A stretch of 64,000 bases of DNA from Candidatus Kaiserbacteria bacterium (GTDB taxonomy: Bacteria > Patescibacteriota > Minisyncoccia > Phycocordibacterales > Phycocordibacteraceae). The DNA lies in NCBI GenBank assembly GCA_016182485.1, contig JACPGH010000007.1, forward strand, positions 27,656 through 91,655, written 5' to 3'. A model generated the notes under the pieces. That model saw only the letters and a program-made list of their open reading frames with translations. It was not told where the DNA came from and made no database searches. The translations under genes and the position numbers were made by a program. This document shows positions 1-64,000 of the stretch, in pieces; positions within the stretch are counted from its first letter, which is position 1, and every line of letters begins with the position of its first letter.

Positions 1-159
1 GCGCGTGCCGGCAGTGGCTCGCTCGGCGCCGTGCCTAAGAGAACCGAACGAAACGTCTACCGATTGATGCGGGGGCATGATGGATACGAAAATAATCTAT
101 TTGATGATAATGAGGTAAGTATAGCCCGCCTATTTGGTGTCGAGGGCGCTTATATACAG

Positions 160-190
160 GGAATTTTTCGGAAACTTGTGGTATAATATA
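160..190 (+). promoter_or_regulatory. Putative rnpB promoter with extended -10 element (TGgTATAAT at 179-187), ~5-10 nt upstream of the P1 helix
   Basis: Sequence cttgTGgTATAATat sits immediately upstream of the inferred 5' end of the RNase P RNA. Confidence 0.45.
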
Positions 191-213
191 AAAGGACCAG
201 GCTAGGCGATCGC

Positions 214-285
214 ACTCTGGAACGCTGGAGGCTGGATTCTGGATGCTGGTTACCCAGTCTCTAGGAACCAGCTTCTAGCCTCCAA
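214..285 (+). repeat. 72-nt hairpin-forming repeat, copy 1 (ggaggctgg...ccagcttctagcctcc), located where the P3 hairpin of rnpB would be
   Basis: Near-identical direct repeat of 533-605. Contains an internal imperfect inverted repeat. Confidence 0.7.
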
Positions 286-532
286 GGTGAGGAAAGTCCG
301 AACACGGGCCGCCCTGAAAGGGCGCGCAGCAAGTAGCGGGTAACTCCCGCACACCGCGAGGTGAGAGGTGCGAACAGAGACGCTCATGAGCGAAAGCGAA
401 TGAGCGCCCTGCGAAGCTTGATGCGAAGCAGGGCGACTTGGAGTGTATAGTCCTTCTTCGCCAAGGCTACGAAGGACATTTGTCGAAGACTCCAAATGAA
501 ACGGCAAAATCCTTACTTCCGTGCAAGGCCGT

Positions 533-605
533 ACTCTGGAGCGCTGGAGGCTGGACTCTGGATGCTGGTTTACCCAGCCTCTAGAAACCAGCTTCTAGCC
601 TCCAG
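533..605 (+). repeat. 72-nt hairpin-forming repeat, copy 2, in the P15-P17 region of rnpB
   Basis: ~90% identical to 214-285 by direct inspection. Confidence 0.7.
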
Positions 606-855
606 TTTGTGCCGCTAGATCCCGAGCGCAAGCGAGGGACCAGATAAATGATCGCCGCCGATTTTGCCTGCCGCAGGCAGCTGCAGATTCGACAAGCTCA
701 CTGTGGCGAGCTTTGTCGAGCCACAAATCGAGCGTCCCGAGCAAAGTCGAGGGACTGCGACCCTTCGACAAGCTCAGGGTACTCGATTCTGCAACCACCT
801 TCGGTGGGCAGAATCGGTACAGAATTCGGCTTATCGGCCTGGTCCATAAAACTGC

Positions 856-886
856 GAAAACCCGCCTCCCGGCGGGTTTTCGCTTC
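856..886 (+). terminator. Intrinsic terminator of rnpB (aaaacccgcc-tccc-ggcgggtttt); symmetric, so potentially bidirectional
   Basis: Perfect 10-bp GC-rich stem with a 4-nt loop followed by UUUUCG. Confidence 0.6.
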
Positions 887-905
887 CCCAAACCCCGCAG
901 CGCAC

Positions 906-975
906 ATTCTGTGAAGGTCTGACCTTCACAAGCTAAGCGTTCCCTAAATGTGAATGTGAAGGTCAGACCTTCACA
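906..975. repeat. Pair of REP-like 21-bp palindromes (TGTGAAGGTCTGACCTTCACA and its CAG-centred inverse), left flank of the REPtron
   Basis: Perfect inverted repeats tgaaggtc/gaccttca at 908-930 and 954-975. The same palindrome recurs at 1718-1742, 1763-1790 and 18548-18570. Confidence 0.8.
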
Positions 976-984
976 CTACCAGGA

Positions 985-1695
985 CTACCAGGGTTCGAGC
1001 ATGATGGATTTGAAGTCCTCGCCTCGCGAAGCCATGTGCGCCTCGAGCAGTTCCCTCGCCTCTCCTTTGAACGAATCTCCGCTTCCGATAACTTCCGCCA
1101 TTAGCCCCTCTGCATCGTCTACGATCGGAATGGGATTCTCGAAAATGAGACCGGGCAGACTTGAGAATGGATAACGGCACGCCCATTCCCATGCGTCGTC
1201 AAAATTGACAAGCGCCGCTCGCAGCCCGCCTGGATACATCTCGAGTACATTCTTCACGAGGATATAGAACGCGAGGTAATTCAGATGCTCGCCCCTCTCG
1301 ACGACCCTTCCATGATAAGCACCCTGAAATATGCTTCCTTTCTCCTCATATTTCAGGTTGAAACACATGGACATACTTCCGCCTATTCTTTGCATAAATT
1401 TCGCCGTCCCGCCCTTCCGGATTTCTTGCAGCAACAGATGGAAATGGTTCGACAAGAGCGTCCAGGCAAGTATCCGGACCAGCGGCTCGCGTTCGGGCCA
1501 ATGCGATGGGCGTTCGAAAGCGGGAAGTTTGGCCGCTTCTCGATGCCAGTTCGGATCAGTGTAAGTATCGTTGAGCAGCAGAAGCGATCTGGTCGAGCGC
1601 CACCGATCTTCATCGTCGCGTACGATGTCCATTTCGCGAACCCCGCGCTTAGTGACGTGGACAATAGAATCCACTGAGTAGGGTTCAAGCCTCAT
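985..1695 (-). CDS. REP-associated tyrosine transposase (RAYT), an IS200/IS605-like Y1 HUH transposase
   Basis: HUH motif (SNHFHLLLQ) and a downstream YILVKNV segment resembling the RAYT Y-x-x-NPV catalytic region. Flanked on both sides by inverted pairs of the REP palindrome (REPtron layout). The true start may be an internal Met. Confidence 0.55.
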   Translation of the reverse strand: MRLEPYSVDSIVHVTKRGVREMDIVRDDEDRWRSTRSLLLLNDTYTDPNWHREAAKLPAFERPSHWPEREPLVRILAWTLLSNHFHLLLQEIRKGGTAKFMQRIGGSMSMCFNLKYEEKGSIFQGAYHGRVVERGEHLNYLAFYILVKNVLEMYPGGLRAALVNFDDAWEWACRYPFSSLPGLIFENPIPIVDDAEGLMAEVIGSGDSFKGEARELLEAHMASRGEDFKSIMLEPW

Positions 1696-1715
1696 GAAAT
1701 AAGAATACCTCGCGC

Positions 1716-1792
1716 CCCTGTGAAGGTCAGACCTTCACAGGATAGCTGTGGATTACGACAGCTTGTGAAGGTCTGACCTTCACAAGCTGTTC
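1716..1792. repeat. Pair of REP-like palindromes, right flank of the REPtron (extended 14-bp arms acagcttgtgaagg/ccttcacaagctgt)
   Basis: Copies at 1718-1742 (cag centre) and 1763-1790 (ctg centre). Mirror-symmetric to the left-flank pair. Confidence 0.8.
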
Positions 1793-1879
1793 TTCGATGG
1801 AGGGTGGCCAGATAAACAGGCATGGACTTTGCTATGTAAAGCGAACCGGCGCACGCGAAGCGTGCGCCGGATAACTGGC

Positions 1880-2494
1880 CTACCCTATTAGGGGTCGCAC
1901 CAGGAGGAATCGACAGGTCGGAAGCCACAGACATTCATCCTCTTCTCGCAGGCCGATTACCCGCTTCCCCGACAGCTCCTGATACAGGACTACCGGATTG
2001 GGACAGAAGGATGCGATCGAGAAGCGACGCTGCCGGCCTGGATAGAGCGCGGCATGCGCGAGCATGTGCTCGATTCCCGCGAACGACCACCAGGTTGGGA
2101 CCAGCTGTCTGATCTCCTCTCTCGCGCGTGCCGACGTGACCTCCCTATCGAACCGGACATATTGCGCCAAGAACCATTTGGTATTGACGGTGGCCGGCTT
2201 CTGGACGAGGGCGCGGAATCTCTCCCCGACCTGCTTCTCGACGTCGAAGTCACCGAGGGCTAGCATCTCCTCGATCGACAGCGAGTAATCCACGACGAGA
2301 CGGAAGAGGCTCGACTCCAGACCGAGTGCCTGTCGAAAGCTCTTGAGGTCGGGCAGTGTGCGTTTCCTAGCCGCCTGAGCAAGAGCTGCCAGATGGCCGC
2401 CGTGAATCGTGTCGATCTCCTCTTCCGTGAGCCCCTGCTGATCGAGAATGAGAAGCGTCTGCCTCGCCCTGCCGAAGATGCCATCGGTGCCCAT
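1880..2494 (-). CDS. Hypothetical protein (204 aa), no recognisable family
   Basis: Long ORF with coding-like composition between the REPtron and the RNR gene. No motif recognised. Confidence 0.4.
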   Translation of the reverse strand: MGTDGIFGRARQTLLILDQQGLTEEEIDTIHGGHLAALAQAARKRTLPDLKSFRQALGLESSLFRLVVDYSLSIEEMLALGDFDVEKQVGERFRALVQKPATVNTKWFLAQYVRFDREVTSARAREEIRQLVPTWWSFAGIEHMLAHAALYPGRQRRFSIASFCPNPVVLYQELSGKRVIGLREEDECLWLPTCRFLLVRPLIG

Positions 2495-2614
2495 AGGTTC
2501 CTCCTATGTGGCGCTACTCCTTGCGGGTAGCATATGTATTTCTAGAAACGGCACATGCGCCTCATGTGCAAGGTACTCCGTAGGCACTATGCCAGAAGTA
2601 AAAAATGGCGCAAC

Positions 2615-4996
2615 CTAGACAATCTCGCAGGTGCCGCCGGCGCAGGCCAGCTCCTTCTTCATCTCGGTTTCGTCCTGCCGCTCGTACGCGATTAGTTTCG
2701 AGTAGTCCACCTTCGGGAAGCGGGCCATGCGCGCTTCATACTCCTCTTTAGTTATCGCCTCGTATGGCGCGAGGCGGTACACATGGTTCGCGCGCGGCAG
2801 GAACGAGAGTCCGCCGATGATATCCCAATTCTTCTGCAGCCAATCCACGACCCCGATCCACTCATCCTCGCCTACCGATACTGTGGCGGAAGGATTATGC
2901 TCGGTGAAATTAAGCTTTACCCGCTTCCAATATTCGAGCTGATCGAGCGCCGTGAGGTCGTCCTTGAAGCGGGCCTCCTTCGAATGGTCGGGCGCTTTCA
3001 CAGGGAATTCGAGTACGAATGTGTTCGCCTCCTCCACCGACTGCCCTACTTCGGGGTAATACGGAACGCCCTGGTCGCGCATAAGCTTGAATAGCGAATC
3101 GGTCGCGCTAATGCGCACCCGGCGGATATAGTACGGGGCGTGACGCGGATGGATGCCCGAGGCGCAATTGAAGGTTTGCGAGACAGTTCCGGAGGGCTTC
3201 ACGGCGGTGACGGACATAGAAGCCTCGATGCCGAACCGCTTCGCGTATGCTTGATTCGTCTTAATGGCCACATCGCGCATCTTGCGCATAATTTCCGGCT
3301 TGCGCGCGGCGGGCGAGTCCCATTGGCCGGTAACCGAGACGCCGAGCAGCCGCTCGGCACGGCAATGGTCGGTCCACTCCTTCGAAATGTAATTGAAATT
3401 CGTCAGCGAGGACTGGTACGTGCCGAGGATAGAGGCGAGGCGCGCCTTCCGAAGAAGCGTCGCTTCAGTGTCTCCCGCGCGCGCGATCACCTCGGAGAGA
3501 TTGCAGAATTGCTTCGACTGGAGGATGATCTCCGCGCACGGGTTGGTACCGATCGGGCCGCGCACGGTCATGTCTTCTCCGATGAATCCGATCTTCTTGA
3601 AATATTCTGCCCGCCGCTTCGGAAGCGTGATGGCCAGAGAGCCGCGGTTGAAGATACCCCGCTCTCCGGAGCCGCTCTTCATAAGCGCGACCCACTCATC
3701 CATCAGCTCCGCATTGGTAGGCTGGCTCTCGTAAACGGCGGAGTTATTCGCGACTGAGCGGTGCGGATCCGTCATATAGAACTGGCCCTTCTTGGCGTCG
3801 CGCATCTCGACGTCGTCGAGATCCGAGAGCGAGATCATCGCCGTGCGGCGAACGCCTCCAGACACTATGGCTTCGCCTATCTTGCAGACGATGTCATGCA
3901 CGTCGATATTGCGAAGGCGGCGGCCCTGGCGCGAGAGTATGCGTTCGCGGGCAAAGGCGAGAAGTGAACGCAGGGGTTCGGGGCCCGAAGCCTTTCCGCC
4001 CATCGTCTTGAGGCGCGCGCCGGCCGGTCGAACTTTCGAGAAGTCGAAGGAGACATCTTTCCCCGCATACCAAGTCTTGAGACCGAGCGTGAGCGCATTG
4101 CACCAGCCCTCGCTCGAATCTTCGACCGTGTGAGTCTGGAGTTTCGCCCCCGTCTGCTTCATTATCTGCGGCAGCTGCTCGACATTTTGGCTCTCGACGG
4201 CGAAGCCGACGCCGCAGCCGCGCGAAGAAAGGTACATGACCTCGGCAAAATCCTCGAGCTTGGTAGGCGCAGCAAACGTACAGTTGTACGCGCACGTATT
4301 GCAGCGGCGCGCGGCTTCGCCTGCGAACTGCATGAGCCGCATCGAGGGCATCACCTCCTGCTTGAGGATGCCCGTACGTATTTCGGTATATTCCTTGTCG
4401 GCGAGTTTGTTGCCAAGATTCTCCCGCATAAAATTCATGTACCGGTCCACCGTCTCTATCCAGGTTTCGCGCCGGCCCTCTTCGGGAATCCATTTCGCAT
4501 AGGTCCGCAGATAAACGAACTCGCCGAGCGCATTCCCTTCAAAATATTTCCTGCTCTCTTCCGCCAGCTTCTTCACCTGTGGAGGGATATCGACGTGCGC
4601 CGCGCGCAGCTGCGCGCGCTTGTCTCGGTACAGAATATAGGCCTTCGCCGTTTTGACGTAATCATTCAAGATCAGGTATTTCTCTACAGAATCCTGCATG
4701 CCCTCGACCGTCGGGAGAAAGTTCTTATATTTCCTCGCGAAGCGGGCCAATTCTCCGGCCACCTGATGTGCGACCAGCGTAGCGTCGTCCTGGCTGCCTT
4801 CGCCCGCGGCAGTCATGCCCTTCCAAATCGCGGTGGCGATTTTATCGAAATCGAAAGAAACAAGACGTCCGTCTCGCTTCTCGATCTGCGGGATCATTTC
4901 GCGATACCGCAGTGTTTCTTTAGAGATTGTGGGAGCGGCCGCTTTTGCAACCGGGATTACGGCAGTTTTGGAACGGATTTTGGCGGCCTTGGACAT
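2615..4996 (-). CDS. Ribonucleotide reductase large chain with N-terminal ATP-cone; likely class II (B12-dependent, NrdJ-like), since no nrdB is nearby
   Basis: ATP-cone-like N-terminus (KRDGRLVSFDFDKI). Active-site motif GTNPCAEI. Cys-rich C-terminal tail (CAGGTCEIV). 793 aa. Confidence 0.8.
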   Translation of the reverse strand: MSKAAKIRSKTAVIPVAKAAAPTISKETLRYREMIPQIEKRDGRLVSFDFDKIATAIWKGMTAAGEGSQDDATLVAHQVAGELARFARKYKNFLPTVEGMQDSVEKYLILNDYVKTAKAYILYRDKRAQLRAAHVDIPPQVKKLAEESRKYFEGNALGEFVYLRTYAKWIPEEGRRETWIETVDRYMNFMRENLGNKLADKEYTEIRTGILKQEVMPSMRLMQFAGEAARRCNTCAYNCTFAAPTKLEDFAEVMYLSSRGCGVGFAVESQNVEQLPQIMKQTGAKLQTHTVEDSSEGWCNALTLGLKTWYAGKDVSFDFSKVRPAGARLKTMGGKASGPEPLRSLLAFARERILSRQGRRLRNIDVHDIVCKIGEAIVSGGVRRTAMISLSDLDDVEMRDAKKGQFYMTDPHRSVANNSAVYESQPTNAELMDEWVALMKSGSGERGIFNRGSLAITLPKRRAEYFKKIGFIGEDMTVRGPIGTNPCAEIILQSKQFCNLSEVIARAGDTEATLLRKARLASILGTYQSSLTNFNYISKEWTDHCRAERLLGVSVTGQWDSPAARKPEIMRKMRDVAIKTNQAYAKRFGIEASMSVTAVKPSGTVSQTFNCASGIHPRHAPYYIRRVRISATDSLFKLMRDQGVPYYPEVGQSVEEANTFVLEFPVKAPDHSKEARFKDDLTALDQLEYWKRVKLNFTEHNPSATVSVGEDEWIGVVDWLQKNWDIIGGLSFLPRANHVYRLAPYEAITKEEYEARMARFPKVDYSKLIAYERQDETEMKKELACAGGTCEIV

Positions 4997-5081
4997 GGGT
5001 TGATAATCAGTGATTGGTAATGACTCCCTCGACTTAGGTTTAGTGTACTCCTCATGTGATTTCGATACCTGTGGATATTTT

Positions 5082-5540
5082 TTATTGCGAAACGTTCGGC
5101 AGATTTTTCAACGAGAACAACGTACCGGTGGCGACTCCGTACATTCGAGCAAAGCCCGCGGCTGTCTCAAGGACATAATGAGTTGGCAGAGCGGGGTAAA
5201 AGACATTCGGAAAGCTCGAGGCAGCCACATCGCTCGCGATAGATATGACTTGTCCTTTATCATCCAGCCAGAAAATATCTATCGGGACAAGCATATCCTT
5301 CATCCATATGCCGTAACGCTCGCTTTTCGGAAAAACTAAAAGCATCCCGGAATCTTCCGGGATGCTTTCTCGACCGCTAAGCCCCTTTTCCCGCGCGGCA
5401 GGAGTTGTAGCAAATTCGATCTTTAAGGACAGGTCGTCGAGCTTAACTACAGGCTCGTTCAGAGCGTATGTCCTATAGACAAGCAGGGCCCCCACGATAA
5501 TTACGCACCCTATCAACAGAGATGCTATCCATCTCGCCAT
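5082..5540 (-). CDS. DUF192 (COG1430) family protein with N-terminal signal/TM segment
   Basis: Motifs GLSGRESIPEDSGMLLVF and GIWMKDMLVPIDIFWLD are typical of DUF192. Confidence 0.6.
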   Translation of the reverse strand: MARWIASLLIGCVIIVGALLVYRTYALNEPVVKLDDLSLKIEFATTPAAREKGLSGRESIPEDSGMLLVFPKSERYGIWMKDMLVPIDIFWLDDKGQVISIASDVAASSFPNVFYPALPTHYVLETAAGFARMYGVATGTLFSLKNLPNVSQ

Positions 5541-5560
5541 TCGCTAATTATGCGCTACCT

Positions 5561-5749
5561 CTAGGAAGTCCTATGCCGCTGCCCACTTTCTTCCATTCGA
5601 GAATGCGTCTGTACGCCCCAGAGCGCGAATACGGCGACTAAGAGGCCGGTAACCACTAGCGTCCAAGATAGCGCCGAACCGGTCAGCCCCAAGAAAGGGA
5701 CGACTATCGTCCACAATCCGAGCACTGCGTTAACCCACTGTTGCCACAT
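5561..5749 (-). CDS. Small two-TM membrane protein (62 aa), possibly SPW-repeat-like
   Basis: Two hydrophobic helices with W/G-rich motifs. Family uncertain. Confidence 0.35.
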   Translation of the reverse strand: MWQQWVNAVLGLWTIVVPFLGLTGSALSWTLVVTGLLVAVFALWGVQTHSRMEESGQRHRTS

Positions 5750-5848
5750 GGTGTGAATAATTACCTAATAATAAGTTGCATGCTAGCCGAGCAGTGATGA
5801 AAATATCGTGAGCGAGATTTCTGTTTTTCTGCTATAACTCCCGTATAC

Positions 5849-5935
5849 GGAGGCGTCGCATAGTGGTCTAGTGCACCGCCTTGGAAAGGCGGCAGGCCGG
5901 AAACGGTCTCGAGAGTTCGAATCTCTCCGCCTCCG
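5849..5935 (+). tRNA. tRNA-Ser (anticodon GGA), class II with long variable arm; CCA not encoded
   Basis: Acceptor stem ggaggcg/cgcctcc, D-arm, anticodon stem ccgcc/ggcgg with loop uuGGAaa, long variable arm, T-arm gagag-ttcgaat-ctctc, discriminator G. Confidence 0.85.
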
Positions 5936-5936
5936 C

Positions 5937-6827
5937 TTATTTTGCAAGTAAAGCTCTGATGCGGTCCGCGACGGGCGGGTGCGTGGAGAAGAGACGCTCG
6001 AGCCAGCTGACCGTCTTGCCTTCCGGACGGCCATAGGGCTCGTCAATAAAGAGATGCGCCGTGGCATGGCTCTTGTGCCGCATAGGCCGGTTATGCGCGC
6101 TGATCTTCTCTAGTGCGGAAGCCAGTCCTTCCGGAAAGCGAGTCAAGAGCGCGCCGGAAGCGTCGGCCAGATATTCCCGCCGGCGGGAAATAGCGAGCTG
6201 AATGAGCTGAGCGGCGATCGGCGCGAGAATAATCCCGACGAGGCCGAGGACAAGGATGATCGGACTGCCGCGATTCTCCCGGTTATTGCCGCCGTAGAAC
6301 GACATGCGCAGAAAGAAGTCCGCCGCGATAGCGACGAAGCCGGCGAGCACCACGGCAATAGTCATCACGAGGATATCCCGATTCTTGATGTGCGAAAGCT
6401 CGTGCGCAATGACTCCTTCGAGTTCGGTCCGCGAAAGCATTGAGAGAAGTCCGGTCGTCGCCGCGACTACCGCGTGCTTCTCGTCGCGGCCGGTCGCGAA
6501 TGCGTTCGGCGCCGGATCGTTTATGACGTACAACTTCGGCATCGGCAATCCCGCCGTGATCGCGAGGTTTTCCGTGACGGTATAGAAATCGAAAAACTCC
6601 TTGCGAGATACCGGGCGCGCCTTCGTGAGCGAGAGCACGAGCTTGTCCGAGGCCCAGTACGCGTAAAAATTCGTCGCTATCGCGATGATGACCGCGAGCC
6701 AGAGGATCGCCGGCTCGTTGTAGTACCATGCGATCGCATAACCGACTGCTATAACGACGACCAGGAAGCCCGCGATCAAGGCCCATGTCCGGCGGATGTT
6801 GCTCGAGCGCTGTTCGTAGAGGTTCAT
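5937..6827 (-). CDS. htpX: Zinc metalloprotease HtpX (M48 family)
   Basis: HELSH zinc motif, four TM segments, and the conserved C-terminal layout of HtpX. Confidence 0.85.
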   Translation of the reverse strand: MNLYEQRSSNIRRTWALIAGFLVVVIAVGYAIAWYYNEPAILWLAVIIAIATNFYAYWASDKLVLSLTKARPVSRKEFFDFYTVTENLAITAGLPMPKLYVINDPAPNAFATGRDEKHAVVAATTGLLSMLSRTELEGVIAHELSHIKNRDILVMTIAVVLAGFVAIAADFFLRMSFYGGNNRENRGSPIILVLGLVGIILAPIAAQLIQLAISRRREYLADASGALLTRFPEGLASALEKISAHNRPMRHKSHATAHLFIDEPYGRPEGKTVSWLERLFSTHPPVADRIRALLAK

Positions 6828-6828
6828 G

Positions 6829-7311
6829 TTAGTGCCTTTTCCAGACGTATTTCTCGCCTTTGCGCAAAGCGTCGGCCATGACTATTTCATCATAGATACC
6901 GTCGAGCAGGTCGTATTCCTTCGACTCCTCCACGTCCACCCAAGCGTATTTGTCATTCTCTGCTTCCTCTAGCTTTACCTCCCCGCCCGCATGATCTGCG
7001 AGGCATGATATCACGATTGAGGCGGCGGCGCCGTCATGTTCGGTTGCGAGCGAGGTAACGTACCGGACGTTCTCAATCGCAAGGCCGACTTCTTCCAGGA
7101 TTTCCCGCGCGAGCGCCTTCTCGAGCACGTTATACCAATAATGCTCGGTATCCTTCGGATATCCGGTAAAGTCTGACGGTTCGAGATGCCCTCCCGGCAC
7201 CGTCCACTTGCCCGGGAATCTTTTCTTCGTGGCCGGACGGCGCGTTATCAAATATTTGCCGTCTTTCTGGATGATCGCGGTAATAACCACTTCAAACCGC
7301 GTGTAAGCCAT
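6829..7311 (-). CDS. NUDIX hydrolase
   Basis: Nudix box GKWTVPGGHLEPSDF...REILEEVG. Confidence 0.75.
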   Translation of the reverse strand: MAYTRFEVVITAIIQKDGKYLITRRPATKKRFPGKWTVPGGHLEPSDFTGYPKDTEHYWYNVLEKALAREILEEVGLAIENVRYVTSLATEHDGAAASIVISCLADHAGGEVKLEEAENDKYAWVDVEESKEYDLLDGIYDEIVMADALRKGEKYVWKRH

Positions 7312-7312
7312 T

Positions 7313-7876
7313 TTAGAACTGCACTTTGACCGGCTCCGCCGCGGCCGCCTCGCCTTCGCCTAGTTCAAAAAGGTCCATGAGCCCGAAGCCGAGCATAGAG
7401 GCGATCAGGTTGCCCGGGAACACTTGCTCGGCGGTGTTGAGGGCCATGACAGTTGAGTTATAGAAGCGCCGGGCGGCCTGGATCTTGTTCTCCGTATCGG
7501 CGAGCTCTTGCTGTAATCCGAGGAAGTTCTGGTTCGCCTTCAGTTCCGGGTACGCCTCGGAGACGGCAAAAAGAGTCTTCAACGCGCCGGTTAGCTGGTT
7601 CTCGGCCTGCGCCTTATCCGGCGCGCTCGTCGCGCTCATGGCGGCCGCCCGCGCCTTCGTTACGTTCTCGAAGGCGCGCGCCTCATGCGCGGCATAGCCC
7701 TTCACGGTCTCGACGAGATTCGGGATGAGGTCATAGCGGCGCTTGAGCTGGACCTGAATATCGGCCCAGGCCTCTTTCGCCCGGTTCACTAGAGTGATCA
7801 ACCGGTTATAGGCAAAAATGACCCACAGCACGACAAGCGCGAGAACGGCGAGCACGACGATGGTGGTAGTAGACAT
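7313..7876 (-). CDS. LemA family membrane protein
   Basis: N-terminal TM, then NRLITLVNRAKEAWADIQVQLKRRYDLIPNLVETVKGYA, typical of LemA. Confidence 0.8.
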   Translation of the reverse strand: MSTTTIVVLAVLALVVLWVIFAYNRLITLVNRAKEAWADIQVQLKRRYDLIPNLVETVKGYAAHEARAFENVTKARAAAMSATSAPDKAQAENQLTGALKTLFAVSEAYPELKANQNFLGLQQELADTENKIQAARRFYNSTVMALNTAEQVFPGNLIASMLGFGLMDLFELGEGEAAAAEPVKVQF

Positions 7877-7991
7877 GCCTAAAGTATACCCCGCATAGAA
7901 GCAAATTCAATGAATCCGGATGCTCTTCATGATATATTCATACAAGAGACGGATAATGACATAATTATAATTCGTATAAAATCCTAATTTT

Positions 7992-8432
7992 ATGACCGGG
8001 AGAACTGTCGGCATTATAATAATAGCGGTTATCGTAATCGCGTTCGGAATCTGGTACCTGCTCACCCTGGTTCCGGGGGAAGCGCGCCAGACTCCCGGCG
8101 CGACAGGAATAACCGGAACGGGCACAACGGTCGCATACACGAACGATGGTTTCTCTCCGAGGAACATCACAGTCCCGGTCGGCACGGCGGTGACGTTCGA
8201 CAATGACTCCGGCGACCCGATGTGGGTCGCCTCGGCGATGCACCCCACGCACGAGGCATATGACGGCACAGCCCTGAGCGCGCACTGCGCCTCTGGTTAC
8301 GCGGGTCCGGAGCCGTTCGATCAGTGCAACGCGGGAGGGAGCTACAGCTTCACCTTCACGAAACCCGGGACTTGGAACTACCACAACCACGCCAACCCCG
8401 CCGATTTCGGATCAGTCACAGTAACTCCGTAA
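7992..8432 (+). CDS. Membrane-anchored cupredoxin-like (plastocyanin/EfeO-type) domain protein
   Basis: N-terminal TM and a beta-sandwich-like segment with His/Cys residues (HPTHEAY, CASGY, YHNHANP). Confidence 0.5.
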   Translation: MTGRTVGIIIIAVIVIAFGIWYLLTLVPGEARQTPGATGITGTGTTVAYTNDGFSPRNITVPVGTAVTFDNDSGDPMWVASAMHPTHEAYDGTALSAHCASGYAGPEPFDQCNAGGSYSFTFTKPGTWNYHNHANPADFGSVTVTP

Positions 8433-8437
8433 AGGAG

Positions 8438-9595
8438 TTAACGTATCGCGCCCGCGACCGCTTTGACCACGCGCGGGTCGAGCATGTCGGGAATGATCTT
8501 GTCCGCCGCGGGCCGGGCGACAAGCGCCGCGAGCGCGCGAGCGGCGCGCAGCTTCGCGGCTTCAGTTATCTGCCGCACGCCGCGGTCGAGCGCGCCGCGG
8601 AAGACCCCCGGGAATACGAGCGAGTTGTTGATCTGGTTGGGGAAGTCGCTCCGGCCGGTCGCGACGACGACGGCGCCGGCTTTCTTCGCCACGTCCGGGA
8701 ATATTTCCGGCTCCGGATTCGCCATTGCGAAGACGATGGCCCTCGGCGCCATGCTGCGGACATGGCCTGCCGATAGGAGCCCTTTGCCGGAGAGGCCGAT
8801 GAATACGTCGGCGCCGACCATCGCTTCATCGAGCCCGCCCTTCACCTTGCGCGGATTCGTGAGCTTGGCGAGCTCGGCTTTATTTTCATTCAAGTTCTCG
8901 CGGCCGGCATAGAGCGTGCCTGTGCGGTCGAGCATAACGATGTCGCGCACTCCCGCCGCAATAAGGAGCTTCGCGGTCCCGGTGCCGGCCGCGCCAGCGC
9001 CGCTTATCACTATCTTCAATTCCTTAAGAGTCTTTTTCACCACCTTCGCGGCATTGGTGAGCCCCGCGAGCACCACGATCGCCGTGCCGTGCTGGTCGTC
9101 GTGCATAACGGGAATGTCGAGCGCTTCGATGAGGCGCTCCTCGATGTCGAAGCACTTGGGCGCCGCGATGTCCTCGAGATTAATGCCGCCGAAAGCCGGC
9201 GCGATCGCCTTCACGACCTGCACTATCTCCTCCGGTTCTTGCGTCGAAAGAACGATCGGCCACGCGTCCACTCCTGCTTTTTCTTTAAATATGAGCGCCT
9301 TCCCTTCCATGACCGGCAGGGCGCCATAGGGGCCGATATTCCCCAGCCCAAGCACGGCCGAGCCGTCGGAGACTACCGCTACGCTGTTTTTCTTGACCGA
9401 TAATTTGCGCGCCTCCTCCGGATGCTCCGCCAGATATCTCGAGGCGACCGCGACGCCCGGCGTATACCACAGCGAGAAATCCTTTTTTTCCTTTAGCTTC
9501 ACGCGCGCCTTGGTCTCCACCCGTGCGCCCTGTTTCTTGAATGCGGTCAATATCTTTTTTGATTTTGTATCCATAGATAGACCGTCAGTATACAT
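8438..9595 (-). CDS. NAD(P)-dependent malic enzyme (small form)
   Basis: YTPGVA motif, Rossmann GAGAAG, and the overall malic-enzyme/MaeB N-domain layout. 385 aa. Confidence 0.8.
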   Translation of the reverse strand: MYTDGLSMDTKSKKILTAFKKQGARVETKARVKLKEKKDFSLWYTPGVAVASRYLAEHPEEARKLSVKKNSVAVVSDGSAVLGLGNIGPYGALPVMEGKALIFKEKAGVDAWPIVLSTQEPEEIVQVVKAIAPAFGGINLEDIAAPKCFDIEERLIEALDIPVMHDDQHGTAIVVLAGLTNAAKVVKKTLKELKIVISGAGAAGTGTAKLLIAAGVRDIVMLDRTGTLYAGRENLNENKAELAKLTNPRKVKGGLDEAMVGADVFIGLSGKGLLSAGHVRSMAPRAIVFAMANPEPEIFPDVAKKAGAVVVATGRSDFPNQINNSLVFPGVFRGALDRGVRQITEAAKLRAARALAALVARPAADKIIPDMLDPRVVKAVAGAIR

Positions 9596-9615
9596 TACAG
9601 GTATATACTTGGCCC

Positions 9616-11793
9616 ATGCAGGACGACCTGGTAGAAAAATACTTCCCGCGCTTGCGGCGGGAGCAGTTGAGCGCGCTGCGCAAACTGAAAATTCGGACCG
9701 CGCGCGACCTCCTATATCACTTTCCCTCGCGTTATGAACGCTCGGGCCCTTCGGCCCAGATCGCGGGAGTATCGGCGGGAGCCGAAGTAACGCTCTATGG
9801 GATGGTGAGAAAACCGGATGTGCGCAAGACTTGGAAGAGCCGCCGGCCGATAGCCGAAGCGTGGCTTGAAGACGCCTCGGGAAAGATCAAAATGATGTGG
9901 TTCAACCAGCCCTATATCGCGAAGACCTTGCATGACGGGATGGTGGTGAAAGCGCGCGGCCGCGTTTCGGGCGCGGGTTCGAAAGTTTATCTTGCGAATC
10001 CCGAGATCGATCGAACGCCTGTAAATCCGGAAGAGATGCATGACTCTCTCTTTCAACAAGGTCGAACCTTGGAACAAGGTTCGACCTTGGATACCGAGTT
10101 ATATCCTATTTATCCGGAGAGCCAGGGGGTGTCCTCTCTCTGGTTCTTCCACGCGGTGAAGAAGCTTTTCGAGACGCGCGTGCATGAGGGGCTTTCCGAT
10201 CCTATCCCTTCCGACATCCGGGAACGGTACAATCTGCCTGCGCTAACCCCGGCGCTTCTTCTCATGCACGCCCCGCGGCGGCCTGCGGACGCCGCGGCGG
10301 CCCGGAAGCGCTTCGCCTTCGAAGAGATCTTCGCGCTTCAGATCGTGATGCAGAAGCGCCGGCGCGCGCTCCAGTCGGAGCGCGCCCTGCCGGTGGCTGT
10401 GAACCGAGCGGCCCTGGAAGATTTCATCGCCTCGTTTCCCTTTCCGGCTACCGCTGCGCAGTTGAGGGCTATCAACGCAATACTCGCCGATTTCGAAAAG
10501 CCGCATCCGATGATGCGTTTGCTTGAAGGCGACGTGGGGAGCGGCAAGACCGCGGTCGCCGCGGCTACCGCTTATCTCGTCGCGACTTCCCTGCCCGTCG
10601 GTCGCATTGCCGGTGCGCTCCAGGTCGCCTACCTCTGCCCGACCGAGGTGCTCGCGAAGCAGCATTTCTCGACGTTCGTCTCCTATTTCCGCGACCATCC
10701 GATACCTATCGGACTCATTACCGGCAGCGAATGCCGGAAGTTTCCCTCCCGCGTGCGGTATGAAGAATCGGCCAAACTGTCGAAGCCCGCGTTCAAAAAG
10801 ATGGTGGCGGGCGGCGAGATCCCTATCGTCATCGGGACGCACGCGCTCATCGAGCAGTCGCTCTCGTTTAAATATTTCGCCTACGCGATTATCGATGAAC
10901 AGCACCGCTTCGGAACTGGCCACCGGCAAAAAATGGTTTCCAAACACGACATTCAGCCGCACTTGCTCTCGATGACGGCAACGCCTATTCCGCGCACGCT
11001 CGCGCTCACGCTCTACGGCGATCTCGACCTCTCGCTTCTTGACGAGATGCCGGCCGGGAGAAAAAAGGTAATTACGGAAGTCCTCGCGCCGAAAGAGCGC
11101 GAGCGCGCCTATGTCTGCGTACGCGCTGAGCTTGCGAAGCATCACCAGGTTTATGTAATCTGTCCGCGAATCGATGAGCCGGACCCGGCCAAAGAACTCG
11201 CGCTCCAGGCCAAGTCGGTGAAGGCCGAAGCGGCCCGCCTAAAGAAATCCGTGTTCCCTGAAGCGGTGATAGGCATCCTGCACAGTAAGATGACTCCGGC
11301 GGACAAGGAGCAGGCGATGGAGGAATTCAAGAAGGGAGAAATGCAGATCTTAGTGGCCACCTCGGTGGTCGAAGTGGGCGTCAACGTACCGAACGCGACC
11401 GTCATTCTCATCGAAGGGGCCGAACGCTTCGGGCTGGCCCAGCTCCACCAGCTGCGCGGACGCGTCATCCGCTCGACACACCAATCCTACTGCTTCGTCC
11501 TTCCGGAAACGACTGGACCTTCGACCCAAGAGCGGCTGCGGGCATTTAAGAACGCGCAGAACGGGTTCGAGCTCGCCGAGTACGACCTCACGCTCCGCGG
11601 CGCGGGCGAGCTCGCCGGCGGCAGGCAGTGGGGCGTCTCAGACATCGCCATGGACGCGCTCAAGAATCTCAAGCTCGTCGAAGCCGCCCGCGCCGAGGCG
11701 GCAAGCCTCATCGAGCGCGATCCGGAACTCGCGCGCCACCCGGAACTGGCGCGGCGCGCCTCCCTCGCCGGCACGGCGCTCCACCTCGAGTAG
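9616..11793 (+). CDS. recG: ATP-dependent DNA helicase RecG
   Basis: N-terminal wedge/OB domain, Walker A GDVGSGKT, DEQHRFG box, helicase C motifs. 725 aa. Confidence 0.85.
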   Translation: MQDDLVEKYFPRLRREQLSALRKLKIRTARDLLYHFPSRYERSGPSAQIAGVSAGAEVTLYGMVRKPDVRKTWKSRRPIAEAWLEDASGKIKMMWFNQPYIAKTLHDGMVVKARGRVSGAGSKVYLANPEIDRTPVNPEEMHDSLFQQGRTLEQGSTLDTELYPIYPESQGVSSLWFFHAVKKLFETRVHEGLSDPIPSDIRERYNLPALTPALLLMHAPRRPADAAAARKRFAFEEIFALQIVMQKRRRALQSERALPVAVNRAALEDFIASFPFPATAAQLRAINAILADFEKPHPMMRLLEGDVGSGKTAVAAATAYLVATSLPVGRIAGALQVAYLCPTEVLAKQHFSTFVSYFRDHPIPIGLITGSECRKFPSRVRYEESAKLSKPAFKKMVAGGEIPIVIGTHALIEQSLSFKYFAYAIIDEQHRFGTGHRQKMVSKHDIQPHLLSMTATPIPRTLALTLYGDLDLSLLDEMPAGRKKVITEVLAPKERERAYVCVRAELAKHHQVYVICPRIDEPDPAKELALQAKSVKAEAARLKKSVFPEAVIGILHSKMTPADKEQAMEEFKKGEMQILVATSVVEVGVNVPNATVILIEGAERFGLAQLHQLRGRVIRSTHQSYCFVLPETTGPSTQERLRAFKNAQNGFELAEYDLTLRGAGELAGGRQWGVSDIAMDALKNLKLVEAARAEAASLIERDPELARHPELARRASLAGTALHLE

Positions 11794-11796
11794 CAA

Positions 11797-11890
11797 ATTT
11801 TCAATGCTCAATTTCGCAATTTTTAATCAATTTTCAAACATTGATACATTGGGCATTATTTGAAAATTGGAAATTGTAAATTGAAAATTA
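11797..11890. repeat. AT-rich imperfect-palindrome element, family 1 (arms caattttcaa / ttgaaaattg around a loop acattgatacattgg)
   Basis: The same arm/loop layout recurs in every spacer from 11797 to 18339. Confidence 0.75.
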
Positions 11891-11902
11891 TGTTAGACTA
11901 AA

Positions 11903-12889
11903 ATGATGGATTTCCTCGCTATCGGCGACACGACCGTAGACGAATTTATCCGGCTCAAAGAAGCGAAGATCTCTTGCGACGAGAACAGGGATCATTGCAC
12001 TATTACGTTCCCGTGGGGCGAGAAAATTCCCTACGAGTCTTCGGTGCTCCTCCCCGCCGTCGGCAATGCGGCGAATGCGGCCGTAGCGGCGGCGCGCCTC
12101 GGACTCTCTGCGGGCCTCGTGAGCAATGTAGGTAATGACCGTTTCGGCGAAGAGACGCTCGCGGTTTTCCAGCGGGAAGGCGTCGATGTCTCCCATACGC
12201 GCGTCAACGACGGCATCCCTACGAATCACCACTACGTCCTATATTACGATTCCGAGCGGACCATCCTTATCCGGCACGAGGCGTATCCGTACGCTCTGCC
12301 GGAGAATATGACCGCCCCGAAATGGATATACCTCTCCTCGCTCGGCGAAGGCGCGCATGCCTTCCATGACGAACTCGCTGCGTGGCTCGCGGACCACCCG
12401 GAAACCAAGCTCGCTTTCCAGCCGGGCACGTTCCAGATACAGATTGGGCGGGAACGATTGAGAAATTTATATGCGCAAGCGGCAGTCTTCGCGAGTAACA
12501 AGCAGGAGGCGGAAAACATCCTCGGGGTTGGGGACACCGACGTCAGGAGTCTCCTTGAGCAAATGCGGGCGCTGGGGCCGAAAATTGTTCTTATCACAAA
12601 TGGCGTCGCCGGCGCCTACGGCTTCGATGGCGAGAAAATGCTCAAAGTCCCGATGTACCCGGACCCCAAGCCGCCTTATGAGCGCACCGGCGCCGGCGAC
12701 GCCGCCACCGCAACCTTCGTAGCCGCGCTCGCGCTCGGCAAACCTCTGGAAGAAGCGCTTCGCTGGGGACCGATCAACTCGATGTCGGTCGTCCAATTCC
12801 TCGGCGCGCAAGAAGGCCTGCTCTCTCGCGACGCGCTCGAGAAACTGCTCGCCGACGCGCCCGAATCGTACGCAGTAACCACGCTCTAA
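11903..12889 (+). CDS. PfkB-family carbohydrate kinase (ribokinase-like)
   Basis: N-terminal GG motif region and C-terminal TGAGDA anion-hole motif. Confidence 0.75.
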   Translation: MMDFLAIGDTTVDEFIRLKEAKISCDENRDHCTITFPWGEKIPYESSVLLPAVGNAANAAVAAARLGLSAGLVSNVGNDRFGEETLAVFQREGVDVSHTRVNDGIPTNHHYVLYYDSERTILIRHEAYPYALPENMTAPKWIYLSSLGEGAHAFHDELAAWLADHPETKLAFQPGTFQIQIGRERLRNLYAQAAVFASNKQEAENILGVGDTDVRSLLEQMRALGPKIVLITNGVAGAYGFDGEKMLKVPMYPDPKPPYERTGAGDAATATFVAALALGKPLEEALRWGPINSMSVVQFLGAQEGLLSRDALEKLLADAPESYAVTTL

Positions 12890-12892
12890 TTT

Positions 12893-13010
12893 TCAATTAC
12901 CAATTTTCAATTTACATTGAATTTTCAAAGCTTCAATTTTCAAACATTAATACATTGGAAATTGGAACATTATTTGAAAATTGTAAATTGCAAAATTGAA
13001 AATTATTTGG
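12893..13010. repeat. Family-1 AT-rich palindromic element (loop caaacattaatacattgg)
   Basis: Arms caattttcaa ... ttgaaaattg. Inverse orientation of the copy at 16709-16802. Confidence 0.75.
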
Positions 13011-13151
13011 GCTGTTCGAGCCCGTACATCACCCGATTCCCGAAGGTTTCCGCGAGCGTAACATCTGTCGCCACGCGCACGATGAGCAGGGCCGCGCCGC
13101 CGCCAATGATCGTAATGAGCAATGCTCCGATATAAGAATTCACGCAGGCCC

Positions 13152-14165
13152 TCATGCTGCCAATACTATATCGCGTACGAGCGCTTTTGCCGCCTCGATA
13201 ATGTGGGTAACATCAAGCCCGTAGCGCGCCAACAGTTCCTGGGGCGTACCCGATTGGCCGAATTGATCTTGTATCCCGAGCCGTTTGATGGACACGACGT
13301 GTCCATCAGACAAGAATTCCGCGACGGCGCTCCCGAAGCCTCCGGCCGTTTGGTGTTCTTCTAGAGTAAGTACGCGGCCCGCGCTTTCCGCCGCTTCGAG
13401 TATCGCCCCGGTATCGAGGGGCTTCACGGTCGGCACATGGAGTACGACCGAATCGATTCCCTGTTCTTCGAGAGCGCGCGCGGCTTCGAGCGCGGCGTAG
13501 CTCAAGGAACCGGTCGAGAATATGGCGATTTCTGGTTTCTGGTTTCTGGTTTCTGGTTCCCAGAGTATAAGCGCCTTCCCGATCTCAAATGGCGTTTCGC
13601 GAGTGGTGAACACCGGAGTCGCCGCGCGTCCGAAACGTAAATATACAGGCTCTCCCAGGGCAGCCGCCGCAATGACTGCCTTGCGCGCCTCCTCGGCGTC
13701 CGCCGGAGCGATGACCGTCATCCCCGGCAGCATCCGCATCATGCCTATGTCCTCGAGCATCTGGTGCGTGGCGCCGTCGGCGCCGACCGATACGCCCGCA
13801 TGCATCCCGCACACGATGACCGGCATATTGTTGAGAGCAATCGTGGTGCGTATCTGCTCATAATTGCGCCCGGGATTAAACGCGGCATAGCTTGCGATGA
13901 AAGGAATTTTTCCCGCCGCCGCCATGCCCGCCGCCACAGTGGCCATATTCTGTTCCGCGACGCCCATCTCGATGAACCGGTCCGGGAAGGCTTTTTGAAA
14001 TTGTTCGGCGCGGGTGGATTCGGCCAAATCGGCGCAAAGCACTACGACGCGCGCATCCTTTTCTCCCGCCTCCACGCTTCCCGTTCCGAACCCGTCGCGC
14101 GTCGGCGCCGTCTCGATATCGTTCGAAAAAATTTTCTGCGAAAGCTTTGCGGAAAGATCCAACAT
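13152..14165 (-). CDS. Transketolase, C-terminal section (split transketolase subunit B)
   Basis: Pyrimidine-binding and C-terminal domains. Carries an in-frame (tggtttc)x3 microsatellite at 13533-13556. Confidence 0.85.
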   Translation of the reverse strand: MLDLSAKLSQKIFSNDIETAPTRDGFGTGSVEAGEKDARVVVLCADLAESTRAEQFQKAFPDRFIEMGVAEQNMATVAAGMAAAGKIPFIASYAAFNPGRNYEQIRTTIALNNMPVIVCGMHAGVSVGADGATHQMLEDIGMMRMLPGMTVIAPADAEEARKAVIAAAALGEPVYLRFGRAATPVFTTRETPFEIGKALILWEPETRNQKPEIAIFSTGSLSYAALEAARALEEQGIDSVVLHVPTVKPLDTGAILEAAESAGRVLTLEEHQTAGGFGSAVAEFLSDGHVVSIKRLGIQDQFGQSGTPQELLARYGLDVTHIIEAAKALVRDIVLAA

Positions 14166-14294
14166 AATTTTCGATTTACAATTTACAATTTACAAATAAG
14201 GACCAATTTCCAATTTTCAAACAAAGATTCCCGTTTGAGCATTGCACATTGAAAATTTCATTGGAAATTGCAAAATTGAAAATTGAAAATTCTT
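14166..14294. repeat. Family-1 AT-rich palindromic element
   Basis: Arms caatttacaattt... / ...ttgcaaaattgaaaattgaaaatt. Confidence 0.75.
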
Positions 14295-15209
14295 TCATGT
14301 TCTCTGTATTTGAGCTAAGAACCGCTCCCCTTCCTCCGCCGAAGGCGGCTTCCCATGCCACCTATAATCCCCTTCGATTTCCGGCACGCCCTTGCCGGCG
14401 GTCGTATGCGCGATGATTAGCGTCGGAGCGTCCGATACTGCCTTCGCTTCTTCAACCGCCCCGACAAATGCGTCCAAATCGTGCCCATCCACTTCGAGCA
14501 CGCGCCAGTTAAACGCGCGGTACTTCTCGGCGAGCGGTTCGAGCGGCATGACCTCCTCGGTATTGCCGTCGATTTGAATGTTGTTGCGATCCATGATCGC
14601 CGTGAGCCCGGCGAGACGGTGCTTCCCCGCGAACATGGCCGCCTCCCAAGTATTCCCCTCGTCCTGCTCGCCGTCGCTCATCACGCAGTAAATTCTAGGC
14701 GCTAGGCTATAGGCGCTAGGCTCTAGCTCTGATCCGTTTTTAAAATTGGAAATTGAAAATTGTCCGCCGGAGGCGGATCCGCCTTTGGCGGAAAAATTTT
14801 TAAGAGCCCACGCCATTCCCGCCGCCTGCGAGAGGCCCTCGCCAAGAGGCCCTGAGGTGGTTTCGAGACCTGTCAGCCGCGTTCTCTCGGGATGCCCTTG
14901 GAGCCGCGAGCCGAATTTCCGCAATGTGAGACATTCTTCGACCGGGAAATAGCCGGCATGAGCCAGAGTCGCGTACAAGACTGGGCAGATATGCCCGTTG
15001 CTGAGTACGAGCCTATCTCGTTCTTCCCAATCCGGCCGCGCAGGGTCGTGTTTCAAGATATGAAAATAAAAGGCGGCGAAGATGTCCGCCATGTCGAGCG
15101 GCCCCGCCGTGTGGCCGCTGCCCGCGGCGACAAGCATCCGGATCACAGTCTCGCGAATGGCCCGAGCCTTTCCCTCAAGCAGCCGAATCTCCTCATCAGT
15201 CAAAGCCAT
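14295..15209 (-). CDS. Transketolase, N-terminal section (TPP-binding subunit A); contains an in-frame ~25-aa repeat-derived insert
   Basis: GHxxxxxD and GDGE TPP motifs. An insertion (…KNFSAKGGSASGGQFSISNFKNGSELEPSAYSLAP…) is encoded by 14695-14775. Confidence 0.85.
   Translation of the reverse strand: MALTDEEIRLLEGKARAIRETVIRMLVAAGSGHTAGPLDMADIFAAFYFHILKHDPARPDWEERDRLVLSNGHICPVLYATLAHAGYFPVEECLTLRKFGSRLQGHPERTRLTGLETTSGPLGEGLSQAAGMAWALKNFSAKGGSASGGQFSISNFKNGSELEPSAYSLAPRIYCVMSDGEQDEGNTWEAAMFAGKHRLAGLTAIMDRNNIQIDGNTEEVMPLEPLAEKYRAFNWRVLEVDGHDLDAFVGAVEEAKAVSDAPTLIIAHTTAGKGVPEIEGDYRWHGKPPSAEEGERFLAQIQRT
14695..14775. repeat. Composite in-frame insertion inside the transketolase gene: ctaggcg/ctaggct tandem repeat plus a family-1 AT-rich motif (aaaattggaaattgaaaattg)
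   Basis: Direct sequence identity to the intergenic family-1 arms. Reading frame preserved. Confidence 0.7.
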
Positions 15210-15235
15210 GCTCTAAGTATACAGCATGAAACTAC

Positions 15236-15365
15236 CCTAATTTTTCAATTTACAATTTCCAATTTTCAAATAATTACCAATCTCCAATTTTCAAACAAAA
15301 TCCTTGTTTGGACATTGAATCATTGAAAATTGATTGAAAATTGCAAAACTAAACATTGAAAATTC
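15236..15365. repeat. Family-1 AT-rich palindromic element
   Basis: caatttacaatttccaattttcaa ... cattgaaaattgattgaaaattg. Confidence 0.75.
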
Positions 15366-16112
15366 TTAAACCCCGTAGGGATATTGGGCGATATACAACG
15401 CCTCGAACTCGGCGATGGCCTTTGCCGGATCTGCGGCTCGCAATATGCTCGAACCGACCACGAGATTCGAGACTCCGGCGGCAATAAGCCGCTTGGCATT
15501 ATGCAGGGAAACGCCGCCGTCAACCTGGATCGGGAGCCGCGGATATTTCTCGCGCAGGACGCGGATTTTCTCGAATACGCGCTCGTCGAAGGGCTGTCCT
15601 TGGCGGCCGATCCGCGCGATACCCATGCACTGCACGTACTGAACACAGCGGATACAGGGCTTGTCCTTCGTAGCTTCAGCGAAGAAGGGCTCGATGAGCG
15701 CAAGACTGCTCGCGAGATTAATTGCGAGACCGATCGAGAAGCCGCCGGCCTCTCCGAACCGTTCGGAGAGCGAGCCGAGAAGGCGCGGCAGGTCTATGGG
15801 GCTCTCGGCATGTATCGTGAGGCGGCTGGCGCCGAGAGCGAGCCATGCCGCCGCAGCCGCCTCCGCATCGATACACATGATATCGACTTCATACTCGACC
15901 GCGCCGAGCCGCGGCAACATGCCTTCCCAATTTTCAATTTCCAATTTCCAATTTTCAATGCTATACGGCCAGGAGGCAGGCGAGGCGAACTGCCCGTCTA
16001 CGACGTCGATCTGGATACGGTCAATCGAGGGAAGACTCGTGAGGAGTGCGAGTTTTTCTGCCAGCTCTTTTTTGGATGCGGGCAAAACGGCTGGAACGAC
16101 AAATGACATAGC
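15366..16112 (-). CDS. rpe: Ribulose-phosphate 3-epimerase
   Basis: IDVVDGQF…, HxMV-equivalent region, C-terminal VDGG(V)…GSSIL. Start set at MSFVVPAV; the upstream ORF extension only reads through the AT-rich element. Contains an in-frame repeat insert at 15927-15960 (IENWKLEIENW). Confidence 0.8.
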   Translation of the reverse strand, partial: AMSFVVPAVLPASKKELAEKLALLTSLPSIDRIQIDVVDGQFASPASWPYSIENWKLEIENWEGMLPRLGAVEYEVDIMCIDAEAAAAAWLALGASRLTIHAESPIDLPRLLGSLSERFGEAGGFSIGLAINLASSLALIEPFFAEATKDKPCIRCVQYVQCMGIARIGRQGQPFDERVFEKIRVLREKYPRLPIQVDGGVSLHNAKRLIAAGVSNLVVGSSILRAADPAKAIAEFEALYIAQYPYGV

Positions 16113-16216
16113 AAGAAAATTTTCAATTTTCAATTTTGCAATTTTCAAACGTTTGAAAATTAATACATTGAAAATTATTTGTAAATTGAAAATTGTAAAT
16201 TGTAAATTTGGTCATT
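16113..16216. repeat. Family-1 AT-rich palindromic element
   Basis: ttttcaattttcaattttgcaattttcaaacg ... ttgtaaattgaaaattgtaaattg. Confidence 0.75.
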
Positions 16217-16708
16217 CTAGAATTTCGCCAGCCTTCGCGCGTGGCGCGGCGAATCAGAGAACGGCGTGTTCAGGAAAATGCGGACCGCTTCGTCGGCTTC
16301 GCTCCCCGAAACGAACCGGGCGCCGATGCAGAGCACGTTCGCGTTATTGTGCCGGCGCGGGAGGCGCACGGCGTCATACCCGTCCTCCGAGCGGCCGCCT
16401 TCGATGTCGAGCGCTTCGGTCACCCGCATGGGGCCGTAGAAGACCGCGGCGCGGACGCCGGGCACTCGATTGGCGCACATCGCTTCGCCCTGCCCGCTGC
16501 CCCCGAGCGCGATGCCGCGCGCTTCGGGCTCGGCCGCCACGCGGCGGGCGAGCGCCCCGACGACGTCCGGATAATCGTCATCCGGCGCGAGCGAGTACGC
16601 GCCCAGGTCTTCGGCCTCGTGTCCGAGCGCCCGCACGTGCTCGAGGAGCGCGTTCTTCAGGTCAAACCCGGCGTGGTCAGAAGCAAAATAAATTTTCATA
16701 ATTTTCAA
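16217..16708 (-). CDS. rpiB: Ribose-5-phosphate isomerase B (RpiB/LacAB family)
   Basis: MKIYFASDHAGF… and the catalytic Cys region (GSGQGEAMCANR). Confidence 0.85.
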   Translation of the reverse strand: MKIMKIYFASDHAGFDLKNALLEHVRALGHEAEDLGAYSLAPDDDYPDVVGALARRVAAEPEARGIALGGSGQGEAMCANRVPGVRAAVFYGPMRVTEALDIEGGRSEDGYDAVRLPRRHNNANVLCIGARFVSGSEADEAVRIFLNTPFSDSPRHARRLAKF

Positions 16709-16802
16709 TTTTGCAATTTACAATTTTCAAATTATGTCCCAATTTCCAATGTATTAATGTTTGAAAATTTATTGTAAATTGCAAATTGATAATTGAGAAT
16801 TG
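16709..16802. repeat. Family-1 AT-rich palindromic element, inverse orientation
   Basis: Loop ccaatgtattaatgtttg is the reverse complement of the loop in the 12893-13010 copy. Confidence 0.75.
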
Positions 16803-17852
16803 TCACTTGGCCGTGCCGGCCGCTAGGACGTGCCGGACAAGTGACTCCGTATACCCCATCTCGTTGTCGTACCAAGCGAGCACCTTGACGAGATTGCCGT
16901 CCACGACCCGGGTCATGCCGAGGTCAGCGATCGAGGCGCACGGCTCTCCCACGATATCGCTTGAAACCAGCTCCTCATCGGTGGTCATGAAGAGGCCCTC
17001 CCAACGCGAGTCAGCCGCCGCCTTCCGCAAAATGTCATTGACTTCCTCGGCGGATGTCGGCCGCTTCGAAACGAAGGTGATATCCGCGATAGAGCCGGCT
17101 GCCACCGGCACGCGCAGGCTTATCCCGTCGAATTTCCCGGCGAGCGACGGGTACGCCTGCGTCACGGCGACGGCCGCGCCGGTCGAAGTCGGCACGATAT
17201 TAAGCGCGGCCGCCCTCCCTTCCTTCTTGTCTTTTCGCGAAGGCCCGTCGACGATAGACTGACTCGCTGTGTAAGCATGCGCCGTCGAGAGTATCGCCTT
17301 TTCGATACCAAGCGCCTCGTCGAGTATCGCTATGACCGGACTCGCGGCATTCGTCGTGCACGACGCATTCGAACTTATCTGACATGTCGAGAGCTTCTCC
17401 TCATTCACCCCCATCAGCACCGTGGCTCCTAGCGACTGGCTGCTAGTGGCTAGTGGTTGGTTTTTGACCGGTGCAGTGATGACAACACGCTTCGCTCCGG
17501 CCGCGAGATGCGCGCTCGCCTTCTCATAATCGGTGAACAATCCCGTAGACTCGACCGCTACATCGATACCGAGCTCCCCCCAAGGCAAATTCGCCGGCTC
17601 CTTTTCCGAGAAGAACTTCACTTCCTTCCCGTCAATCAGCAAAGCTGATTGCCCCGAGCTTGTCGAGGGGCTGATCCCGACCGAAAATGGCGCGCGCCCA
17701 TATACGGTGTCGTACTTCAATAAATAGGTTAGGTTTTCAAGCGAGCCGAGATCATTCACGGCGACCACTTCGATTCCGCGGCCCTGACTTCTCCTCGCAA
17801 ACGCGCGCCCTATTCGTCCGAATCCGTTAATGGCGACTCTAATGGGTTTCAT
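16803..17852 (-). CDS. gap: Glyceraldehyde-3-phosphate dehydrogenase (type I)
   Basis: NGFGRIGR Rossmann motif and catalytic SCTTN. Start set at MKPIRVAING; the upstream ORF extension is read-through of the repeat. In-frame repeat-derived inserts at ~17423-17460 and ~17640-17680. Confidence 0.85.
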   Translation of the reverse strand: MKPIRVAINGFGRIGRAFARRSQGRGIEVVAVNDLGSLENLTYLLKYDTVYGRAPFSVGISPSTSSGQSALLIDGKEVKFFSEKEPANLPWGELGIDVAVESTGLFTDYEKASAHLAAGAKRVVITAPVKNQPLATSSQSLGATVLMGVNEEKLSTCQISSNASCTTNAASPVIAILDEALGIEKAILSTAHAYTASQSIVDGPSRKDKKEGRAAALNIVPTSTGAAVAVTQAYPSLAGKFDGISLRVPVAAGSIADITFVSKRPTSAEEVNDILRKAAADSRWEGLFMTTDEELVSSDIVGEPCASIADLGMTRVVDGNLVKVLAWYDNEMGYTESLVRHVLAAGTAK

Positions 17853-17933
17853 GATGATAGTGTAGCATGGCCAAAAATGAGAATTTTCAATTTTGCAATT
17901 TTCAATTTTCAATAAATTTTCAAGGCTCAATTT
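17853..17933. repeat. Family-1 element, left-arm type (caattttcaa repeats), abutting the 3' end of the 4HB gene
   Basis: gagaattttcaattttgcaattttcaattttcaataaattttcaaggctcaattttcaaac. Confidence 0.7.
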
Positions 17934-18293
17934 TCAAACGGATCGCGCCGAGGCAGCAATTTTTTGGAAAATTAATGTTAATTCTTGGCTCTCTTTCTGT
18001 AATCTCCCTAAAGCATCGTCTTCTATCGTCCCACAGGACACCAGCATCCTAAGCCAGTGCTTCGTTTCTTGTATCTCTTTTTTGCATATGTAAATCTTGT
18101 TGACGAAATCTCTTTTTGAGCTGGCGCCGTTCGCTTCCATATAATTGGCTCCTACGCTCGTACCAGAGCGTAAAAGTTGGTTAACAATTGGATCTGTTAT
18201 ATGACTACGATGGATTTTCTTACAAAGCGATATAATTTCTTCACCAAACCGAGCCGTTCTTTCTTCTAGATCGTATTTCTTCGTTTGATCCAT
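17934..18293 (-). CDS. Four-helix-bundle protein (PF05635/TIGR02436, '23S rRNA intervening-sequence protein' family)
   Basis: 119 aa. Motifs LRSGTSVGANYMEA and RDFVNKIYICKKEIQETKHWL match the 4HB family. Sits exactly between a left arm and a right arm of a family-1 element. Confidence 0.75.
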   Translation of the reverse strand: MDQTKKYDLEERTARFGEEIISLCKKIHRSHITDPIVNQLLRSGTSVGANYMEANGASSKRDFVNKIYICKKEIQETKHWLRMLVSCGTIEDDALGRLQKESQELTLIFQKIAASARSV

Positions 18294-18339
18294 TGAAAAT
18301 TGGTCCTTATTTGAAAATTGGAAATTGTAAATTGAAAAA
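18294..18339. repeat. Family-1 element, right-arm type (ttgaaaattg repeats), upstream of the 4HB gene
   Basis: ccattgaaaattggtccttatttgaaaattggaaattgtaaattgaaaaatt. Confidence 0.7.
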
Positions 18340-21300
18340 TTATTGTGGCGTTGTCGAAGTTTCGGTAGCCGCGGAGAGGGGCTCGATTACTGTCACTAGC
18401 CTCGAAACCGAACCCGTGTTCCCCGCCGCGTCCGTCGCGCTGTAGGTGAGCGTGTATGAGCCGGCTGTTGCGGTATCTGCGGAACCCGAGGTCGCGATTT
18501 TTGCCGTTAGGTCTCCGTCCGTTTCATCTGTAGCGGTCGCCCCCGGGTCTGTGAAGGTCTGACCTTCACTGATCTGCATCGCCGCCTCTCCGTTCAAGGT
18601 CACGATCGGAGGTTGAGAGTCTGAATCCGGACTTATGACTTCCGACTCTGGAGTAGCGCTCGACTCTTGACTCGTGACTTGTGACTCTTGACTTGTTGTA
18701 CCGGCTACTACGCTCCCGTTGCCTACGATCACCGACCGCGTCGCCATGATGCTCCCATTCGGCCCGAGTACGCGATAGGTGATTATGTAGGTCGTCTCGC
18801 TTGAGGTATCAATAGTCCCCGGGCCGACTTCCGACTCCACGCCGTTGATATAAGTCGTTACGGGCGCACCCCCTGCATCGATTCCCGGATCAACGAAGTT
18901 CCCCCCGACCTCGATCAGATAAGGATTATCCCCGAGCACCGTAATCCATTGGGTGCTCGTGTTTGAATTGGAAATTGAAAATTGAGAATTGGAAATTTGT
19001 GACTCTGGCGTGCTTGTCGCCATCTGCCCTTCCGTCTGGATCAAGAAGTAATCGAAGGAGGTGTCTCCCGCCTGCGGGCTCTCGAGCACGAGGCGGAAGG
19101 AGCCGTCCTTCTTCTCCGCGATATACCAGGAGCCGGTCGTCGAGGCGGTGAAGGTGACGAATATCTTGGTCGAGGGCTTCACGTAGGCGTTCTGCACCTC
19201 CGCGACCGTGTTGCCGGCGATTATTTTCACCGTCCCGGCCGAGCTCGTACCGGCGGAATTCGTCGCCGCGACGAACTGGTCGGCCACGAGCGTGCCGAAC
19301 TGCGCGATGCCCTTCGCGATATAGGCGCCAAAGGCGTTAAAGGCGCTCGCGAGCGAGGTCGTCGAGAAGGAGACCGGCGAGCCGGAGGCAGAGGAGACCG
19401 CGCCGCTCTCGAGCGCCGCGAGGCGCGCCTCGAGCGAGGTGAGCCGCACCTCGGCGCGATCGACCTTCTCGGCGAGCGTCTGCACGCCCGCGAGGGTCAG
19501 GGTCGCGAGCTTGTAGAGATCCACGCCGTTGCCGTCTATCGAGAGGATCTCGGGCGCCGTCTCCCGCGCATCCTCGGCAATGAGGCCGAGCCGGAGCGGG
19601 TTGCTCCCGGCCTCTGCCGCGTAGCGATACGTCGCGACCTTGAGCCCGCGAACCTTGCCCAGCACGGCCTCGGTCGAGCTCGCGCTCATATAATTGATGT
19701 CGGTCTTGAGCGCGCGCGTCGAAGTGTTCACGAAGCTCGTCGCGCTCACTTCCTGCGCCGTGAGGCGATTGATGTAGCCCTCGTTCGTCACCGCGAGATT
19801 CGATGTCCACACGGAGGTCGAGGCGACAAAAGAATCCGCCGCTACGTTGCCATATACTGTGAACAAGCCGGCAGCTTGGTGCGGAAACGATCCTGTCACT
19901 TCGATTTCTGAGGGTTCGATTCCCTCTGCCGGCTTTTGCAGGTTTTCCACAATGCTTGCCGGGGTGCTTGACGCGTAAACCCAGTTTGCTATAATAGGTG
20001 CGGTGACAGGCTCGTTTCTCGCAGAAATCGAACCCTCGTAAGAGAACCCGAAGTAGCCGCCCGTAAGGGCGGTTATTTCGTTTTCCAGCGTCCCTACCCT
20101 CCCCGCGAGCCGCGTCGAAGTGGTGCTCAGCTCCTGTATCGCCAGTATCATCGGCGCGGCGAGGCCGTCGTAATTGATGGAGAGCGTGCCGTCGGGCGTG
20201 AGCGAGGTGGGGGCGGAAGTCTGTACGAGATCCGGGAACACCTCTCGCACCTGCTGGGCGATGAGGCCGAATTGCTTCTGGCTCGAGCGCTCCGCCGCCG
20301 GATCCCAGTAGAAAGAAACGGGCCGGAGCGCGTCGATCGCAGACAGCCCGCTCGCTGTCGCGAGCGGGCTTATATCCTGCTTCAGCCGCTCGTCAGACGC
20401 GGAGCAGGCGAGGAGGCCGTTGCCGTTAGACGTGAAGCCGGTGCAGTTCTTGTAGCCGTCGAAGGTGACGTTCGCCGTCTCCCCGCCGACTTCAAGCAGG
20501 GTCGCGGGCGTCGTAGTCCCGAGGCCTATCGCGCTCGCGCTCATGTAGATCGGCTGGACGCCGCTCCCCACGAGGCGCGAGGTGATGATGAGATTGCCGG
20601 TTGAGGCGTCGATGCCGAATTCGCCGATGTAGTTGGGGTCGGAGCCGTTGTAGATGGTCATGGCGGAAGCGCTCCCCGCGGTCGTCACGATCGAGAAGCG
20701 CTCGCTTTGTCCGCCGGGGCTTGCCGTCCCAATCCCGACATCACCGGAGTCGTCGATCACGAACGGCGTCGGGTCGCCTGCCTGGTCGTTCACGGCGAAG
20801 GAGAGCGCGGCGCTCGTATTCTCGACCGCGAACTTCGCGAACGGCGTGCTCGAGGCGATGCCGACCCGCTCGTTCGTGGCGACATAGAGCGAGGAAGTGG
20901 CGGTGAGGGTCGTACCGGTCCCCGCATAGTATGGGAACTGCCCGGCCGTGCCGGAACCGACCGTCCCTGTCCCGCTCCCGCCTCCCACGCAGACTCCGTT
21001 AATCGCAAAACATCCTGTTCGTATATCAATGCCGGAGCCGAACGTGGACGTGGCGGTCGCCGAAATGTTAATCGTATTGGCTCCCGTATCTCCAAGCGAG
21101 AGCAGCGTCCCCGGACTCGTCGTCCCGATGCCGACGTTGCCTTCTATTATCATCCCGTTAGTGGGAGCCGCCGCACCGTAATTTGTTCCCACGGAAACCC
21201 CTCCAGCAATACTCAATTTACTTCCCGGAGTAGTGGTGCCAATACCAACCCTCTGGTTGTACCCTCCAGAGACACCGCCAATAAAGAACGGCGTGTAGCT

Positions 21301-24300
21301 CGTGGAGAAATCTCTGACAGCAGCCGTGTTTTGCTCAATAGAAAAGAAATCAGTCGTATTTCCTACATGGAGCCGCCAGATACCTTCAGAAGTTGCATAA
21401 TTCTTGTTGTCCATTACGAAGTAATTGTCTCCGCCGGTTGTGGTTTGAAGAATGCTTAATGGCGTTGTCGTCCCTATGCCGACGTTGCCAGTGCTGTTTA
21501 TCACCATTTGTGTAGCATTGCCGCCTGTTCGGAAAGACATGCCTCTCGATAGCCCGTTGGGACTGTAGAAAACCCCCCCATCAGCTACGTTATTCGGGCT
21601 TCCAAACAACAAAGCTTGCTCATTAGCATTTGGAGCAAGAAGAGATAGGTAATTTGAGCCACTGTTTTCAACCGTCAGGACTGTCCCCGCAAGAGGGGTA
21701 ATCCCCGAAAATCCTCCTGTTACATGCAATTTACTCTGCGGACTCGTCGTCCCGATCCCGACGTTGCCATTCTTTATAATAGTCATGTAGTTCGAGATGG
21801 TAGAACCATCCCAGACGCCAAAGTCGAGTGCCATATTGCTGCCGCCGGGCGCCCGAGTTTGGATACGAGCGAAGTCATACCCTCCGGTGGCCGTATCGCT
21901 AAAGAGGAGCCCGATAGCATCACCGGTTTGTCCTCCAAAACCGCTCGTACCAATTTTGGCTACGCTTGTCAGGCTTCCTGCGACTCGTGTACCGGAAACA
22001 GTTAATGTATTTGTAGGCGTCGTCGTCCCGATGCCGACATTTCCGGTGCTTGCTTGAACGGTTAACTTAGGATTGCCACTGATAGACAATTGCACATCTC
22101 TGTTTGAACTTAACATCGCATATGTAGAATTGTCCGTGGAGAGATAATGGCTTTCATCACCAAAGAAAATATTCCCGGCTACTGAAAGTTTTCCTCCAGG
22201 TGCCGCCGCCCCAATCCCCACATTCCCATTCGCCAGCACGGTCATGAGGGTGGAAGTCGACGTGCCAGCAGTCGTAGAGGCGATAGTGAACAGCGGCGTG
22301 TTTACAGCGGTTCCCGCAGCGTTCGAAATCGAGAGGATTGAATACGGCGAGGTCGTCCCGATGCCCACGTTGCCGCCGCTTGTGATGCGCATTTTTTCAG
22401 AGGCATTGGTAGTAAACCCAAGATAGCTACTTCCAAAAATGCCGTAGCCAGTGAGGTTTGAAATATTTACGGCTGGAGTCTCTGCGGTACTTTGAGCTTG
22501 TTCATCAAACGAAGCCCGGCCGAAGGCGTCAATCTTAAACCATTCCTGGGCAGTCGTCAGGTCGGTACCATTTATCAAAACCGCGCCATTACCGGTAGTG
22601 CCGCGTAAAATTAGGCGAGTGTTGTTGGTCGTGGTGTTCGCTATTTCCAAATGACCGACCGGACTCGTCGTCCCGATGCCGACGTTGCCGGCAGTCGTGA
22701 TTGTTAATTTTGCGCCATCAGAAGGAACGGCGTTATTTGTCGTTATGTAGAATTTATTTTCAGAATCATCCCCGAGTCCCATTGCCCAATTCGTCGTTCC
22801 ATTTGTCTGGAATTCTAGCTCATTGTTATTGGTTACAGCTCCACGATTCAATCTCAAATAATTGTGGCTGCCGGAATCAAACCTTGAAACAAGATTCGAG
22901 CTTTTATAGACATCCAATAATACACCCGGCGTCGTTGTCCCAATCCCGACGTTGCCAGTCTGCACTATCAAAGCTGCGTGACTTGCATCAGCCATGTTTA
23001 TGTGAAGACCTCGCTGTATGCCTGCGTTTGATTGCGACCCTCCGGTTATTCTTAGACCGGTATTTATTCCGTTTGTCCCTGAGCCTGTCGTAGCGCCGGT
23101 CGTAATATCTATGCCGTAAGATTCCTGCGCATTGCCGCCGCTGTGATCTTTTCTCATGGTTGGGGTGGTAATTTGTACGCCCCTCCATGTAAAGCCGCCC
23201 GTATTCCCTAACCAATTCCCGGAGGTAATCTCGATTCCCCGAACTGTCGCGACATCGCCGCCTTGATCAAATTGGCCGGGGCTGCCTGTCTCGATCCTAG
23301 CTCCCGTGAGGGTAGCTGGCGCATTATTCATGGTGAAGGTTGGCATCTTGAGAACCAACCCTCTCTGCGTAACTCCCGAGGCATTGGTTACATTGGTATT
23401 CGCATCGAGAGTCGCAAGGTCAAAAGTAGAGCTTATAGCCGAAGGCTGTGCAACCGCCAATCTGCTTTCGGGACTCGTCGTCCCAATCCCAACATTCCCA
23501 TTCCCGTCGATCACGAAGCGGTCGTCGGTGCCTAAGGCGGATGACGACGCGATTTTGAATTTGCCTCCGTCGGAGTAATCCATGCCCATTGTCCACTTGT
23601 ACGTCGGCCCCGCGAGCGCTGATAATTCGATTGCGACGTCGTTCGCCGGCTGATAAAGAGTCAGGACTTGATTAGCGCTCGTCGTCGCAATGCTCAATTT
23701 TCCGTCACCGCTGCCAGTACCCTGCGCGGTTATGAATGGAATCGTTGCACCCACATATAGTTTAAAAACATCATTCCCTCCGCTAAGAGCCGTGTTATCC
23801 CAATCGTCGGAATTGCCTAAGTAGACAACTCCGTTCCCTCCGGTGCTTTTTGAAGAGCCTACTATGGCAATCCCAGCTGCTGAAGAGCTGCCCCACGCCC
23901 TTTCGAACAGCGCATTAAGCCAGCTGTCTGGGGTATCGGTAATACCCGCGCTTTGGGCTGTGTCGCGGACATGCAAATCCGCCCAAGGACTCGTCGTCCC
24001 GATGCCGACGTTGCCGCCGTTTGGATTTATCAACGCGCTGCGGTTATTAGCGGAATGAGCTTGCAGAGTCAAATTCCCGGTAGAGGTGTTATACAATTCG
24101 AGGTATCCATAGATAGAAGTGTTATCAAGACCTGAGCGAATTTGCTGAGAGTACGGCTGGAATATATCTCCGGCTACATGCAAGGTTGCGAGAGGACTTA
24201 CTGTTCCAATCCCAACATTGGAAGTTGTTGCCGATACAGTAAGGACATTTGTGCCAACTTGTAATGTAGCTCCGGGATTGGTAGTCCCGATGCCGACGTT

Positions 24301-27300
24301 GCCGCCGTTTGTCTGAAGAGAGAGCGGGTAGTTGACCGACTGGTCTGTGCTGTCATGTACTTGAATCCATGCAGACCACGGAGAAGTATTCAACGCACCA
24401 AAATCCATCGCAATATTATCTGTGCCGCTGAAACGTACCCGTCCGGTAGCAGTCGTCCCCGAATTAGCCGGGACACCCGCGGCTCCATTCACCTGGAGCG
24501 AAAGGGCGGGATTTGAAACGCCAATACCAACGCTTCCCCCCGCATCTATGGTAAAGGGCGTGGCGTCCGGCGACTCTGTGTCCTCCACAACGAATGAGGG
24601 ACCACTCCCTGCATTCGTTACCGAAAGCACTCCCCACGGACTCGTCGTCCCGATGCCGACGTTGCCGGAAGTGTCTATCGTCAAAGATTCTACACCGTTG
24701 GAATAGAGCGAAAGTTTTTGAGCCTTGCCATTGACATCCCCCATCTGCAAAGTGCTGCCCGATTGTGAGGCAATAATTATATTGCCCGGAGCCACCGAGA
24801 GAACATAATTGGAGGTCGCGTAGAATCCAGGAGCCGTAAGGTATCCGTTATAATCCCATCTGGCTAATTCTGATTGTGCGCTATTTTCGATTCTTATGAT
24901 TGGTCGGTTTGCTGCGTCATCTATAGTTCTAAAAACCGCGACATAGTCATTTGGAGACGCGCTCGTCGAACCGGCCACGACCAATTTCGACGTTGGATTC
25001 GTTACACCAATCCCCACGTTCCCTCCGAGGAACACCGCCGCCGGGCCAGTCGATTTCTGCTCGATAGCGAGCGTCGGATACGCCGAGGTGCTTGAGGCAG
25101 AGAGCTGGCCCCAAGGGGTGGTGGAACCGATCCCGAATTTCCCATTCGAAAGGTCAAGGGTCATTCGGGTTGTGGGCGTAAAAGCAGAATTCATCGTTAA
25201 GCCCGTATCCCCCGTAAACAAAAGTTCTCCGTTTAGCTCTCGGAGCATAGAAGCCGCCGTTCCGCGGGCAACCATAGCGGCTGCGACCTCGTCTACGTCG
25301 AAACCTAGGAATACATTTCCAGAATTGACGACGGACATTGAAATAGACCCGGGACCTGCGGCATAACCAGAATTCACAATAAATTGCGAATTAAGCCCTT
25401 GGCCCCCTCCATAATTCTGGATATTTAACAAAGCATCTGGACTCGTCGTCCCGATCCCGACGTTGCCGCCTTCCTGAATGTACATCCGCGCAGACAATGT
25501 TGCTGCACTCCCAACCGCCCCGCTTGGCGCGGTGTAAAATCCAATATCTCCAGCTCTGTTGTTATCATTAATCCCGATTGCTGCGCCACCGGCGGCTTCT
25601 ATATATTTCCAACCACTCGAATAGTAAAGGTTGCCCGCTACATTGGCTCCGGCGTTCCCACCAAAGGTCATGTCATCCCCTGATGTGGCAATATGAAGAA
25701 GATTTAGCGGACTCGTCGTCCCGATGCCGACGTTGCCAGTGCTATCAGCAATGAACATTGAATCATCTGGAGCGTTGTAGCCGATCGAAAACTTCCTTCC
25801 ACTCGTTCCTGCATCTGTCCCAAGAATTATTCTTCCAGCGTTATTACCAAAGTAAACTATCTTACCAGCTGGAGAAGATGCTGAGTCATCCAAGCGTATA
25901 TATGGAGTCGAACCAACTGCATGAATAATCTGTACAGGATTGGCGACTCCTATACCGAGTTTCCCATTAGTCCCCCCTGCAGTTGATGCTCCGACGAAAA
26001 GATCGCCTCCAATAGAGGTGAGTGCAGCCGGACTCGTCGTCCCAATGCCGACGTTGCCTGAGCCGTTTGCGTAGAGGGTGCTGGCGATCGCGACTTGAGT
26101 AGCCGAAACACTAATGGCATTATCGAGACCTGCTGCAGCAAATGCCAGAAGAGTTTTATCGTCTTTACCATCACGTATGTAGAAATTGTTACTGGTCAAG
26201 CCTCCAATGAAGCCAACCTTCCACAAAGCAGCTCCGTTCGAGTCTAATGTAAGCCCTCCATCATGGCTATTATTTGGTCTATTAAAAAGAATAGAAGCAG
26301 GGCCACCGCTAATGGAGAGTAACGCTCCCGGACTCGTCGTCCCGATGCCGACGTTGCCGTTCGCTTGCAATGTCATCACTGTAACATCCCCTGTTTTATC
26401 AAAACTGCCGCTGCTTTTGAGATTAATATCGAGGCGTGAATACGGATTGGTATCACCCACTTGGTATCGTCCGAGCGCAAATTCCGCAATATTGGGATAT
26501 GAGACACCGTCATTTACACCTCTATAGAGCTGCAGGATTCCTGCTGCTCCCACTGAAGAAGGAGCAACAGAGCCCACCACCTCAAGAGGCACCGCTGGAT
26601 TTATCGTTGGAGTTCCGATACTCACTTCGGTACCGCTTATAATCATCGCATCCGAAAATACATTTGCCCCCGTTGTGGTCTGAAACACTAACAAGGAGCA
26701 ATCATTTCCATAACAGTTACCCCCGAAAGTACCTAAAATTCTTCCAACCGACGGTGTTGGAGTCACACCTCCCGTAGGCGCAAGAAACCTGATACCCGCA
26801 CCCGGCCCATAATTTGTACCCGGTAAATCGTTCACCACCGCTATCTCGGCGCTTATATTTCCACTCCGTGTAGAAGTAGTATCGGACCGAGAAAATTCCG
26901 CAAGAAAATTCGGTATAGCTTTCCCAATCCCCACATTCCCCGCGTTCGTAATAGTAAGCGCCGCGGGGGTTGATGTCCCATACGCATCCGTCGATGTCCC
27001 GACGTACAGGTTCCCGCCCATTGAGGAAAAGAGCCAGTGTTTCAAGTTGGCACCCGCCGAAGAATCAGAGAGCGCAAAAGATGGTCGAGTGCCCGCGGCT
27101 TGCAGGAGCCAGTTCGGCGTCGTAGTCCCGATGCCGACGTTGCCGGAGTCATTGACGACCATCAGGACATTATTCGTTGCGTCTCCATCTGTTTGATGAT
27201 GGCCGATGACGAAGGCCTGGCCAGTGTTGTCATTATCAGCGTCAAGGTTGACCCGGAAACTGCCTGTGCTTGAAATCATTCCCCAACCATCAGGTCCGGT

Positions 27301-30300
27301 TGCAGGAACATATCCATCCTGTGTCGTGCCGCCGTAGCCAAAACGGAAGCTCGAAGATACTATCATCTGCGATCCAGTAAGAGATAGTCCCGATGCTCCT
27401 AACCCGAAAAATTCTACGGTGCTGTTTGGTTGAAACCGCATTCGTTCCGCAAGCGAACTGGTATTGGTATCCACCCCATAAAATACCAAAGACGTACCCA
27501 ATCCTCCCGGACTCCATGAGCCGTTTCCAGCTGCTTCCGCGATAATTCGCGCCCCGGTTTGATACGCCGAGCCGTCATATCCCATGAAATCTATCTGGCC
27601 CAATGTATCACTTGAACAATCCACTCCGCATGTTGCAGAGGGAGCACTTGCCGTCCCGCGGGCATGGATTAGTTGAAGCGCCGGACCTGCATCACTAGTA
27701 AGAAATTGACGAATCGTCGAGGTAGCACTCGAGTTACTGACAATGTCAAAGAGTGTACTTGGCCCCGCCGTCCCAATTCCTACCCTGCCATTCGCGAGCA
27801 CGGTCATCAAAGTCGAGGTCGAGGTGCCACCCGTCGTCGAGGCGATGGTGAAGAGCGGAGTATTCGCCGTCGTACCGGCTGAATTTGAAATCGAGAGGAG
27901 TGAATACGGAGAAGTAGTACCGATGCCTACTTTTCCGAGATCATTGATAGTCATCCTCTGAACAAGCGTATTGGTGGAATCTGCTCCGGTATTTACATAA
28001 AACTGCAATTCGGGGGAATTGTGCGACTCACCGCTTGATCCCACTATTTTAGCTTGGTTGGCAACGCCATTTCGCATATTGAACTGAAGTTCAGGAGCGC
28101 CCTGATTACTGTCGCCAGTAATGCGAATGGCTGTGACCCCTGAAGAGCTGTAAACTTCAAGTTCTTCTGCAGGAACTGTAGCAGTATTTAACCCACCTCC
28201 TACCCCCAATAAGCCGCCCGTGGTCAGAACCATCTTGCCGTTTGTACTTACTGCAGTCGAATCTTTGAAGAACCCGAGATGTCCGCTGTCTCCTGCGGAT
28301 ATATACCAGTCATCCCCCCCAACAGCCGCATTTGATGTTGAAAGATAGCCAGTTGTCGATATATTAGCTGCCGTAAGTGTTCCAGTAGCAGTGATATTGG
28401 CAGCTGTTATGTTTCCGGAGAAAAGGCCATTTCCGTGTACCGAGAATAGGCTTGCCGGACTCGTCGTCCCTATGCCGACGTTCCCGCCCAAGAACACCGC
28501 TGCAGGACCGGTCGACTTCTGCTCGATGGCGAGGGTTGGATATGCGGAGGTCGAGGAGGCAGAGAGCTGGCCCCAAGGGGTGGTGGAACCGATCCCGACA
28601 AGACCAGCGGCTGTGATGCGCATAAGCTCATATGCTCCTACAAAAGTGATAGGATCGGCGTTCGACAAAAGCCTATAGGCACTTCCTGTCCAGTTGAGAT
28701 TGTGATTTACATCATAGCCAATGTAGCCGCTTGTGGTAGTGAAATTCCCTCCAGAAACGACACCCGTTGAATTCACGGTCAATCTTGGGGTCCCTTCGGT
28801 AGCTACAACGAGAGCATTAGTGTTTGATCCTTGAGCTACATTGACATACATCCCGTGCGAGCCATTCGTAGTATTGGAGTTATAGAAGTTGGCTACATAA
28901 TTGCCTGGCTCACTTTTTGTAACATCGAGTGTGTAACCCGGCGCAGCCGTCCCGATTCCCACATTCCCATTCGCGAGAACGGTCATGAGGGTCGAAGTCG
29001 AGTTCCCTGCCGTAGTCGAAGCGATCGTGAACAGCGGTGTGTTCACCGTGGTGCCTGCCGAATTTGAAATCGAGAGGAGTGAATACGGAGAAGTAGTACC
29101 GATGCCGACGTTGCCTTCCACTATTAATCCATTTGTCGGCGCTACTGTCGTGTCATACGAAGCGCCGATTGTTGCTCCACCCGACACGCTCAGCTTAGAC
29201 CCTGGCGCCGTTTCCCCGATACCAAGGTTTCCGCCTGCAGTAAGTCTCATTTTTTCAGAATCATTGGTTACAAAAGCGAAGGGATGATTAGTGTATGTTC
29301 CTATGAAGGCGCCTGGGGTTCCAAGCTTGCCGGTGCCCACGCCTTCTCCCTGCCAGTAAGAGGTTACACCGCCCCCCGCAACGTCAACTTGAAATTGAGC
29401 ATACGATTTATCTGAGGTAGACAGGTTCCTAACTCTAACTGTCGGAAAAATCGTGCCATTGTCGCTTGTTGAATTTTTTACGACATCAAGCAATACACCC
29501 GGCGTCGTCGTCCCGATGCCGACGTTTCCAGTGCTTGAAATCCTGACCCGTTCTGCTACTGAAAGATTAGCCGGAGTTGTCCAAAACGATAAACCCGTAT
29601 CACCTTGTTCTGCTTGAAAATTGTCATGAACTGCAACAATTCTAGCGGCGTCATTTGTTACAACATTATTACCAACATCAACTTGGCGGAATCCAATATA
29701 TCCTCCCTGTTCGCTATATCCATTGGCCAGACGAGACTCAAGAATCATTATAGGCGCGTATGTCTGGGACGGAACCGTGGTCGGAACAATATCGAGTCGA
29801 GCTGACGGCGTCGTCGTCCCGATACCGATGTTGCCGGTGTTAAATATTGCGGCAGGATTTGTGCCATCGCCTACAACGTAAAGACGCGCGGGAATAGTGC
29901 TTGCAGTAGGCGTGTCCGATCCGATGATTTGAACATTTCCTCTACCAAGATTTAAACTACTTGCGTCGATGCCAGCATTGACAACAGCACTTACTGCTGC
30001 ATTGGTAAACTGCCAATAAGGAAGAGCGCCGCTTGAGGTAACGCGGACAGTATAATTATCTGACGTATTCGTGATAGCAAGTGGGGCAGAACCTGCTGCA
30101 CCGCTGACCACTTGAAGATTATTATTCGGACTCGTCGTCCCGATGCCGACGTTGTTGTTAGAAGAAAGGATCGTAAAGACGGCCGAGGAATCCTCTGCAG
30201 GTGCGTTTCCTTTGCTGATTACGAAGTTATCCGAAGCGCTGTACGGCAAGCCCAATCCCCACTTGACGGCTGAACTCCGCGAAAAATTCACAAAGGCACT

Positions 30301-33300
30301 CTGGCTGTCTCCCGTATTGAGGTTGATTCCTATGCTATTAGAATTCGGATTATTAATGGTGAAAATCGAAGTCGGCCCGGGTGTAAAATCAAATCGATCG
30401 CTGCCGCCGATTTGGACAGCCCCGTTTTGCATCACTAAGAGTCCCGCATTGCCGGCCGACAGTCCCCCCGCGAACGTCGAAGTCGCCGTCGTCGAGGTCG
30501 CGGTGAAATACTGTGAGACGGTTTCCCCAACCACCGAAAGTTTGGCATAGGGACTCGTCGTCCCGATACCGACGTTGCCAGAATTTGTAATACGCATTTG
30601 CTCCGTAGCAGAAGCTCCAGTTTCGAAAAGAATATTCCCGTAGGTAGCGCTGGCGCTCGTGTTGGTAATGTGTATGTTGCCGGTACTCGGATTATAAAGA
30701 TCAATGTACGCAATGTTATCAACTCCGAGAATCTTGCTTGTACTCAGCCCTAAATTGCCGGCGAGCGTATTGGAGGAACCGTTAAGCGCCATAACGTTTG
30801 TTGCGCCAACTCTCAGATTTAACACACTGTACCCGGCAGTTTTAAGGTATGATCCACTGTTTTCCGCGCTTATTTCCGTATACCACGTGGGGTCACTTGG
30901 TAAACTTGCTCTGACGTTCGTGCCCGCCACCAATCCACCAGTGAGCGTGGAAGTGCTTGTATTCGTAACGATAAGGTTCGTCAATGTCGACGTTCCCACT
31001 GCGAGCGTGCTTGTCCCCGTTATCGCACCACCAAAAAATCCTGTGCCACTAACATAACTATTGCCATGTACGCTTAACAGAGCCGCAGGACTCGTCGTCC
31101 CGATGCCGACGTTGCCCGTGTCGCTCTTGATGGCGATGTCTGTCCTCTGGATGCTGCCATCATCCGCCGAAATCCAGAAAGCATCGTCAATGATTCGGAG
31201 AATATGTTTCTTGCTGTTCGAGTTGTCTTGGAGGACGATACCCGGATTTGTGCCGCTGCCCGGGCCTATGTGCAGAGAGGTGGTGAGTGCCGTTGCAATG
31301 CCGCTTCCTGGGCTCGCCGTCCCGATGCCGACGTTGCCGGAAGTATCAATTCTCATTCTCTCTGTAGGTGTAAAACTATTGCCAGCTGTTAGCCCGCTGT
31401 TTGTGAAGAACCGAATATTCCCCAAATAATTTTCCACTTGCGAAGCCATCGTACTCCGGGCGACATAACTACTGCCATTCCACGACATTCCTCCGGCAAT
31501 ATTGCCTTGGCTGTCCGCAGTTGAAATGAGAAAGCCGCCACTGTTAGTCCCGTCGGAACCAAACCTTATTTGAGTATTTGAGCTTGCTGTGGCTATGTCC
31601 AGCTTATAGTTTGGCCCCGCCGTCCCGATGCCGACGTTGCCGGTGCTTGTTATTCGCATCCGCTCTGCAATCGTGGAATCGGTCTGCGTTGTCGAAAATT
31701 GCAGATACCCGGCGTTAGGGTTCGATTCCATTCTTCCTGCAATTGTGGCAAAGGCTAATGCACCTGTTGCTCCGCCACCAAAACCGGAGAATCGAAGTTG
31801 AGGACCTTTATCAATTGCTGCAGCATCGCTTGAACGTAAGACTAGGGTGCCAGCAGATTCGGCTGAATTAACCACTCCACTCGCTGCCTCAACCGTTAAT
31901 TTCCCACTTGGACTCGTCGTCCCGATGCCGACGTTGCCGCTCGACAAAGTAGTGCCAGTACCATCGATCCCCGTACCATAAATGAGATTGCCAATATTAA
32001 GAATATTTGATGAGGTGACCGCCGGAGCATCAATGTCGTAGCCTAGGATGATATTCCGCGAACCAGTCGTAAGCGCATCTCCTGCCTGATAGCCCAGGAG
32101 AATATTCCCCCCGCCGTAGGTGATGGCATTCCCCGCATTGTAACCAAGCGCTACGTTCCCTTCGGTATCATTGGAGGGGCCGGTAATCATATTAAGCAGA
32201 GCCTGATAGCCGATGGCGACTTGATTTGAAGAGCTCGTCGCTGTTTGAAGCGCACTCTGTCCCATTGCGATGTTGTAGCTACCCGTCGTATTGCTCAAGA
32301 GGACATTTACACCGATGCCGATGTTTGACGCTCCACTCGTATTCGCTGACATAGCACTTCTGCCGACAGCCGTATTGAAATCGCCCGTCACGATCGCGCC
32401 GCCAATCGCGTTACTACCGACAGCTGTATTATATGCGCCTGTGGAAATATGGTAGCCTGCTTGAAGTCCCAGACCAGTATTTTCGACACCCGTGGTATCG
32501 GCTAAGGCGTATGCTCCCAAAGCGGTAAGGCCATCTGTCGTGACATTGCTATTTAACGCTGATGTGCCTATAGCTACGTTATTGCTTGCAGTAGTAAGGG
32601 AGGCACCCGCCAAATAGCCCAAGACTGAATTATTGTTTCCTGTGGTCAAACTCTTCAAACCATAGCGTCCGATCGCGATATTAGAAGTTCCAGTGGTAAT
32701 ACTAGAAAGAACCAAGTCGCCGCCAATGCCAATATTGTAAGTTCCGGTCAAGGTCGTGTTTCCAGCCGGCGCACCGTTCGTGCCAATCATGAGATTGCCG
32801 GTACCGTAAGAGTCAATCCACCTGTTGTCTCCCATCTTTATTTGACCAACTGCTGTAGTTGTAACCGGAAGACGGAAGTTCCCAGTAATTTCTAATTGCT
32901 CCGCCGGCGTCGTCGTCCCGATGCCGACGTTGCCCGCGCTCGTTACTGTGAGATACGGCGTGACCGTATCACTCGAGGAGGCGATGCGGAAGAGGTCCGA
33001 GGTCTGGCCGCTCCAGCCCTGGACGAAGAGCGTCGAGGTGGCGGAGGTGAGCGAGGCGTCTTGTATATAGAGCGGCTGATTGAATTCAAAGCGCTTGCTC
33101 GACGTGGCGGCGTTCCAGGCCAGCTGAGCGTTCGGCGAACTGCTGCCGCGCGCGAACACTAGGTAGGCGCTCTCTTGATCTGCGGATGTGTTATCAGAAT
33201 TGACAGTGAGCGTCTCTGCCTGCACATTGCCGCCGACTATAGTGCCCACCACGGTGACCGCGCTCACTTCGTTGGCGTAGATTTTATCGAAGCGCACAGA

Positions 33301-36300
33301 CGGCGTGCCGATGTCCTGTGTGCCGTCAAGCGCTTCGATGTTGCCCGTGATGATGTTGGAGCCGATGCGGAGCGTCCCGCCAGCGGCGACGATGTCGTGA
33401 TTGCCCGTACCGGTGAAGGTGAGGCCCGATCCGGCGCCGTCTATCGTCACGCCGCCGTTCAAGAGCGACGCGCCGTTGACCGAGAACTTTGACGATGGGG
33501 TTGAAGTCCCTATGCCGACGTTGCCATCCGAGTCGATGATGAAAGGAGTGGAATCGGGAGAAGCAGTATCCTCTACGACAAAGGAAGGGAAACTATTATC
33601 GCCATTGGTCACGCTCAACTTCCCCCATGGAGTCGTTGTGCCAACACCGGCCGCCGATTTGCTTCGAGTGAGTGATAGAACCGTATTAACAACACCTCCC
33701 AGGGCCCGCTCGATATGCAGGTCTCCGCCGTTTGTATCCACTGCGGTCGTCGAGACGCGGAATCCCCAGGTCTGACGACCGCCGGTGAGCGAATCGCCCA
33801 AAGTAAGCACTTGATTAGAGCCAGCCGTGTCACCTCCCGAGGTAAGGATATTCAGCGCGCCAAGTGGAGCCTGTGTCCCTATTCCCACCCTCCCATTCGC
33901 GAGTACGGTCACGAGCGTGCTCGTCGAAGTGCCGGCAGTCGTAGACGCGATAGTGAAGAGCGGCGTGTCTACAGCCGTCGACGCAGAATTTGAGATCGAC
34001 AGGAGGGAGTAGGGAGAAGTCGTCCCGATGCCGACATTTCCTGCCGTATCGATGCGCATGCGCTCGAGATTGTTCGTGCCGAAGACGACAGGGTTATTCG
34101 AGGTAGCGCCGAAAGCGACTATGCCGCCCGCATCGGCCATATTTCCCTTGAACAATACGGAGTTGTTAAGTTGTAGCGCACCGAATAGATTCCCCGTCTG
34201 CGTCGTGCCATACACATCGACCGCGCCATAGGAGTTCCCGTCGTTTTGAATAGAGACTTGGGTCCTGCTATTGGGATCCGCCCCGGTTATCGCCACCTGC
34301 GTCTGCCCACTACCCGAACCGAGGATATCCAGCAATCTTGTGGGTACAGCTTTGCCGATACCGATCTTGCCGTTCGCGAGCACGGTCATGAGGGTCGAAG
34401 TCGAGGTGCCGCCGGTGGTCGAGGCGATGGTGAACAAGGGCGTGTTGACCGTTGTTTGTTGGCTGTTTGAAATTGAGAGAAGCGAATATGGAGAAGTGGT
34501 CCCGATACCGACGTTTACGGCGTTCGCGCCCGTGCCTCCCAGCACGAGAGAGTTGCTCGCGCCGACGATTGCGTTCGCGCCGATAGCCGTAGCGTTTGTC
34601 AAAGTACTCGAAGCCGCATCGGCCAAGTGGCCCAAGAACGTATTGTAGGTTCCTGTTGTGTTAGTCCAGCCTGCATAAGTCCCGAAGGCTGCGTTATTAC
34701 TACCAGTGGTGTTGTAGCGTAAAGAACGATATCCATAACCAGCGTTGAAGTTACCGGTCGTATTTACCGAGGCGGCTTGATAGCCCGCTACGGTGTTGTA
34801 ATCGCCAGTCGTGTTTGCATCTAACACAAGACTGCCAAGGGCCGTGTTGTAGCTGCCGGTCGTATTGGCGGTGAGAACCTGCAAACCGAGCGCCGTATTG
34901 TGCCTGCCCGTCGTATTTACTGGCAGAGTGTATCCGCCTATTGCCGTGTTGTAATCGCCCGTCGTGTTCGCATTGAGCGCGAGATTGCCGATCGCGGTGT
35001 TATATAGCCCGGTAGTGTTAGCGGTCAGCGTGTTCGCGCCGATGCCCGTGTTCTGCGTCCCGGTCATCGTGAAGTTGCCCGCGTCGAGGCCGAGGAATGT
35101 GTTGTCCGTGCCGTAATTGTGGAGGAAGCGCATCGAGTTGACGTATACGCCGCCGGCCGTCGCGGTCGAAGAGGCGAGGACGAGATTGCCGCTAAACGTA
35201 GTCCCGCCTGTGATAGTGAGCCGGCCGAAGGTGGCCTCCGCCGCCGCGACCGAGATGCCGTTCGTGAGCGTGCTCCTGTCGAAAGTCCCGCCGCCGAAGG
35301 TGCCGTTATTGATGGTCAGATTATCGAGCTTTTCGATTCTCGCCACTTGCTGAATGGTCGTGATATTGGTCGCGGTCTGTCGCGAGATTGGCGAGAGCAT
35401 GCCGCCGACGGTGGAGAGAATGTCGTTTTTGAGCGCATTGAGCGAGAGCGTAACGTAGTCCTGTGTGACGCCCTCGACGACGGTGGTGTAGAAGTTGGAG
35501 GCTGGTTGCTGGAGGCTGGTTACTGGAATGATGTAGGCGCTAGCCGGAGCGGAGGCGACAACCGGGGTGGAGCTTGCCGTGCCCTTCGTAGCCTTTGTCG
35601 CAGGCTTAGGCGAAGTAGGGGAGCTTGCCGTGCCCTTCGTAGCCTTTGTCGCAGGCTTAGGCGAAGTAGGGCTATATACGATGACGGGCGCTGGTGCGGG
35701 GTTCAAAAGATACGCGAGGCCGCTCGCCCCGTTAGAAATCAGATTTCTAACGGGGCTGGTCGCAGAGTCCCAAAAATTGTTGATCGCTCGGTAGGTCGTA
35801 AGCGCGACTTTTTCTCCGGCCGAGAGCTGGGAGATGACGGCGGCGACGGGAGTGCCTTCGCGGTTCATATTTTCAAGAAGAGCAGGACCCTTGCCGCGCG
35901 TCGCCTCGTACGCGCCGACGATGGTTCTGCCGACCGCGCTGAATATCTGCGGGTCATTCACCATCTCGCTGAACCTTCGAGGAGCGAGTGTGAGCGGCTG
36001 GGCGGCTGCGACACCCGCATACGCGAGGTCCCCGGTCCCGGTAACGAGGGCGAGATATCGGTCGGAAGCGAAGGCGGTCGCGCCGACGAAGCGGTGCGCG
36101 AGCGCGTACTCGGCGTCGAATACCGCCTGAGCGATTCTCGGCCCTGCTTCGCTCACGCTACGCAGGGCGAGCCCGGCTTTTTCTGGCGTTTTGATAGTAG
36201 CGGCGACAGTCGCCCGCGCGAGCAGATCGCCTGTATTCCCGACGAGCGCCACGGTGGCGCGCCCTGCTTCGTTAAAACTACGCAGGGCAAGAGCGCTTAC

Positions 36301-37398
36301 TTCAGGTGCGGCAGTGGCGGGTACATACGCGAGCGAGACGTCCGCCTGGATCGCCGCATGCGTGAGATCGATGACTGCATTGCCGAACGCGAGATTCACG
36401 CGATTGACGAAGGATGGGGAAGCGGCCAGCGCATCGCGCGCCGTCGCCGCGAAAGCGAGCGCTTCTCTCCCCGAGACATCGAGGAGCGATCGATACGTCG
36501 AAAATATTTTCTCGACCGCGCCGTACGAGTTCTCGCCAAGCGCGAGGTACTGCTCTTTGCCGACGCGCGCCACGTTTGCGGGCGCATGCAGGATAGCGCC
36601 TCGCATGCGCTCCGGAGAAGAGAGGAACGCGAATGTCTCGAGGATACTGTCCTCGAGAAGCTGGGCTTCGCTCGCAGACAATTCACGCGAAGTAATAGGA
36701 GAAGTGCCGCGCCCGCCGCTCGCCCCGTTAGAAATCAGATTTCTAACTGGGCGGGCATCAAGCTTCAGTACGAACAGTGGCGAAAGAGAGATGTCCTTAA
36801 TCTCTGACGTCGCATATGTCCTATGTGCATCCTCTGATTTGGTCGTATTCCTAAAGGACGCCGATTTACGCTGGTTCAGATCCGCGGATATCCTCTGATA
36901 TGGATCCGCGCTAATCTCCCGGAAGCCGAAAGCGACGACGCGCGCGAACGAACCGAGAGCGCGTGCTGCCTGCGGAATGATCGGGGTCTGCGCGGCGAAA
37001 GCCGCTCCGGTTACCACGAACGCGGCTACCGAAAGCGCGGCGAGTTGAGAACGCCATCCGCTAAACGCAGATGATCGCAGATCTAAATCCGCGGATATCC
37101 GCTGATTCAATTTGGCGGAAATCCGCTTATACATCTGCGGAATCCGCGCAGCATGCCGGTGTGAGCGATATTCAGCTTCGCGCGCGCGCGCGAGCGCGCG
37201 CGAATAATCAGACTTACGCGCTTCCTGCCGGTCAAGGAAGCGGATAAGAGACTCTCTGCCGACGAACCAGCTGTGGCCGATCTTTTTTCCGGAAATTTTC
37301 CCGCTGCGGACTAGACGCGCGAGGTAATCGGAAGTATATCCGGACAGCTCTCCAGCATCCTTTGTCGTGATCAGATTTCCGTTAAGAGAAGGATCCAT
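18340..37398 (-). CDS. Giant (6352 aa) membrane-anchored fibre/adhesin-like protein: N-terminal cytoplasmic HTH_17 (MerR/excisionase-type) domain, one TM helix, ~6000-aa extracellular region with YadA-head-like NTAIG/NTTG repeats and dozens of phage-tail-fibre-like GNVGIGTTSP repeats, two tandem peptidase-S74-like intramolecular chaperone domains, and C-terminal DUF5011-like Ig domains
   Basis: Uninterrupted 19,059-nt ORF. N-terminal motif ITTKDAGELSGYTSDYLARLVRSGKISGKKIGHSWFV. TM segment WRSQLAALSVAAFVVTGAAFAA. ggactcgtcgtcccgatgccgacgttgcc (GNVGIGTTSP on the minus strand) recurs throughout. CSASDERLKQDI…FYW…GLIAQQV…MILAIQEL matches the S74 autoproteolytic chaperone. PPIVTLNGEAAMQISEGQTFTDPGATATDETDGDLT…TDAAGN matches DUF5011. 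Confidence 0.8.
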   Translation of the reverse strand: MDPSLNGNLITTKDAGELSGYTSDYLARLVRSGKISGKKIGHSWFVGRESLIRFLDRQEARKSDYSRALARAREAEYRSHRHAARIPQMYKRISAKLNQRISADLDLRSSAFSGWRSQLAALSVAAFVVTGAAFAAQTPIIPQAARALGSFARVVAFGFREISADPYQRISADLNQRKSASFRNTTKSEDAHRTYATSEIKDISLSPLFVLKLDARPVRNLISNGASGGRGTSPITSRELSASEAQLLEDSILETFAFLSSPERMRGAILHAPANVARVGKEQYLALGENSYGAVEKIFSTYRSLLDVSGREALAFAATARDALAASPSFVNRVNLAFGNAVIDLTHAAIQADVSLAYVPATAAPEVSALALRSFNEAGRATVALVGNTGDLLARATVAATIKTPEKAGLALRSVSEAGPRIAQAVFDAEYALAHRFVGATAFASDRYLALVTGTGDLAYAGVAAAQPLTLAPRRFSEMVNDPQIFSAVGRTIVGAYEATRGKGPALLENMNREGTPVAAVISQLSAGEKVALTTYRAINNFWDSATSPVRNLISNGASGLAYLLNPAPAPVIVYSPTSPKPATKATKGTASSPTSPKPATKATKGTASSTPVVASAPASAYIIPVTSLQQPASNFYTTVVEGVTQDYVTLSLNALKNDILSTVGGMLSPISRQTATNITTIQQVARIEKLDNLTINNGTFGGGTFDRSTLTNGISVAAAEATFGRLTITGGTTFSGNLVLASSTATAGGVYVNSMRFLHNYGTDNTFLGLDAGNFTMTGTQNTGIGANTLTANTTGLYNTAIGNLALNANTTGDYNTAIGGYTLPVNTTGRHNTALGLQVLTANTTGSYNTALGSLVLDANTTGDYNTVAGYQAASVNTTGNFNAGYGYRSLRYNTTGSNNAAFGTYAGWTNTTGTYNTFLGHLADAASSTLTNATAIGANAIVGASNSLVLGGTGANAVNVGIGTTSPYSLLSISNSQQTTVNTPLFTIASTTGGTSTSTLMTVLANGKIGIGKAVPTRLLDILGSGSGQTQVAITGADPNSRTQVSIQNDGNSYGAVDVYGTTQTGNLFGALQLNNSVLFKGNMADAGGIVAFGATSNNPVVFGTNNLERMRIDTAGNVGIGTTSPYSLLSISNSASTAVDTPLFTIASTTAGTSTSTLVTVLANGRVGIGTQAPLGALNILTSGGDTAGSNQVLTLGDSLTGGRQTWGFRVSTTAVDTNGGDLHIERALGGVVNTVLSLTRSKSAAGVGTTTPWGKLSVTNGDNSFPSFVVEDTASPDSTPFIIDSDGNVGIGTSTPSSKFSVNGASLLNGGVTIDGAGSGLTFTGTGNHDIVAAGGTLRIGSNIITGNIEALDGTQDIGTPSVRFDKIYANEVSAVTVVGTIVGGNVQAETLTVNSDNTSADQESAYLVFARGSSSPNAQLAWNAATSSKRFEFNQPLYIQDASLTSATSTLFVQGWSGQTSDLFRIASSSDTVTPYLTVTSAGNVGIGTTTPAEQLEITGNFRLPVTTTAVGQIKMGDNRWIDSYGTGNLMIGTNGAPAGNTTLTGTYNIGIGGDLVLSSITTGTSNIAIGRYGLKSLTTGNNNSVLGYLAGASLTTASNNVAIGTSALNSNVTTDGLTALGAYALADTTGVENTGLGLQAGYHISTGAYNTAVGSNAIGGAIVTGDFNTAVGRSAMSANTSGASNIGIGVNVLLSNTTGSYNIAMGQSALQTATSSSNQVAIGYQALLNMITGPSNDTEGNVALGYNAGNAITYGGGNILLGYQAGDALTTGSRNIILGYDIDAPAVTSSNILNIGNLIYGTGIDGTGTTLSSGNVGIGTTSPSGKLTVEAASGVVNSAESAGTLVLRSSDAAAIDKGPQLRFSGFGGGATGALAFATIAGRMESNPNAGYLQFSTTQTDSTIAERMRITSTGNVGIGTAGPNYKLDIATASSNTQIRFGSDGTNSGGFLISTADSQGNIAGGMSWNGSSYVARSTMASQVENYLGNIRFFTNSGLTAGNSFTPTERMRIDTSGNVGIGTASPGSGIATALTTSLHIGPGSGTNPGIVLQDNSNSKKHILRIIDDAFWISADDGSIQRTDIAIKSDTGNVGIGTTSPAALLSVHGNSYVSGTGFFGGAITGTSTLAVGTSTLTNLIVTNTSTSTLTGGLVAGTNVRASLPSDPTWYTEISAENSGSYLKTAGYSVLNLRVGATNVMALNGSSNTLAGNLGLSTSKILGVDNIAYIDLYNPSTGNIHITNTSASATYGNILFETGASATEQMRITNSGNVGIGTTSPYAKLSVVGETVSQYFTATSTTATSTFAGGLSAGNAGLLVMQNGAVQIGGSDRFDFTPGPTSIFTINNPNSNSIGINLNTGDSQSAFVNFSRSSAVKWGLGLPYSASDNFVISKGNAPAEDSSAVFTILSSNNNVGIGTTSPNNNLQVVSGAAGSAPLAITNTSDNYTVRVTSSGALPYWQFTNAAVSAVVNAGIDASSLNLGRGNVQIIGSDTPTASTIPARLYVVGDGTNPAAIFNTGNIGIGTTTPSARLDIVPTTVPSQTYAPIMILESRLANGYSEQGGYIGFRQVDVGNNVVTNDAARIVAVHDNFQAEQGDTGLSFWTTPANLSVAERVRISSTGNVGIGTTTPGVLLDVVKNSTSDNGTIFPTVRVRNLSTSDKSYAQFQVDVAGGGVTSYWQGEGVGTGKLGTPGAFIGTYTNHPFAFVTNDSEKMRLTAGGNLGIGETAPGSKLSVSGGATIGASYDTTVAPTNGLIVEGNVGIGTTSPYSLLSISNSAGTTVNTPLFTIASTTAGNSTSTLMTVLANGNVGIGTAAPGYTLDVTKSEPGNYVANFYNSNTTNGSHGMYVNVAQGSNTNALVVATEGTPRLTVNSTGVVSGGNFTTTSGYIGYDVNHNLNWTGSAYRLLSNADPITFVGAYELMRITAAGLVGIGSTTPWGQLSASSTSAYPTLAIEQKSTGPAAVFLGGNVGIGTTSPASLFSVHGNGLFSGNITAANITATGTLTAANISTTGYLSTSNAAVGGDDWYISAGDSGHLGFFKDSTAVSTNGKMVLTTGGLLGVGGGLNTATVPAEELEVYSSSGVTAIRITGDSNQGAPELQFNMRNGVANQAKIVGSSGESHNSPELQFYVNTGADSTNTLVQRMTINDLGKVGIGTTSPYSLLSISNSAGTTANTPLFTIASTTGGTSTSTLMTVLANGRVGIGTAGPSTLFDIVSNSSATSTIRQFLTSDAGPALQLIHARGTASAPSATCGVDCSSDTLGQIDFMGYDGSAYQTGARIIAEAAGNGSWSPGGLGTSLVFYGVDTNTSSLAERMRFQPNSTVEFFGLGASGLSLTGSQMIVSSSFRFGYGGTTQDGYVPATGPDGWGMISSTGSFRVNLDADNDNTGQAFVIGHHQTDGDATNNVLMVVNDSGNVGIGTTTPNWLLQAAGTRPSFALSDSSAGANLKHWLFSSMGGNLYVGTSTDAYGTSTPAALTITNAGNVGIGKAIPNFLAEFSRSDTTSTRSGNISAEIAVVNDLPGTNYGPGAGIRFLAPTGGVTPTPSVGRILGTFGGNCYGNDCSLLVFQTTTGANVFSDAMIISGTEVSIGTPTINPAVPLEVVGSVAPSSVGAAGILQLYRGVNDGVSYPNIAEFALGRYQVGDTNPYSRLDINLKSSGSFDKTGDVTVMTLQANGNVGIGTTSPGALLSISGGPASILFNRPNNSHDGGLTLDSNGAALWKVGFIGGLTSNNFYIRDGKDDKTLLAFAAAGLDNAISVSATQVAIASTLYANGSGNVGIGTTSPAALTSIGGDLFVGASTAGGTNGKLGIGVANPVQIIHAVGSTPYIRLDDSASSPAGKIVYFGNNAGRIILGTDAGTSGRKFSIGYNAPDDSMFIADSTGNVGIGTTSPLNLLHIATSGDDMTFGGNAGANVAGNLYYSSGWKYIEAAGGAAIGINDNNRAGDIGFYTAPSGAVGSAATLSARMYIQEGGNVGIGTTSPDALLNIQNYGGGQGLNSQFIVNSGYAAGPGSISMSVVNSGNVFLGFDVDEVAAAMVARGTAASMLRELNGELLFTGDTGLTMNSAFTPTTRMTLDLSNGKFGIGSTTPWGQLSASSTSAYPTLAIEQKSTGPAAVFLGGNVGIGVTNPTSKLVVAGSTSASPNDYVAVFRTIDDAANRPIIRIENSAQSELARWDYNGYLTAPGFYATSNYVLSVAPGNIIIASQSGSTLQMGDVNGKAQKLSLYSNGVESLTIDTSGNVGIGTTSPWGVLSVTNAGSGPSFVVEDTESPDATPFTIDAGGSVGIGVSNPALSLQVNGAAGVPANSGTTATGRVRFSGTDNIAMDFGALNTSPWSAWIQVHDSTDQSVNYPLSLQTNGGNVGIGTTNPGATLQVGTNVLTVSATTSNVGIGTVSPLATLHVAGDIFQPYSQQIRSGLDNTSIYGYLELYNTSTGNLTLQAHSANNRSALINPNGGNVGIGTTSPWADLHVRDTAQSAGITDTPDSWLNALFERAWGSSSAAGIAIVGSSKSTGGNGVVYLGNSDDWDNTALSGGNDVFKLYVGATIPFITAQGTGSGDGKLSIATTSANQVLTLYQPANDVAIELSALAGPTYKWTMGMDYSDGGKFKIASSSALGTDDRFVIDGNGNVGIGTTSPESRLAVAQPSAISSTFDLATLDANTNVTNASGVTQRGLVLKMPTFTMNNAPATLTGARIETGSPGQFDQGGDVATVRGIEITSGNWLGNTGGFTWRGVQITTPTMRKDHSGGNAQESYGIDITTGATTGSGTNGINTGLRITGGSQSNAGIQRGLHINMADASHAALIVQTGNVGIGTTTPGVLLDVYKSSNLVSRFDSGSHNYLRLNRGAVTNNNELEFQTNGTTNWAMGLGDDSENKFYITTNNAVPSDGAKLTITTAGNVGIGTTSPVGHLEIANTTTNNTRLILRGTTGNGAVLINGTDLTTAQEWFKIDAFGRASFDEQAQSTAETPAVNISNLTGYGIFGSSYLGFTTNASEKMRITSGGNVGIGTTSPYSILSISNAAGTAVNTPLFTIASTTAGTSTSTLMTVLANGNVGIGAAAPGGKLSVAGNIFFGDESHYLSTDNSTYAMLSSNRDVQLSISGNPKLTVQASTGNVGIGTTTPTNTLTVSGTRVAGSLTSVAKIGTSGFGGQTGDAIGLLFSDTATGGYDFARIQTRAPGGSNMALDFGVWDGSTISNYMTIIKNGNVGIGTTSPQSKLHVTGGFSGITPLAGTVLTVENSGSNYLSLLAPNANEQALLFGSPNNVADGGVFYSPNGLSRGMSFRTGGNATQMVINSTGNVGIGTTTPLSILQTTTGGDNYFVMDNKNYATSEGIWRLHVGNTTDFFSIEQNTAAVRDFSTSYTPFFIGGVSGGYNQRVGIGTTTPGSKLSIAGGVSVGTNYGAAAPTNGMIIEGNVGIGTTSPGTLLSLGDTGANTINISATATSTFGSGIDIRTGCFAINGVCVGGGSGTGTVGSGTAGQFPYYAGTGTTLTATSSLYVATNERVGIASSTPFAKFAVENTSAALSFAVNDQAGDPTPFVIDDSGDVGIGTASPGGQSERFSIVTTAGSASAMTIYNGSDPNYIGEFGIDASTGNLIITSRLVGSGVQPIYMSASAIGLGTTTPATLLEVGGETANVTFDGYKNCTGFTSNGNGLLACSASDERLKQDISPLATASGLSAIDALRPVSFYWDPAAERSSQKQFGLIAQQVREVFPDLVQTSAPTSLTPDGTLSINYDGLAAPMILAIQELSTTSTRLAGRVGTLENEITALTGGYFGFSYEGSISARNEPVTAPIIANWVYASSTPASIVENLQKPAEGIEPSEIEVTGSFPHQAAGLFTVYGNVAADSFVASTSVWTSNLAVTNEGYINRLTAQEVSATSFVNTSTRALKTDINYMSASSTEAVLGKVRGLKVATYRYAAEAGSNPLRLGLIAEDARETAPEILSIDGNGVDLYKLATLTLAGVQTLAEKVDRAEVRLTSLEARLAALESGAVSSASGSPVSFSTTSLASAFNAFGAYIAKGIAQFGTLVADQFVAATNSAGTSSAGTVKIIAGNTVAEVQNAYVKPSTKIFVTFTASTTGSWYIAEKKDGSFRLVLESPQAGDTSFDYFLIQTEGQMATSTPESQISNSQFSISNSNTSTQWITVLGDNPYLIEVGGNFVDPGIDAGGAPVTTYINGVESEVGPGTIDTSSETTYIITYRVLGPNGSIMATRSVIVGNGSVVAGTTSQESQVTSQESSATPESEVISPDSDSQPPIVTLNGEAAMQISEGQTFTDPGATATDETDGDLTAKIATSGSADTATAGSYTLTYSATDAAGNTGSVSRLVTVIEPLSAATETSTTPQ
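18548..18570. repeat. Fifth copy of the REP palindrome (tgtgaaggtctgaccttcac), lying in frame inside the C-terminal DUF5011-like domain of the giant gene
   Basis: Identical 19-bp palindrome to the REPtron flanks. Encodes SEGQTFT. Confidence 0.7.
35567..35690. repeat. Perfect ~62-bp tandem duplication inside the giant gene (encodes SPTSPKPATKATKGTASS x2)
   Basis: ggagcttgccgtgcccttcgtagcctttgtcgcaggcttaggcgaagtaggg appears twice in succession. Confidence 0.85.
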
Positions 37399-37839
37399 GT
37401 CGGATAACCGAATTAACTAAATAATAGCTCGTCATTTCGGCAAAAAAATACCTACAAAAAAATTGTGTGGATAATGCGCTGACCTGCGCTTCAGATGAAC
37501 CGCTGAGACGGGGCCATTTTCGATCGAAACGTACGCATTTCTCACCCATTTTTTCAAAATCGTCCCGCAAAACCAGAAATCGGACGCTCCAAAGCGGAAT
37601 AGGCCACGCAAAGCCGGCCCAAGCGCATGTCAAAGCTCACGGAAACCTGTGTAAATTAGCTTTGAGAGCGGCATATTCGCGGTCCAGAGACGTCCATAAT
37701 TGATATTCTGAAATCACCCCAGACTTATGCGCGACATATACCGCTTATTTTTTAGATATTTCGGGCAAGCGACCTGGCTCACAACCGAATAGCAGTGATC
37801 GATGAATGGCGCTATTTACGCATTGTAAAAATAAATTCA

Positions 37840-37960
37840 GCCACTGCGCACAATATGAGATTGCATATATTGTGCGCACACATGCTTATCTCATAGAATA
37901 GATCTCCCTCAAGGAGATGAAATGCACAATATATATAGTATGTGACCTATACTTTCCCTT
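37840..37960. promoter_or_regulatory. AT-rich upstream region of the giant gene with operator-like inverted repeats (GCGCACAATAT / ATATTGTGCGC half-sites x3; hairpin atctccctcaaggagat)
   Basis: gcgcacaatatgagattgcatatattgtgcgc palindrome at 37845-37878, a further half-site gcacaatatatat at 37923-37935, and TATA-like hexamers. Confidence 0.4.
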
Positions 37961-38021
37961 TTTGGCACATTTTTCACTTTTATTTGTCAGGCAGTTTTAG
38001 ACGAGACAAGAAAGCATTGTA

Positions 38022-38795
38022 CTATCTGTCTATTTCATAGACTACTACCCCTGCCATGAGCGAGGCTCGTTTATCCGATTCTATATATTTATCGAAATAT
38101 CCAGTGCCAAGTATCGCCAGGGCCATAGTACACACGGCAACTAAAGCTCCAGACAGATATATCGCAGAGACCATCCTCTTTCCTCTGCTTTTAGGCTGAT
38201 CGTCTCCTTTATCCTCTGCTTCCTTCGGGAAATCCGGCAGCAGCTCCTTAGGAGGATGCCGGTATATGGCGCGGATTGGTATGTCTACCGATTCTTCGCT
38301 CTTCTCTCCGGGTCCTTCCACGCGTTCCGCGCGCTCTTCAGGCTCGAAATTGGCCTTCTCTATTTCGTTGGACGCTGTAATTGGGGTCGTAGCTATGCTT
38401 GCAACCTGCTCAAACCATGATTTCCAAGTCTCTGCCATATTCAATGGCGCAGATTCCGCGGAATTGTTCTCATCCGCGGATATCCGCTGATTTGAATCGG
38501 CGGTTATCAGCTCCTCCAGAGGAGCAGGCCCGTAGCGTGGAGATTCCCAGGCAGAAGAGACAAAAGATCGTGACTCATGGCTCTTTCCCCTCTTAGGCTC
38601 CTGTTTGGGAGTCTCCTCGCCGAAGCGATGATCGCGGACCGCAGTCTCAAGAACATACCAATTCCGACCTACTAGCCTGGCAGGCAGACGCCCTTCTCGG
38701 CACAGCTGCCCTATGTAATCCTTCGCATACCCGGTTACCTTCGCAGCTTGTTTTGACGATATGTACTTCTTGTCTTCGATAAGCAGCTCGTCCAT
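38022..38795 (-). CDS. Small paralogue of the giant protein's N-terminus: HTH_17-type DNA-binding domain + RISAD repeat region + C-terminal TM anchor (257 aa)
   Basis: KYISSKQAAKVTGYAKDYIGQLCREGRLPARLVGRNWYV aligns with the giant N-terminus. Shared palindromic DNA motif atccgcggatatccgctgat. C-terminal hydrophobic helix. Confidence 0.6.
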   Translation of the reverse strand: MDELLIEDKKYISSKQAAKVTGYAKDYIGQLCREGRLPARLVGRNWYVLETAVRDHRFGEETPKQEPKRGKSHESRSFVSSAWESPRYGPAPLEELITADSNQRISADENNSAESAPLNMAETWKSWFEQVASIATTPITASNEIEKANFEPEERAERVEGPGEKSEESVDIPIRAIYRHPPKELLPDFPKEAEDKGDDQPKSRGKRMVSAIYLSGALVAVCTMALAILGTGYFDKYIESDKRASLMAGVVVYEIDR

Positions 38796-38847
38796 GCCAG
38801 CAGTATAGCCATATCTCGGCTGGGATGGAAGGGAGATGTGTACAAAC

Positions 38848-40347
38848 CTATCCTATTCGTTCCCGTAGCAACTTTTGCAGTTCTTGAGGATTGCCCGCTC
38901 CGCGGCTCTCCCGCATAGCCTGCCCGACCAGGTACTGAAGGGAGGCCTGTTTGCCGCCTCTGTACTCCTCAACCGCCTTCTGCTCGCGGGCAATTACGGA
39001 ATCAACTATGGCGCCGAGCGCAGTCGCATCGTGCACTTGGATAAGATCGTGCTCCTTCGCGATAATTTCCGGATCTTCATTACCGCCGCCTTCTACTAAA
39101 AGCGCGAGCGTATCCTTCGCGCCGCGGGAAGAGAGCGACTGGGCTTTCACCAGCTTGATGAGTTTTGCGAATGCATTTGGATCCAGTGATTCGTAATCTT
39201 CATTCCCTTTCTTTGCGTATATACCGGCAAGATCTGAAACTATGTAATTTGCCGCCAGACGAACATTATCCGAATCATTTGAAAGCGCGGCTGCGACGGC
39301 GTCGAAGAAGGCCGCCCGCTCGAGAGTGCCTGAGACATATGCGATATCGTTCTCCTTAAGCGCATAGTCTCTCGCGTACCGCTCGCGCCGGAGCCAGGGC
39401 AGCTCGGGCAGCGACGCGCGTATCGCTTCAGTCCCGAATTCCGGAATCTCAGAAATAAGCAGCTTGGGCAGATCGGGTTCCGGAAAATACCTATAGTCGG
39501 CGCTCCCCTCTTTAAACCGCTGGTGGAAGGTCTCCTGTTTTTCTTCGTTCCAGCCGCGCGTCTCCTGCACCACCTTCCCTCCTTCTTGGAGCAGTTTCGT
39601 CTGCCGCTTGATCTCAAAATCAATCGCCCGCTCCACTGACCTAAACGAATTCAGGTTTTTTATTTCGACCTTTGTTCCCAGTTTTGAATTTTGGTCATTG
39701 GTGCTTGTTTGGTTCTTGAGATTTGGTTCTTGGGATTTAGCCACGCTGACGTTCGCCTCGATGCGCATCTCGCCTTTTTCCAGATTCGCTTCGCTGGCGC
39801 CGAGAGTGCGCAAGAGAAGCTGCAGTTCGCGCGCGAAGCGGCCGGCAGTCGAAGCATCGGGGATGACCGGCTCCGTTACTAGCTCCATGAGCGGGATGCC
39901 CGCGCGATTGAAATCGACGAGACTCCTTCCTGCAGTCCGTTCGCTGCGCTCAGGATCTCCGGCTTCGCCTGCGACGTGAATAGAGCGGGCGGTATCTTCT
40001 TCGAGATGCACGCGCGTCAATTCCACTCCAACAAGAGAGCCGCCGACAACAAGCGGGTTGGCATACTGACTGATCTGATACCCCTTCGGAATATCCGGGT
40101 AAAAATAGGACTTGCGATCGAATTCGCTGTAGTCCGCGAGCGCGCCGCCGAGCGCGGTGCCGACACGCAGGATATGCCGCACCGCCTCCCGATTCGCTAC
40201 CGGCAGAGTCCCGGGGTGAGCGAGACAAATGGGACATATATTGACGTTCGGCCGCGTCTCGTCCGGATCGTTCGCGCAGGAGCAGAACATCTTGGTCCGG
40301 GTCTTGAGCTCGGCGTGGATCTCGAGACCGATGGTAGGACGATACAT
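38848..40347 (-). CDS. gatB: Asp-tRNA(Asn)/Glu-tRNA(Gln) amidotransferase subunit B
   Basis: MYRPTIGLEIHAELKTRTKMFCSC…, GatB/YqeY C-terminal domain. Start set at the conserved N-terminus; the upstream extension is repeat read-through. Contains an in-frame family-2 repeat insert at 39655-39765. Confidence 0.85.
   Translation of the reverse strand: MYRPTIGLEIHAELKTRTKMFCSCANDPDETRPNVNICPICLAHPGTLPVANREAVRHILRVGTALGGALADYSEFDRKSYFYPDIPKGYQISQYANPLVVGGSLVGVELTRVHLEEDTARSIHVAGEAGDPERSERTAGRSLVDFNRAGIPLMELVTEPVIPDASTAGRFARELQLLLRTLGASEANLEKGEMRIEANVSVAKSQEPNLKNQTSTNDQNSKLGTKVEIKNLNSFRSVERAIDFEIKRQTKLLQEGGKVVQETRGWNEEKQETFHQRFKEGSADYRYFPEPDLPKLLISEIPEFGTEAIRASLPELPWLRRERYARDYALKENDIAYVSGTLERAAFFDAVAAALSNDSDNVRLAANYIVSDLAGIYAKKGNEDYESLDPNAFAKLIKLVKAQSLSSRGAKDTLALLVEGGGNEDPEIIAKEHDLIQVHDATALGAIVDSVIAREQKAVEEYRGGKQASLQYLVGQAMRESRGAGNPQELQKLLRERIG
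39655..39765. repeat. Family-2 AT-rich repeat (ttggtcattggtgcttgtttggttcttgagatttggttcttgggattt) inserted in frame in gatB
   Basis: Identical motifs to the intergenic copies at 40375-40535 and 41932-41995. Encodes …KSQEPNLKNQTSTNDQNSKLGTKVEIKNL…. Confidence 0.7.
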
Positions 40348-40374
40348 ATGCGAAAGATACTTCATAAAGCACCA

Positions 40375-40535
40375 AATCTCAAATCGCAAGATCCAAGATG
40401 AGTGCCCAAGAACCAACCTCTAAGAACCAAACAAAAACCAATGTCCAAAGGACCAATGTTTTATTTTTGAAGATTGGTGCTTGAAATTTGTTTGGTACTT
40501 GGGGTTTGGTGCTTGGAATTTAGTATTTTTGAGAG
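40375..40535. repeat. Family-2 AT-rich imperfect-palindrome element (arms caagaacca… / …ttggtgcttgg), complete copy between gatB and obg
   Basis: Left arm ccaagaaccaacctctaagaaccaaacaaaaaccaatg and right arm cattggtc…ttggtgcttgaaatttgtttggtacttggggtttggtgcttgg are roughly reverse-complementary. Confidence 0.7.
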
Positions 40536-41483
40536 TGTACCCGAGAATGCTTTGACCGATTCGGGCTCTTCGACCGTGACTGAAAGCACTTCCCTGCCGG
40601 TACTAGCGGCTAGAAGCTGGATCCTGGTTTCTCGTTCTGCGGCAGATATGAGGTCTATTTTTGACAGGATAATAATCTCTCGTTTGCGGGTCAGGCCTTG
40701 GCCGAATGCCTCAAGCTCTTTGCACACCTCCTCATAGGCCTTTAGCGGGTCATCTTGGTCTGCCGAGACGAGATGCAAGAGAATACCTGTCCTTTCTATA
40801 TGCTTCAGGAATTTTATGCCGAGTCCTCGGCCAGCCGAGGCGCCTTCTATCAAACCAGGTATATCGGCCAGGATATAGCCATAGAAATCGCCGAGCGTTG
40901 GTTCGAGGGTTGTAAAGGGATAGTCCCCTATCTTAGACTTCGCGCGAGTAAGGGCGTTTAAGAGAGAGGATTTCCCGGCATTGGGCAAGCCAATGAGCCC
41001 CACATCGGCGATAAGCTTGAGAGACAGCTCGATATTCCCCTCCTTCCCCGGCTTGCCGGCTGTCTGCTGGAAAGGATTCCGGTTCGTAGAGCTCTTGAAG
41101 CGCGCGTTGCCGAGCCCGCCCTTCCCCCCGCGGAAGATAATGATGCGCTCCCCTTCTTCCTTCACCTCGTACTCCTTCCCGACCGAGGGCACTCGGACAT
41201 GCGTTCCGACCGGGACCTTAAGGAGAACCGGCTCGCCGTCCGCCCCGGTCTGAAGCTCGTTCTTCCCAGCTTCGCCGTCTTCTGCCTTAAATTTTTTCTC
41301 ATATTTATAATTGGCGAGAGCGGCATAATCACGCACTCCAACCAGAATAACGTCGCCTCCCCTGCCGCCATCCCCGCCCGAGGGCCCGCCCTTCGCCTTT
41401 TCTTTGGTCCGCCGCCAGCGAATGACGCCGTCGCCGCCCTTCCCCGCCGCGGCGTAGATTGTCACCTCGTCTACAAATGCCAT
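40461..41483 (-). CDS. obg: GTPase Obg/CgtA
   Basis: Obg fold N-domain (GGDGG repeats), G1 GLPNAGKSS, G3 DIPGLIEGA. Start set at MAFVDEV. The C-terminal 23 aa are encoded by the family-2 repeat. Confidence 0.85.
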   Translation of the reverse strand: MAFVDEVTIYAAAGKGGDGVIRWRRTKEKAKGGPSGGDGGRGGDVILVGVRDYAALANYKYEKKFKAEDGEAGKNELQTGADGEPVLLKVPVGTHVRVPSVGKEYEVKEEGERIIIFRGGKGGLGNARFKSSTNRNPFQQTAGKPGKEGNIELSLKLIADVGLIGLPNAGKSSLLNALTRAKSKIGDYPFTTLEPTLGDFYGYILADIPGLIEGASAGRGLGIKFLKHIERTGILLHLVSADQDDPLKAYEEVCKELEAFGQGLTRKREIIILSKIDLISAAERETRIQLLAASTGREVLSVTVEEPESVKAFSGTLSKILNSKHQTPSTKQISSTNLQK

Positions 41484-41571
41484 TGCACCACGATACGCTA
41501 AAAAGAACCAAGAACCAAATCGCAAGAACCAAACAAACCACGCTAAAAAGAACCAAGGACCAAACAAACAC
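41484..41571. repeat. Family-2 element, left-arm type (aagaaccaa periodic repeats)
   Basis: aaaaagaaccaagaaccaaatcgcaagaaccaaacaaaccacgctaaaaagaaccaaggaccaaacaaaca. Confidence 0.65.
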
Positions 41572-41931
41572 TCAGGATACCTTATTGATGATTGCAGTAA
41601 GTATGAGCATGATTTCCCGCGCCTCGGATCTCAAGCGATGGCATTCCGCTATTCCATTTTCATTTGACTCTAGCAAGGAAAGCCAAAAGGCACTTTCCTT
41701 TGCTTCTTTTCGAGATATCCGCAATCTCATAACGAAGTCCTTCTTCCCGAGCGCCTCATTTCCTTCAATATAATTTGCCCCAATGGCTCCGGATGAGCGA
41801 ACTAATTGCTTAGCATCTTCATTGTTTTGTATGGTTTTCGGTAATCTGGAAACAAGCTTTCGTACGTCTTGAGCAAAAATCAGCGTCCTTTCTTCAAGAT
41901 TAAAACGTTTGCTCTTTTGAACATTGGTCAT
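41572..41931 (-). CDS. Four-helix-bundle protein (second paralogue; PF05635/TIGR02436 family)
   Basis: 119 aa. SSGAIGANYIEGNEA…KDFVMRLRISRKEAKESAFWL. Sits between the left and right arms of a family-2 element. Confidence 0.75.
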   Translation of the reverse strand: MTNVQKSKRFNLEERTLIFAQDVRKLVSRLPKTIQNNEDAKQLVRSSGAIGANYIEGNEALGKKDFVMRLRISRKEAKESAFWLSLLESNENGIAECHRLRSEAREIMLILTAIINKVS

Positions 41932-44474
41932 TGAGATTTGTTTGGTTCTTGCGATTTGTGATTTGGTACTTCAATAATACTCCATCCGTCGGCGAGGAAC
42001 GGTTCGGCTTTTTTATATTTTATCGTCTTCGTTTCGTCGCCTTTTTTGATGGTAACAAAATCGTTCCGGCCGTAGGATTGCTTGTTTACGATCGGCTGAG
42101 ACCCGGAGTCTTCCGAGCCGGCGGCTATGAGTTGCGCCCGGATCTTCGCTTCTTCCGCCCTGATGCGCGCCTCGTCCCGCGGCAGGATGTGCGGAACCAT
42201 CTCGGCGATGGTGGCACGGATATTTTCTTCGAGCTGACGGAAGCGCGCGAGCCCTTCGCGCCGATACTCGATGAGAGGATCCCGCTGGCCATACGCGCGC
42301 AAGGACACCGAGCGGCGCAGATAATCCATCGCCTCTAGATGCTCGAGCCAGAAAGTGTCGATTACCTGCAGAAGGAGTCTCCGGAGGGTCGCTCCGAACG
42401 CCTCGCCTAGCTCGGCCTTCCTGGCTTCGAATGTCTCGAGGGTCTGCGCAGGCGCGCCCGCGAGCATCTCCCGGACGATCTCTTCCACTTCGGCGTTACT
42501 CCCGAGAAGCGCGGTCCGGCGGCGAGCATAGATCGCGAGCCGCTGGGTATTCATCACGTCGTCGTAGGCGAGCACCTGCTTGCGCGCGTCGAAGTTGAAG
42601 CCCTCGATGCGCTCCTGCGCCGTCTCGAGCGACCGCGTTATCATCGCGCTCTCTATCGGCTCGTCCTCGGGAATGCCGAAGCGGCCCATCACCTTCTTCA
42701 GGGTCTCAGACGCGAACACGCGCATCAGCTTGTCTTCCAGAGATACGTAAAATCTCGTTTCGCCGGGATCGCCTTGGCGGCCGGAGCGGCCGCGCAGCTG
42801 ATTGTCGATGCGGCGCGCGTCATGCCGCTCCGTGCCGATGACCACCAACCCTCCCTTTAAGAGAACGGAGGCGCGCTCGTCCGCAGTGGCGCGCGCGCCG
42901 CCGAGCTTGATGTCGACGCCTCGGCCGGCGAGGTTGGTCGCCACCGTCACCCTCCCCTCCTTCCCCGCCTCCGCAATGATCTCGCCTTCGCGTTCGTGAT
43001 TCTTAGCGTTCAGCAACTCGTGCGGCACTCCCGCCTCGGCGAGATACCCGCTCACCAGCTCGTTGTCCTCGATCGATACGGTGCCGACGAGGATCGGCTG
43101 GCCTTTCTCATGCCGTTCCTTCACGGCTTTCGCCACCGCGCGGTATTTCCCGGCCGCCGTCTGGAATATGAGGTCGTCGTGATCCTTGCGCGCGACCGGC
43201 TTGTTAGTCGGGATGGCTACGACCTCGAGCCCGTAGACTGTATAAAATTCTTCCTCGGAAGAGAGGGCCGTGCCCGTCATGCCCGCGAGCCGCGCATACA
43301 TACGGAACAGATTTTGGAACGTCACGGTCGCGTACGTCCGCGTTTCTTCTTTCACTGCGGCGCCTTCTTTCGCCTCGATCGCTTGATGCAGGCCCTCCGA
43401 CCAGCGGCGGCCGGGCTGGAGCCTGCCGGTAAACTCGTCGACGATGACTATCTCGCCGCCCTGTACCACATATTCCTTATCCTTATGGAAAAGCGCCTTG
43501 GCGCGCACGGCCGTCTCAAGATGGTGCGCGTACTTCACCCCGCCCTCGGTATATAAGTTCTCGAGGCCGAGCGCCGCTTCGGCTTTTTTCATTCCCGCGT
43601 CCGTCACTTGGATCGCCTTCTGCTTCTCGTCCACCGTGTAATCCTCTCCCTCCCGCATGTGCTCGACGATGCCGGCGAACCGCTCGTAGAGCATCTGCGA
43701 ATCTCCCGCGGGCCCCGAGATGATAAGCGGAGTGCGCGCTTCGTCGATCAAGATCGAGTCTACCTCGTCGATGATCGCGTAATGGAAGCCGCTCTGCCGC
43801 TGGACTATCTGCGGCATTTCATACGCGGTATTGTCGCGCAGGTAATCGAATCCCAATTCGTTGTTCGTCACGTAGGTGATGTCCGCGGCGTACGCCTCCT
43901 GCTTGGACACCGGCCGCAGATAATCGTAAAAGACGAGATACGCCCCGGCTACATCGCGCGCCTCGTCCTCCTGCTTCTCCGTATGCGATGCGTCATATCG
44001 AAAGGCGCCGGAACTCGTCACCACGCCCACCGAAAGGCCGAGATAATCGTAGATCTGTCCCATCCAGGCCGCATCGCGCCGCGCGAGATAGTCGTTCACC
44101 GTGATGATGTGCACGCCTTTGCCGGAGAGCGCATGGAACGTGGCCGGTAGAGTCGCGACCAGCGTCTTCCCTTCTCCGGTGCGCATCTCGGCGATCTTCC
44201 CCTGCGCGAGCGCGAGCCCTCCCGCGAGCTGGACATCGAAATGGAACTGCCCGAGGGTACGGCGCGCCGCTTCGCGCACGAGAGCAAATACAAGCGGCAA
44301 GTCCTCCTCCCGAGCGGCTTCGCCCTTGAGCGCCGCGAGCCTCCCGGAAAGCGCCTCTTTCGGCAGTCCCGTAAGCTCGCCCTCGAGCGCATTCACCCTC
44401 TCGATGGCCGGCGCCGCCGCTTTGAGAAATGCGGCGGATTGATCCTTAGAGAATAAGCGCGAAAGCCCTAACAT
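41928..44474 (-). CDS. secA: Preprotein translocase ATPase SecA
   Basis: MLGLSRLFSKDQSAAFLKAAAPAIERVNALE… N-terminus, DEAD-like motor domains, GTERHDARRIDNQLRGRSGRQGDPG. Start set at the conserved Met; the upstream 100-codon ORF extension is not supported. Confidence 0.85.
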   Translation of the reverse strand: MLGLSRLFSKDQSAAFLKAAAPAIERVNALEGELTGLPKEALSGRLAALKGEAAREEDLPLVFALVREAARRTLGQFHFDVQLAGGLALAQGKIAEMRTGEGKTLVATLPATFHALSGKGVHIITVNDYLARRDAAWMGQIYDYLGLSVGVVTSSGAFRYDASHTEKQEDEARDVAGAYLVFYDYLRPVSKQEAYAADITYVTNNELGFDYLRDNTAYEMPQIVQRQSGFHYAIIDEVDSILIDEARTPLIISGPAGDSQMLYERFAGIVEHMREGEDYTVDEKQKAIQVTDAGMKKAEAALGLENLYTEGGVKYAHHLETAVRAKALFHKDKEYVVQGGEIVIVDEFTGRLQPGRRWSEGLHQAIEAKEGAAVKEETRTYATVTFQNLFRMYARLAGMTGTALSSEEEFYTVYGLEVVAIPTNKPVARKDHDDLIFQTAAGKYRAVAKAVKERHEKGQPILVGTVSIEDNELVSGYLAEAGVPHELLNAKNHEREGEIIAEAGKEGRVTVATNLAGRGVDIKLGGARATADERASVLLKGGLVVIGTERHDARRIDNQLRGRSGRQGDPGETRFYVSLEDKLMRVFASETLKKVMGRFGIPEDEPIESAMITRSLETAQERIEGFNFDARKQVLAYDDVMNTQRLAIYARRRTALLGSNAEVEEIVREMLAGAPAQTLETFEARKAELGEAFGATLRRLLLQVIDTFWLEHLEAMDYLRRSVSLRAYGQRDPLIEYRREGLARFRQLEENIRATIAEMVPHILPRDEARIRAEEAKIRAQLIAAGSEDSGSQPIVNKQSYGRNDFVTIKKGDETKTIKYKKAEPFLADGWSIIEVPNHKSQEPNKSQ
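41932..41995. repeat. Family-2 element, right-arm type (ttggttctt repeats)
   Basis: cattggtcattgagatttgtttggttcttgcgatttgtgatttggtacttc. Confidence 0.65.
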
Positions 44475-44600
44475 TGGGCCATCATACCCCGTATGACTAC
44501 TTTTCGCGATATTGCATATTGGTAAAAGTACGTACAGCCAGCGCGTGGAGGCATACATAGAAAACAGGCGCGGCATCGGCGAGTTGTCATACGGGGCATA

Positions 44601-44636
44601 ACAGAAAATCGCGTCCTCCGGGACGCGATTTTCTGT
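44601..44636 (-). promoter_or_regulatory. Perfect 16-bp stem hairpin (acagaaaatcgcgtcc-tccg-ggacgcgattttctgt) in the secA leader
   Basis: Lies ~125 nt upstream of the secA start and directly downstream of a 15-codon Lys-rich mini-ORF (44651-44698). Confidence 0.35.
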
Positions 44637-44936
44637 ATCGAGGCTGATACTATTTGCGCTTCTTCGATGCCTTTTTCTTTGCCTTCTTCTTTGCCATGGT
44701 GGTTGCAATTTAGAATAACGGCTGATATGTCGACCCGTCTGCGCATTCGCCAGCTGGCGAAAAATTTTCCGCAAACGTTTCTACTCACTAGTATCGCGCA
44801 TTAAAAATATTTTTTGGGTTAATTTTTGCGCGACCTGTGGATAAACTCGCGTCAAAAAATTTCTCCGCAAAAAAATTTTCTCTAAAAGTTTTGAAAATCT
44901 TCTTGTTTCTCCCGCTTGCCCAGTAGGAAATGCCTT

Positions 44937-47168
44937 TTACTGGGCTTGTATCTGCGCGATCGCGGAGTTCGCCGCGGCCGCCGCCTCCGGGAAACGGTCG
45001 GCGGCGGCGCGCAGCGTACGAATAGCTGCGGACGAATTGCCTGATTGGTACTCCGCTGAAGCGAGCGCGAACCAAGCCTGCGGCGGGGCCCCCGGCTTCT
45101 CTGTGCGCTGCGCGAGCATCGAAATAAGACGCGGCCAGTTTTTGGTACGTAAATACGCGATCGCGAGGATGTCGCTGTCCACTTCGGTAGTCCCGAAGTA
45201 AGACACGAGGATCGCGTCGGCCGCCGCCTGGTCGCCCGCCGCGAAATGGCCGAGAGCGGCATAAATCGCGAGATCGGAGAATTGGGGGCCGAGCTCATAC
45301 GCTTTCAGGAAATCCGCCTGAGCGGCTTTCGTCTCGCCGAGATCCAGCTCGAGCGCGCCCTTCTCGACATAAAAGCCTTCTTTCCTAGGGGAGAGCGCGA
45401 CGGCCGCTTCCATCTCCTCTAAGGCGCGCGCGCCGTCGCCGGCCGCGCGATACGCATAGGAGAGTTGCAGGCGTCCGCGCGCATCCCGCGGATACGCGGC
45501 AACCTGTTTCTGCATTTCTGCGATGGCGAGAGTTACCATCCGCTGCTTTAGTTCTTGCGGGGCAGCCGGATTCTGCGCGATCGCTCCGGCGGCTGTTACC
45601 ATCTGCTCGCGGATCTCTTGCGCCGCGAAGGAAGGATTTTTCGCGAGCTCCTCGAAAACAGAGATATTCTTCGCAAGATCGTTCGACGGCGTGAGGGCAG
45701 TGATGAGCTTGCCGGCTGTCTGCATGCCGGAGATATTTACGGTCCAAATGACGACGAGCGCTCCGACTGCCGCGACCGGAAGCGCGTAAGTGGCCGCGTC
45801 GCTTTCGGAAAGTACCGGCGCCCGCTCGACCCATCGCATCGGCCGCGCCGCGCCCTCCGAAGCCTTGTGCGAAGGAAGGGCCACTTTCGAATCTATGTAG
45901 GCGAGTATCGCGAAGAAGTAAACGTACGAATACAGATTGTCGAAGACGAACATATTGTGCACCGCATAGCCGACGAGCGCGGCCGTAAGCGCGATGCGCT
46001 CGCCTGCGGAAAGCTGCGGGCCATGCCTGCTCGCCTCGCTCGCAGGCCGCCACAAGTACCAGAACGCGAGGCCGAAAAGGGATACATATAATAGGAATGC
46101 CGGGACCCCTCCGGCAGTCAGCCAGTCAATGAATGCGCTGTGCGCGCGGTCGAACCACGGCTCCTGGGTATGCAAGGAAGGGTCGTAATGAGCGTTGAAT
46201 ATATAATTAAATCCCTCCTGCCCCCAGCCGGAAACCGGACGCTCGCCTACCCCTGCCAAGGCCATCTTCCAGATGGTGAATCGGGTCTGCCCGTCCGAAA
46301 GCGAGATCGAGGCGATGCGCTGAAGCGTATGATTACTCCGTACAAAGGAGGTATCGCGCGCCGCGTAGAACGCGGCCGAGGCGAAAATAATGAGCGCGAG
46401 CGCGAGGGCTGCTACAAGGCGGGCGCGCCGGTGCGCGAGCTTCCATGCGGCCAGAAGCGCGGCAAGGACGAGCGCTGCCGCGAGAGCAAGTACCGTACCG
46501 CGAGTTTCCGTAAAGAAAAGGAGAACGCCCTCAAGCAGCGCGAGCCCGCCAAGCGAGTAGCGCAGCCACGGCCGACGCTCTGAAAACGCGAGCGAGAGCG
46601 CTATGAAAATATTGAACAAGAGATAGATCGCGAGGTATGCGGAATTGCCGAACGAAGCGTCGATCCGGGTCGCGCCCTGATGGATAGCGAGCCTGCCCGC
46701 TATCTGAAGGAGCGCGTACGCAGAGACGATGAGCGAGACGGCGAGCGACGAAAGAAACCATGCGCGCCACTTCTTCTCGGCGCCGAGGACGGCGCTCGCG
46801 GCACCGAAGAAGCCCAAGAGATGCACCAGGAGAATCCAGCCTTCCATCCGCTCGAAATTGCTCCAGAACGCCTTGGCGGCATTCGGCGCGAATGCATCCG
46901 CCACGGACATCCAAGCCACGAAAACAAGGACCGCGACGCCGAGCCACGAGAACCGCGGGCGATATGCCTTATCGACAAGCATGAGCACCGCCCAGGCGGC
47001 GACGGCGATCTCCGTTACGATGCGAAAATAAAACGCCTTGCCCGTGATGAACGGGAAGAAGAAGGAGTCGACGACAATGAGCGGCGTGAGCGGTACCAGA
47101 AAAAGAGCCCCGAGCGCTACATATCTGGCTATTTGTCGAGCATCCATAATGGCGCAACTATAGCACAT
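44937..47168 (-). CDS. O-antigen ligase/polymerase-like (Wzy_C) multi-TM protein with C-terminal TPR domain
   Basis: ~12 TM helices, a Wzy_C-like loop, then TPR-like repeats. The start could instead be the internal Met at 47147. Confidence 0.6.
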
Positions 47169-47191
47169 CGTGTAAGGTATCCTTATATTGT

Positions 47192-48289
47192 ATGGCGGCT
47201 AAGGCCTTCATCACTGGAATAACAGGCCAGGACGGTTCGTATCTGGCCGAGCTCCTGCTTGAAAAAGGCTACGAGGTTCACGGACTCATCCGGCGGGCGA
47301 GCAATTTCAACACGCAGCGCATAGACCATATATATGAAGATTCCCATTCTCGAAGCGGGAAGCTCTTTCTCCATTTCGGGGATCTCTCCGACGGAAGCAA
47401 TTTGAACCGCCTCTTGAGCAAGATCGGGCCGGACGAGATATATCATCTCGGCGCCCAGAGCCATGTGCGGGTAAGCTTCGACATGCCGGAATTCACCGCC
47501 GACGTTACCGGCCTCGGCACGCTCCGCCTGCTCGATGCCATGCGGGAGGCGGGACTCTCGAAGACCCGGTTCTATCAGGCGTCTTCGAGCGAGATGTTCG
47601 GAAAAGCAACCGAGATCCCGCTCAAAGAAACCAGCCCTTTCCATCCGCGCTCGCCATATGGGTGCGCAAAAGTGTTCGCGTATTGGATCACCAAGAATTA
47701 CCGCGAATCTTACGGCTTGTTCGCGGCGAACGGCATCCTCTTCAATCACGAGAGCGAGCGGCGCGGCGAAACGTTCGTGACCAGAAAAATTACGAAAGGT
47801 CTTTCCCGCATCGCGCTCGGACTGCTAGAGAAGATTTATCTGGGTAATCTCGATGCCGAGCGCGACTGGGGCCATGCGAAAGACTACGCGGAAGGCATGT
47901 GGCGCATTCTCCAGCACACGGAACCGGACGATTTCATTCTGGCTACGAACGAGTCCCACAGCGTCCGCGAATTCGTCATGGAAGCCGGCAAAGCGCTCGG
48001 CATGAATATTGCCTGGAGCGGCAAGGGTCTCTCCGAGCGCGGCATAAATATGGATACCGGCAAGACGATCATCGAGATAGATCCCCGTTATTTCAGACCG
48101 GCGGAGGTGGATATTTTGCGCGGCGATTATGCCAAAGCTCGGAAAAAACTGGGGTGGAAACCGAAGACCTCGTTCCGAGATTTGGTGCGGTTGATGATCG
48201 AAGCCGATTTCGGGAAGGAGCGGCTGCTGACACACGCGCCTGTGTTGAACGCAGTGGGCCTTAAGAAATCTCATGGGGCGAAACGCTAA
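47192..48289 (+). CDS. gmd: GDP-mannose 4,6-dehydratase
   Basis: [25 protein letters not shown]…, YxxxK, conserved Gmd C-terminus. Confidence 0.9.
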
Positions 48290-49199
48290 AATCTACGTGG
48301 CCGGACACCGAGGGCTCGTCGGCTCGGCGCTCGTCCGCGCGCTAACGCGCGCCGGATATAAACGGATAATCACGCGCACGCACGCGGAGCTCGAGCTGCT
48401 TGACCAAGCGGCCGTTCTTAAATTTTTCGAGAAAGAACGGCCGGAGTACGTTTTCCTCGCCGCGGCGAAGGTGGGCGGCATAATGGCGAACAAGACTTTC
48501 CCCGCCGATTTCATAAGGTCTAACCTCGCGGTGCAGATGCACGCGATCCACGCGGCGCATACGCATGGCGTGAAAAAATTCCTTTTTCTCGGCAGTTCCT
48601 GCATCTATCCAAAACTCGCTCCGCAGCCAATTCCGGAAAGCGCGCTGCTCACGAGCGAGCTTGAAGAAACGAATATGCCCTACGCAATAGCGAAGATAGC
48701 CGGCATCGTAATGTGCCAAAGCTATAATCGCCAGCACGGCACCAATTACATCTCGGTCATGCCGACGAATCTGTACGGCCCGAATGACAATTACGATCTC
48801 GAAACTTCGCATGTCCTCCCAGCCCTCCTGCGCCGTTTCCACGAAGCCAAAGAAGCGCGCGCACCGTCCGTCACGCTATGGGGAACGGGAAGCGCCAAGC
48901 GCGAATTCCTGCACGTCGACGATCTCGCGGACGCCTGCTTATTCCTCATGCACCGGCATGACGGGAGCGAGATAATCAACATCGGCTCAGGCGAAGAAGT
49001 CTCTATCAAAGAGCTCGCCGAAACGATCAGCGAAGTCGTGGGGTACGCGGGCGAGATCCGCTGGGATAGCGAGAAGCCAGACGGCACGCCGCGGAAGCTT
49101 CTCGATGTTTCGAAACTCCACGCGCTCGGCTGGCGCCACTCGATACCGCTTATCGAGGGCCTGCGGCGCACCTACGAGACTTTCAGGCGGGAAGTCTAG
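48273..49199 (+). CDS. fcl: GDP-L-fucose synthase (GDP-4-keto-6-deoxymannose 3,5-epimerase/4-reductase)
   Basis: [11 protein letters not shown]…, [19 protein letters not shown] motifs. Overlaps gmd by 17 nt. Confidence 0.85.
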
Positions 49200-49207
49200 T
49201 CATATAC

Positions 49208-50476
49208 ATGCAGGCGGTTAAAAACACGCTAGTAAAGATCCTGCGCGCAAGCGAGCGCTACACCCATCTCGACATGGTGTATGTGGCTCATGGTAGTTTT
49301 TGGGTCCTGTTCGGACAGGTTGCCTCGAACTTACTCTCCCTCGTCCTTGTCATCGCGTTCGCGAACTTGCTTCCTAAAGAGACGTACGGCTTGTACCAGT
49401 ACATCCTGTCGCTTGCCGGCATCCTGAACATTTTCACGCTCACCGGCATGAATACGGCCGTCGCGCGCGCGGTAGCGGCCGGCGAGGAGGGCGCGTTCCG
49501 TACCTCGGTAAGCTACCAGCTAAAGTGGAATCTACTTCAATTCCTGGCGTTCTTAGGGCTCGGCGCGTATTACTTTTACAACGGCAATACGGCGATCGCT
49601 CTCTCGTTCCTGATTTTCAGCCTCGCCTCGCCGCTCTCGCAGGCCTTCAACACTTACAGCGCATATCTCTACGGTAAGAAAGAGATCCGGCTATCGAATA
49701 TTCTCGGCGTCCTTACGACCGCGGCTTACGTGCTCGGCATGCTGGCCGTCATCCTTATCGGCGGCGAGATCATATGGATGGTGGCCGCCTATGCGCTCAT
49801 CACGCTCATGGCGAACTTGGCATTCTATATATATACGCTGCGAGCCTTCGCCCCCTCTCGCGGGACAGACGCCCGGGAGACTTTGCGGTACGGACGGGAA
49901 CTCACCTTTATAAGCATTCTCGATCCTATCGTATCGCAGATAGATAAGATCATACTCACTCACTATTGGGGTAGCGCCCAGCTCGCCATGTATTCGCTCG
50001 CCACGGCGGCGCCCAGCCGGGCGACTACCCTTATAAAAAGCTGGGTCGGCCTCGCGCTCCCGAAATTTGCAGCCAAATCACCGGCAGAACTGAACTCAGT
50101 CTTTTACACCCGGATCTTCCAGGGACTCCTCCTCGGCGCGCTCTGCACCGCCGGATATTTTGTTCTCGCTCCGTACCTGTTCACGTTTCTTCTGCCAAAA
50201 TATCTGGATGCTTTGCAGTATTCGCAGATACTCTCGATAAGTTTCATCGTTGCGATACCGAACCGCTACATCAGCCAACTTTTGGCTTCCCAGAAATTAT
50301 CGAAGGTCATTTTCTCCAATAATTTAGTCCAGGTTACCATACGGATCGCCTCCTATGTAGGGTTCGGCATCTGGGGCGGCCTCATGGGCCTAGTGCTCGC
50401 ACAGGTGCTCAATTCATTCATTGGTCTCGCTGCCAATATAATCGTGTGGCGCAGCTGGAGCAGCAGAATCAACTGA
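49208..50476 (+). CDS. Polysaccharide flippase (Wzx-like, MOP superfamily)
   Basis: ~12 predicted TM helices. Position in the glycan locus. Confidence 0.6.
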   Translation: MQAVKNTLVKILRASERYTHLDMVYVAHGSFWVLFGQVASNLLSLVLVIAFANLLPKETYGLYQYILSLAGILNIFTLTGMNTAVARAVAAGEEGAFRTSVSYQLKWNLLQFLAFLGLGAYYFYNGNTAIALSFLIFSLASPLSQAFNTYSAYLYGKKEIRLSNILGVLTTAAYVLGMLAVILIGGEIIWMVAAYALITLMANLAFYIYTLRAFAPSRGTDARETLRYGRELTFISILDPIVSQIDKIILTHYWGSAQLAMYSLATAAPSRATTLIKSWVGLALPKFAAKSPAELNSVFYTRIFQGLLLGALCTAGYFVLAPYLFTFLLPKYLDALQYSQILSISFIVAIPNRYISQLLASQKLSKVIFSNNLVQVTIRIASYVGFGIWGGLMGLVLAQVLNSFIGLAANIIVWRSWSSRIN

Positions 50477-52202
50477 CCGAGCGGGACTCTCCTCGGATCA
50501 CCGCTTCTGCCTGGTCTACCATCCAGGCGCTGCCATTCTTCGCAGGATCACCGAAGAATCGCTCCTGTAGATCCTTAAGCTCGTCGAGCGATGCCTCTCT
50601 GCCCTGCTTGATGCGCGCAATAAGCTCGCTTGGGTCCTCTGCAAAATATTTTCCGCTTTTATACTCTCGCATAGCGAAATAATCGCCCCATTTTGATGAG
50701 TTGAAGAATACCAACGGCTTAAACTGAAGCAGCGCCTCAAGTACTGCGGTGCTGTATGAACCGACGACTACGTCGCATTCGGCAATATCCTCTTGTATGC
50801 GTCTGCCGCGGAAAATTAGATTTGCCGCGCCGAGTTCCTCCAATATCCGCGGATCATTTTTCTTCAGCCAGTCTTCGAACTGGTCCCGATACGGCCTGAA
50901 CGTGAGATAGAATGATATGCTTGGATCTTTGCGCAGTGCGTCGATATATCTCATAACTTCCTGCGGAACCGACAGCTCTCCCGGCACAAACAGTACTTTG
51001 ATCGGTCCATCCCTGCGCGGAGCAACCGCAGGCAGGACGCTCATCGGACGCATCGGGCCGGATACGACGATTTGCTCTGGCGCGTACGCCTTTCCATTCG
51101 CTATATAGTAATCGCGCCACCATTTGGACCACACGCCATAGATATCGAGCGCAAGCCGCTTCTTCCCGCGATATTCCGGCAAGAAGTCGTACACGTTGTA
51201 ATACTTCGACGCTGCGCCGTGCAGTATCCCGATCGTCGGCACATCCGCCGTGCGGCATCCGAGAACCTCATGGAATGTCCGGCTCGACGCTGCCGGGATG
51301 ATAGCGGCGCGGATGCCGATGCTGCGGACAAGCAACCGCATGGCGCGAATGGACCAGGCATGGGCGCGTTCATTCCGCGTATAGTGCAGAGCTAGCGCGA
51401 GCCTGAAGTCGTACTCGGCATTCCCTGTTTTTTTAGGAGTCTGCAGTGTAGAGACCCTGGAATCCGCGAGCCAGGCGATGAGCACCTTAAGCGCGTACGA
51501 ATAAATCACCGGACGCCTGCGCTTCATGGCATGCGCAAGCATTACCCGCCCCGGCTCCAAGCTTCTGATGAATTCCGCGAATGGTATTTTCTTTGCGCGC
51601 AATTCATCGTATATGAATCGCATGCGAAAGCTATGATCGCGCGGCGGATCAAAAAGGTCGCCCGTATATACTAGAAGCCACGGACGTTTGATCATGAGGA
51701 TCGGCCATGACAGCAGTGTGATGAGCGCTTGGATCCAGACGCCAAGCGCCGGCACCGAACGAGGGCCCTCTTCTATGGCATAAGAGATGCCGTGCGCTTC
51801 CAGGAACGATCGGAATAACGCGGTCGCCGGAGGAACATGGAGCGTGACATGCCCGAACGTACGAAGACGGTCAAGCAGGCGCCGATATTGCGTATACGGC
51901 ACGCACTGCCGATAAAAAAGCTCGTCATAGGAGAGCCACCACAGCTCATAGCCCTCATTGGCGACCGCTTCTGAAACGCGCCGGCCATCGGGGAGTTCTA
52001 CCGTCGCTAGCTCGTGCAAAAAAGCCGTGGCTTCTTCTATGCTGCCCGGGTCCGTGAAATCCTCGAGCGGCTCGAACGCGAGTCCGCGATCGGCTGCAGC
52101 TTGGGCGAACGCGCCCGGCCCTATTAGCGTCGTAAATTGCATCCACCACTTCTGCGAGCGATCCGGCAGCTTGGGAGTGAAGAGAACCAGGGCGCGGTTC
52201 AT
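50469..52202 (-). CDS. Putative GT-B-fold polysaccharide biosynthesis transferase (TagB/TagF glycerophosphotransferase- or KpsC/KpsS-like)
   Basis: C-terminal Rossmann-like segment …VVVGSYSTAVLEALLQFKPLVFF…. Start set at MNRALV; the family assignment is tentative. Confidence 0.35.
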   Translation of the reverse strand: MNRALVLFTPKLPDRSQKWWMQFTTLIGPGAFAQAAADRGLAFEPLEDFTDPGSIEEATAFLHELATVELPDGRRVSEAVANEGYELWWLSYDELFYRQCVPYTQYRRLLDRLRTFGHVTLHVPPATALFRSFLEAHGISYAIEEGPRSVPALGVWIQALITLLSWPILMIKRPWLLVYTGDLFDPPRDHSFRMRFIYDELRAKKIPFAEFIRSLEPGRVMLAHAMKRRRPVIYSYALKVLIAWLADSRVSTLQTPKKTGNAEYDFRLALALHYTRNERAHAWSIRAMRLLVRSIGIRAAIIPAASSRTFHEVLGCRTADVPTIGILHGAASKYYNVYDFLPEYRGKKRLALDIYGVWSKWWRDYYIANGKAYAPEQIVVSGPMRPMSVLPAVAPRRDGPIKVLFVPGELSVPQEVMRYIDALRKDPSISFYLTFRPYRDQFEDWLKKNDPRILEELGAANLIFRGRRIQEDIAECDVVVGSYSTAVLEALLQFKPLVFFNSSKWGDYFAMREYKSGKYFAEDPSELIARIKQGREASLDELKDLQERFFGDPAKNGSAWMVDQAEAVIRGESRSVS

Positions 52203-52278
52203 AGGAGCTCTACGAGATGTTCCGATAGTAGCACAAAAGAAAGCGGCCCGACACGCGAGCGTGTCGGGCCGCAGCCCG

Positions 52279-52803
52279 CTAGAACTTCCGGTCTCCGAAG
52301 AGACCAAGGTCGAAGGCCACCCCACTCGTCGTGTCGGGCTTGACCTCGGCCCCAGGCCCGTCAGCCGCCGGCGTCTCCTTCGGGAGGTACTCGATCCCGT
52401 AGAGGGTGACGACCGTGTCGTTGTCGAACTTCTTCCCGGGCGACATCTCCGTCTCGAGGTAGCGCCTCACTTCTGGCACCGTATGCGGGACTGCAGAGCG
52501 GCTGCAGAACCACAGATCGGTGTCTCTCAGATCGCCGAGCCTGCCGATCTTCTTCATGACGATCCGGATGGTGGTCCCGTCGTCCGGCTCGAAGCCGAGC
52601 CGACCGCCCCGCCCGGCCTCCTCGTCGAGGTAGTACACCGGCACCGGCGCGAACTGCTCGAGGTACTGCTTCGGCGCCTTCTCACGGCTCGACCGGTCGC
52701 CGAGCCGGATGACGACACCGAGCGTTTCCGCCTTGAGCATTTCTGCCTCGACGAGCTTCGCCCAAATACTGGGCTCTCCGTACACATGGTTGTTGGTTCG
52801 CAA
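52279..52803 (-). CDS. Hypothetical protein (174 aa) in a locally higher-GC segment
   Basis: ORF with coding-like codon use and no recognisable motif. Confidence 0.3.
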   Translation of the reverse strand: MRTNNHVYGEPSIWAKLVEAEMLKAETLGVVIRLGDRSSREKAPKQYLEQFAPVPVYYLDEEAGRGGRLGFEPDDGTTIRIVMKKIGRLGDLRDTDLWFCSRSAVPHTVPEVRRYLETEMSPGKKFDNDTVVTLYGIEYLPKETPAADGPGAEVKPDTTSGVAFDLGLFGDRKF

Positions 52804-52907
52804 GTTGTCCTCCCTTTCCGGCGTTTACTAACGCCATGAACGTCTGAATTAATTGTATACCAGAGTGTTGAAAATGTCAATAGCTCGTAAATTGGTCCTG
52901 ATTTGCA

Positions 52908-54767
52908 TTAAGGCTTGAGCAGTATCTTCAACTGCTTGCCCTCGCGCTGCATTTGCCACGCCGTCTCGAATTCCTCGAGCGGCAGTATCGTGTTCGTAAA
53001 TGCGGAGAGGTCCAGATGCGGCAGGAGAGCGAGCGCCTCGTCAAAGGCCCGCTCGTCGCCGCCGACGGAGCCGACGATTACCTTCTCGTTCCCCACGACG
53101 TCCTCAAAGTTGTATGACATTTTCCCGTACGGGAATCCCAAGACGAGCAGTGCGGAGTCAAACCGGCTCTGGGAAAGGGCTTTCTCGAGAACTTCGCGTA
53201 CACCCGTCAATTCCACGATGATATCGAATGACCCGAGGCCCGAGAGTTCCGTGTGCCCCTCCTCTGCGATCCCTTTAAGGAGCGCGAGGCGCTTCTCGTT
53301 ATTATCGAATGCCGTTACGCGGCAGCCGCGATGATGCAGCGCCTGCGCGGCTAGATTGCCGACCGACCCGACCCCGATCACGGCGACGCGAGAACCTGGA
53401 CGCAAATGGGATTCGATGCGGCGCAAAGCCCTCAGAACGACCGCGAGCGGCTCCGCTAGCGCCGCCTCTTTCATGTCGAGACCCTCTGGCACCGGGTGTA
53501 CGGCCCATCCCGGCACGACAATATGCGTCGCGTACGCTCCATTCTGATTGATGACTCCTACTTCCCGGCGATCATTCGGCTCGCGCGAGAGAATACATTC
53601 GCCGACGATCCGTTGCCCTACGCGGAAACGCTCCTGATAACGGTTATTCGGACCTATGCGCAGGATAGTGCCTGAAAACTCGTGTCCCGGGACAATGGGA
53701 TAGGAAGCCAGTCCTGAACGATAGTAGCCAAGTGAGCCCTCAAGAACCTCGAGATCGGTTCTGCAAACGCCGACGTACTCTACCTTGACGAGGATGTCAC
53801 TCGGCTTAAGCTGGGGCAAATCGATCGGCCCGAGTTCAGCATGACCCTGACTGCGAATTGCGACTGCACTCGCCGGAGCTTGAAAGAACATTTGTTCTTT
53901 TTCGGTCTGCAAGTTGAGATTTTTCCCTTGCTTGAAGCCCACGCGACTTCCCTTCCATTGGTAATAGCGGAATCGCAGGATCTCTTCTAACCGCGCACGC
54001 GTCCAATACGGGAAAGACGCGAGAATATCGCCCGCAAGCCGGGCAAGAAACCAGGGCCATGTAAGCCCCGACTGCGGCGGCTCGGTAAGGCCGATACGGA
54101 CGGCCGCGATCGCCTCGCGACGATAGCGATTGAAGACCTGAGGCCAGCGTTCCTCGTGGATGTGATAAATTGCCGCCCGCGGTTCGTACCGGACGCGCTG
54201 GCCGTCAGCGGTGATCTTGCGCGCGAAATCGATATCTTCAAGCCCGAAGAGATACTCATCGAACGGATACTTTTCCCACGCCTCCCGGTGTACGGCGGCA
54301 TTCGCATTGTTCGCATAGGAGAGCGGCGCCTGCGCATTCTCTGGCGTCATGCTGAAGAGCCGGGCGAAATCCCGTTTCTCCGAAAATTTCGACTGCGGCG
54401 CGCCGAGGTGCCGTCCGTAGACCATAGCGACGTTCTCGTGCTCAAATCCCCGTATGAGGTTCTCCAGCCAATTGCGATCGGCCGGCAGTACATGCGCCGA
54501 AACGAATACGAGATACGTGCCGTTCGCCGCTCTGCAGCCGATATTCAGCGCATAACCGAAAGTGAAATCCTGGCTTTTTATCTGAATGATATTTACTGAA
54601 AATGAACGCGCTATCTCAAGCGTCCGATCCGTAGAGCCAGAATCTACGAGAACGATCTCGTAATCCGAATACTCCTGCTCTTTGATCCTCTGTAATAGAT
54701 TGCCGAGATGTTTCTCTTCGTTATACGTTCGGATAACGATGCTTGTCTCCGGCTTACCGCCGGACAT
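52908..54767 (-). CDS. Bifunctional fusion: family-2 glycosyltransferase (N-terminal) + zinc-dependent medium-chain dehydrogenase/reductase (C-terminal)
   Basis: GT2 motifs (SIVIRTYNEE…, DSGSTD, DxD-like LEDID). Zn-ADH motifs (GVCRTDL, GHEFSG, Rossmann GVGSVG). Confidence 0.7.
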   Translation of the reverse strand: MSGGKPETSIVIRTYNEEKHLGNLLQRIKEQEYSDYEIVLVDSGSTDRTLEIARSFSVNIIQIKSQDFTFGYALNIGCRAANGTYLVFVSAHVLPADRNWLENLIRGFEHENVAMVYGRHLGAPQSKFSEKRDFARLFSMTPENAQAPLSYANNANAAVHREAWEKYPFDEYLFGLEDIDFARKITADGQRVRYEPRAAIYHIHEERWPQVFNRYRREAIAAVRIGLTEPPQSGLTWPWFLARLAGDILASFPYWTRARLEEILRFRYYQWKGSRVGFKQGKNLNLQTEKEQMFFQAPASAVAIRSQGHAELGPIDLPQLKPSDILVKVEYVGVCRTDLEVLEGSLGYYRSGLASYPIVPGHEFSGTILRIGPNNRYQERFRVGQRIVGECILSREPNDRREVGVINQNGAYATHIVVPGWAVHPVPEGLDMKEAALAEPLAVVLRALRRIESHLRPGSRVAVIGVGSVGNLAAQALHHRGCRVTAFDNNEKRLALLKGIAEEGHTELSGLGSFDIIVELTGVREVLEKALSQSRFDSALLVLGFPYGKMSYNFEDVVGNEKVIVGSVGGDERAFDEALALLPHLDLSAFTNTILPLEEFETAWQMQREGKQLKILLKP

Positions 54768-55548
54768 AATGCTTCATGAGAGGATCGTCTTTCATAAAGC
54801 GCCTGACTCGCTCGATGTCCGGGGGAGTATCGACGGCATAGGTCTCGAAATCTTCCGGGACCATCTTCACACGATGTCCGTACTCTAGTACACGGTTCAT
54901 ATCGATGGACTCGATCTCCTCAATAACGCCCGGCTGCATGTCCGAGAGCTCAGCCAGGAAATCACGGTTATAGGGGATAATGCACACTTGCTTGTACCGC
55001 GGGATATCGCCGCCTTTCCATTTCTTCTTCGACGGTATCGGTTCGCGCGAGAAATAGAGCGCGTAATTATTCTTATCGACAACTACTTTGGGGCAGTTGA
55101 CGTCCTCATGCTCCTCGTCGCTGCGGATCGGGGCCATGAGATTGATGACCTTGATCTCTGGGTTTTCTAGCATGGGAGCAACGGCCATATCGATCATTTC
55201 AGGTACGACCATAGGCTCATCGCCTTGGACGAGTACGACGATGTCCACTTTCTTGCCAATACGCCGTTCTATCTCGGTCGTCGCGTCGGCGATAGCGTCG
55301 CCGCAGCCGCGATAGGACTCCTTCTGGTCCGGAATCCATTTCGCGCCGATCGAATCCGCGAAACCCTCAAGCTCCTTCCCGGATACCGCCAGATAGACTT
55401 CGTCGAGTACGGGGCTCATCTTCGTGCGGTGATACACATGCCCGAGCATGGGCATGCCATGGATATCCTGCAGGTGCTTGCCGGGGAAGCGCGTCGAACC
55501 CATGCGCGCGGGAATAATCGCTATAACATGCGGCTTTTTCTTGTTCAT
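54754..55548 (-). CDS. Sugar-nucleotide cytidylyltransferase (CMP-Kdo / CMP-N-acylneuraminate synthetase family, CTP_transf_3)
   Basis: VIAIIPARMGSTRFPGKHL…, QGDEP motif. Confidence 0.7.
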   Translation of the reverse strand: MNKKKPHVIAIIPARMGSTRFPGKHLQDIHGMPMLGHVYHRTKMSPVLDEVYLAVSGKELEGFADSIGAKWIPDQKESYRGCGDAIADATTEIERRIGKKVDIVVLVQGDEPMVVPEMIDMAVAPMLENPEIKVINLMAPIRSDEEHEDVNCPKVVVDKNNYALYFSREPIPSKKKWKGGDIPRYKQVCIIPYNRDFLAELSDMQPGVIEEIESIDMNRVLEYGHRVKMVPEDFETYAVDTPPDIERVRRFMKDDPLMKHYVRR

Positions 55549-55632
55549 GATTTTGGGATTATATGATATAACCGGCCGATTTTCAACGAAGTTACTGCAT
55601 CTCCACTCTTGTGCTAGACTTCGATTACAGTA

Positions 55633-56493
55633 ATGAGCCTACGCAAAAAGATATACGCGGTATTTCCACTGGCGCGGAAAGTTACTGCGCTTCGCAATCA
55701 CGCGTGGTACCACCTCGCCGGCCGTAAGCCGTGGGCTCGCGGCTATTTCGAGCACAAATGGGCCACTATCGGGCGTGCCATTCGGAATGAAGCGCTGCTT
55801 GACTTATTCCGGCAGAAGGGTCGTCTGCCAGCCGGATTCGGAAGAGGCATCGACGACCGGGCGATCGAATATCCGTGGCTGCTCTCTCGTCTGCCCATTG
55901 GCCCCTCGCGCCTCTTGGATGCCGGTTCAGTGCTTAACTTCGAGACAATTCTCGATCATCCGAAGTTGGCTGATAAGCAGATAACCATCGCGAATCTCAA
56001 CCCGGAGCCCAACTGCTTTTGGAGGCGCGGCGTCTCATATGTGTTTGAAGACATCAGACAACTGCCTTTCAAGTCCGATATGTTCGATATGGTGACCTGC
56101 ATCTCCACGCTCGAGCATATCGGAATGGATAATACGGAGAAATATACTGCGGATTCCCGATACAAAGAAAACCGGCCGGACGATTACCTGCGCGCGCTCG
56201 AAGAATTGCGCCGCATACTGGTCCCGGGCGGAACGTTGTATCTCTCCGTTCCGTTCGGCGAGCGCAAGCACTTCGGCTTCCTCCAGCAATTCGACTCCTC
56301 GATGCTCCGCGCCATGGTCGCTCTCTTTAGCGAAAGCGAGAGCGTTTTTTACCATTGCGCCGAAGACGGTTGGCAGATAAGCACCGAGGAAGAAGGCGCT
56401 TCTGCAACGTTCACGCCCCCAGAACACGCTCGAAAAGACACATCACTACCTGCGGGCGCCGGCGCGCTCGCCTGCCTGAAACTGATCAAATGA
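55633..56493 (+). CDS. Class I SAM-dependent methyltransferase
   Basis: Motif I LLDAGS, FDMVTCISTLEHI, PGGTLYLS. Confidence 0.6.
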   Translation: MSLRKKIYAVFPLARKVTALRNHAWYHLAGRKPWARGYFEHKWATIGRAIRNEALLDLFRQKGRLPAGFGRGIDDRAIEYPWLLSRLPIGPSRLLDAGSVLNFETILDHPKLADKQITIANLNPEPNCFWRRGVSYVFEDIRQLPFKSDMFDMVTCISTLEHIGMDNTEKYTADSRYKENRPDDYLRALEELRRILVPGGTLYLSVPFGERKHFGFLQQFDSSMLRAMVALFSESESVFYHCAEDGWQISTEEEGASATFTPPEHARKDTSLPAGAGALACLKLIK

Positions 56494-56554
56494 GACCAAT
56501 TACGCTGGCGGCTTACGCCGCCCGCGTACTACGGTCTCATAGGGTATAGAAAAG

Positions 56555-57619
56555 CTACGAGAGCACTGCGTGGATCGCTTCGCGGTGCGCGGAAATCCAG
56601 GCGTACATGTTCCGCCATCCGTCGGCAATGTTTGTGCGCGGCTCCCAACCGAGCTCGTTCTTCAGCCTGCGAACATCGGCGACAAAAATCGGCTGATCGC
56701 CGGCCCGCTCTTCCGCCCGGCGCGGATTGATTTGTTTTCCCATCTCCCCTTCTAGGTGAGCCAAAAGCTCAATGAGCGAGATCGTATTCTTCGGCCCCCC
56801 GCCGACGTTGTAGGCCTGGCCGCTAACCTTATGTATTTTTCTGATGGCAAGGTCATAGAGACGTATGAGATCCTCGACAGATAGAATATCCCGCACCTGC
56901 TTGCCGGAGCCGTAGAGCGTTATGGGTTTATCGAGGAGCACGGCTATCGTGAACCATGCGACCCAGCCCTGATCCTCTACGCCGAACTGATGCGGCCCGT
57001 AGATGCACGACTGGCGGAAGACGACGGTCCGTAGCCCATAGATACGGCTGTAGTCGATGACATACTGGTCCGCAGCTCCTTTGGAACAGCCGTACGGGGA
57101 ATGGAAATCGAGCTGCTCATGCTCCGGAACGCCATAGGTCGCGTGCCGCTTTGATACGAACAGGTGGCGCGTTTTCGCATCTTTAACGGGTAAATGCGGC
57201 AATGACCCGTAGACTTTATTCGTCGATGAATAGAGAAGAATGGGTTTTTTCTTCGAGAGGCGAATGGCTTCGAGTACGTTAAAAGTGCCGATCATATTCG
57301 TCTCGAAATCGACGCGCGGATCGGCGATCGAAGTAGTAACCGCCACTTGCGCGGCCAGATGGATGACGACGTCCGCCCGCGCCGCCTCCCGATCGAGAGC
57401 CTTCAGGTCCTTAACGACGTCTCCGCGCACAACTCTCAGCGCCCCTGGCGCGCCCCTCACTTCCTTCTTCAGCAATTTGACATTCGTTTCCGTACCCTTA
57501 CGGGAGAAATTATCGAAGATAGTGACATTGGCACCCTTCTTGAGGAAATAGTGGGAGGCATTGACACCAATAAAACCTGCTCCGCCAGTTATAAGGATAG
57601 TCTTCCGCGTCGTAGTCAT
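56555..57619 (-). CDS. NAD-dependent sugar-nucleotide epimerase/dehydratase (extended SDR, CDP-paratose-2-epimerase-like)
   Basis: ILITGGAGFIG, YxxxK (YGCSKGAAD). Start set at MTTTRK. Confidence 0.7.
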   Translation of the reverse strand: MTTTRKTILITGGAGFIGVNASHYFLKKGANVTIFDNFSRKGTETNVKLLKKEVRGAPGALRVVRGDVVKDLKALDREAARADVVIHLAAQVAVTTSIADPRVDFETNMIGTFNVLEAIRLSKKKPILLYSSTNKVYGSLPHLPVKDAKTRHLFVSKRHATYGVPEHEQLDFHSPYGCSKGAADQYVIDYSRIYGLRTVVFRQSCIYGPHQFGVEDQGWVAWFTIAVLLDKPITLYGSGKQVRDILSVEDLIRLYDLAIRKIHKVSGQAYNVGGGPKNTISLIELLAHLEGEMGKQINPRRAEERAGDQPIFVADVRRLKNELGWEPRTNIADGWRNMYAWISAHREAIHAVLS

Positions 57620-57659
57620 GCCGTGGGGACAAACCCAGTATATACTGTATGAGCTGAAG

Positions 57660-58844
57660 ATGAAAATAGCGGTCAATCTTTTCTTAGCATCGCCCAAAAG
57701 CATTACCGGCGCTTTTGTGTATATCGAGGATATTTTACCGGCGCTCTTCAAAGCTGACACGCGCCACACGTATTATCTTTTGGGGCATGCGGAGACCATC
57801 GAGTATTTCAGGTCGAAATATCGCCACTTCCCTAACGTCAAATATCGCGTGTGCGATATCCGGCGCGATATCTTAGTTAATCCGGCAAGAGCTCTGCTGA
57901 AACTCGTTGCCAAGCTCAAGAAGAACAACGAGCTCCGCGAACGAATCGTCGCTACAGAAGTCCAAACATTCTTCGACAAGAAGGATATTGACGTGTACTT
58001 CTCGCCTTCGTCGGTCATATACCCTCGCGGCCTGCACGGCGCTCGGAACATCACGACGATCCTCGACCTTCAGCCCGAGTACTTTCCTGAGAATTTCCCC
58101 CAGAGCTACCTCGCGATGCGGAGGCGCGACGCAACCTACGCTGCCCAGCACTCAGAACGCCTGATCGCCATATCTGAATACACTAAAAAAACGCTTGAAG
58201 AAAAATACGGTACTGATCCTGGGAAAATGCGGGTTATTTATTTTGCCCCGCATGAGATCGAACACACCCAGGTTGATACTGCGCTTCCGGAAGATTTTAT
58301 TTTCTACCCGGCAGCGCTGTGGCCGCACAAGAACCACCGTGTCCTGATCAAAGCCATGAGCCTGCTTAAAGGCCGCTTTCCTTCGCTGCACGCCGTATGC
58401 GCGGGCGTCGTTAAACGGAAGGAACTGAAAACAGAACTTGAAGCCCTCGCGGAAGCAGAAGGCCTTGCTGGTCAAGTAGTATTCCCGGGCTATATGTCCG
58501 GTGGCAATTTACGCCAAATCTACGCGAAAGCCAGGGCGCTCGTATTCCCCTCCGCCTTCGAGGGGTTCGGCATCCCGCTAGTGGAGGCAATGCATTTCGG
58601 CTTGCCGATCGTGGCGGCGGATAATTCGAGCATAACGGAAGTGGTGGGCGACGCGGGAATATTGGTGCAGACCGGCGATGAACATGCGCTTGCTAAGGCG
58701 ATAGAGAAAGTCTTGACCGATACGGACTTGCGGAATGAGCTTATCCGGAAAGGCCGCGAGCGCGCCAAGCTCTTCTCCTGGGATAAAACGGCCCTGGAGA
58801 CGCTCGCGGTCTTCAGAGACGCGATATCCGGGCACATTCGTTGA
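57660..58844 (+). CDS. Glycosyltransferase family 4 (GT-B, retaining)
   Basis: C-terminal EGFGIPLVEAMHFGLPIV motif. Start set at MKIAVN. Confidence 0.75.
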   Translation: MKIAVNLFLASPKSITGAFVYIEDILPALFKADTRHTYYLLGHAETIEYFRSKYRHFPNVKYRVCDIRRDILVNPARALLKLVAKLKKNNELRERIVATEVQTFFDKKDIDVYFSPSSVIYPRGLHGARNITTILDLQPEYFPENFPQSYLAMRRRDATYAAQHSERLIAISEYTKKTLEEKYGTDPGKMRVIYFAPHEIEHTQVDTALPEDFIFYPAALWPHKNHRVLIKAMSLLKGRFPSLHAVCAGVVKRKELKTELEALAEAEGLAGQVVFPGYMSGGNLRQIYAKARALVFPSAFEGFGIPLVEAMHFGLPIVAADNSSITEVVGDAGILVQTGDEHALAKAIEKVLTDTDLRNELIRKGRERAKLFSWDKTALETLAVFRDAISGHIR

Positions 58845-58912
58845 GCCGTAATCCTTCCTCTCCGTCTCTCCCGCACCTATCCCCATTTATTCACGGTCGT
58901 ACACAAATAGCG

Positions 58913-59503
58913 TCAATCAGAATGCGGCAGGTTGAAATGCTCACGGAGATGGCGGTCATTTTCTATTTCCTGAACAACCATATACAAAACCGCGGAGCCG
59001 ATTTTTAGCTCTGCCTTAAGGAGCGCGAGTACCTCTTCGCAATCATACGGATACACCCACACGCTGTCCTGCAATCTTTTAAAGCCGAAAGATTCCATGA
59101 ATCTCCGCAGCCGATCGCGAACCCTTCTCCTCTTTTCGGAAATATCGAACACGATGACGCGCCAGTTCTGATCCCATTTCCTTTTTCTTTCCGGACTCAT
59201 GAACTCTTGCAATCCCTTGCTGAAAAGGAGCATTTTCCCCTCCTTAGTCGTACGCGCGTACCACTTCCCGTCCTCCTGTACGAACTTAACCAATCCGGCT
59301 TCTTTTAGCCTCCCGAGCGCGCGCTTGTTTTGATACTTAAATCTTGCATTATTTATCCCTGATATCCGCTTCAGCAATTGAAACGGGTCGGGTATACGCC
59401 CTCCGATGAGAATGAGACCTGCTCCCAAACAGGCCAGGAGCAATGCAGTTCGTAATTGCCGTTTCCGCCGCCTCACGCGTACTTTCCCCTCAACCGTGTT
59501 CAT
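58913..59503 (-). CDS. Membrane-anchored protein with wHTH-like segment and a C-terminal PaaX_C/Cas2-like motif
   Basis: Basic N-terminus + TM (LLLACLGAGLILIGG), GRLKEAGLVKF…WYARTTKEGK, then WRVIVFDISEKRRRVRDRLRRFMESFGFKRLQDSVWVYP. Confidence 0.35.
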   Translation of the reverse strand: MNTVEGKVRVRRRKRQLRTALLLACLGAGLILIGGRIPDPFQLLKRISGINNARFKYQNKRALGRLKEAGLVKFVQEDGKWYARTTKEGKMLLFSKGLQEFMSPERKRKWDQNWRVIVFDISEKRRRVRDRLRRFMESFGFKRLQDSVWVYPYDCEEVLALLKAELKIGSAVLYMVVQEIENDRHLREHFNLPHSD

Positions 59504-59641
59504 ATGTACATGATGACATCAGTATATCTCTACCCAGTCGCTATCCCCATTTGTTTACGGTCGTACAAAATAGCGTCGTATACCTAGCGGCACACATAAG
59601 CGACACCCCGAACGATGAGTTTTACGCTGCGGTATGGAGTT

Positions 59642-60883
59642 TTATACGCTGCGGTATGCGGCGAGATAGCGCGCAATATATGTATCGAAATTGAAATCTT
59701 TCAAGACTCTCTCCCGACCGGCGCGGCCTATGGCGGCTGCTTTTTCCGGATCTTGCAAAAGAGCGAGAGTCTTATCGGCTATTTCCCGCGATTGAAACGG
59801 ATTGACGACGTAGCCTGTCTCCCCGTCGACGACGAGCTCTGGCGCCCCGCCGAATTTCGTAGCAATGAGCGGTTTGCCTGCAGCGGACGCTTCAAGCGCC
59901 GAACGCGGGAAGGCGTCGAAGTAGGGAGAAGGAACCCATACAATGTCGCTCGCACAGTAGGCAACAATCTTTTCTTCGCCCGAAAGCCAGCCGGTAAAGA
60001 CCACATCCAGCCGAGGATTACTATCCCTATTTTTAGACGACCGTTCAAAAATGGGGATGTCTCTCTTTATCGCTTCGGCGTTTTCATCTTTCCCCATTAC
60101 CACCAGAACGGCATGGGGCATTCGCTCAGCCACGAGGCGCATAGCTTTGACGGCCTCTCGCCTCGCGCCGAGCCGGCCGCCGAAGAGGACAACCTTCTTC
60201 CCTATAAGCCCACGGTGGCTCTTGAACGCGGTTACCGCCTCGGCGCTTGCCTGCCAAGCGGCGGCGTCAATACCGGTATGTATTGCCGCAACCGAGCGAA
60301 TTCCGTTCTTCTCGAGCACTTCTTTGAGCGCCTCGCTTACCGCGAACCGGGCATCGGCATAGTTCAAGTATCTTCGTATCAGAAAATTGCGCAAGGGATT
60401 GTAGCGCTTTCCCGCTTGCCGCAGGTTATCGCGCCACGAAAGGCGCGGATCGAGTTTTTGGAAATACTTATCAGTCGCCAGTTTGCCGTAACTTACCGCC
60501 ATCGCATCGCGCGCAGTCCAGACGACCCTCTTCGCATAACGCTTCGCGATTTTGAGGCAATGATATGAAAGATAACAATGAATGTTGTTGGCATGCACGA
60601 CGTCCGGTTGTATCTTTTTCAATATGAATTCCACCTGCCGGATGACAGACGGATTGTAAAGAGACACCCAAGGGCGCCAGCGCTCGTGATAATCGCTAGC
60701 TATCTTGAAAACTGTGAGGCCTTGACAATACGACTCTCCTGCTTCGCTCTCTTTCCTACAGGCGGTAATTACAAAAACCTCGTGACCGGCTTTCTGCATT
60801 CCGACAGCGAGCTCGTAGGCAGAAATCCCTGCTCCTCCGAAACTTTGCGGAGGAAAATCGTCCTGCAAAAAGAGAATCTTCAT
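59642..60883 (-). CDS. Glycosyltransferase family 4 (GT-B)
   Basis: MKILFLQDDFPPQSFGGAGI… N-terminus; C-terminal E-x7-E region. Confidence 0.75.
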   Translation of the reverse strand: MKILFLQDDFPPQSFGGAGISAYELAVGMQKAGHEVFVITACRKESEAGESYCQGLTVFKIASDYHERWRPWVSLYNPSVIRQVEFILKKIQPDVVHANNIHCYLSYHCLKIAKRYAKRVVWTARDAMAVSYGKLATDKYFQKLDPRLSWRDNLRQAGKRYNPLRNFLIRRYLNYADARFAVSEALKEVLEKNGIRSVAAIHTGIDAAAWQASAEAVTAFKSHRGLIGKKVVLFGGRLGARREAVKAMRLVAERMPHAVLVVMGKDENAEAIKRDIPIFERSSKNRDSNPRLDVVFTGWLSGEEKIVAYCASDIVWVPSPYFDAFPRSALEASAAGKPLIATKFGGAPELVVDGETGYVVNPFQSREIADKTLALLQDPEKAAAIGRAGRERVLKDFNFDTYIARYLAAYRSV

Positions 60884-60891
60884 TTTGGGAT

Positions 60892-62397
60892 TTATCGTTC
60901 GATCTTATAGAAAACAAAAGATTCATTTTCTTCGACAACAACTGCGTGCTTGCCAGCCTTCCGTATCAGATTCGTTACAGTAGCAGCGTTACTCCTTCCT
61001 AACACCGCATATTGGGTGCCGTTCTTAATCAATGATATGAGCTCTTTCTCATTCGCAGGGTAGTTCCTGTCCCCCCACGAGGAAAGATGCGGGAGAAGAT
61101 ATACTGGCAGACTATTAAAATTGTATGCGTTATTATGCGCGTAAAACACCATGTCGGTATGCTCATCAATAAGAACTGAATCTTGCGGGGAAATTTCGCG
61201 TTGCGCTAGAAAAACCAGAGCCGCGTCGTCCCTTCGCGCGTTGTATCGAGAGACAGAGGTAAATGTCGAATAGGGGTACGGAACTAATTCGCTGCCGACG
61301 AATAATACAATACACCCTAGGAGCGCGCCGATTGCTTTTTTCTCAATTCTCTTATGCTGTACGGAGAGAGATAATATCGTTAGAACGGTCATAGTAAAGG
61401 CAAGTATCCCGAAACGGCTGTATATGAGCAGGATCGGGGACAATGACGAAACAAGCCAAATCAAGACATAAAACGCAATTGGGGTGAGCGAAACGGCTGC
61501 GAACGCTATGCTGCACTCGTACGGTTGAACCACTGCCTTAACGCGTTGATACACGCGTAGCATTAGGAATGCGAGCACTGCCCCAATAGCCGCTAGTACA
61601 GACAGAAAAATAGGGTGCTGAAGCGCTCTAGTCGCCAACGGCGGCAGAATTATCGGATACCCGACCCAGAAGACGTACGTAAAAACTATTGCCGCCCATG
61701 CTAGCCAATTAAGAAAAAGTAGTTTGCTGACGCGGTGGTTTTGTCTTTCGAAGCGTTCTCGAATGAATACATATGCTATTGCCGCGGCAGAAAAAATGAG
61801 GGCTTCTTCTCTCACAAAAAGAAGCAGGTTGAGAAAAAACAGGTTCTCGGCTAGACCGCGCCGACAGATAATCGAAAGGGTGAACAATATCGAAAAAGAG
61901 GAAAGGAGTACCCAAGGGGAGAGGTTCCCTGCCATGGTAATGACACTGCTGGGATATATCGCGCTGGCTATCACACCCGCAAGCAATAAAAAGGCGGAAG
62001 CGCTGCGCGGCTTCCACGCGATAACAGCTATATAAATCAGCGGTAAAAAATATAATACGGTCCACACGAGAAATAGAAAGAATACCGACGGAACCGCGCT
62101 ATACAGCAACGCATTGAAAAGTTTTACCGGTTCAAAATGAATCCAATGATAAAGCCCTTCCCCGCCATCAATTCCCTGCATGAAAAACATGTTATTGCCG
62201 GTTATGTCGGCAGCGAGGTGCTTCTGCAGGTTTGGATTGAATGCTTTTACAGCGAAGGGCAAATAATAGGTCCCCTCAAAACTAAGCGCTCTGTACTTAA
62301 TATTAGCCAGCGCGGAAGAGACCAGCACCAGGGCGCAAAACAATAATATGGAAAGCAGCGGCACGGTATGGATTCGAAAGAATGCGGAGATATGCAT
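60892..62397 (-). CDS. GT-C fold membrane glycosyltransferase (ArnT/PMT-like, GT39/83)
   Basis: ~11 TM helices followed by a soluble C-terminal domain. Neighbours an ArnE/F-like small transporter gene. Confidence 0.5.
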   Translation of the reverse strand: MHISAFFRIHTVPLLSILLFCALVLVSSALANIKYRALSFEGTYYLPFAVKAFNPNLQKHLAADITGNNMFFMQGIDGGEGLYHWIHFEPVKLFNALLYSAVPSVFFLFLVWTVLYFLPLIYIAVIAWKPRSASAFLLLAGVIASAIYPSSVITMAGNLSPWVLLSSFSILFTLSIICRRGLAENLFFLNLLLFVREEALIFSAAAIAYVFIRERFERQNHRVSKLLFLNWLAWAAIVFTYVFWVGYPIILPPLATRALQHPIFLSVLAAIGAVLAFLMLRVYQRVKAVVQPYECSIAFAAVSLTPIAFYVLIWLVSSLSPILLIYSRFGILAFTMTVLTILSLSVQHKRIEKKAIGALLGCIVLFVGSELVPYPYSTFTSVSRYNARRDDAALVFLAQREISPQDSVLIDEHTDMVFYAHNNAYNFNSLPVYLLPHLSSWGDRNYPANEKELISLIKNGTQYAVLGRSNAATVTNLIRKAGKHAVVVEENESFVFYKIER

Positions 62398-62404
62398 GAA
62401 AATT

Positions 62405-63451
62405 TCAAAATATATACTTAGCCAGCTTTAGAATGCCCTGATCCCAGGGCACTCGATGCGAAACACCGCTCGCACGAAACTCCGATCGATGTTCTAGAAA
62501 CCATTCATAGTTACGAATAAGAGCTTGTTTATTTGAGTAACGAGGGTGCCAATCAAGCTTCTGTTCCGCCTTTTCTATCGAAACGAAACTGTCTTTGGAG
62601 GCGGTCTCATATACCCATTTATACAGCGGCGAGAGATGTAGAAATTCCAATATACGCAGCGCCAAAATGATCGGCGCCGCTGGTAATCCGATTATGCGTT
62701 TATGGAAACCGGCTTTATCAAGCACCGCCTGATAATCTTCTTTCATAGTCGTAAATTCTTTAGCGCCGACGTTGAACGTGTCGTTTACTAGCTCTTTTGG
62801 CTTCGTTGCGGTCAGATAAATTGCGTCGCACAGATCCTCGACATCGAGGAGCTGATATCGATTAAGGCCATTCCCTATCATCGGGAAATTCTTTCCGTCA
62901 GCCGCCCAATCATAGAAGAGCGCGAATACGCCAAGGCGCTCAGGGCCTACAAATGATTTGGGGCGGAGAATCGGCACTATGACGCCCTTGGCACGATATT
63001 CCTGGCACAATCGTTCTGCTTTAATTTTCGCCTTGCCGTATTCACCCACGCCGTCGAGCGCATCATTTTCGAAAAGCGGGTGGTGGTCAGGAATTCCATA
63101 GACCGCAGTCGATGAGATTTGTATCACGCGCGAAATTCCGTTTTGAAACGCAGCTTCAAGCACGTTCCTGGTGCCATAAACATCGGTCGAATGAATATCC
63201 TCCGCGTTGTAGAGAGGCAGTGCCGCCGCGGCATGGATTACAACATCGCACTCGCGCATGGTCAATTTCAATTTTTCGAAGTCTCGGATGTCGCCAGTAA
63301 TGGCTGTCATCCGGCTTTTTTCCGGATACTCGAACTGAACTAGGTCATACGAAACGACTTTGTGTCCGCGCGCGAGCAAATGGCGCACCATATTAATGCC
63401 CAGAAACCCGGCTCCGCCGGTTATAAAAAATGTATGCGCCGCTTCAGGCAT
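62405..63451 (-). CDS. NAD-dependent epimerase/dehydratase (SDR family)
   Basis: FITGGAGFLG, YGKAK (YxxxK). Confidence 0.75.
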   Translation of the reverse strand: MPEAAHTFFITGGAGFLGINMVRHLLARGHKVVSYDLVQFEYPEKSRMTAITGDIRDFEKLKLTMRECDVVIHAAAALPLYNAEDIHSTDVYGTRNVLEAAFQNGISRVIQISSTAVYGIPDHHPLFENDALDGVGEYGKAKIKAERLCQEYRAKGVIVPILRPKSFVGPERLGVFALFYDWAADGKNFPMIGNGLNRYQLLDVEDLCDAIYLTATKPKELVNDTFNVGAKEFTTMKEDYQAVLDKAGFHKRIIGLPAAPIILALRILEFLHLSPLYKWVYETASKDSFVSIEKAEQKLDWHPRYSNKQALIRNYEWFLEHRSEFRASGVSHRVPWDQGILKLAKYIF

Positions 63452-63794
63452 AAAGCAGAATGACGCCGAGAACGATCAGCGAGAGACCGCTTGCCTGCAG
63501 ATACGACAAAGATTCGCCGAAGATAAATGCCGATGCTGTAGTGATAATAAGTAATCCGCCGATAATCATCGTTGGATATGCGAGCGAAAGCGGCAGGCGC
63601 GTGAGCGCATATGAATAAAAAACGACATTAAGCGCAAAAAGTATGATGCCGCCGACCAGATAAGGATTCGTTAATACGCGCGGCATGGTCGCGAATGAAA
63701 GACCTTCAGTTAATACAGGCGAGCCCGCCTTCAGAGACACATTTGCAGCCGCGTTGAGAATTAAAGCTAAACCGAGCGCAAGCCAATTCATCAT
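63444..63794 (-). CDS. Small 4-TM EamA/SMR-like transporter subunit (ArnE/ArnF-like undecaprenyl-phosphate-sugar flippase)
   Basis: 116 aa with four hydrophobic helices. Overlaps the upstream epimerase by 8 nt. Confidence 0.5.
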   Translation of the reverse strand: MMNWLALGLALILNAAANVSLKAGSPVLTEGLSFATMPRVLTNPYLVGGIILFALNVVFYSYALTRLPLSLAYPTMIIGGLLIITTASAFIFGESLSYLQASGLSLIVLGVILLYA

Positions 63795-64000
63795 ACGAAT
63801 AATGATACGATATTTTCTAGAATATACGAAAGGCGTACGCTGAGCTTCTCCGATTTTGAACGCTTTGGGCGGACGTGCAGAAAGGGTGCCTCTAGCATAT
63901 ACGCGAACAAACCGTCCGTAACAAGTTTGTCGCCAATGACAAGAAATGGCGGCGGGGCTGTTAAACCGCGCGCCGCACGTTTGAATGGCTTCCCCGCCGG

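What the first reader, a model, noticed from the sequence alone, without database searches (positions are those of the whole stretch)
14695..14775. Repeat-derived DNA inserted in frame in the transketolase TPP-binding subunit
An ~80-bp block (ctaggcg/ctaggct tandem units + aaaattggaaattgaaaattg + the palindrome ccgccggaggcgg) interrupts the conserved region just before the GDGE motif without breaking the frame. It adds ~25 low-complexity residues (…GGSASGGQFSISNFKNGSELEPSAYSLAP…). The AT-rich part is identical to the intergenic family-1 arms.
Basis: seen in the sequence. Interest (0 to 1): 0.6.

Follow-up and report, generated by a model that had tools for sequence, protein, structure and literature searches.

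The report
Selfish repeat DNA inside a transketolase gene
A loop of an otherwise normal transketolase gene in an uncultivated Kaiserbacteria (CPR) bacterium carries 84 extra in-frame bases built from three kinds of repeat DNA, one of them a 30-base palindrome that turns up, precisely inserted and in frame, in housekeeping genes of many unrelated environmental bacteria.

Summary
The gene (14295-15209, minus strand) is the TPP-binding N-terminal subunit of a split transketolase. Its loop between helix ...GMAWAL and strand RIYCVMSDGE is 36 aa. It is 8 aa in most relatives and 5 aa in the solved split enzyme 6YAK.

The insert is a composite of three parts:
1. An (AATTTTC)n heptamer array, identical to the arms of the ~110-nt intergenic hairpins around the gene. 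Four related genomes have it at the same site.
2. A 30-nt double mini-hairpin, TCCGCCnnnGGCGGA x2, encoding SAKGGSASGG. It is inserted precisely into that array; an empty site exists in a relative.
3. A 39-nt piece with a (CTAGNGC)x4 array.

The 30-mer is a dispersed element. Of these, 93 lie in long open frames and 76 of those use the same reading frame. Hosts are housekeeping genes of CPR and Chloroflexota-like contigs, and orthologues without the element exist. In other relatives the same loop holds REP doublets matching their own RAYT-flanking REPs.

The best reading is tolerated selfish or neutral DNA in a permissive loop. This resembles Rickettsia palindromic elements and intragenic REPs, and the 30-mer family appears undescribed. 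The mobilising enzyme is unknown.

The parts
14295..15209 (-). tktN: N-terminal (TPP-binding) subunit of a split transketolase, 304 aa, intact ORF
   Evidence: Pfam PF00456 2.8e-61. 100% identical to an NCBI 'transketolase [Candidatus Kaiserbacteria bacterium]' protein. Best PDB match is 6yak, the split-chain TK N-terminal component, at 1.1e-69. AF2 model pTM 0.82; Foldseek top hit 6yak with TM 0.79/0.85.
13152..14165 (-). tktC: C-terminal subunit of the split transketolase, immediately downstream. It carries its own small in-frame heptamer array at 13529-13558 (TTTCTGG x4.3, 'EPETRNQKPE').
   Evidence: Pfam Transket_pyr 2.9e-43 and Transketolase_C 1.4e-27. TRF array. A 4-aa surplus relative to the L081/L082 orthologues at that loop.
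14697..14801 (-). Whole variable loop K137-P171 (105 nt) between helix ...GMAWAL and strand RIYCVMSDGE. It has a net +84 nt over the modal loop of relatives.
   Evidence: Alignment A1; loop census; 6yak alignment broken at query 137/171; pLDDT 46-53 for residues 141-170.
14763..14792 (.). 30-nt double mini-hairpin TCCGCCaaaGGCGGA-TCCGCCtccGGCGGA (gene strand), encoding S140-G149 'SAKGGSASGG'. A precise insertion with no target duplication.
   Evidence: As ssDNA it folds into two 6-bp hairpins, -12.8 kcal/mol, z -3.7. Empty site in L208: AAGAATTTT^CAATTTTCAATTTCCAATTT against window AAAAATTTT[30 nt]CAATTTTCAATTTCCAATTT. 123 further copies on 120 metagenome contigs.
14742..14762 (-). Three heptamers CAATTTT CAATTTC CAATTTT (Q150-F156, 'QFSISNF'). 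Together with AAAAATTTT at 14793-14801 they form a 4-unit (AATTTTC) array that the 30-mer splits.
   Evidence: The same array sits at the same codon position in L081, L082, L208 and L209.
14697..14741 (-). AAAAAC + GGATCAGAG + (CTAGAGC CTAGCGC CTATAGC CTAGCGC) CT, encoding K157-P171 'KNGSELEPSAYSLAP'. This is a second heptamer array, unique in the data held.
   Evidence: TRF period 7, 4.6 copies. No other copy in the window beyond chance or in about 1.5 Mb of fetched loci. No significant fold, z -0.17. Same register and unit number as the (CTACAAC)x4 array of L001/L083.
14166..14294 (.). Family-1 intergenic hairpin (tktC-tktN spacer): (AATTTAC)n ... loop ... (GAAAATT)n. It is one of at least 7 spacers of this type between 11.8 and 18.4 kb (11794-11902, 12885-13012, 15236-15368, 16112-16212, 16695-16805, and arms at 17880-17940 / 18285-18340).
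   Evidence: Repeat families D1-D9 and inverted pairs I1-I25. Hairpin folds. Consensus alignment A6 including L081/L082 spacers. No Rfam match at E<=0.1.
15927..15959 (-). The same heptamer family in frame inside rpe ('IENWKLEIENW'), in the opposite orientation. It replaces a loop of similar length in orthologues.
   Evidence: alignment A2.

Best explanation
The 84 extra bases are tolerated selfish or neutral repeat DNA that accumulated stepwise in a length-permissive, probably solvent-exposed loop of the transketolase TPP-binding subunit. Their persistence needs no function to explain it.

Step 1 (shown by comparison). A four-unit heptanucleotide array, AAR+(AAYNYNC)x4+AACCT, occupies this loop in a large subset of relatives. 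In this lineage and four others its units are AATTTTC. That is the unit of the ~110-nt hairpin elements filling the neighbouring intergenic spacers. The array was therefore either seeded from, or homogenised with, that local family.

Step 2 (shown). A 30-nt palindromic mini-element (two 15-nt hairpins, TCCGCCnnnGGCGGA) was inserted precisely between AATTTT and CAATTTT, without target-site duplication. Its 24 fixed bases specify no stop codon in any frame. Its length is 10 codons. In the favoured frame it reads SAxGGSAxGG on either strand. It can therefore land in a coding loop without breaking the gene.

Step 3 (inferred). A further 39 nt carrying a CTAGNGC array was added. This happened either by slippage and divergence, or by unequal recombination with a CTACAAC-type allele.

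Selection then kept only in-frame, stop-free, flexible products.

The copying mechanism of the 30-mer is inferred, not shown. A hairpin-recognising single-strand DNA transposition of the IS200/IS605-RAYT (HUH Y1) kind fits three observations: the absence of target duplication, the hairpin doublet, and the T-rich|A-rich junction. No cognate enzyme was identified.
For: Extra relative to homologues: the loop is 8 aa in 54/69 species loci and in 50/120 closest proteins. The window's is the longest at 36 aa. 6yak has 5 aa where the window has 33. E. coli transketolase has a long loop at this position (aligned stretch in 1qgd), so length variation here is tolerated.

Core intact: the window shares every invariant column of the family alignment. 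The AF2 core is confident and matches transketolases, while the insert has low confidence.

Hot spot: at least five sequence-unrelated insert classes sit at this one site. REP doublets in L015, L026, L033 and L039 match REPs elsewhere in the same locus; in L015 and L033 these REPs flank a RAYT-like gene.

Heptamer part: the same array is at the same position in L081, L082, L208 and L209. Family-1 hairpins occur in all those loci but in only 1 of 83 other Kaiserbacteria-type loci.

30-mer:
- Empty site in L208.
- 123 copies with unrelated flanks.
- 93/123 in open frames >=150 aa, split 76/12/5 by phase.
- Hosts are DnaE, CCA-adding enzyme, a class II aaRS, PGI, GatB, UvrC, ABC1 and AlaRS.
- Presence/absence at orthologous sites in GAPDH, GatB and Mfd.
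- No TSD; T at -2 in 85% and A at +2 in 84% of copies.
- 14-fold enrichment of period-7 arrays in its flanks.
Against: - No read-level or second-assembly support exists for this exact insert; its protein cluster has 1 member on 1 contig.
- Translation of the insert is not shown.
- Only one copy of the 30-mer lies in the 64-kb window. It does not flank the window's RAYT-like gene, whose flanking palindrome is GTGAAGGTCWGACCTTCAC. Only 1 of 120 metagenome loci has a RAYT homologue nearby. The proposed enzyme class is therefore unsupported.
- Component 3 has no other copy anywhere I could look, so 'repeat-derived' is weaker for that part.
- The identical (AACCTAC)x4 DNA in two 20%-diverged backgrounds is not what neutral decay predicts. 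It hints at homogenisation or constraint that I cannot explain.
- Solvent exposure was not measured on coordinates.
Confidence: 0.72

Rival explanations
1. The loop insert is an adaptive, functional addition, such as a flexible linker or disordered region recruited for regulation, partner binding or localisation of transketolase.
For: More than half of the 120 closest homologues carry some insert at this site. The 13-aa 'KNLQPTTYNLQP' version is identical in many diverged proteins, and identical at the DNA level in L001 and L083. Tandem repeats creating disordered regions under selection are described for Borg elements (PMC9879509).
Against: The inserts at this site are mutually unrelated in sequence, length (6-36 aa) and origin: REP doublets, several heptamer types, and the 30-mer. 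The same DNA elements sit in intergenic spacers, in RNase P RNA and in unrelated enzymes. Most species representatives do without any insert.
Confidence: 0.1
2. Purely local microsatellite growth. The whole block arose in situ by replication slippage of sequences already in the gene, with no DNA imported from elsewhere.
For: Two of the three parts are period-7 tandem arrays. Arrays at this site keep the same length and register while their unit sequence differs between lineages, as expected for concerted evolution. The CTAGNGC array has no other copy.
Against: The 30-nt palindrome is not a tandem repeat of neighbouring sequence. It occurs with the same 24 fixed bases in 120 other contigs with unrelated flanks, and a precise empty site exists. 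The AATTTTC unit co-occurs with family-1 hairpins in the same loci: 5 of 5 against 1 of 83.
Confidence: 0.08
3. The heptamer arrays make tktN a contingency (phase-variable) gene. Gain or loss of one 7-nt unit shifts the frame and switches transketolase off or on.
For: The unit length of 7 is not a multiple of 3. Perfect 4.7-unit arrays exist in relatives (L001, L083). Heptamer arrays are frequent in this genome's genes.
Against: In the window both arrays are short and imperfect, and one is interrupted by the 30-mer. That lowers slippage. All 69 loci whose loop could be parsed and all 120 proteins are in frame. L001 and L083 have the same unit number. Transketolase is central in these reduced genomes.
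Confidence: 0.05
4. Assembly or sequencing artefact: a chimeric join or collapsed repeat placed foreign bases in the gene.
For: A single assembly supports this exact sequence. Repeats and palindromes are error-prone in short-read assembly.
Against: The insert is exactly 3n long, stop-free and at a site that is independently variable in dozens of other assemblies. Each component type is seen in frame in independent assemblies from different projects. The triloops of the 30-mer vary between copies, so it is not a fixed synthetic oligonucleotide.
Confidence: 0.03
5. The insert is not translated. It is removed from the mRNA or skipped by the ribosome, as an intron-like element or by translational bypassing.
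For: The GC-rich double hairpin could stall ribosomes. Bypassed mobile inserts are known in phage T4 gene 60 and in yeast mitochondria (from memory).
Against: If inserts were skipped there would be no need for every insert at this site to be 3n long and stop-free, yet all are. The 76/12/5 frame bias of the 30-mer argues that its peptide is exposed to selection. No Rfam family matches the region.
Confidence: 0.02

Closest known systems
Rickettsia palindromic elements (RPE; Ogata et al. 2000, as summarised in PMC10969869)
   Same: Palindromic dispersed DNA inserted in frame in unrelated housekeeping or metabolic genes. It adds a peptide without destroying the protein, and is present or absent between orthologues.
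   Different: RPEs are about 100-150 bp, confined to Rickettsia, and encode a family-specific peptide. Here the mobile unit is 30 nt, occurs on contigs of at least two phyla, and reads the same on both strands. The tktN insert is additionally a composite with heptamer arrays.
Intragenic REPs, GTAG/CGTC-tagged (Di Nocera et al. 2013, PMC3733652), and REPIN/RAYT systems (PMC3116915; PMC2817692)
   Same: Short GC-rich hairpins, commonly as inverted doublets, sometimes inside ORFs where dimers encode 20-30 aa. In relatives (L015, L026, L033, L039) the tktN loop holds exactly such REP doublets, matching REPs that flank the RAYT-like gene in L015 and L033.
   Different: The window's 30-mer has no GTAG or CGTC head and does not flank the window's RAYT-like gene. 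It is single-copy in 64 kb rather than hundreds per genome. It shows a strong coding and one-frame bias, whereas REPs are mainly extragenic.
Cyanobacterial STRR heptanucleotide repeats (7-bp repeats able to form hairpins between genes, PMC2670836; STRR inside RNase P RNA, Vioque 1997, title seen in the reference list of PMC2858038)
   Same: Tandem 7-nt units, several unit sequences per genome. They form intergenic hairpins of unknown function. They also occur inside the RNase P RNA gene, as here at 224-290 and 536-605.
   Different: Here the host is a CPR bacterium, not a heterocystous cyanobacterium. The units differ (AAATTGN, GCTGGAK, CTAGNGC and others), and the arrays also lie in frame in enzymes.
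Small dispersed repeats (SDR) of Nostoc punctiforme (Elhai et al. 2008; recalled from memory, cited as ref. 43 in PMC3116915)
   Same: Mobile repeats of only 21-27 nt, some palindromic, reported nested in other repeats including heptamer arrays. This parallels the 30-mer sitting inside heptamer arrays.
   Different: Different sequences and taxa. I could not read the paper, so the comparison is a lead and not a test.
Borg tandem repeats creating disordered protein regions (PMC9879509)
   Same: Rapidly evolving tandem repeats that add low-complexity peptide to proteins.
   Different: Per that paper's abstract, Borg repeats arise independently and are under selection; that their intragenic unit lengths are multiples of 3 is from memory. 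Here units are 7 nt, shared with intergenic hairpins, and combined with a palindromic insertion.

Membership tests
Split transketolase, N-terminal (TPP-binding) subunit | Transketolase_N domain with the TPP/Mg-binding motif region | tested here: met
   PF00456 2.8e-61 over residues 15-293. SDGE...DRNN is present and invariant in the family alignment. 6yak at 1.1e-69.
Split transketolase, N-terminal (TPP-binding) subunit | Separate adjacent gene for the pyrimidine-binding and C-terminal domains | tested here: met
   13152-14165 (-) has Transket_pyr and Transketolase_C. The same gene order appears in L081-L085 and L208.
In-frame palindromic selfish DNA (RPE-like) | Dispersed copies with unrelated flanks | tested here: met
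For the heptamer part: 15 matches in the window against 0 expected. Not met for the CTAGNGC part.
In-frame palindromic selfish DNA (RPE-like) | Located inside ORFs without breaking the frame | tested here: met
   93/123 copies are in open frames >=150 aa, inside Pfam domains of housekeeping enzymes. tktN is intact.
In-frame palindromic selfish DNA (RPE-like) | Presence/absence between orthologues (empty sites) | tested here: met
   tktN window against L208. GAPDH L084 and L081 against four orthologues. GatB P0121 against P0122/P0123. Mfd L195 against P0241-P0243.
In-frame palindromic selfish DNA (RPE-like) | Insert lies on the protein surface and is compatible with the fold | tested here: inconclusive
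   The insert lies between a helix and a strand, with pLDDT 46-53 against 81-87 in the flanks. It is unaligned to 6yak. No solvent-accessibility calculation on coordinates was possible.
REP / REPIN - RAYT system | 20-40 nt imperfect palindrome with a GT(A/G)G (or CGTC) head | tested here: not met
   The 15-nt unit TCCGCCnnnGGCGGA has no such head. Relatives' inserts do, e.g. ATGTAGGACGTCGTACGTCCTACAT.
REP / REPIN - RAYT system | Units arranged as inverted doublets | tested here: met
   The 30-mer is two abutting units. Loop 1 is purine-rich and loop 2 pyrimidine-rich; 15/123 copies are perfect palindromes.
REP / REPIN - RAYT system | The same palindrome flanks a RAYT (HUH Y1 transposase) gene in the genome | tested here: not met
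   The window's RAYT-like ORF 985-1695 (HFH motif; PF01797 22.2 bits, cut-off 23) is flanked by GTGAAGGTCWGACCTTCAC, not by the 30-mer. Only 1/120 30-mer loci has a RAYT homologue, and it is 4.6 kb away. Only 64 kb of this genome was visible.
REP / REPIN - RAYT system | High copy number, mainly extragenic | tested here: not met
   One copy in 64 kb. One doublet and two singles in 690 kb of Kaiserbacteria-type loci. 76% of copies are in long open frames.
MITE | Terminal inverted repeats plus target-site duplication | tested here: not met
   Inverted symmetry is present, but direct repeats of 2-5 nt at the junctions occur at chance level. No duplication is visible at the tktN empty site.
STRR-like heptanucleotide arrays | Tandem 7-nt units, several unit types per genome, hairpin-forming between genes | tested here: met
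   TRF lists many period-7 arrays with different units. Spacers fold as hairpins with heptamer arms. Period-7 arrays are about 3 times as frequent as period 6 or 8 in control positions.
STRR-like heptanucleotide arrays | Occurrence in heterocyst-forming cyanobacteria (the taxon for which STRR were defined) | tested here: not met
   The organism is Candidatus Kaiserbacteria by the identical NCBI protein and by its relatives.

The most novel reading that the evidence does not exclude
The 30-nt palindrome TCCGCCnnnGGCGGATCCGCCnnnGGCGGA is an undescribed, cross-phylum family of ultra-small mobile elements that is compatible with coding sequence by construction. It is 10 codons long, its fixed bases specify no stop in any of six frames, and it gives the same Ser/Ala/Gly peptide in either orientation. 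It is currently active or recently active in CPR bacteria and Chloroflexota. It inserts without target duplication at T|A-rich junctions, often in heptamer arrays, in loops of essential enzymes. Together with REP doublets, heptamer arrays and at least one further mini-element (CCTTCGACAAGCTCAGGGCAA, 'PSTSSGQ'), it would make loop hypervariability by selfish DNA a general property of these streamlined proteomes.
Probability: 0.45. Interest if true: 0.8.

Novelty: new variant of a known kind. Interest (0 to 1): 0.62.

Why it matters
**Protein evolution in reduced genomes.** CPR bacteria have tiny, streamlined genomes and are thought to carry little junk. Here, central-metabolism and information-processing enzymes, and the RNase P ribozyme, carry selfish repeat DNA in permissive loops. 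One loop of transketolase has been hit independently by several element types. If general, this is a source of protein-length heterogeneity and new disordered segments in a very large part of bacterial diversity.

**Practical consequences.** It is a caution for alignment, annotation and structure prediction of CPR proteins. The presence/absence sites could also serve as strain markers.

**A minimal mobile element.** The 30-nt palindrome would be among the smallest mobile DNAs known. It poses a concrete, testable question: which enzyme copies a 15-nt hairpin doublet without target duplication?

**Heptamer hairpins.** Hairpins with heptamer arms are known from cyanobacteria as STRR, and they also occur there inside RNase P RNA. 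Finding them here suggests an unexplained 7-nt-periodic mutational or protein-binding process that is not confined to cyanobacteria.

Tried and rejected
- **First AF2 model.** Built from 32 sequences; too poor to use (pLDDT 49). Replaced by a 92-sequence run.
- **NJ tree of 189 tktN sequences.** Insert classes are scattered, but the protein is too conserved for a resolved tree. I do not claim a number of independent events from it. The hot-spot claim rests on sequence-unrelated insert classes instead.
- **30-mer at the apex of pre-existing hairpins.** This impression from reading the flanks did not survive a test. Watson-Crick pairs between flanks equal the shuffled null (3.93 against 3.97). 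Only the association with period-7 arrays held.
- **RAYT linkage of the 30-mer.** tblastn with three Y1 transposases found one distant case in 120 loci. Rejected as evidence.
- **Stem covariation in the 15-nt hairpin.** Too few variants, because the copies were ascertained by an exact pattern.
- **CTAGNGC block as a hairpin element.** The fold is not better than shuffles.
- **CTAGNGC block as a dispersed repeat.** No other copy was found.
- **Rfam.** Nothing in the pentose-phosphate cluster at E<=0.1.
- **Viral carriage.** Only 2 hits in the viral contig collection.
- **Literature.** Searches for the 30-mer core, its peptide, in-frame palindromes in Patescibacteria, and heptamer repeats in CPR found nothing relevant. 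Elhai 2008 and Vioque 1997 could not be opened.
- **Promoter or terminator role.** Heptamer arrays give weak TTGAAA-N17/18-GAAAAT matches (17 against 4.8 expected). These are poor -10 boxes, so I draw no conclusion.
Full report
**What is there**

The window comes from a Candidatus Kaiserbacteria (CPR/Patescibacteria) contig. The protein encoded at 14295-15209 (minus strand) is 100% identical to an NCBI 'transketolase [Candidatus Kaiserbacteria bacterium]' entry on a 123-kb contig.

The ORF is intact at 304 aa. It matches Pfam Transketolase_N at 2.8e-61. It is followed by the gene for the C-terminal subunit (13152-14165) and preceded by rpe, rpiB and gapdh. This is the N-terminal, TPP-binding half of a split transketolase. 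Its best solved relative is 6yak, 'N-terminal component of the split chain transketolase' (1.1e-69).

**Checking the observation**

Read on the gene strand, the segment is:

CTT AAA AAT TTT | TCCGCCAAAGGCGGA TCCGCCTCCGGCGGA | CAATTTT CAATTTC CAATTTT | AAAAAC | GGATCAGAG | CTAGAGC CTAGCGC CTATAGC CTAGCGC CT | AGA ATT TAC TGC...

This translates to L-K-N-F-[SAKGGSASGG]-[QFSISNF]-K-N-[GSE]-[LEPSAYSLAP]-R-I-Y-C.

- The AT-rich 21-mer has 15 matches (<=3 mismatches) in the window against 0 expected.
- The CTAGGCG units are a period-7 array of 4.6 copies.
- The 'palindrome' is half of a 30-nt double hairpin at 14763-14792.

**Is it extra?**

Yes. In 80 species-representative genomes fetched with the protein, the stretch between ...QAxGxAxA and R[IV]YCxMSDGE is 8 aa (xRMDGKKQ) in 54 of the 69 loci I could parse. 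The window's 36 aa is the longest. Among the 120 closest proteins, 50 have 8 aa.

HMMER aligns the window protein to 6yak in two blocks: query 6-137 to chain 32-163, and query 171-302 to chain 169-300. That gives 33 aa here against 5 there. E. coli transketolase has a long loop at the same place (aligned stretch in 1qgd), so the position tolerates length.

An AlphaFold2 model built on 92 homologues has pLDDT 79 and pTM 0.82. It matches 6yak with TM 0.79/0.85. It places residues 141-170 at pLDDT 46-53 between helix 125-143 and strand 173-177. I could not compute solvent exposure, so 'surface loop' is well supported but not measured.

**The site is a lineage-wide hot spot**

The alignment and the censuses show many different things at this one position. 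They fall into mutually unrelated classes.

(a) DNA palindromes. An example is L015: ATGTGGGACATCGGAAGTCCCACAT-CAG-ATGTGGGACTTCCGATGTCCA, -24.9 kcal/mol, z -10. Others are in L026, L033, L006, L004, L014, L021 and L039.

The 25-nt arms of these palindromes recur elsewhere in the same locus. In L015 and L033 they flank an ORF that matches the IS200-like Y1 transposase family: PF01797 at 2e-5 for L015, with an HYH motif. These are REP doublets (REPIN-like) of a REP/RAYT system, as defined in PMC2817692 and PMC3116915. They have the GTAG head described in PMC3733652. That paper already reports REPs inside genes, with dimers encoding 20-30 aa. In L015 a REP even lies in frame inside the RAYT-like gene itself.

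(b) A 13-aa 'KN' class in 30 of the 120 closest proteins. At the DNA level it is always AAR + four heptamers + AACCT + CGY:
- (AACCTAC)x4, identical in L001 and L083
- AATCTCA/AAACACA in L085
- AATTTTC in L082

(c) Other short inserts of different sequence.

I built a neighbour-joining tree. The protein is too conserved to resolve it. I therefore rest the hot-spot claim on the unrelatedness of the insert classes, not on counted events.

**Component 1: the heptamer array**

The window's CAATTTY units match the arms of the ~110-nt hairpin elements that fill every spacer of the pfkB-tktC-tktN-rpe-rpiB-gapdh cluster between 11.8 and 18.4 kb. All 16 phased arrays of this unit in the window lie in that 8-kb stretch.

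Four other genomes have the same gene order and an (AATTTYC)n array at the very same codon position of tktN:
- L081: AAAAATTTTCAATTTTCAATTTTCAATTTCC...
- L082
- L208
- L209

By blastn, all four also carry family-1 hairpins in their spacers. Only one (L002) of the 83 other Kaiserbacteria-type loci does. These genomes may form a clade, so this is an association and not five independent events.

The AT-rich part is therefore genuinely the local intergenic repeat, but it is old enough to be shared. The same unit lies in frame in rpe (15927-15959, opposite orientation). There it replaces a native loop rather than adding to it. Other period-7 arrays lie in frame in tktC, gapdh, gatB, obg and the giant ORF.

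**Component 2: the 30-nt palindrome**

Removing exactly 14763-14792 from the window gives AAAAATTTTCAATTTTCAATTTCCAATTT. L208 reads AAGAATTTTCAATTTTCAATTTCCAATTT. L208 is therefore an unoccupied site, the insertion is precise, and there is no target duplication.

All have unrelated flanks. With 24 specified bases, chance matches are negligible.

Properties of those copies:
- Host contig G+C ranges from 28% to 72%.
- Loop 1 is purine-rich (AGA, AAA, GGA...) and loop 2 pyrimidine-rich (TTT, TCT, TTC...).
- The junctions are T-rich on the left (T at -2 in 85%) and A-rich on the right (A at +2 in 84%). Direct repeats occur at chance level.
- 93 of 123 copies lie in stop-free frames of at least 150 aa. 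Of those, 76 are in the phase reading SAxGGSAxGG, 12 read PPxADPPxAE and 5 read RRRRIRLRR. Against equal thirds this is a chi-square of about 99 (my arithmetic).

Because the element is its own reverse complement, the favoured phase gives the same peptide in either orientation. The 24 fixed bases specify no stop in any frame (read from the sequence).

Ten hosts examined are DNA polymerase III alpha, CCA-adding enzyme, a class II aminoacyl-tRNA synthetase, phosphoglucose isomerase, GatB, UvrC, an ABC1 kinase, two alanyl-tRNA synthetases and one protein with no Pfam match. In the matched hosts the element lies inside or between Pfam domains.

Presence/absence at orthologous sites was seen four times:
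- tktN, as described above.
- GAPDH of L084 (VDGP-VSARGGSASGGKK-ID) and of L081 (two codons away, slightly decayed), against four orthologues without it.
- GatB of a Candidatus Wolfebacteria protein, against its 85-87% identical relatives. Four of 117 GatB proteins have it at that column, and one has the PPxADPPxAE version elsewhere.
- Mfd on a 72% G+C contig whose homologues are Dehalococcoidia/Chloroflexi. Three 83-90% identical relatives lack exactly the ten residues.

The flanks of the element are 14-fold enriched for period-7 arrays (12/245 against 0.34% of control positions). The window's arrangement, a 30-mer inside a heptamer array, is therefore recurrent.

Only two copies were found in the viral contig collection. 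Searches of the paper library for the core sequence, the peptide and related concepts returned nothing relevant. That is not proof of novelty.

**Component 3**

The remaining 39 nt are GGATCAGAG plus four CTAGNGC units. They have no other copy in the window or in about 1.5 Mb of fetched loci, and they do not fold better than shuffles.

Their register and unit number match the (CTACAAC)x4 array of L001/L083: AAAAAC + 4 x CTAnnnC + CT + Arg codon. The window loop thus looks like two 'KN' modules in tandem: KNF...QFSISNF, then KN...LEPSAYSLAP.

Unequal recombination between an AATTTTC-type and a CTACAAC-type allele would produce this. So would slippage followed by divergence. This step is inference.

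**How it most likely works**

- *Shown:* the gene is intact, and the insert is extra, composite and made of sequence classes that occur elsewhere. The 30-mer behaves as a mobile insertion, with empty sites, unrelated flanks and many hosts.
- *Inferred:* the loop is tolerant, and selection filters for 3n, stop-free, flexible peptides. The frame bias of the 30-mer and the universal in-frame state of all inserts at this site fit that.
- *Inferred with low support:* the copying mechanism. A hairpin doublet, no target duplication and a short conserved junction are what HUH/Y1 single-strand transposition (IS200/IS605, RAYT) produces. These genomes do encode RAYT-like proteins. However, the window's RAYT-like gene (985-1695; HFH motif; Pfam hit 22.2 bits against cut-off 23) is flanked by a different palindrome, GTGAAGGTCWGACCTTCAC. 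Only one of 120 30-mer loci has such a gene nearby.

The origin of the 7-nt periodicity is unexplained.

**Comparison with what is known**

Functionally the closest analogues are these:
- Rickettsia palindromic elements (in-frame selfish DNA in metabolic genes; PMC10969869).
- Intragenic REPs (PMC3733652).
- For the heptamer hairpins, cyanobacterial STRR sequences. These are 7-bp repeats that can form hairpins between genes, of unknown function (PMC2670836). By the title of Vioque 1997 they also lie within RNase P RNA. This window's RNase P RNA does likewise.

The 30-mer fails the REP/RAYT membership features I could test: head motif, RAYT flanking, copy number and extragenic bias. It also fails the MITE criterion of target duplication. 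I therefore file it as working like an RPE or REPIN, but not as a member of those families.

**Verdict**

The finding is confirmed and its interpretation supported. The single insertion is a modest curiosity. What it exposes is more interesting:
- a hot-spot loop hit by several element types;
- STRR-like heptamer hairpins in a CPR genome;
- a 30-nt, coding-compatible palindrome spread across phyla.

**Main caveats**
- Only one assembly supports this exact insert.
- There is no expression evidence.
- Copies were ascertained by an exact pattern in a capped scan.
- Long open frames were used as a proxy for coding.
- The mobilising enzyme is unidentified.

Noticed in passing
window 194-849 (+): RNase P RNA (Rfam RF00010, E 7e-20 but 66 bits, below the gathering score of 100) is 656 nt long because of three large insertions. 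Two are ~70-nt hairpins with GCTGGAK heptamer arms (224-290, 536-605). The third is a ~140-nt block of mini-palindromes near the 3' end. This parallels STRR in cyanobacterial RNase P RNA.
   Followed up: partly
window 905-1790: REPtron-like unit. A RAYT-like ORF at 985-1695 (-) has an HFH motif; its PF01797 hit (22.2 bits) is just under the cut-off. It is flanked by two copies on each side of the perfect palindrome GTGAAGGTCWGACCTTCAC (911, 956, 1720, 1765). A fifth copy lies at 18551.
   Followed up: partly
window 762-782 and 17649-17669; also L042:4426, L147:3002, L180:3314, L189:4386, L195:1270: A second dispersed mini-element, CCTTCGACAAGCTCAGGGCAA. It lies inside the RNase P RNA gene and in frame in GAPDH ('PSTSSGQ'). 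It also sits in the tktN hot-spot loop of another genome (L042) and on the Dehalococcoidia-like contig.
   Followed up: partly
window 18340-37398 (-): A single 6352-aa ORF. It contains in-frame repeats, including a perfect 51-nt duplication (35569-35671), heptamer arrays (18662-18693, 18966-18997, 35496-35527) and a REP copy near its 3' end. Its function was not examined.
   Followed up: no
window 39698-39738 (gatB), 40490-40516 (obg), 17442-17456 (gapdh), 13529-13558 (tktC), 15927-15959 (rpe): Period-7/14 tandem arrays lie in frame in several housekeeping genes. The gatB array sits in a loop where 57 of 117 homologues carry assorted inserts.
   Followed up: partly
L015:8100-8858 (-): The RAYT-like gene of a relative carries its own REP in frame ('NVGHRKSHT') between the N-terminal region and the HUH motif.
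   Followed up: no
L001:899-938 and L083 tktN loop: Two genomes whose transketolases differ by roughly 20% have base-for-base identical (AACCTAC)x4.7 arrays in the loop. No copy of that unit lies elsewhere in their loci. Neutral decay does not predict this.
   Followed up: partly
window 17950-18290 (-): A small gene resembling the four-helix-bundle '23S rRNA intervening sequence protein' family (PF05635 is annotated at the syntenic position in L082 and L208). It sits between gapdh and the giant ORF and is bracketed by inverted family-1 arms. I identified it by eye from the translation and did not scan it.
   Followed up: no
window 11700-18500: Heptamer arrays create 17 weak sigma-70-like matches (TTGAAA-N17/18-GAAAAT) against 4.8 expected. 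The 30-mer followed by A/T runs scores as a terminator-like site on the strand antisense to tktN.
   Followed up: no
L130, L157, L185 (metagenome loci): In three contigs the 30-mer is nested in another shared repeat (...TAGCCGGTAT | 30-mer | AAAACCGGCTCTAC...). This suggests composite elements.
   Followed up: no

Follow-up and report, generated by a model that had tools for sequence, protein, structure and literature searches.

The 23S rRNA intervening sequences (IVS) of Leptospira and Coxiella bear an open reading frame (ORF), are excised by RNase III, and lent their name to the Pfam entry 23S_rRNA_IVP. Several other classes of small repeats have features in common with the elements described here. 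Rickettsia palindromic elements (RPE) are small repeated palindromes that are found between genes and, unusually often, in frame in housekeeping genes, where they are apparently compatible with folding (PMC10969869). MITE/Correia and REP/REPIN elements are short, intergenic inverted-repeat derivatives of a longer gene-carrying parent, in which outward promoters or RNase III sites may occur and which can lengthen ORFs or fuse them (PMC10969869; see also PMC3116915). Heptanucleotide repeats, including the cyanobacterial STRR, the TAACTGA repeat of Beggiatoaceae and long SSRs, are translatable in one orientation and contain stops in the other (PMC4679880). The tandem repeats of Borgs add low-complexity, disordered segments to proteins (PMC9879509).

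We analyzed a 64-kb stretch of the genome of an uncultivated Candidatus Kaiserbacteria bacterium (the window), in which repeat insertions in frame in essential genes had been flagged. With a probability of about 0.7, we interpret the flagged segments as fragments of small selfish IVS-like/MITE-like repeat elements that pervade this genome and survive in genes only where they keep the reading frame, contain no stop and fall in surface segments that tolerate them. As in the rRNA IVS, inverted repeats able to pair into a long stem enclose a PF05635 ORF of ~120 aa, there are versions lacking the ORF, and structured RNA, here that of RNase P, has been invaded; however, the copies lie between protein genes instead of in a helix of 23S rRNA, which the window does not contain, the stems are made of 7-base repeats, and fragments occur in protein genes. 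The short inverted-repeat derivatives recall MITE/Correia and REP/REPIN elements, but the parent has no recognizable transposase or RAYT and encodes the PF05635 protein alone. The likeness to RPE is one of description, in a CPR host: pieces in frame inside unrelated housekeeping genes, together with intergenic copies. RPE are ~150 bp, insert as whole elements and encode a conserved peptide, whereas we found no whole palindrome of ~100–150 bp in frame in a gene; the in-gene pieces are solo arms of 21–41 nt or small palindromes from 18 nt upward, the one of ~100 nt (in tktN) being a composite, and 7-base arms and a PF05635 gene are present. The arrays share with heptanucleotide SSRs the 7-base tandem units, a low copy number in each array, a large number of arrays in the genome and a mostly intergenic location; those repeats are direct and mainly upstream of genes, while the present ones form inverted pairs or hairpins, bracket one gene family, and enter essential genes and RNase P RNA. 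Their units (TTGNAAA, TTTGGTNCTTGNGA and CTGGNNN) are not those of STRR, and the host is a CPR bacterium rather than a cyanobacterium. Finally, as in Borgs, recent nucleotide repeats add new low-complexity protein segments, but the Borg ORF units are divisible by three, perfect and local, unlike the 7-base, imperfect units shared here with dispersed hairpins.

Seven bases is the sole enriched tandem period in the window, the excess over other periods being that expected of heptanucleotide SSRs. At a threshold of at least 15 of 21 matches, lag 7 yielded 25 arrays against 0.6 expected from codon-triplet shuffles, and the rest of lags 5–11 yielded 0–6. When at least 17 of 21 matches were required, 14–19 segments remained at lag 7 (the spread is set by the overlap-merging rule), and none was found at the other lags of 5–11 or in the shuffles. 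Perfect 8-bp hairpins were about 10-fold in excess, with 57 in the window vs 5.4 in shuffles. An array-like stretch inside obg (40609–40636) barely passes the loose threshold, has the same length as in the relative L214 and in E. coli, and is probably due to chance. All sequences and peptides quoted in the first-pass annotation were recovered at their positions and are not due to chance, and the pieces are repeat-derived, in frame and placed where orthologue lengths vary. That annotation had recognized repeat elements, which are indeed present, but had missed both the 7-base arrays and the PF05635 gene of the complete form.

The complete form of this element class is ~0.5 kb long, with a four-helix-bundle PF05635 gene. 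In the family-A element (17882–18341, minus strand, ~470 bp), two inverted TTGNAAA arrays at 17882–17931 and 18292–18341, 72% complementary across 50 nt, flank the gene of a 119-aa PF05635 "23S rRNA IVS protein" (17934–18293; Pfam E 2.8e-18). The family-B element (41490–41975, minus strand) has arms of TTTGGTNCTTGNGA units at 41490–41570 and 41925–41975 around a second PF05635 gene (41572–41931), and a family C has CTGGNNN/CTAGNNN units. The PF05635 matches of the two small genes, at 66.5 and 47.3 bits, exceed the curated threshold of 33.8, and the start and stop codons of the genes fall in the arm junctions. Both elements lie between protein genes, family A between the giant gene and gap and family B between secA and obg. 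Inverted arms likewise surround the PF05635 gene in L202, L204, L206, L207, L214, L217 and L218; in L214 the locus and arms of the family-B element are as in the window. In five of five unbiased contexts of hb1 homologues, TTGNAAA arms abut both the start and the stop codons. The PF05635 homologues are 64–81% identical across Parcubacteria lineages, compared with only 60% for the next best match of rpe. Among 20 Pfam-scanned ORFs of the window, no transposase, RAYT, reverse transcriptase or DGR context was found, the parent codes for PF05635 alone, and the element ends carry no clear or consistent direct repeats that could be target-site duplications. The literature held nothing relevant on the array peptides or sequences, nor on PF05635 combined with heptamers. 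A broader but doubtful proposal is that PF05635 proteins, a very widespread four-helix-bundle family also called Avd-like, are the signature gene, and possibly a mobility or maintenance factor, of cross-phylum ~0.5-kb hairpin elements, whose arms are 7-base arrays. A heptamer would be matched to each protein subfamily, TTGNAAA to the hb1 type, TTTGGTNCTTGNGA to the hb2 type, CGAAATY to the proteins of Gemmataceae and a Parcubacterium, and TAGGGAA to that of L081. Spacers, structured RNA and protein genes would all be targets of such elements and of their derivatives lacking the ORF, the classical rRNA IVS representing one landing site.

Six shorter hairpins without an ORF, none assigned to a strand, are related to the family-A element: E1 (11796–11889, fold z-score −4.9), which aligns to both arms; E2 (12885–13009, −5.2) with an arm alignment; E3 (14165–14292, −3.3), identical at 47/52 positions of the 5′ arm and 55/64 of the 3′ arm, start and stop junctions included; E4 (15240–15365, −4.8), at 47/51 and 56/69; E5 (16117–16211), upstream of rpe and supported by fold and arm alignment; and E6 (16690–16803), between gap and rpiB. 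All six align at 85–92%, with the 5′ arm as far as the CAATG start and with the 3′ arm beginning at the CCGTTTGA stop, and E6 is nearly the same sequence as E2 in reverse. They have the terminal inverted repeats and the internal deletion from a longer element that define MITEs, and are ORF-less deletion derivatives of the family-A element. A family-B hairpin at 40372–40520 (no strand assigned; fold z-score −3.5) lies between obg and gatB, and fold z-scores of the hairpins range from −3.3 to −5.2. Every intergenic family-A copy in the window has a partner arm (7/7), compared with none of the three in-gene copies. Several hairpins are missing from the closest genomes: rpiB–rpe is 4 nt in L001, gap and rpiB overlap in L202, which has no hairpin corresponding to E6, and obg–gatB is 16 nt in L214. 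No strain-level presence/absence polymorphism was found, the species being a database singleton with identical independent assemblies.

The RNase P RNA gene (194–849, plus strand; RF00010, E 9.4e-20, 66 bits) scores under the gathering score; at gathering thresholds Rfam reported tRNA alone, and RNase P RNA was seen only at relaxed thresholds. It contains two ORF-less family-C heptamer hairpins in helices (219–290 and 541–607), as insertions at P3 and in the P15–17 region, as well as further small repeats.

Within protein genes, the clearest arm-like piece is in rpe (15927–15959, minus strand), a solo family-A arm of ATTGRAA × 4.7 (TRF period 7, 88% matches) that encodes SIENWKLEIENWEG / SIENWKLEIENWE, with IENWKLEIENWE as the predicted array-coded peptide. 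Its identity to the 5′ arm of the PF05635 element is 27/28. The piece had been described as an insertion, but alignment with 26 Kaiserbacteria orthologues ruled out a clean insertion: the segment has identical length in most of them and is 5 aa shorter in L202. The array therefore takes the place of the native β2-α2 segment, for the most part as a same-length substitution of a native helix. AF2 pLDDT of the array region is below 50. When only PDB homologues were compared, the inserts appeared larger than they are, since loops at these positions are longer throughout the CPR clade. In L081, whose Rpe is 57% identical, a different heptamer array occupies the same site, a finding easier to square with recurrent targeting or maintenance over the long term than with a single neutral hit. 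A second small insert in rpe (15663–15683, minus strand; FAEATKD...), a GC-rich palindrome, adds ~7–10 residues relative to all orthologues and has a related copy inside the RNase P RNA gene (457–477; 0.00 expected by chance).

Two further in-gene pieces are homologous to the family-A arms. The giant gene, for which a repeat had been correctly noted, carries a solo arm of period 7 at 18964–18999 (minus strand; 28/32 vs the 3′ arm) that encodes SQFSISNSN. In tktN, a composite insert of ~28 aa (14695–14800, minus strand) joins a GC palindrome, a family-A arm at 14742–14762 (match 23/25) and a CTAGGCG array at 14695–14726; it is missing in 14 of 14 aligned orthologues, L001 being left out for a scaffold gap (Ns) at the site. 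The arm-match scores of rpe, tktN and the giant gene are 51, 40 and 42, respectively, whereas the background does not exceed 29. We weighed whether the arrays could instead be microsatellites that arose locally, strand slippage having expanded a 7-base motif native to each gene site. Among the long simple repeats of prokaryotes, heptanucleotide repeats are the most abundant class in earlier work, which proposed polymerase slippage (PMC4679880). In tktC, an array of perfect (CCAGAAA) × 4.3 (13529–13558, minus strand; TRF 100% matches; +4 aa vs L001) is derivable from the flanking GAACCAGAAATC, and units vary by site, with CTAGTGG in gap, GACTCKT in a second giant-gene array (18657–18693, minus strand; TRF period 7, 4.6 copies; QESQVTSQES) and GCAGTAG at the first gap site in L001. 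However, in rpe, tktN and the giant gene the arrays stand out as AT-rich islands from GC-rich genes, and their arm matches of 23/25 to 27/28 are far over background; the family-B pieces of gatB, obg and secA correspond to arms of the second element; and neither the first gap site nor the second rpe insert is periodic, both having copies elsewhere. Local origin is unlikely as the general explanation, and element fragments account better for these pieces.

Both insertions claimed for gap were borne out, each being exactly +6 codons relative to the closest orthologue, in L202 (82% identity). Site 2 (17429–17456, minus strand), also +6 codons vs L001, is a heptamer array of CTAGNNN/CTGGNNN units within the insert PLATSS; it encodes NQPLATSSQSLG and has lag-7 and lag-14 identities of 0.62 and 0.56. 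Site 1 (17633–17675, minus strand; segment GISPSTSSGQSA) had been called a palindrome-rich segment. This held in that a perfect 8-bp hairpin occupies 17633–17651, together with a CCTCGACAAGCTCGGGG core, but there is no 7-base periodicity (lag-7 identity 0.27), which excludes a heptamer array. Given the 10-fold hairpin excess in the window, this hairpin is not dismissed as chance. The core TCGACAAGCTC has three exact copies in the window, the two others in the RNase P RNA gene. An ATCAGC...ATCAGC pair flanks the site with a 26-nt period, at odds with a net insertion of 18 nt. The predicted GAPDH peptides spanning the inserts are QPLATSSQSLG and GISPSTSSGQ.

The family-B pieces are found in gatB and at the ends of obg and secA. 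In gatB, an in-frame TTTGGTNCTTGNGA array (39698–39738, minus strand; TRF period 14) adds 13 aa, corresponding to a 13-residue gap in 3al0_B in the PDB alignment, and is identical in independent assemblies. Read-through from the repeats at ORF termini had been proposed for several genes, and the extended ORFs do exist, but the two ends fared differently. The arm at 40461–40520 of the obg–gatB hairpin encodes the last ~19 aa of Obg, which is 16–17 aa shorter in the Kaiserbacteria genome L214, where obg–gatB has no hairpin (the tail comes to +17 aa vs L214), and an arm of the family-B element encodes the last ~13 aa of SecA, whose tail is +10 aa vs the L214 orthologue. The tails of both proteins differ between the window and L214 by the position of the first stop in the arm. 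A hairpin on a stop codon would give such short C-terminal tails, and those of Obg (predicted peptide NSKHQTPSTKQISSTNLQK) and SecA (predicted peptide VPNHKSQEPNKSQ) are real. At the N-termini of rpe, gap, gatB, obg and secA, the read-throughs are artefacts of ORF calling. The extended ORFs are what stop-free sequence produces and are no sign of N-terminal translation, and a downstream ATG is the start in the NCBI rpe protein, in independent gene calls and in all orthologues.

It is highly improbable that these segments are ordinary lineage-specific loops or disordered tails of chance low complexity, phase-variable contingency repeats, or assembly artefacts. The sites are length-variable across the clade regardless, slippage of 7-base repeats shifts the frame as in classic contingency loci, and the source is a metagenome-assembled genome. 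Yet chance falls far short of the periodicity, the pieces have homology to elements dispersed in the window, and over 36718–47931, the family-B region, five assemblies built from separate sequencing runs agree at 100% identity, with no variation at the arrays there. With the exception of tktC 13529–13558, the in-gene arrays are imperfect, and they lie in essential single-copy genes; imperfect arrays in such genes argue against phase variation.

A quite improbable alternative is that the pieces are functional cis-elements, namely PF05635 binding sites, outward promoters (TTGAAA-N17/18-GAAAAT), RNase III sites or alternative-pairing partners of an upstream hairpin, in which case the in-gene copies would be regulatory. 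Promoter-like sites number 17 against 4.0 +/- 2.0, nearly all in arms and facing the downstream gene, although the scan is a weak consensus match. The rpe array is 92% complementary to a hairpin arm 225 nt upstream and the tktN array to one 483 nt upstream, but rpe, tktN and the giant gene show no consistent orientation or topology of the in-gene copy relative to the neighboring hairpins. When a Gemmataceae copy is compared with one from Parcubacteria, the arms are more conserved than the coding sequence, and a second orthologue retains a periodic array at the rpe site; against this, most orthologues have no array at these sites.

The data show that the in-gene pieces are homologous to the element arms, how the complete element and its ORF-less derivatives are related, that the inserts are lineage-specific and that the assembly is reproducible. 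On the preferred reading, that of selfish-element fragments, the in-gene pieces would be tolerated passengers and not functional. Several results weigh against this reading: no mechanism of insertion can be made out, no presence/absence polymorphism between strains was found, rpe has no net insertion relative to most orthologues and a different array occupies its site in L081, the perfect tktC array seems to have formed on the spot and not to have been imported, and solo and paired arrays contrast little in the wider metagenome sample. Deletion of the gene from the ~0.5-kb element would give the hairpins of 100–150 nt in intergenic spacers and RNase P RNA helices. In protein genes, only short pieces would persist, where the frame is kept, the frame used is free of stops, and the site is a length-variable surface segment or a 3′ end; the net length change runs from 0 aa in rpe, a replacement, to +28 aa in tktN. 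A hairpin landing on a stop codon would extend the ORF into the arm up to the next stop, leading to the Obg and SecA tails. The elements probably spread at the DNA level, their arrays probably being shaped by slippage in steps of 7 bases and by gene conversion between copies, and the hairpins may be processed like rRNA IVS.

If so, a CPR bacterium with a minimal genome has fragments of selfish repeats in the essential enzymes GAPDH, Rpe, transketolase, GatB, Obg and SecA and in its RNase P RNA. In annotation, this would lead to false N-terminal extensions and to RNase P RNA scoring under Rfam thresholds, and it would affect CPR protein alignments, structure prediction and estimates of surface-segment gain. 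The large PF05635 family would gain a concrete, testable context consisting of the gene, inverted heptamer arms and MITE-like derivatives, and its module would link rRNA IVS, heptanucleotide repeats and RPE-like in-frame elements.

In metagenomes, a partner array accompanied 4/36 in-gene loci vs 6/21 intergenic ones, a contrast that is weak and not significant. Similar in-frame arrays were found there in UvrC, ArgRS, ValRS, PcrA and NifS.

All sequences and peptides quoted in the first-pass annotation were present in the window on direct check, and what the quoted segments share, a point left unnamed there, is tandem repetition with a 7-base period. About 30 period-7 arrays in the window were listed by Tandem Repeats Finder. 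In a sliding test requiring at least 17/21 matches, lag 7 gave 14–19 segments, while lags 5, 6 and 8–11 as well as shuffles gave none; at a threshold of at least 15/21, 25 lag-7 arrays were found versus 0.6 in codon-triplet shuffles. These arrays include rpe 15927-15959, gap 17429-17456 (gap site 2) and positions 18964-18999 of the giant gene. The palindromic insert at 17633-17675 (gap site 1) is non-periodic, with a lag-7 identity of 0.27, and is made of small palindromes; its core TCGACAAGCTC has three exact copies in the window, of which the other two lie within the RNase P RNA gene. Perfect 8-bp hairpins numbered 57, compared with 5.4 in shuffles.

The host is a metagenome-assembled genome of Candidatus Kaiserbacteria (Parcubacteria/Paceibacteria, CPR). 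The product of rpe (15366-16109, minus strand) matches NCBI protein HYV30_04190, encoded on a 123-kb contig, at 100% identity, and its next-best match among 5.8 billion proteins is only ~60% identical. Also on the minus strand are tktC (13152-14165), tktN (14295-15209), rpiB (16217-16702), gap (16803-17852), a 119-aa gene (17934-18293) and the giant gene for a 6352-aa surface protein (18340-37398), while gatB, obg, a second 119-aa gene and secA occupy 38.8-44.8 kb.

Every intergenic spacer across 11.8-18.4 kb contains an imperfect, AT-rich hairpin 100-135 nt long (family A), with a left arm (AATTTNC)n and a right arm (GNAAATT)n. The folding z-scores range from -3.3 to -5.2, and 0/200 shuffles fold as well. 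Two of the six ORF-less hairpins, E2 (12885-13009) and E6 (16690-16803), lie in opposite orientation and are near-identical across ~70 nt, a non-periodic core included; they are therefore dispersed copies of one element and not independent microsatellites. One arm pair is non-adjacent (17882-17931 and 18292-18341), and between its arms sits the first 119-aa gene, whose product belongs to the four-helix-bundle family PF05635, "23S rRNA-intervening sequence protein". All six ORF-less hairpins match the 5' arm of the element that carries this gene at 85-92%, in an alignment that runs through the CAATG start, and a further alignment to its 3' arm begins at CCGTTTGA, which includes the stop. Judged from these alignments, they are internal-deletion derivatives of the PF05635 element, as MITEs are of their parent elements. 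A second family, B, has arms (TTTGGTNCTTGNGA) flanking the second PF05635 gene (41572-41931) and likewise an ORF-less hairpin, between obg and gatB. Two separate genes (13152-15209) encode the N- and C-terminal parts of transketolase, and the 130-nt spacer that divides them contains a family-A hairpin.

Across Kaiser-, Giovannoni-, Nomura- and Liptonbacteria, homologues of the first PF05635 protein show 64-81% identity, and in 5/5 contexts fetched regardless of repeats, TTGNAAA arrays reach the ATG and restart past the stop. Homologues of the second extend to Bacteroidota, Planctomycetes and Desulfobulbaceae at up to ~60% identity. One copy from Gemmataceae and one from Parcubacteria share 66% protein identity and both have (CGAAATY)n arms, which are conserved better than the coding sequence; in the relative locus L081 the arms are (TAGGGAA)n. 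PF05635 genes occurred in 7/80 array-selected loci among the matches listed (8 genes in 0.5 Mb), and none was found in 0.87 Mb of gap-selected loci. They sit consistently between inverted 7-base-repeat arms, in the window (17882-18341 and 41490-41975) and in the compared loci L081, L143, L202, L204, L206, L207, L214, L217 and L218. Each protein subgroup has its own heptamer, and the proteins are conserved across lineages more than housekeeping genes.

Pieces of the same arms are found inside genes. Family-A arms match rpe at 27/28 positions, tktN at 23/25 and the giant gene at 28/32, with local alignment scores of 51, 40 and 42, respectively, against a maximum of 29 among 2000 random coding windows. 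The rpe array is read in the TGA-capable orientation, and direct reading showed that both units with TGA in frame have TGG instead. Family-B pieces encode a 13-aa insert in GatB, the last ~19 aa of Obg and the last ~13 aa of SecA. Further heptamer units within genes include CTAGNNN/CTGGNNN (gap, tktN) and GACTCKT (giant gene). Another is the perfect (CCAGAAA) x 4.3 array of tktC (13529-13558), where one unit gained or lost would put an essential gene out of frame. The giant gene and rpe also contain in-frame small palindromes; the one in rpe (15663-15683) has a relative inside the RNase P RNA. The palindrome GTGAAGGTCTGACCTTCAC is read as SEGQTFT in the giant gene (18551) and has four copies in intergenic DNA downstream of the RNase P RNA gene (910, 955, 1718 and 1763, within 910-1785), and GTTAGAAATCAGATTTCTAAC has two giant-gene copies (35730, 36727) read as VRNLISNG. 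The giant gene further contains a perfect 51-nt tandem duplication at 35569-35671 (PTSPKPATKATKGTASS, twice), and ATCCGCGGAT-type repeats (37086-37147, 38472-38491) give ISADLNQRKSA-like peptides at the N-terminus of the giant protein and in the neighbouring 257-aa protein.

Read-through of ORFs into the stop-free arms had also been proposed, at the N-termini of rpe, gap, gatB, obg and secA and at the C-termini of obg and secA. The N-terminal extensions proved to be artefacts of calling each ORF from the earliest usable codon behind a stop: the NCBI Rpe begins with MSFVV, independent gene calls gave 848 aa for SecA, 340 aa for Obg and 505 aa for GatB, and all orthologues begin at the downstream Met. 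The C-terminal tails of Obg and SecA, by contrast, are real by ordinary decoding and element-encoded. In L214, a Kaiserbacterium with the same secA-PF05635-obg locus and family-B arms, SecA ends in DGWTIIESTK* versus DGWSIIEVPNHKSQEPNKSQ in the window; its Obg ends in KTFHLL with no downstream hairpin, and the window Obg is 17 aa longer, running into the hairpin arm. Independent assemblies of five sequencing runs gave five contigs, all 100% identical to the window over 36718-47931, a span covering the gatB array, the Obg and SecA tails and the second PF05635 element; the family-A region is represented by a single assembly.

Against solved structures, the apparent inserts are 6 and 9 aa in GAPDH and ~9 aa in Rpe, figures that overstate the insertions because CPR orthologues as a group are longer at those sites. 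We compared the sites with the nearest relative found, L202 (gap 82%, rpiB 74.5% and PF05635 protein 80% identical). The in-frame insertions proposed for gap were borne out as lineage-specific additions, both sites being exactly +6 codons versus L202 and site 2 also +6 versus the relative locus L001. In tktN, a composite insert of ~28 aa is missing from all 14 aligned orthologues, and tktC has +4 aa in the orthologue alignment. For rpe, a clean loop insertion was not supported: most Kaiserbacteria orthologues have a segment of identical length (SAPTELNDMLAQSE vs SIENWKLEIENWEG), so the array replaces native sequence. The L202 segment is 5 aa shorter. AlphaFold models Rpe as a TIM barrel (pTM 0.80) and places the segment between strands beta2 and beta3, with pLDDT <50 and a short helix; it is the surface beta2-alpha2 segment. 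A different array, (ACTGGAR)n, occupies the same site in L081 (57% identical), one other orthologue of ~30, and at gap site 1 a separate (GCAGTAG)n array is present in L001; evidently the same tolerant sites were repeatedly hit or remodelled. Other recurrent modules at the rpe site, PSTKSDLVLGKP and ATKGTP / FAKATQGTPY (the latter duplicated in P0066), are found in other Kaiserbacteria (P0016, P0024, P0026, P0104, L001; P0009, P0011, P0066, P0109), and the site resembles a hotspot for repeats of several families. In L202 (2501-5280, compared with window 15366-18341), the gap-rpiB-rpe block has the opposite orientation with respect to tktN, the PF05635 gene and the giant gene. Family-A arms bound the inverted block, pointing to recombination between copies of the element. 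Of the junctions within the L202 block, rpe-rpiB has a family-A hairpin and gap-rpiB has none.

Searching metagenome contigs for (TTGNAAA)4 gave at least 120 stretches. In the 80 loci among the matches listed, 40/88 arrays lay deep inside ORFs of at least 150 aa, 29 of these 40 in the stop-free orientation; the hosts included UvrC, ArgRS, ValRS, PcrA/UvrD and a NifS-like enzyme, and the array peptides were, for example, ISNFQFPI, LEIGNWKLEI and LQIANCKLQI. A metagenomic ValRS of 65% G+C (L152) carries an in-frame LQIANCKLQIAN array together with GEGWGEG- and PSPQPSPQGRGG-type low-complexity inserts, so in-frame repeat fragments are not confined to CPR genomes.

A structural RNA gene carries such repeats as well. 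Positions 194-849 (+) match the bacterial RNase P RNA class A (E 9.4e-20), with 66 bits, below the Rfam gathering score of 100. This gene contains two near-identical ~72-nt hairpins of family-C heptamers (CTGGNNN/CTAGNNN), at 219-290 (P3) and 541-607 (P15-17 region), and in its 3' part a long block of small palindromes with copies also in gap and rpe. CPR RNase P RNAs are described as having sub-threshold scores and greatly extended helices (PMC8172020), and our observation fits this and suggests repeat hairpins as a cause.

The comparisons demonstrate that in-gene pieces and element arms are homologous, that the ORF-less hairpins are deletion derivatives, that the inserts are lineage-specific, that pieces inside genes are filtered for frame and stop codons, and that the repeats have the potential to form hairpins. 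We infer that the elements would spread at the DNA level, that 7-base slippage together with gene conversion would let the arrays grow, shrink and homogenise, and that the in-gene pieces would be tolerated passengers. No transposase or reverse transcriptase was found among 20 Pfam-scanned ORFs of the window. The intergenic hairpins may be substrates for RNase III cleavage, in analogy to rRNA intervening sequences and Correia elements. The elements resemble Rickettsia palindromic elements in behaviour, being in-frame and tolerated (PMC10969869), but no whole palindromes occur in genes here. In architecture they resemble ORF-bearing rRNA intervening sequences and MITEs, but they lie outside 23S rRNA, unlike classical intervening sequences, and the heptamer-armed elements are not transposase-derived MITEs; in repeat unit they resemble prokaryotic heptanucleotide repeats (PMC4679880). 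We found neither heptamer-armed PF05635 elements nor the present in-frame arrays described in the literature searched. Promoter-like TTGAAA-N17/18-GAAAAT sites in the arms are enriched ~4-fold over 11500-19200 (17 vs 4.0 ± 2.0 expected). Nearly all sigma-70-like matches lie in hairpin arms and point at the downstream gene start as putative promoters.

Follow-up and report, generated by a model that had tools for sequence, protein, structure and literature searches.

Few proteins of unknown function in CPR bacteria and cyanobacteria are as common as the four-helix bundle (4HB) proteins of the PF05635/TIGR02436 family. Since the ORFs of rRNA intervening sequences (IVSs) were described in 1993, no role that we know of has been proposed for these proteins outside the Avd of diversity-generating retroelements (DGRs). 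The rRNA IVSs of Leptospira, Coxiella burnetii, Brucella, and Xanthomonas carry a PF05635 (S23p) ORF within a long inverted-repeat stem. The ORF runs in the sense of the host transcript, with a poor or absent SD sequence. ORF-less IVSs also exist. IVSs are excised by RNase III, and the rRNA is not re-ligated afterwards. Coxiella has tandem GACAGAT heptamers in its 23S IVS; they stand directly upstream of the S23p ATG, within the stem that RNase III cleaves (PMC4990558). In Coxiella the protein itself is apparently not produced.

Heptamer repeats form a second body of observations. Their over-representation in bacterial genomes has been remarked repeatedly; in many bacteria no other long simple repeats are so over-represented, and slippage has been suggested to produce them (PMC4679880, PMC4692102). 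The arrays are tandem and intergenic, carry a degenerate position, and mostly number about four units. They often lie immediately upstream of start codons and sometimes form inverted pairs (PMC4692102, PMC4679880). Neither paper draws a connection between the repeats and 4HB genes. The annotated start of one 4HB gene, Xanthomonas XCC0516 (PDB 2GSC), adjoins a four-unit GGGAATC array (supplement of PMC4692102). In open-access text, we found no paper linking 4HB or S23p proteins to heptamer repeats, STRR, or mobile elements, and none on four-helix bundles in CPR bacteria that makes the link to heptamers.

We analyzed a window of 64,000 nt from a contig of Candidatus Kaiserbacteria, a CPR bacterium. 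It contains a 119-aa 4HB ORF enclosed by inverted heptamer arrays:

17881–17939, minus strand: 3' arm of the 4HB element, an inverted heptamer array reading TGA-AAATTGAGCCTTGAAAATTTATTGAAAATTGAAAATTGCAAAATTGAAAATTC in gene sense
17934–18293, minus strand: 4HB ORF, PF05635/TIGR02436 ("23S rRNA intervening sequence protein", S23p, Avd-like)
18291–18345, minus strand: 5' arm of the 4HB element, CAATTTN heptamers in tandem reading CAATAATTTTTCAATTTACAATTTCCAATTTTCAAATAAGGACCAATTTTCA-ATG in gene sense

The initial annotation, made from the letters alone, placed a PF05635-like ORF in the loop of a palindromic element, and both parts of this claim hold. The ORF matches PF05635 (E 2.8e-18; 66.5 bits, curated cut-off 33.8) and TIGR02436, "four helix bundle protein" (E 5.2e-24; 84.6 bits, cut-off 24). 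It is flanked by an inverted repeat (I1; 17882–17931 and 18292–18341) with arms of 50 nt each, 72% complementary and 360 nt apart. The left arm had been drawn from 17853. It actually begins at about 17881, after the GAPDH start codon (17853–17855) and a spacer (17856–17880). Because the gene is on the minus strand, this left arm is the 3' arm of the gene.

The ORF and the arms are joined closely. The 4HB start codon (18291–18293) is the CAT of CATTGAAAATTG, fused to the inner end of the 5' arm. The stop codon (17934–17936) lies inside CAATTTTCAAAC, the first unit of the 3' arm in gene sense. Both codons are thus within the innermost heptamer units, and the ORF therefore fills the loop exactly. 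At its outer end, the 5' arm holds the TAA stop (18340–18342) of the upstream gene, a giant 6352-aa surface-protein ORF. The element is located between this ORF and GAPDH, and all three genes are on the minus strand, hence co-directional. With the ORF deleted and the arms joined, the composite folds at −40.1 kcal/mol. Allowing at most one mismatch, the window has 73 occurrences of CAATTTTCAA, where 4.6 would be expected; almost all of them fall within 11.8–19.0 kb. An Rfam scan of the window returned one tRNA only, and the element is not in rRNA.

The IVS-like layout, an ORF enclosed by inverted heptamer arms outside rRNA, is therefore confirmed as real. The proposal of an IVS-like organization in intergenic DNA is supported by the enclosing stem, the co-sense ORF, and the absence of rRNA, and the Coxiella heptamers strengthen the analogy. 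The element resembles the rRNA IVSs in its enclosed ORF, the sense of that ORF, its poor or absent SD sequence, and the existence of ORF-less forms. It differs in lying between protein-coding genes; none of 80 related loci is in rRNA, and no rRNA motif was found beside the 4HB gene in any of them. It also differs in having arrays of four to seven heptamers on both sides, and dispersed ORF-less copies in nearby intergenic gaps and inside ORFs. For this element, excision by RNase III is inferred only.

The 4HB protein is basic (pI 8.8). An AlphaFold (AF2) monomer model has a pLDDT of 92, with helices at residues 9–26, 33–55, 60–86, and 93–118. The top structural matches in Foldseek were 2RLD (E 3e-6, TM 0.78–0.85), 2GSC (TM 0.80–0.85), and Avd (4DWL, 8UB7). 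Homopentamers are known for 2GSC and Avd, and by analogy the 4HB protein is probably an Avd-like pentamer too. The conserved motif of the family is GxxRxxxSxxxNxxE (PMC3936711), present here as R42, S46, N50, and E53 in LLRSGTSVGANYMEAN. Across 24 aligned 4HB sequences, R42, N50, and E53 never vary, and S46 hardly does. Comparison with six relatives gave a pN of 0.14–0.26 and a saturated pS of 0.84–0.98, rates by which purifying selection is seen to act on the protein. Pfam and NCBIfam returned 4HB families only; neither they nor the Foldseek matches indicate a transposase domain or a nuclease or recombinase fold. One search returned more than 5,000 relatives, and no contig record encoding the exact protein was found.

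The arms accompany the gene in its relatives. At least three heptamer units stand on both sides of the ORF in 63 of 77 close 4HB relatives, compared with 4 of 697 control ORFs. In the other 14, one arm is missing or the arms have diverged. These relatives span CPR phyla; their hosts are 29–61% GC and the arms about 22% GC. Of 78 loci, 68 have arms that can be aligned with each other over 25 nt or more at no less than 70% identity (median 42 nt at 82%). The arms are conserved although synonymous sites are saturated. Judged by these counts and alignments, arms and 4HB ORF are conserved as one module across CPR phyla. Of 76 loci, 70 have an upstream neighbor in the same orientation, more than the baseline of 78% predicts (p = 0.0013), and the median gap is 48 nt. 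Every syntenic relative seen (the window and four others, L001 and L005 among them; 42–61% GC) has the element at the same site after the giant ORF. The 4HB element is therefore old here, possibly domesticated, and not recently mobile.

Shorter palindromes with the same arms lie on the far side of GAPDH. Six ORF-less copies (E1–E6) of 86–120 nt occur at 11.8–16.8 kb, and three further blocks resemble single arms. Identities below are to the ORF-deleted composite, and ranks place this genome's own arms among 79 candidate arm pairs:

11795–11890, minus strand: E1, between RecG and a PfkB-family kinase gene; 93/106 identical, rank 1
12887–13005, minus strand: E2, between two convergent genes; 104/120 identical, rank 1; site empty in L005 and L001
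14179–14292, plus strand: E3, between the genes for the N- and C-terminal transketolase subunits; 99/110 identical, rank 1
15246–15365, plus strand: E4, between the Rpe and transketolase-N genes; 102/113 identical, rank 1; site empty in L005
16117–16202, orientation unresolved: E5, between RpiB and Rpe; 87/96 identical, rank 7
16699–16802, plus strand: E6, exactly between the GAPDH stop and RpiB start codons; 92/108 identical, rank 1
14739–14762, no strand assigned: single-arm block within the transketolase-N ORF, part of a ~34-aa insert absent from orthologues
15928–15958, no strand assigned: single-arm block within the Rpe ORF (IENWKLEIENWEG), at a variable loop
18968–18991, no strand assigned: single-arm block within the giant 6352-aa ORF (ISNSQFSISNS)

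All other copies had been described as sharing the arms around a loop of about 15–30 nt. This is true of the arms of the six full copies but not of the three single-arm copies inside ORFs, and the loops measure about 4–28 nt. The short elements had also been read as ORF-less derivatives of a 4HB-carrying parent, a reading that would have been refuted by arms that could not be aligned to them. They can be aligned, at 87–104 identical of 96–120 positions (85–91%), and for five of the six no candidate pair matches better than the arms around the 4HB ORF of their own genome. From these alignments we conclude that the short palindromes are ORF-deleted derivatives, or homogenized copies, of the 4HB element in their own genome.

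Comparison with syntenic relatives identifies the short palindromes as insertions. L005 keeps the 4HB element and has no short element in the same operon, four of the short-element junctions being empty; L001 has one short element, at the E5 site that is empty in L005, and several empty junctions. In L001 the E3 site is empty and the junction reads TAGtATG. The E6 site is empty in both L005 (TAGcATG) and L001, and a third relative (L002) has a complete 4HB element at the same junction. In the window, the terminal TAA/TTA of E2 provide the stop codons of both convergent neighbors. The search for empty sites and target-site duplications proposed in the initial annotation found empty sites. No consistent duplication was found at five filled/empty junctions, where the TAA...TTA ends are inseparable from the inverted repeat itself. 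Insertion or absence at orthologous junctions supports mobility of the short elements, as far as sequence comparison goes, without showing how they move.

Two other identities for the palindromes were rejected. As intrinsic terminators, their stems are AU-rich, and a terminator scan gave 7 sites against 10.4 in shuffles. As an integron-like cassette array, the genes are housekeeping genes on both strands, syntenic with relatives without palindromes.

A second 4HB element in the window carries another heptamer family:

41503–41971, minus strand: second 4HB element, with inverted arms of CAAGAAC/CAAATCG heptamers
about 40380–40520, no strand assigned: short ORF-less palindrome of this second family, between GatB and the next gene

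Its ORF (41572–41931, 119 aa) is 33% identical to the first and scores 47.3 bits against the PF05635/TIGR02436 family profile. An unflanked 4HB gene elsewhere in the genome would have counted against the initial annotation. This one is flanked by inverted arms of 35 nt, 86% complementary, although their heptamers are of another family. The C-terminal tail of the upstream ORF is encoded partly within the 5' arm. The closest metagenomic relative of this gene (L093) has arms identical in type, and 52 metagenomic relatives carry CGAAATC, CTAAATC, CCAAATC, or CAAGAAC arms. In these 52, the 5' flank shares a median of 10.5 7-mers with the reverse complement of its own 3' flank, 2.0 with that of another locus, and 1.0 in direct orientation. 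Six related loci, L002 among them, have additional 4HB genes, each with its own heptamer. By these comparisons, the heptamer differs between 4HB clades, and its complement is always present on the other side of the gene.

Arm-to-arm specificity rests on this own- versus other-locus k-mer sharing, not on a covariation model. The duplex free energy of 5' and 3' flanks was uninformative, as spurious GC-rich control ORFs were equally low. Motif counts and k-mer sharing were used because duplex energy failed to separate the controls. RNAalifold on MAFFT arm alignments gave no consensus structure; the tandem repeats align with many gaps.

The pattern of inverted heptamers around a 4HB gene recurs on plasmids of Nostoc, Planktothrix, Gloeocapsa, Chlorohelix, and Treponema. 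In 50 kb of a Nostoc plasmid, the 4HB gene is the only one of 37 CDS with arrays of at least four units on both sides. Many Nostoc heptamer arrays do not adjoin any 4HB gene. Since most lie elsewhere, the relation, if real, would be that of a parent element to dispersed derivatives. The STRR-type heptanucleotide repeats of cyanobacteria, GGGAATC of Xanthomonas, and TAACTGA of Beggiatoaceae are, like the arms here, tandem heptamers with a degenerate position.

We take the element to be an IVS-type 4HB hairpin outside rRNA with MITE-like derivatives, at a probability of roughly 0.55. RNA processing, arm binding, and the mode of spread are inferred. The compact module comprises a tandem heptamer array, a PF05635 4HB ORF, and an inverted heptamer array. 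We infer that it has no promoter of its own and is transcribed through read-through from the upstream gene, in line with the co-oriented upstream neighbors and short gaps in related loci. The arms of the transcript may then pair, forming an imperfect AU-rich stem of about 45–50 bp that encloses the start and stop codons. RNase III could cleave this stem as in rRNA IVSs, freeing the 4HB message and uncoupling the flanking cistrons. The basic 4HB protein is proposed to bind heptamer hairpins, both that of its own element and those of the copies without an ORF. Such cognate binding would explain the joint change of protein clade and heptamer sequence. The elements may spread, or may once have spread, into intergenic and loop-coding sites via host or trans-acting enzymes. 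Points that weigh against this reading, besides the arm mismatches and short-element placements discussed below, are that neither a target-site duplication nor a mobility enzyme was found, that the 4HB element keeps one site in the syntenic relatives, that 14 of 77 relatives have a missing or diverged arm, and that Coxiella apparently makes no S23p protein.

Coincidence has almost nothing to recommend it. Slippage could give rise to AT-rich heptamer microsatellites in many gaps, and a small gene could by chance lie between two of them; heptamers are indeed over-represented in many bacteria, and many Nostoc arrays are away from 4HB genes. The counts in relatives and control ORFs contradict this, as do the specifically inverted orientation, the position of both the start and the stop codon within the innermost heptamer units, and a layout common to five phyla with unrelated heptamers. 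An account at the DNA level is harder to set aside, although we consider it unlikely. The element would be a MITE or foldback, its heptamer arrays serving as terminal inverted repeats or ssDNA hairpins for a transposase or recombinase encoded elsewhere, its 4HB gene a cargo of unrelated function, and its short copies ordinary non-autonomous derivatives. No transposase adjoins the elements in the annotated stretch, no consistent target-site duplication was seen, and the heptamer sequence follows the 4HB clade. Only 4HB ORFs are enclosed by arms in all cases examined (five phyla, many unrelated heptamers); random cargo would vary, which counts against a passenger gene. The arms are about 72–82% complementary, with mismatches mostly A/T at the degenerate seventh position and no excess of sense-strand G–U wobble (88 versus 105 of antisense type). 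The arms therefore give no specific support to pairing in RNA as opposed to complementarity in DNA or concerted copying. Short elements are found in either orientation, and also between convergent genes, so DNA-level insertion fits them better than a purely RNA-level role. Single arms in frame within ORFs, element ends of TAATTTTCAA...TTGAAAATTA, and junctions filled in some genomes and empty in others also suit a DNA-level element.

The 4HB protein could instead serve the host as a trans-acting RNA- or DNA-binding regulator, with palindromes as operator or processing sites ahead of the regulated genes, its own flanks providing autoregulation, and a regulon here of pentose-phosphate and glycolysis genes. 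The arms may even act as outward-facing promoters, since they contain outward-facing TTGAAA-N17/18-GAAAAT motifs (17 promoter-like sites versus 4.0 ± 2.0 expected). A regulon is difficult to reconcile with L005, where the 4HB element is kept without short elements in the operon, or with L001, which has only one; it also sits poorly with copies between convergent genes and within ORFs. The fixed position after the giant ORF at 42–61% GC and the strong purifying selection on protein and arms alike speak for a host function, and TAACTGA heptamers upstream of Beggiatoaceae start codons have been proposed as post-transcriptional signals (PMC4679880). Against this, a single genome can contain several families of heptamer, every one of them with a separate 4HB gene, and 4HB genes also occur within operons of unrelated kinds (cas, restriction-modification, RND efflux) as well as in rRNA. 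We regard host regulation as improbable.

The evidence unites the 4HB family and the unexplained heptamer repeats physically, in a module found in several phyla whose repeat sequence depends on the clade. It gives a testable hypothesis, that the 4HB protein binds its own heptamer hairpin and that the hairpins are processed or propagated, and cognate protein–repeat pairs would be predictable from sequence alone. It also bears on CPR annotation. Gene callers extend ORFs into the arms, producing N-termini such as "SNFQFTIFNQF", and repeat blocks occur within housekeeping genes. A wider conjecture, which we hold only tentatively and think rather doubtful, is not excluded by the evidence and has no binding data behind it. 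PF05635 4HB proteins may be sequence-specific binders of tandem heptamers and the coding core of widespread hairpin elements. The bacterial heptamer excess (CPR palindromes, STRR-type, GGGAATC, possibly TAACTGA) would then largely be their ORF-less progeny, each family tied to its own 4HB clade, and rRNA IVSs a special case that landed in rRNA.

Avd of the DGRs has the fold and superfamily of the window protein, at an identity of about 16%. Avd is pentameric and basic, and in the DGR complex it binds an RNA stem-loop adjoining its own gene (10.1101/2023.10.23.563531). In contrast to the window element, DGRs lack heptamer arrays. No reverse transcriptase was found near the 4HB gene among neighbors at 9.6–17.9 kb and three further ORFs.

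MITE-like palindromes of bacteria include the Correia elements of Neisseria, the Rickettsia palindromic elements, and cyanobacterial Nezha. The short copies share with them inverted arms, an intergenic place, co-transcription with neighbors, and presence or absence at orthologous sites. Correia elements carry promoter-like hexamers, as do the short copies, and Rickettsia palindromic elements lie in frame in ORFs, like some copies here. The short copies meet the MITE criteria of terminal inverted repeats, multiple dispersed copies, and derivation from a longer coding element. One criterion fails: the long element has no transposase gene, its sole ORF specifying a helical bundle of 119 aa. The arms also differ in being tandem heptamers rather than unique inverted repeats, with no TA or other target duplication seen at the five junctions.

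In REPIN–RAYT systems the protein is an HUH Y1 transposase-like RAYT, whereas Pfam and NCBIfam identify the window protein as 4HB only, and REPs are not tandem heptamers. The likeness is one of organization. In both, inverted copies of a repeat bracket one protein gene, the same repeat is also scattered as short hairpin doublets, and each repeat family is paired with its own protein clade.

The ORF at 17934..18293 (minus strand), from a Candidatus Kaiserbacteria lineage of the CPR/Patescibacteria, encodes a 119-aa product identical to NCBI's 'four helix bundle protein [Candidatus Kaiserbacteria bacterium]' on a 123-kb contig. A profile search matches it to PF05635 (E 2.8e-18) and TIGR02436 (E 5.2e-24). 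Its predicted fold is a four-helix bundle (4HB; pLDDT 92), with the S23-family structures 2RLD and 2GSC and the diversity-generating retroelement protein Avd as top structural matches. In gene sense, the start codon terminates ...GGACCAATTTTCA-ATG and the stop codon opens TGA-AAATTGAGCC.... Both codons are joined to arm ends, and the ORF therefore exactly fills the gap between inverted CAATTTN arrays. This bears out the initial annotation, which placed a 4HB gene in the loop of a palindromic element; gene and arms are observed as one physical unit. With the ORF deleted, the arms fold at -40.1 kcal/mol, stabler than each of six short palindromes in the window (E1-E6). An upstream ORF of 6352 aa ends within the 5' arm, its TAA stop codon being part of the arm's outer end.

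That giant ORF (18340-37398) is a single frame in which 'GNVGIGTTSP' modules recur many times, and it lies immediately upstream of the 4HB element. The same order is kept in four loci carrying close relatives (L001, L005, L026 and L039). Being common to these, the element at this site is old, and it may be domesticated. TCAAT is present on the same strand in both arms (5' arm, ...TTTTCAATCAATTT...; 3' arm, ...AAATTCAATGAAAATTG..., in the 3' arms of L001-L080, the loci of close relatives) and may serve as a site of recognition or cleavage. Some database gene calls begin within the 5' arm, as in the relatives P0025 and P0119. This yields spurious N-terminal stretches, SNFQFTIFNQF and IFNLQFPIFNQFS among them, which are translated heptamers.

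Conservation was observed across 80 genome loci from many CPR phyla (59-79% identity; locus GC 29-61%). Arms were scored as at least three heptamer units on both sides, no farther than 70 nt away, in the 77 loci with both flanks available. Such arms flank 63/77 close 4HB relatives vs 4/697 control ORFs; of these four, two are themselves additional 4HB genes, 117 and 123 aa long. Arm GC is ~22% irrespective of host GC, and arms remain recognisable despite saturation at the gene's synonymous sites (pS 0.84-0.98; pN 0.14-0.26). Protein and arms are therefore both under constraint. The neighbours comprise 152 proteins in 116 families, so the insertion contexts are many and different. An organisation like that of 23S rRNA intervening sequences (IVSs), but outside rRNA, had also been proposed; this interpretation stands, and the pattern extends far beyond a single locus.

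The heptamer motif occurs 73 times vs 4.6 expected, almost all within 11.8-19.0 kb. The genes there are RecG, a PfkB-family kinase, the transketolase C and N subunits, Rpe, RpiB and GAPDH. Matches sort into three groups: E1-E6, the split pair around the 4HB gene, and three single-arm blocks inside ORFs. E1-E6 are complete short palindromes, each occupying one intergenic gap, and both orientations are found. They were aligned end to end with an ORF-deleted composite (5' arm + ATG joined to GTT-TGA + 3' arm).

Identity of the short elements to the window's own composite
E1: 93/106 identical
E2: 104/120 identical
E3 (transketolase subunit junction): 99/110 identical
E4: 102/113 identical
E5 (RpiB/Rpe): 87/96 identical
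E6 (GAPDH/RpiB): 92/108 identical

The short elements still carry the ORF-bracketing CAATG and GTTTGA, and share idiosyncratic stretches with the composite (e.g., CAAATAAGGACCAATTT and the order of heptamer variants). Each was scored against 79 composites, the window's own and those of 78 other genomes. The best score is that of the own composite for five short elements; for E5, the own composite comes seventh. This supports the earlier proposal of ORF-less derivatives and establishes short-copy derivation: as judged from sequence, E1-E6 are related to the 4HB element, either as deletion derivatives of this genome's own copy or kept homogeneous with it.

Insertion polymorphism is seen directly in syntenic relatives. 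L005, a Paceibacterota MAG locus with proteins 70-78% identical to the window's, shares the window's gene order, down to the 4HB element that follows the giant ORF. It lacks any short element at junctions matching the window's filled ones.

Matching junctions in L005
GAPDH/RpiB: TAGcATG
RpiB/Rpe: 15-nt spacer
Rpe/TktN: 26-nt spacer
Convergent gene pair: 6 nt apart

L001 has its sole short element at RpiB>Rpe. In L002, a complete 4HB element occupies the exact site of E6 at GAPDH>RpiB. Thus one gene junction is empty, short-filled or 4HB-filled depending on the genome. Element ends (TAATTTTCAA...TTGAAAATTA) often supply the neighbour's stop codon, and no consistent target-site duplication was seen at the compared filled and empty junctions. 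The RpiB>Rpe junction holds E5 in the window, a CAATTTT-type element in L001, and in L002 (~6910-7030) a short palindrome of another family, with CTACGAA / CTACAAA units. At the site of E3, between both transketolase subunit genes, L005 has a prepilin-like ORF (9650-10080; FTLIELLVVIAIIGILSAV...). In L079 (5820-6460), a 4HB gene is flanked by two complete short palindromes and is not in the loop of one.

Other heptamer families have their own 4HB genes. A second window gene (41572-41931), 33% identical to the first, has 35-nt arms of a CAAGAAC/CAAATCG family that are 86% complementary, and a short palindrome of this family lies at ~40.4 kb. Profile searches of the loci found further 4HB genes, each with its own heptamer (GAATTTT, CTAATTA, CGAAAT, GTAAAAA, GATACT). 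Among 52 metagenomic relatives of the second gene, heptamers vary (CGAAATC, CTAAATC, CCAAATC, CAAGAAC, ACAAATA), and the downstream array always holds the matching complement; the arms are observed to be clade-specific. The median number of shared 7-mers is 10.5 between the two flanks of one locus in inverted orientation, 2.0 when one flank is taken from a different locus, and 1.0 when the orientation is direct. On these sequence comparisons, the arms covary at the level of the whole element.

The same inverted layout recurs beyond the CPR, in 4HB genes carried on plasmids. In two Bacteroidota examples and in Pseudanabaena the layout is unclear.

Arms of plasmid-borne 4HB genes
Nostoc: TTCAAAA/TTTTGAA, GTCGGAG/CTCCGAC, TAATTCG/CGAATTA
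Planktothrix: CGTAAAT/ATTTACG
Gloeocapsa: TTTTAGA/TCTAAAA
Candidatus Chlorohelix: GATGAAG/TTCATC
Treponema: CTCTCCG arrays

Across 37 CDS in 50 kb of a Nostoc plasmid, arrays of at least four units on both sides occur only at the 4HB gene, and 13 other heptamer arrays lie away from it. These plasmid genes sit within co-oriented operons (cas2/cas1, drmD/MmeI, hsdS/hsdR, RND adaptor/permease). Six (L082, L084, L086, L087, L088 and L091; cyanobacterial, Chloroflexota and Bacillota plasmids) lie between defence-operon genes. The defence contexts are cas2/cas1, upstream of cas1, DISARM drmD/MmeI, helicase/N6-methylase, DUF1156/Swt1-HEPN and hsdS/hsdR, the last a pseudogene.

How the element works is inferred. 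The upstream neighbour is co-oriented in 70/76 loci vs a 78% baseline (p = 0.0013), the upstream gap (median 48 nt) is occupied by the arm, and no SD or inward promoter is evident for the 4HB gene. From this it is inferred that the element is transcribed by read-through from the upstream gene. By analogy with rRNA IVSs, a long AU-rich stem would form in the transcript and be cleaved by RNase III. The protein, which is basic (pI about 9) and probably pentameric, may bind the heptamer hairpin. This inference rests on heptamer sequence and protein clade changing together, and on its homologue Avd, which binds an RNA stem-loop encoded beside its own gene (10.1101/2023.10.23.563531).

Three observations speak against a purely RNA-level reading of the arms and elements. 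Arm mismatches lack an excess of sense-strand wobble pairs (88 vs 105), short copies lie in either orientation and also between convergent genes, and in-frame single arms lie inside ORFs, in variable loops of Rpe, transketolase and GAPDH. Spread at the DNA level suits all three. The 4HB unit includes no transposase, recombinase or reverse transcriptase, and the chemistry of spread is not established. Outward-facing TTGAAA-N17/18-GAAAAT motifs also arise from the arms, giving 17 promoter-like sites vs 4.0 expected, so an effect on neighbouring gene expression is possible on sequence grounds. Three outward-read heptamers together make this motif, which explains nearly all 17 sites (11860-18340); each gene of the minus-strand operon would gain one upstream.

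In-frame heptamer or short-repeat blocks lie at variable loops of housekeeping genes (15928-15958, 14700-14800, 17436-17460) and resemble Rickettsia palindromic elements inside ORFs. The Rpe block is IENWKLEIENWEG in the window, four copies of a 10-aa repeat in L005 and nothing in L001. Transketolase-N has a ~34-aa insert in the window, a different one in L001 and none in L005; GAPDH has 6 extra residues in the window. A terminator scan found a GC-rich hairpin (13 pairs) then an A/T run at 14763-14792, in the transketolase-N insert, adjoining the heptamer block. Period-7 families unrelated to CAATTTT also lie inside ORFs (14700-14735, 17436-17460, 18655-18700).

Period-7 repeats inside ORFs
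CTAGGCG-type: transketolase-N ORF
CTAGTGG-type: GAPDH ORF
TGACTCT-type: giant ORF, encoding TSQESQVTSQESS

Heptamer repeats are described as over-represented and unexplained in papers on Xanthomonas GGGAATC (PMC4692102) and Beggiatoaceae TAACTGA (PMC4679880). Repeat 15 of the Xanthomonas supplement (four units) is at a distance of 6 nt from XCC0517, and it overlaps the start annotated for XCC0516. The latter gene codes for the 4HB protein whose structure is PDB 2GSC, and the authors enter it merely as 'conserved' (PMC4692102). Published accounts describe 4HB genes in cas loci and 4HB homology to Avd without mentioning flanking repeats, and a CPR rRNA insertion survey lists a few 23S_rRNA_IVP ORFs in rRNA. 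Within the open-access literature, we came across no account of a 4HB gene in a heptamer hairpin outside rRNA. The broader idea, of a single system made up of 4HB proteins and the heptamer repeats of bacteria, is plausible but depends on a few dozen non-CPR examples and on inferred binding. A known parallel is the Coxiella burnetii 23S IVS, where an S23p (4HB) ORF lies within a terminal stem of 28 bp that RNase III cuts, with 2-3 tandem GACAGAT heptamers and one degenerate copy directly before the ATG (PMC4990558). Ralph and McClelland suggested in 1993 that the IVS was a mobile element and that its ORF encoded a component needed for mobility (cited in PMC4990558). We class the element described here as a 4HB element of the IVS type that lies outside rRNA and has MITE-like derivatives.
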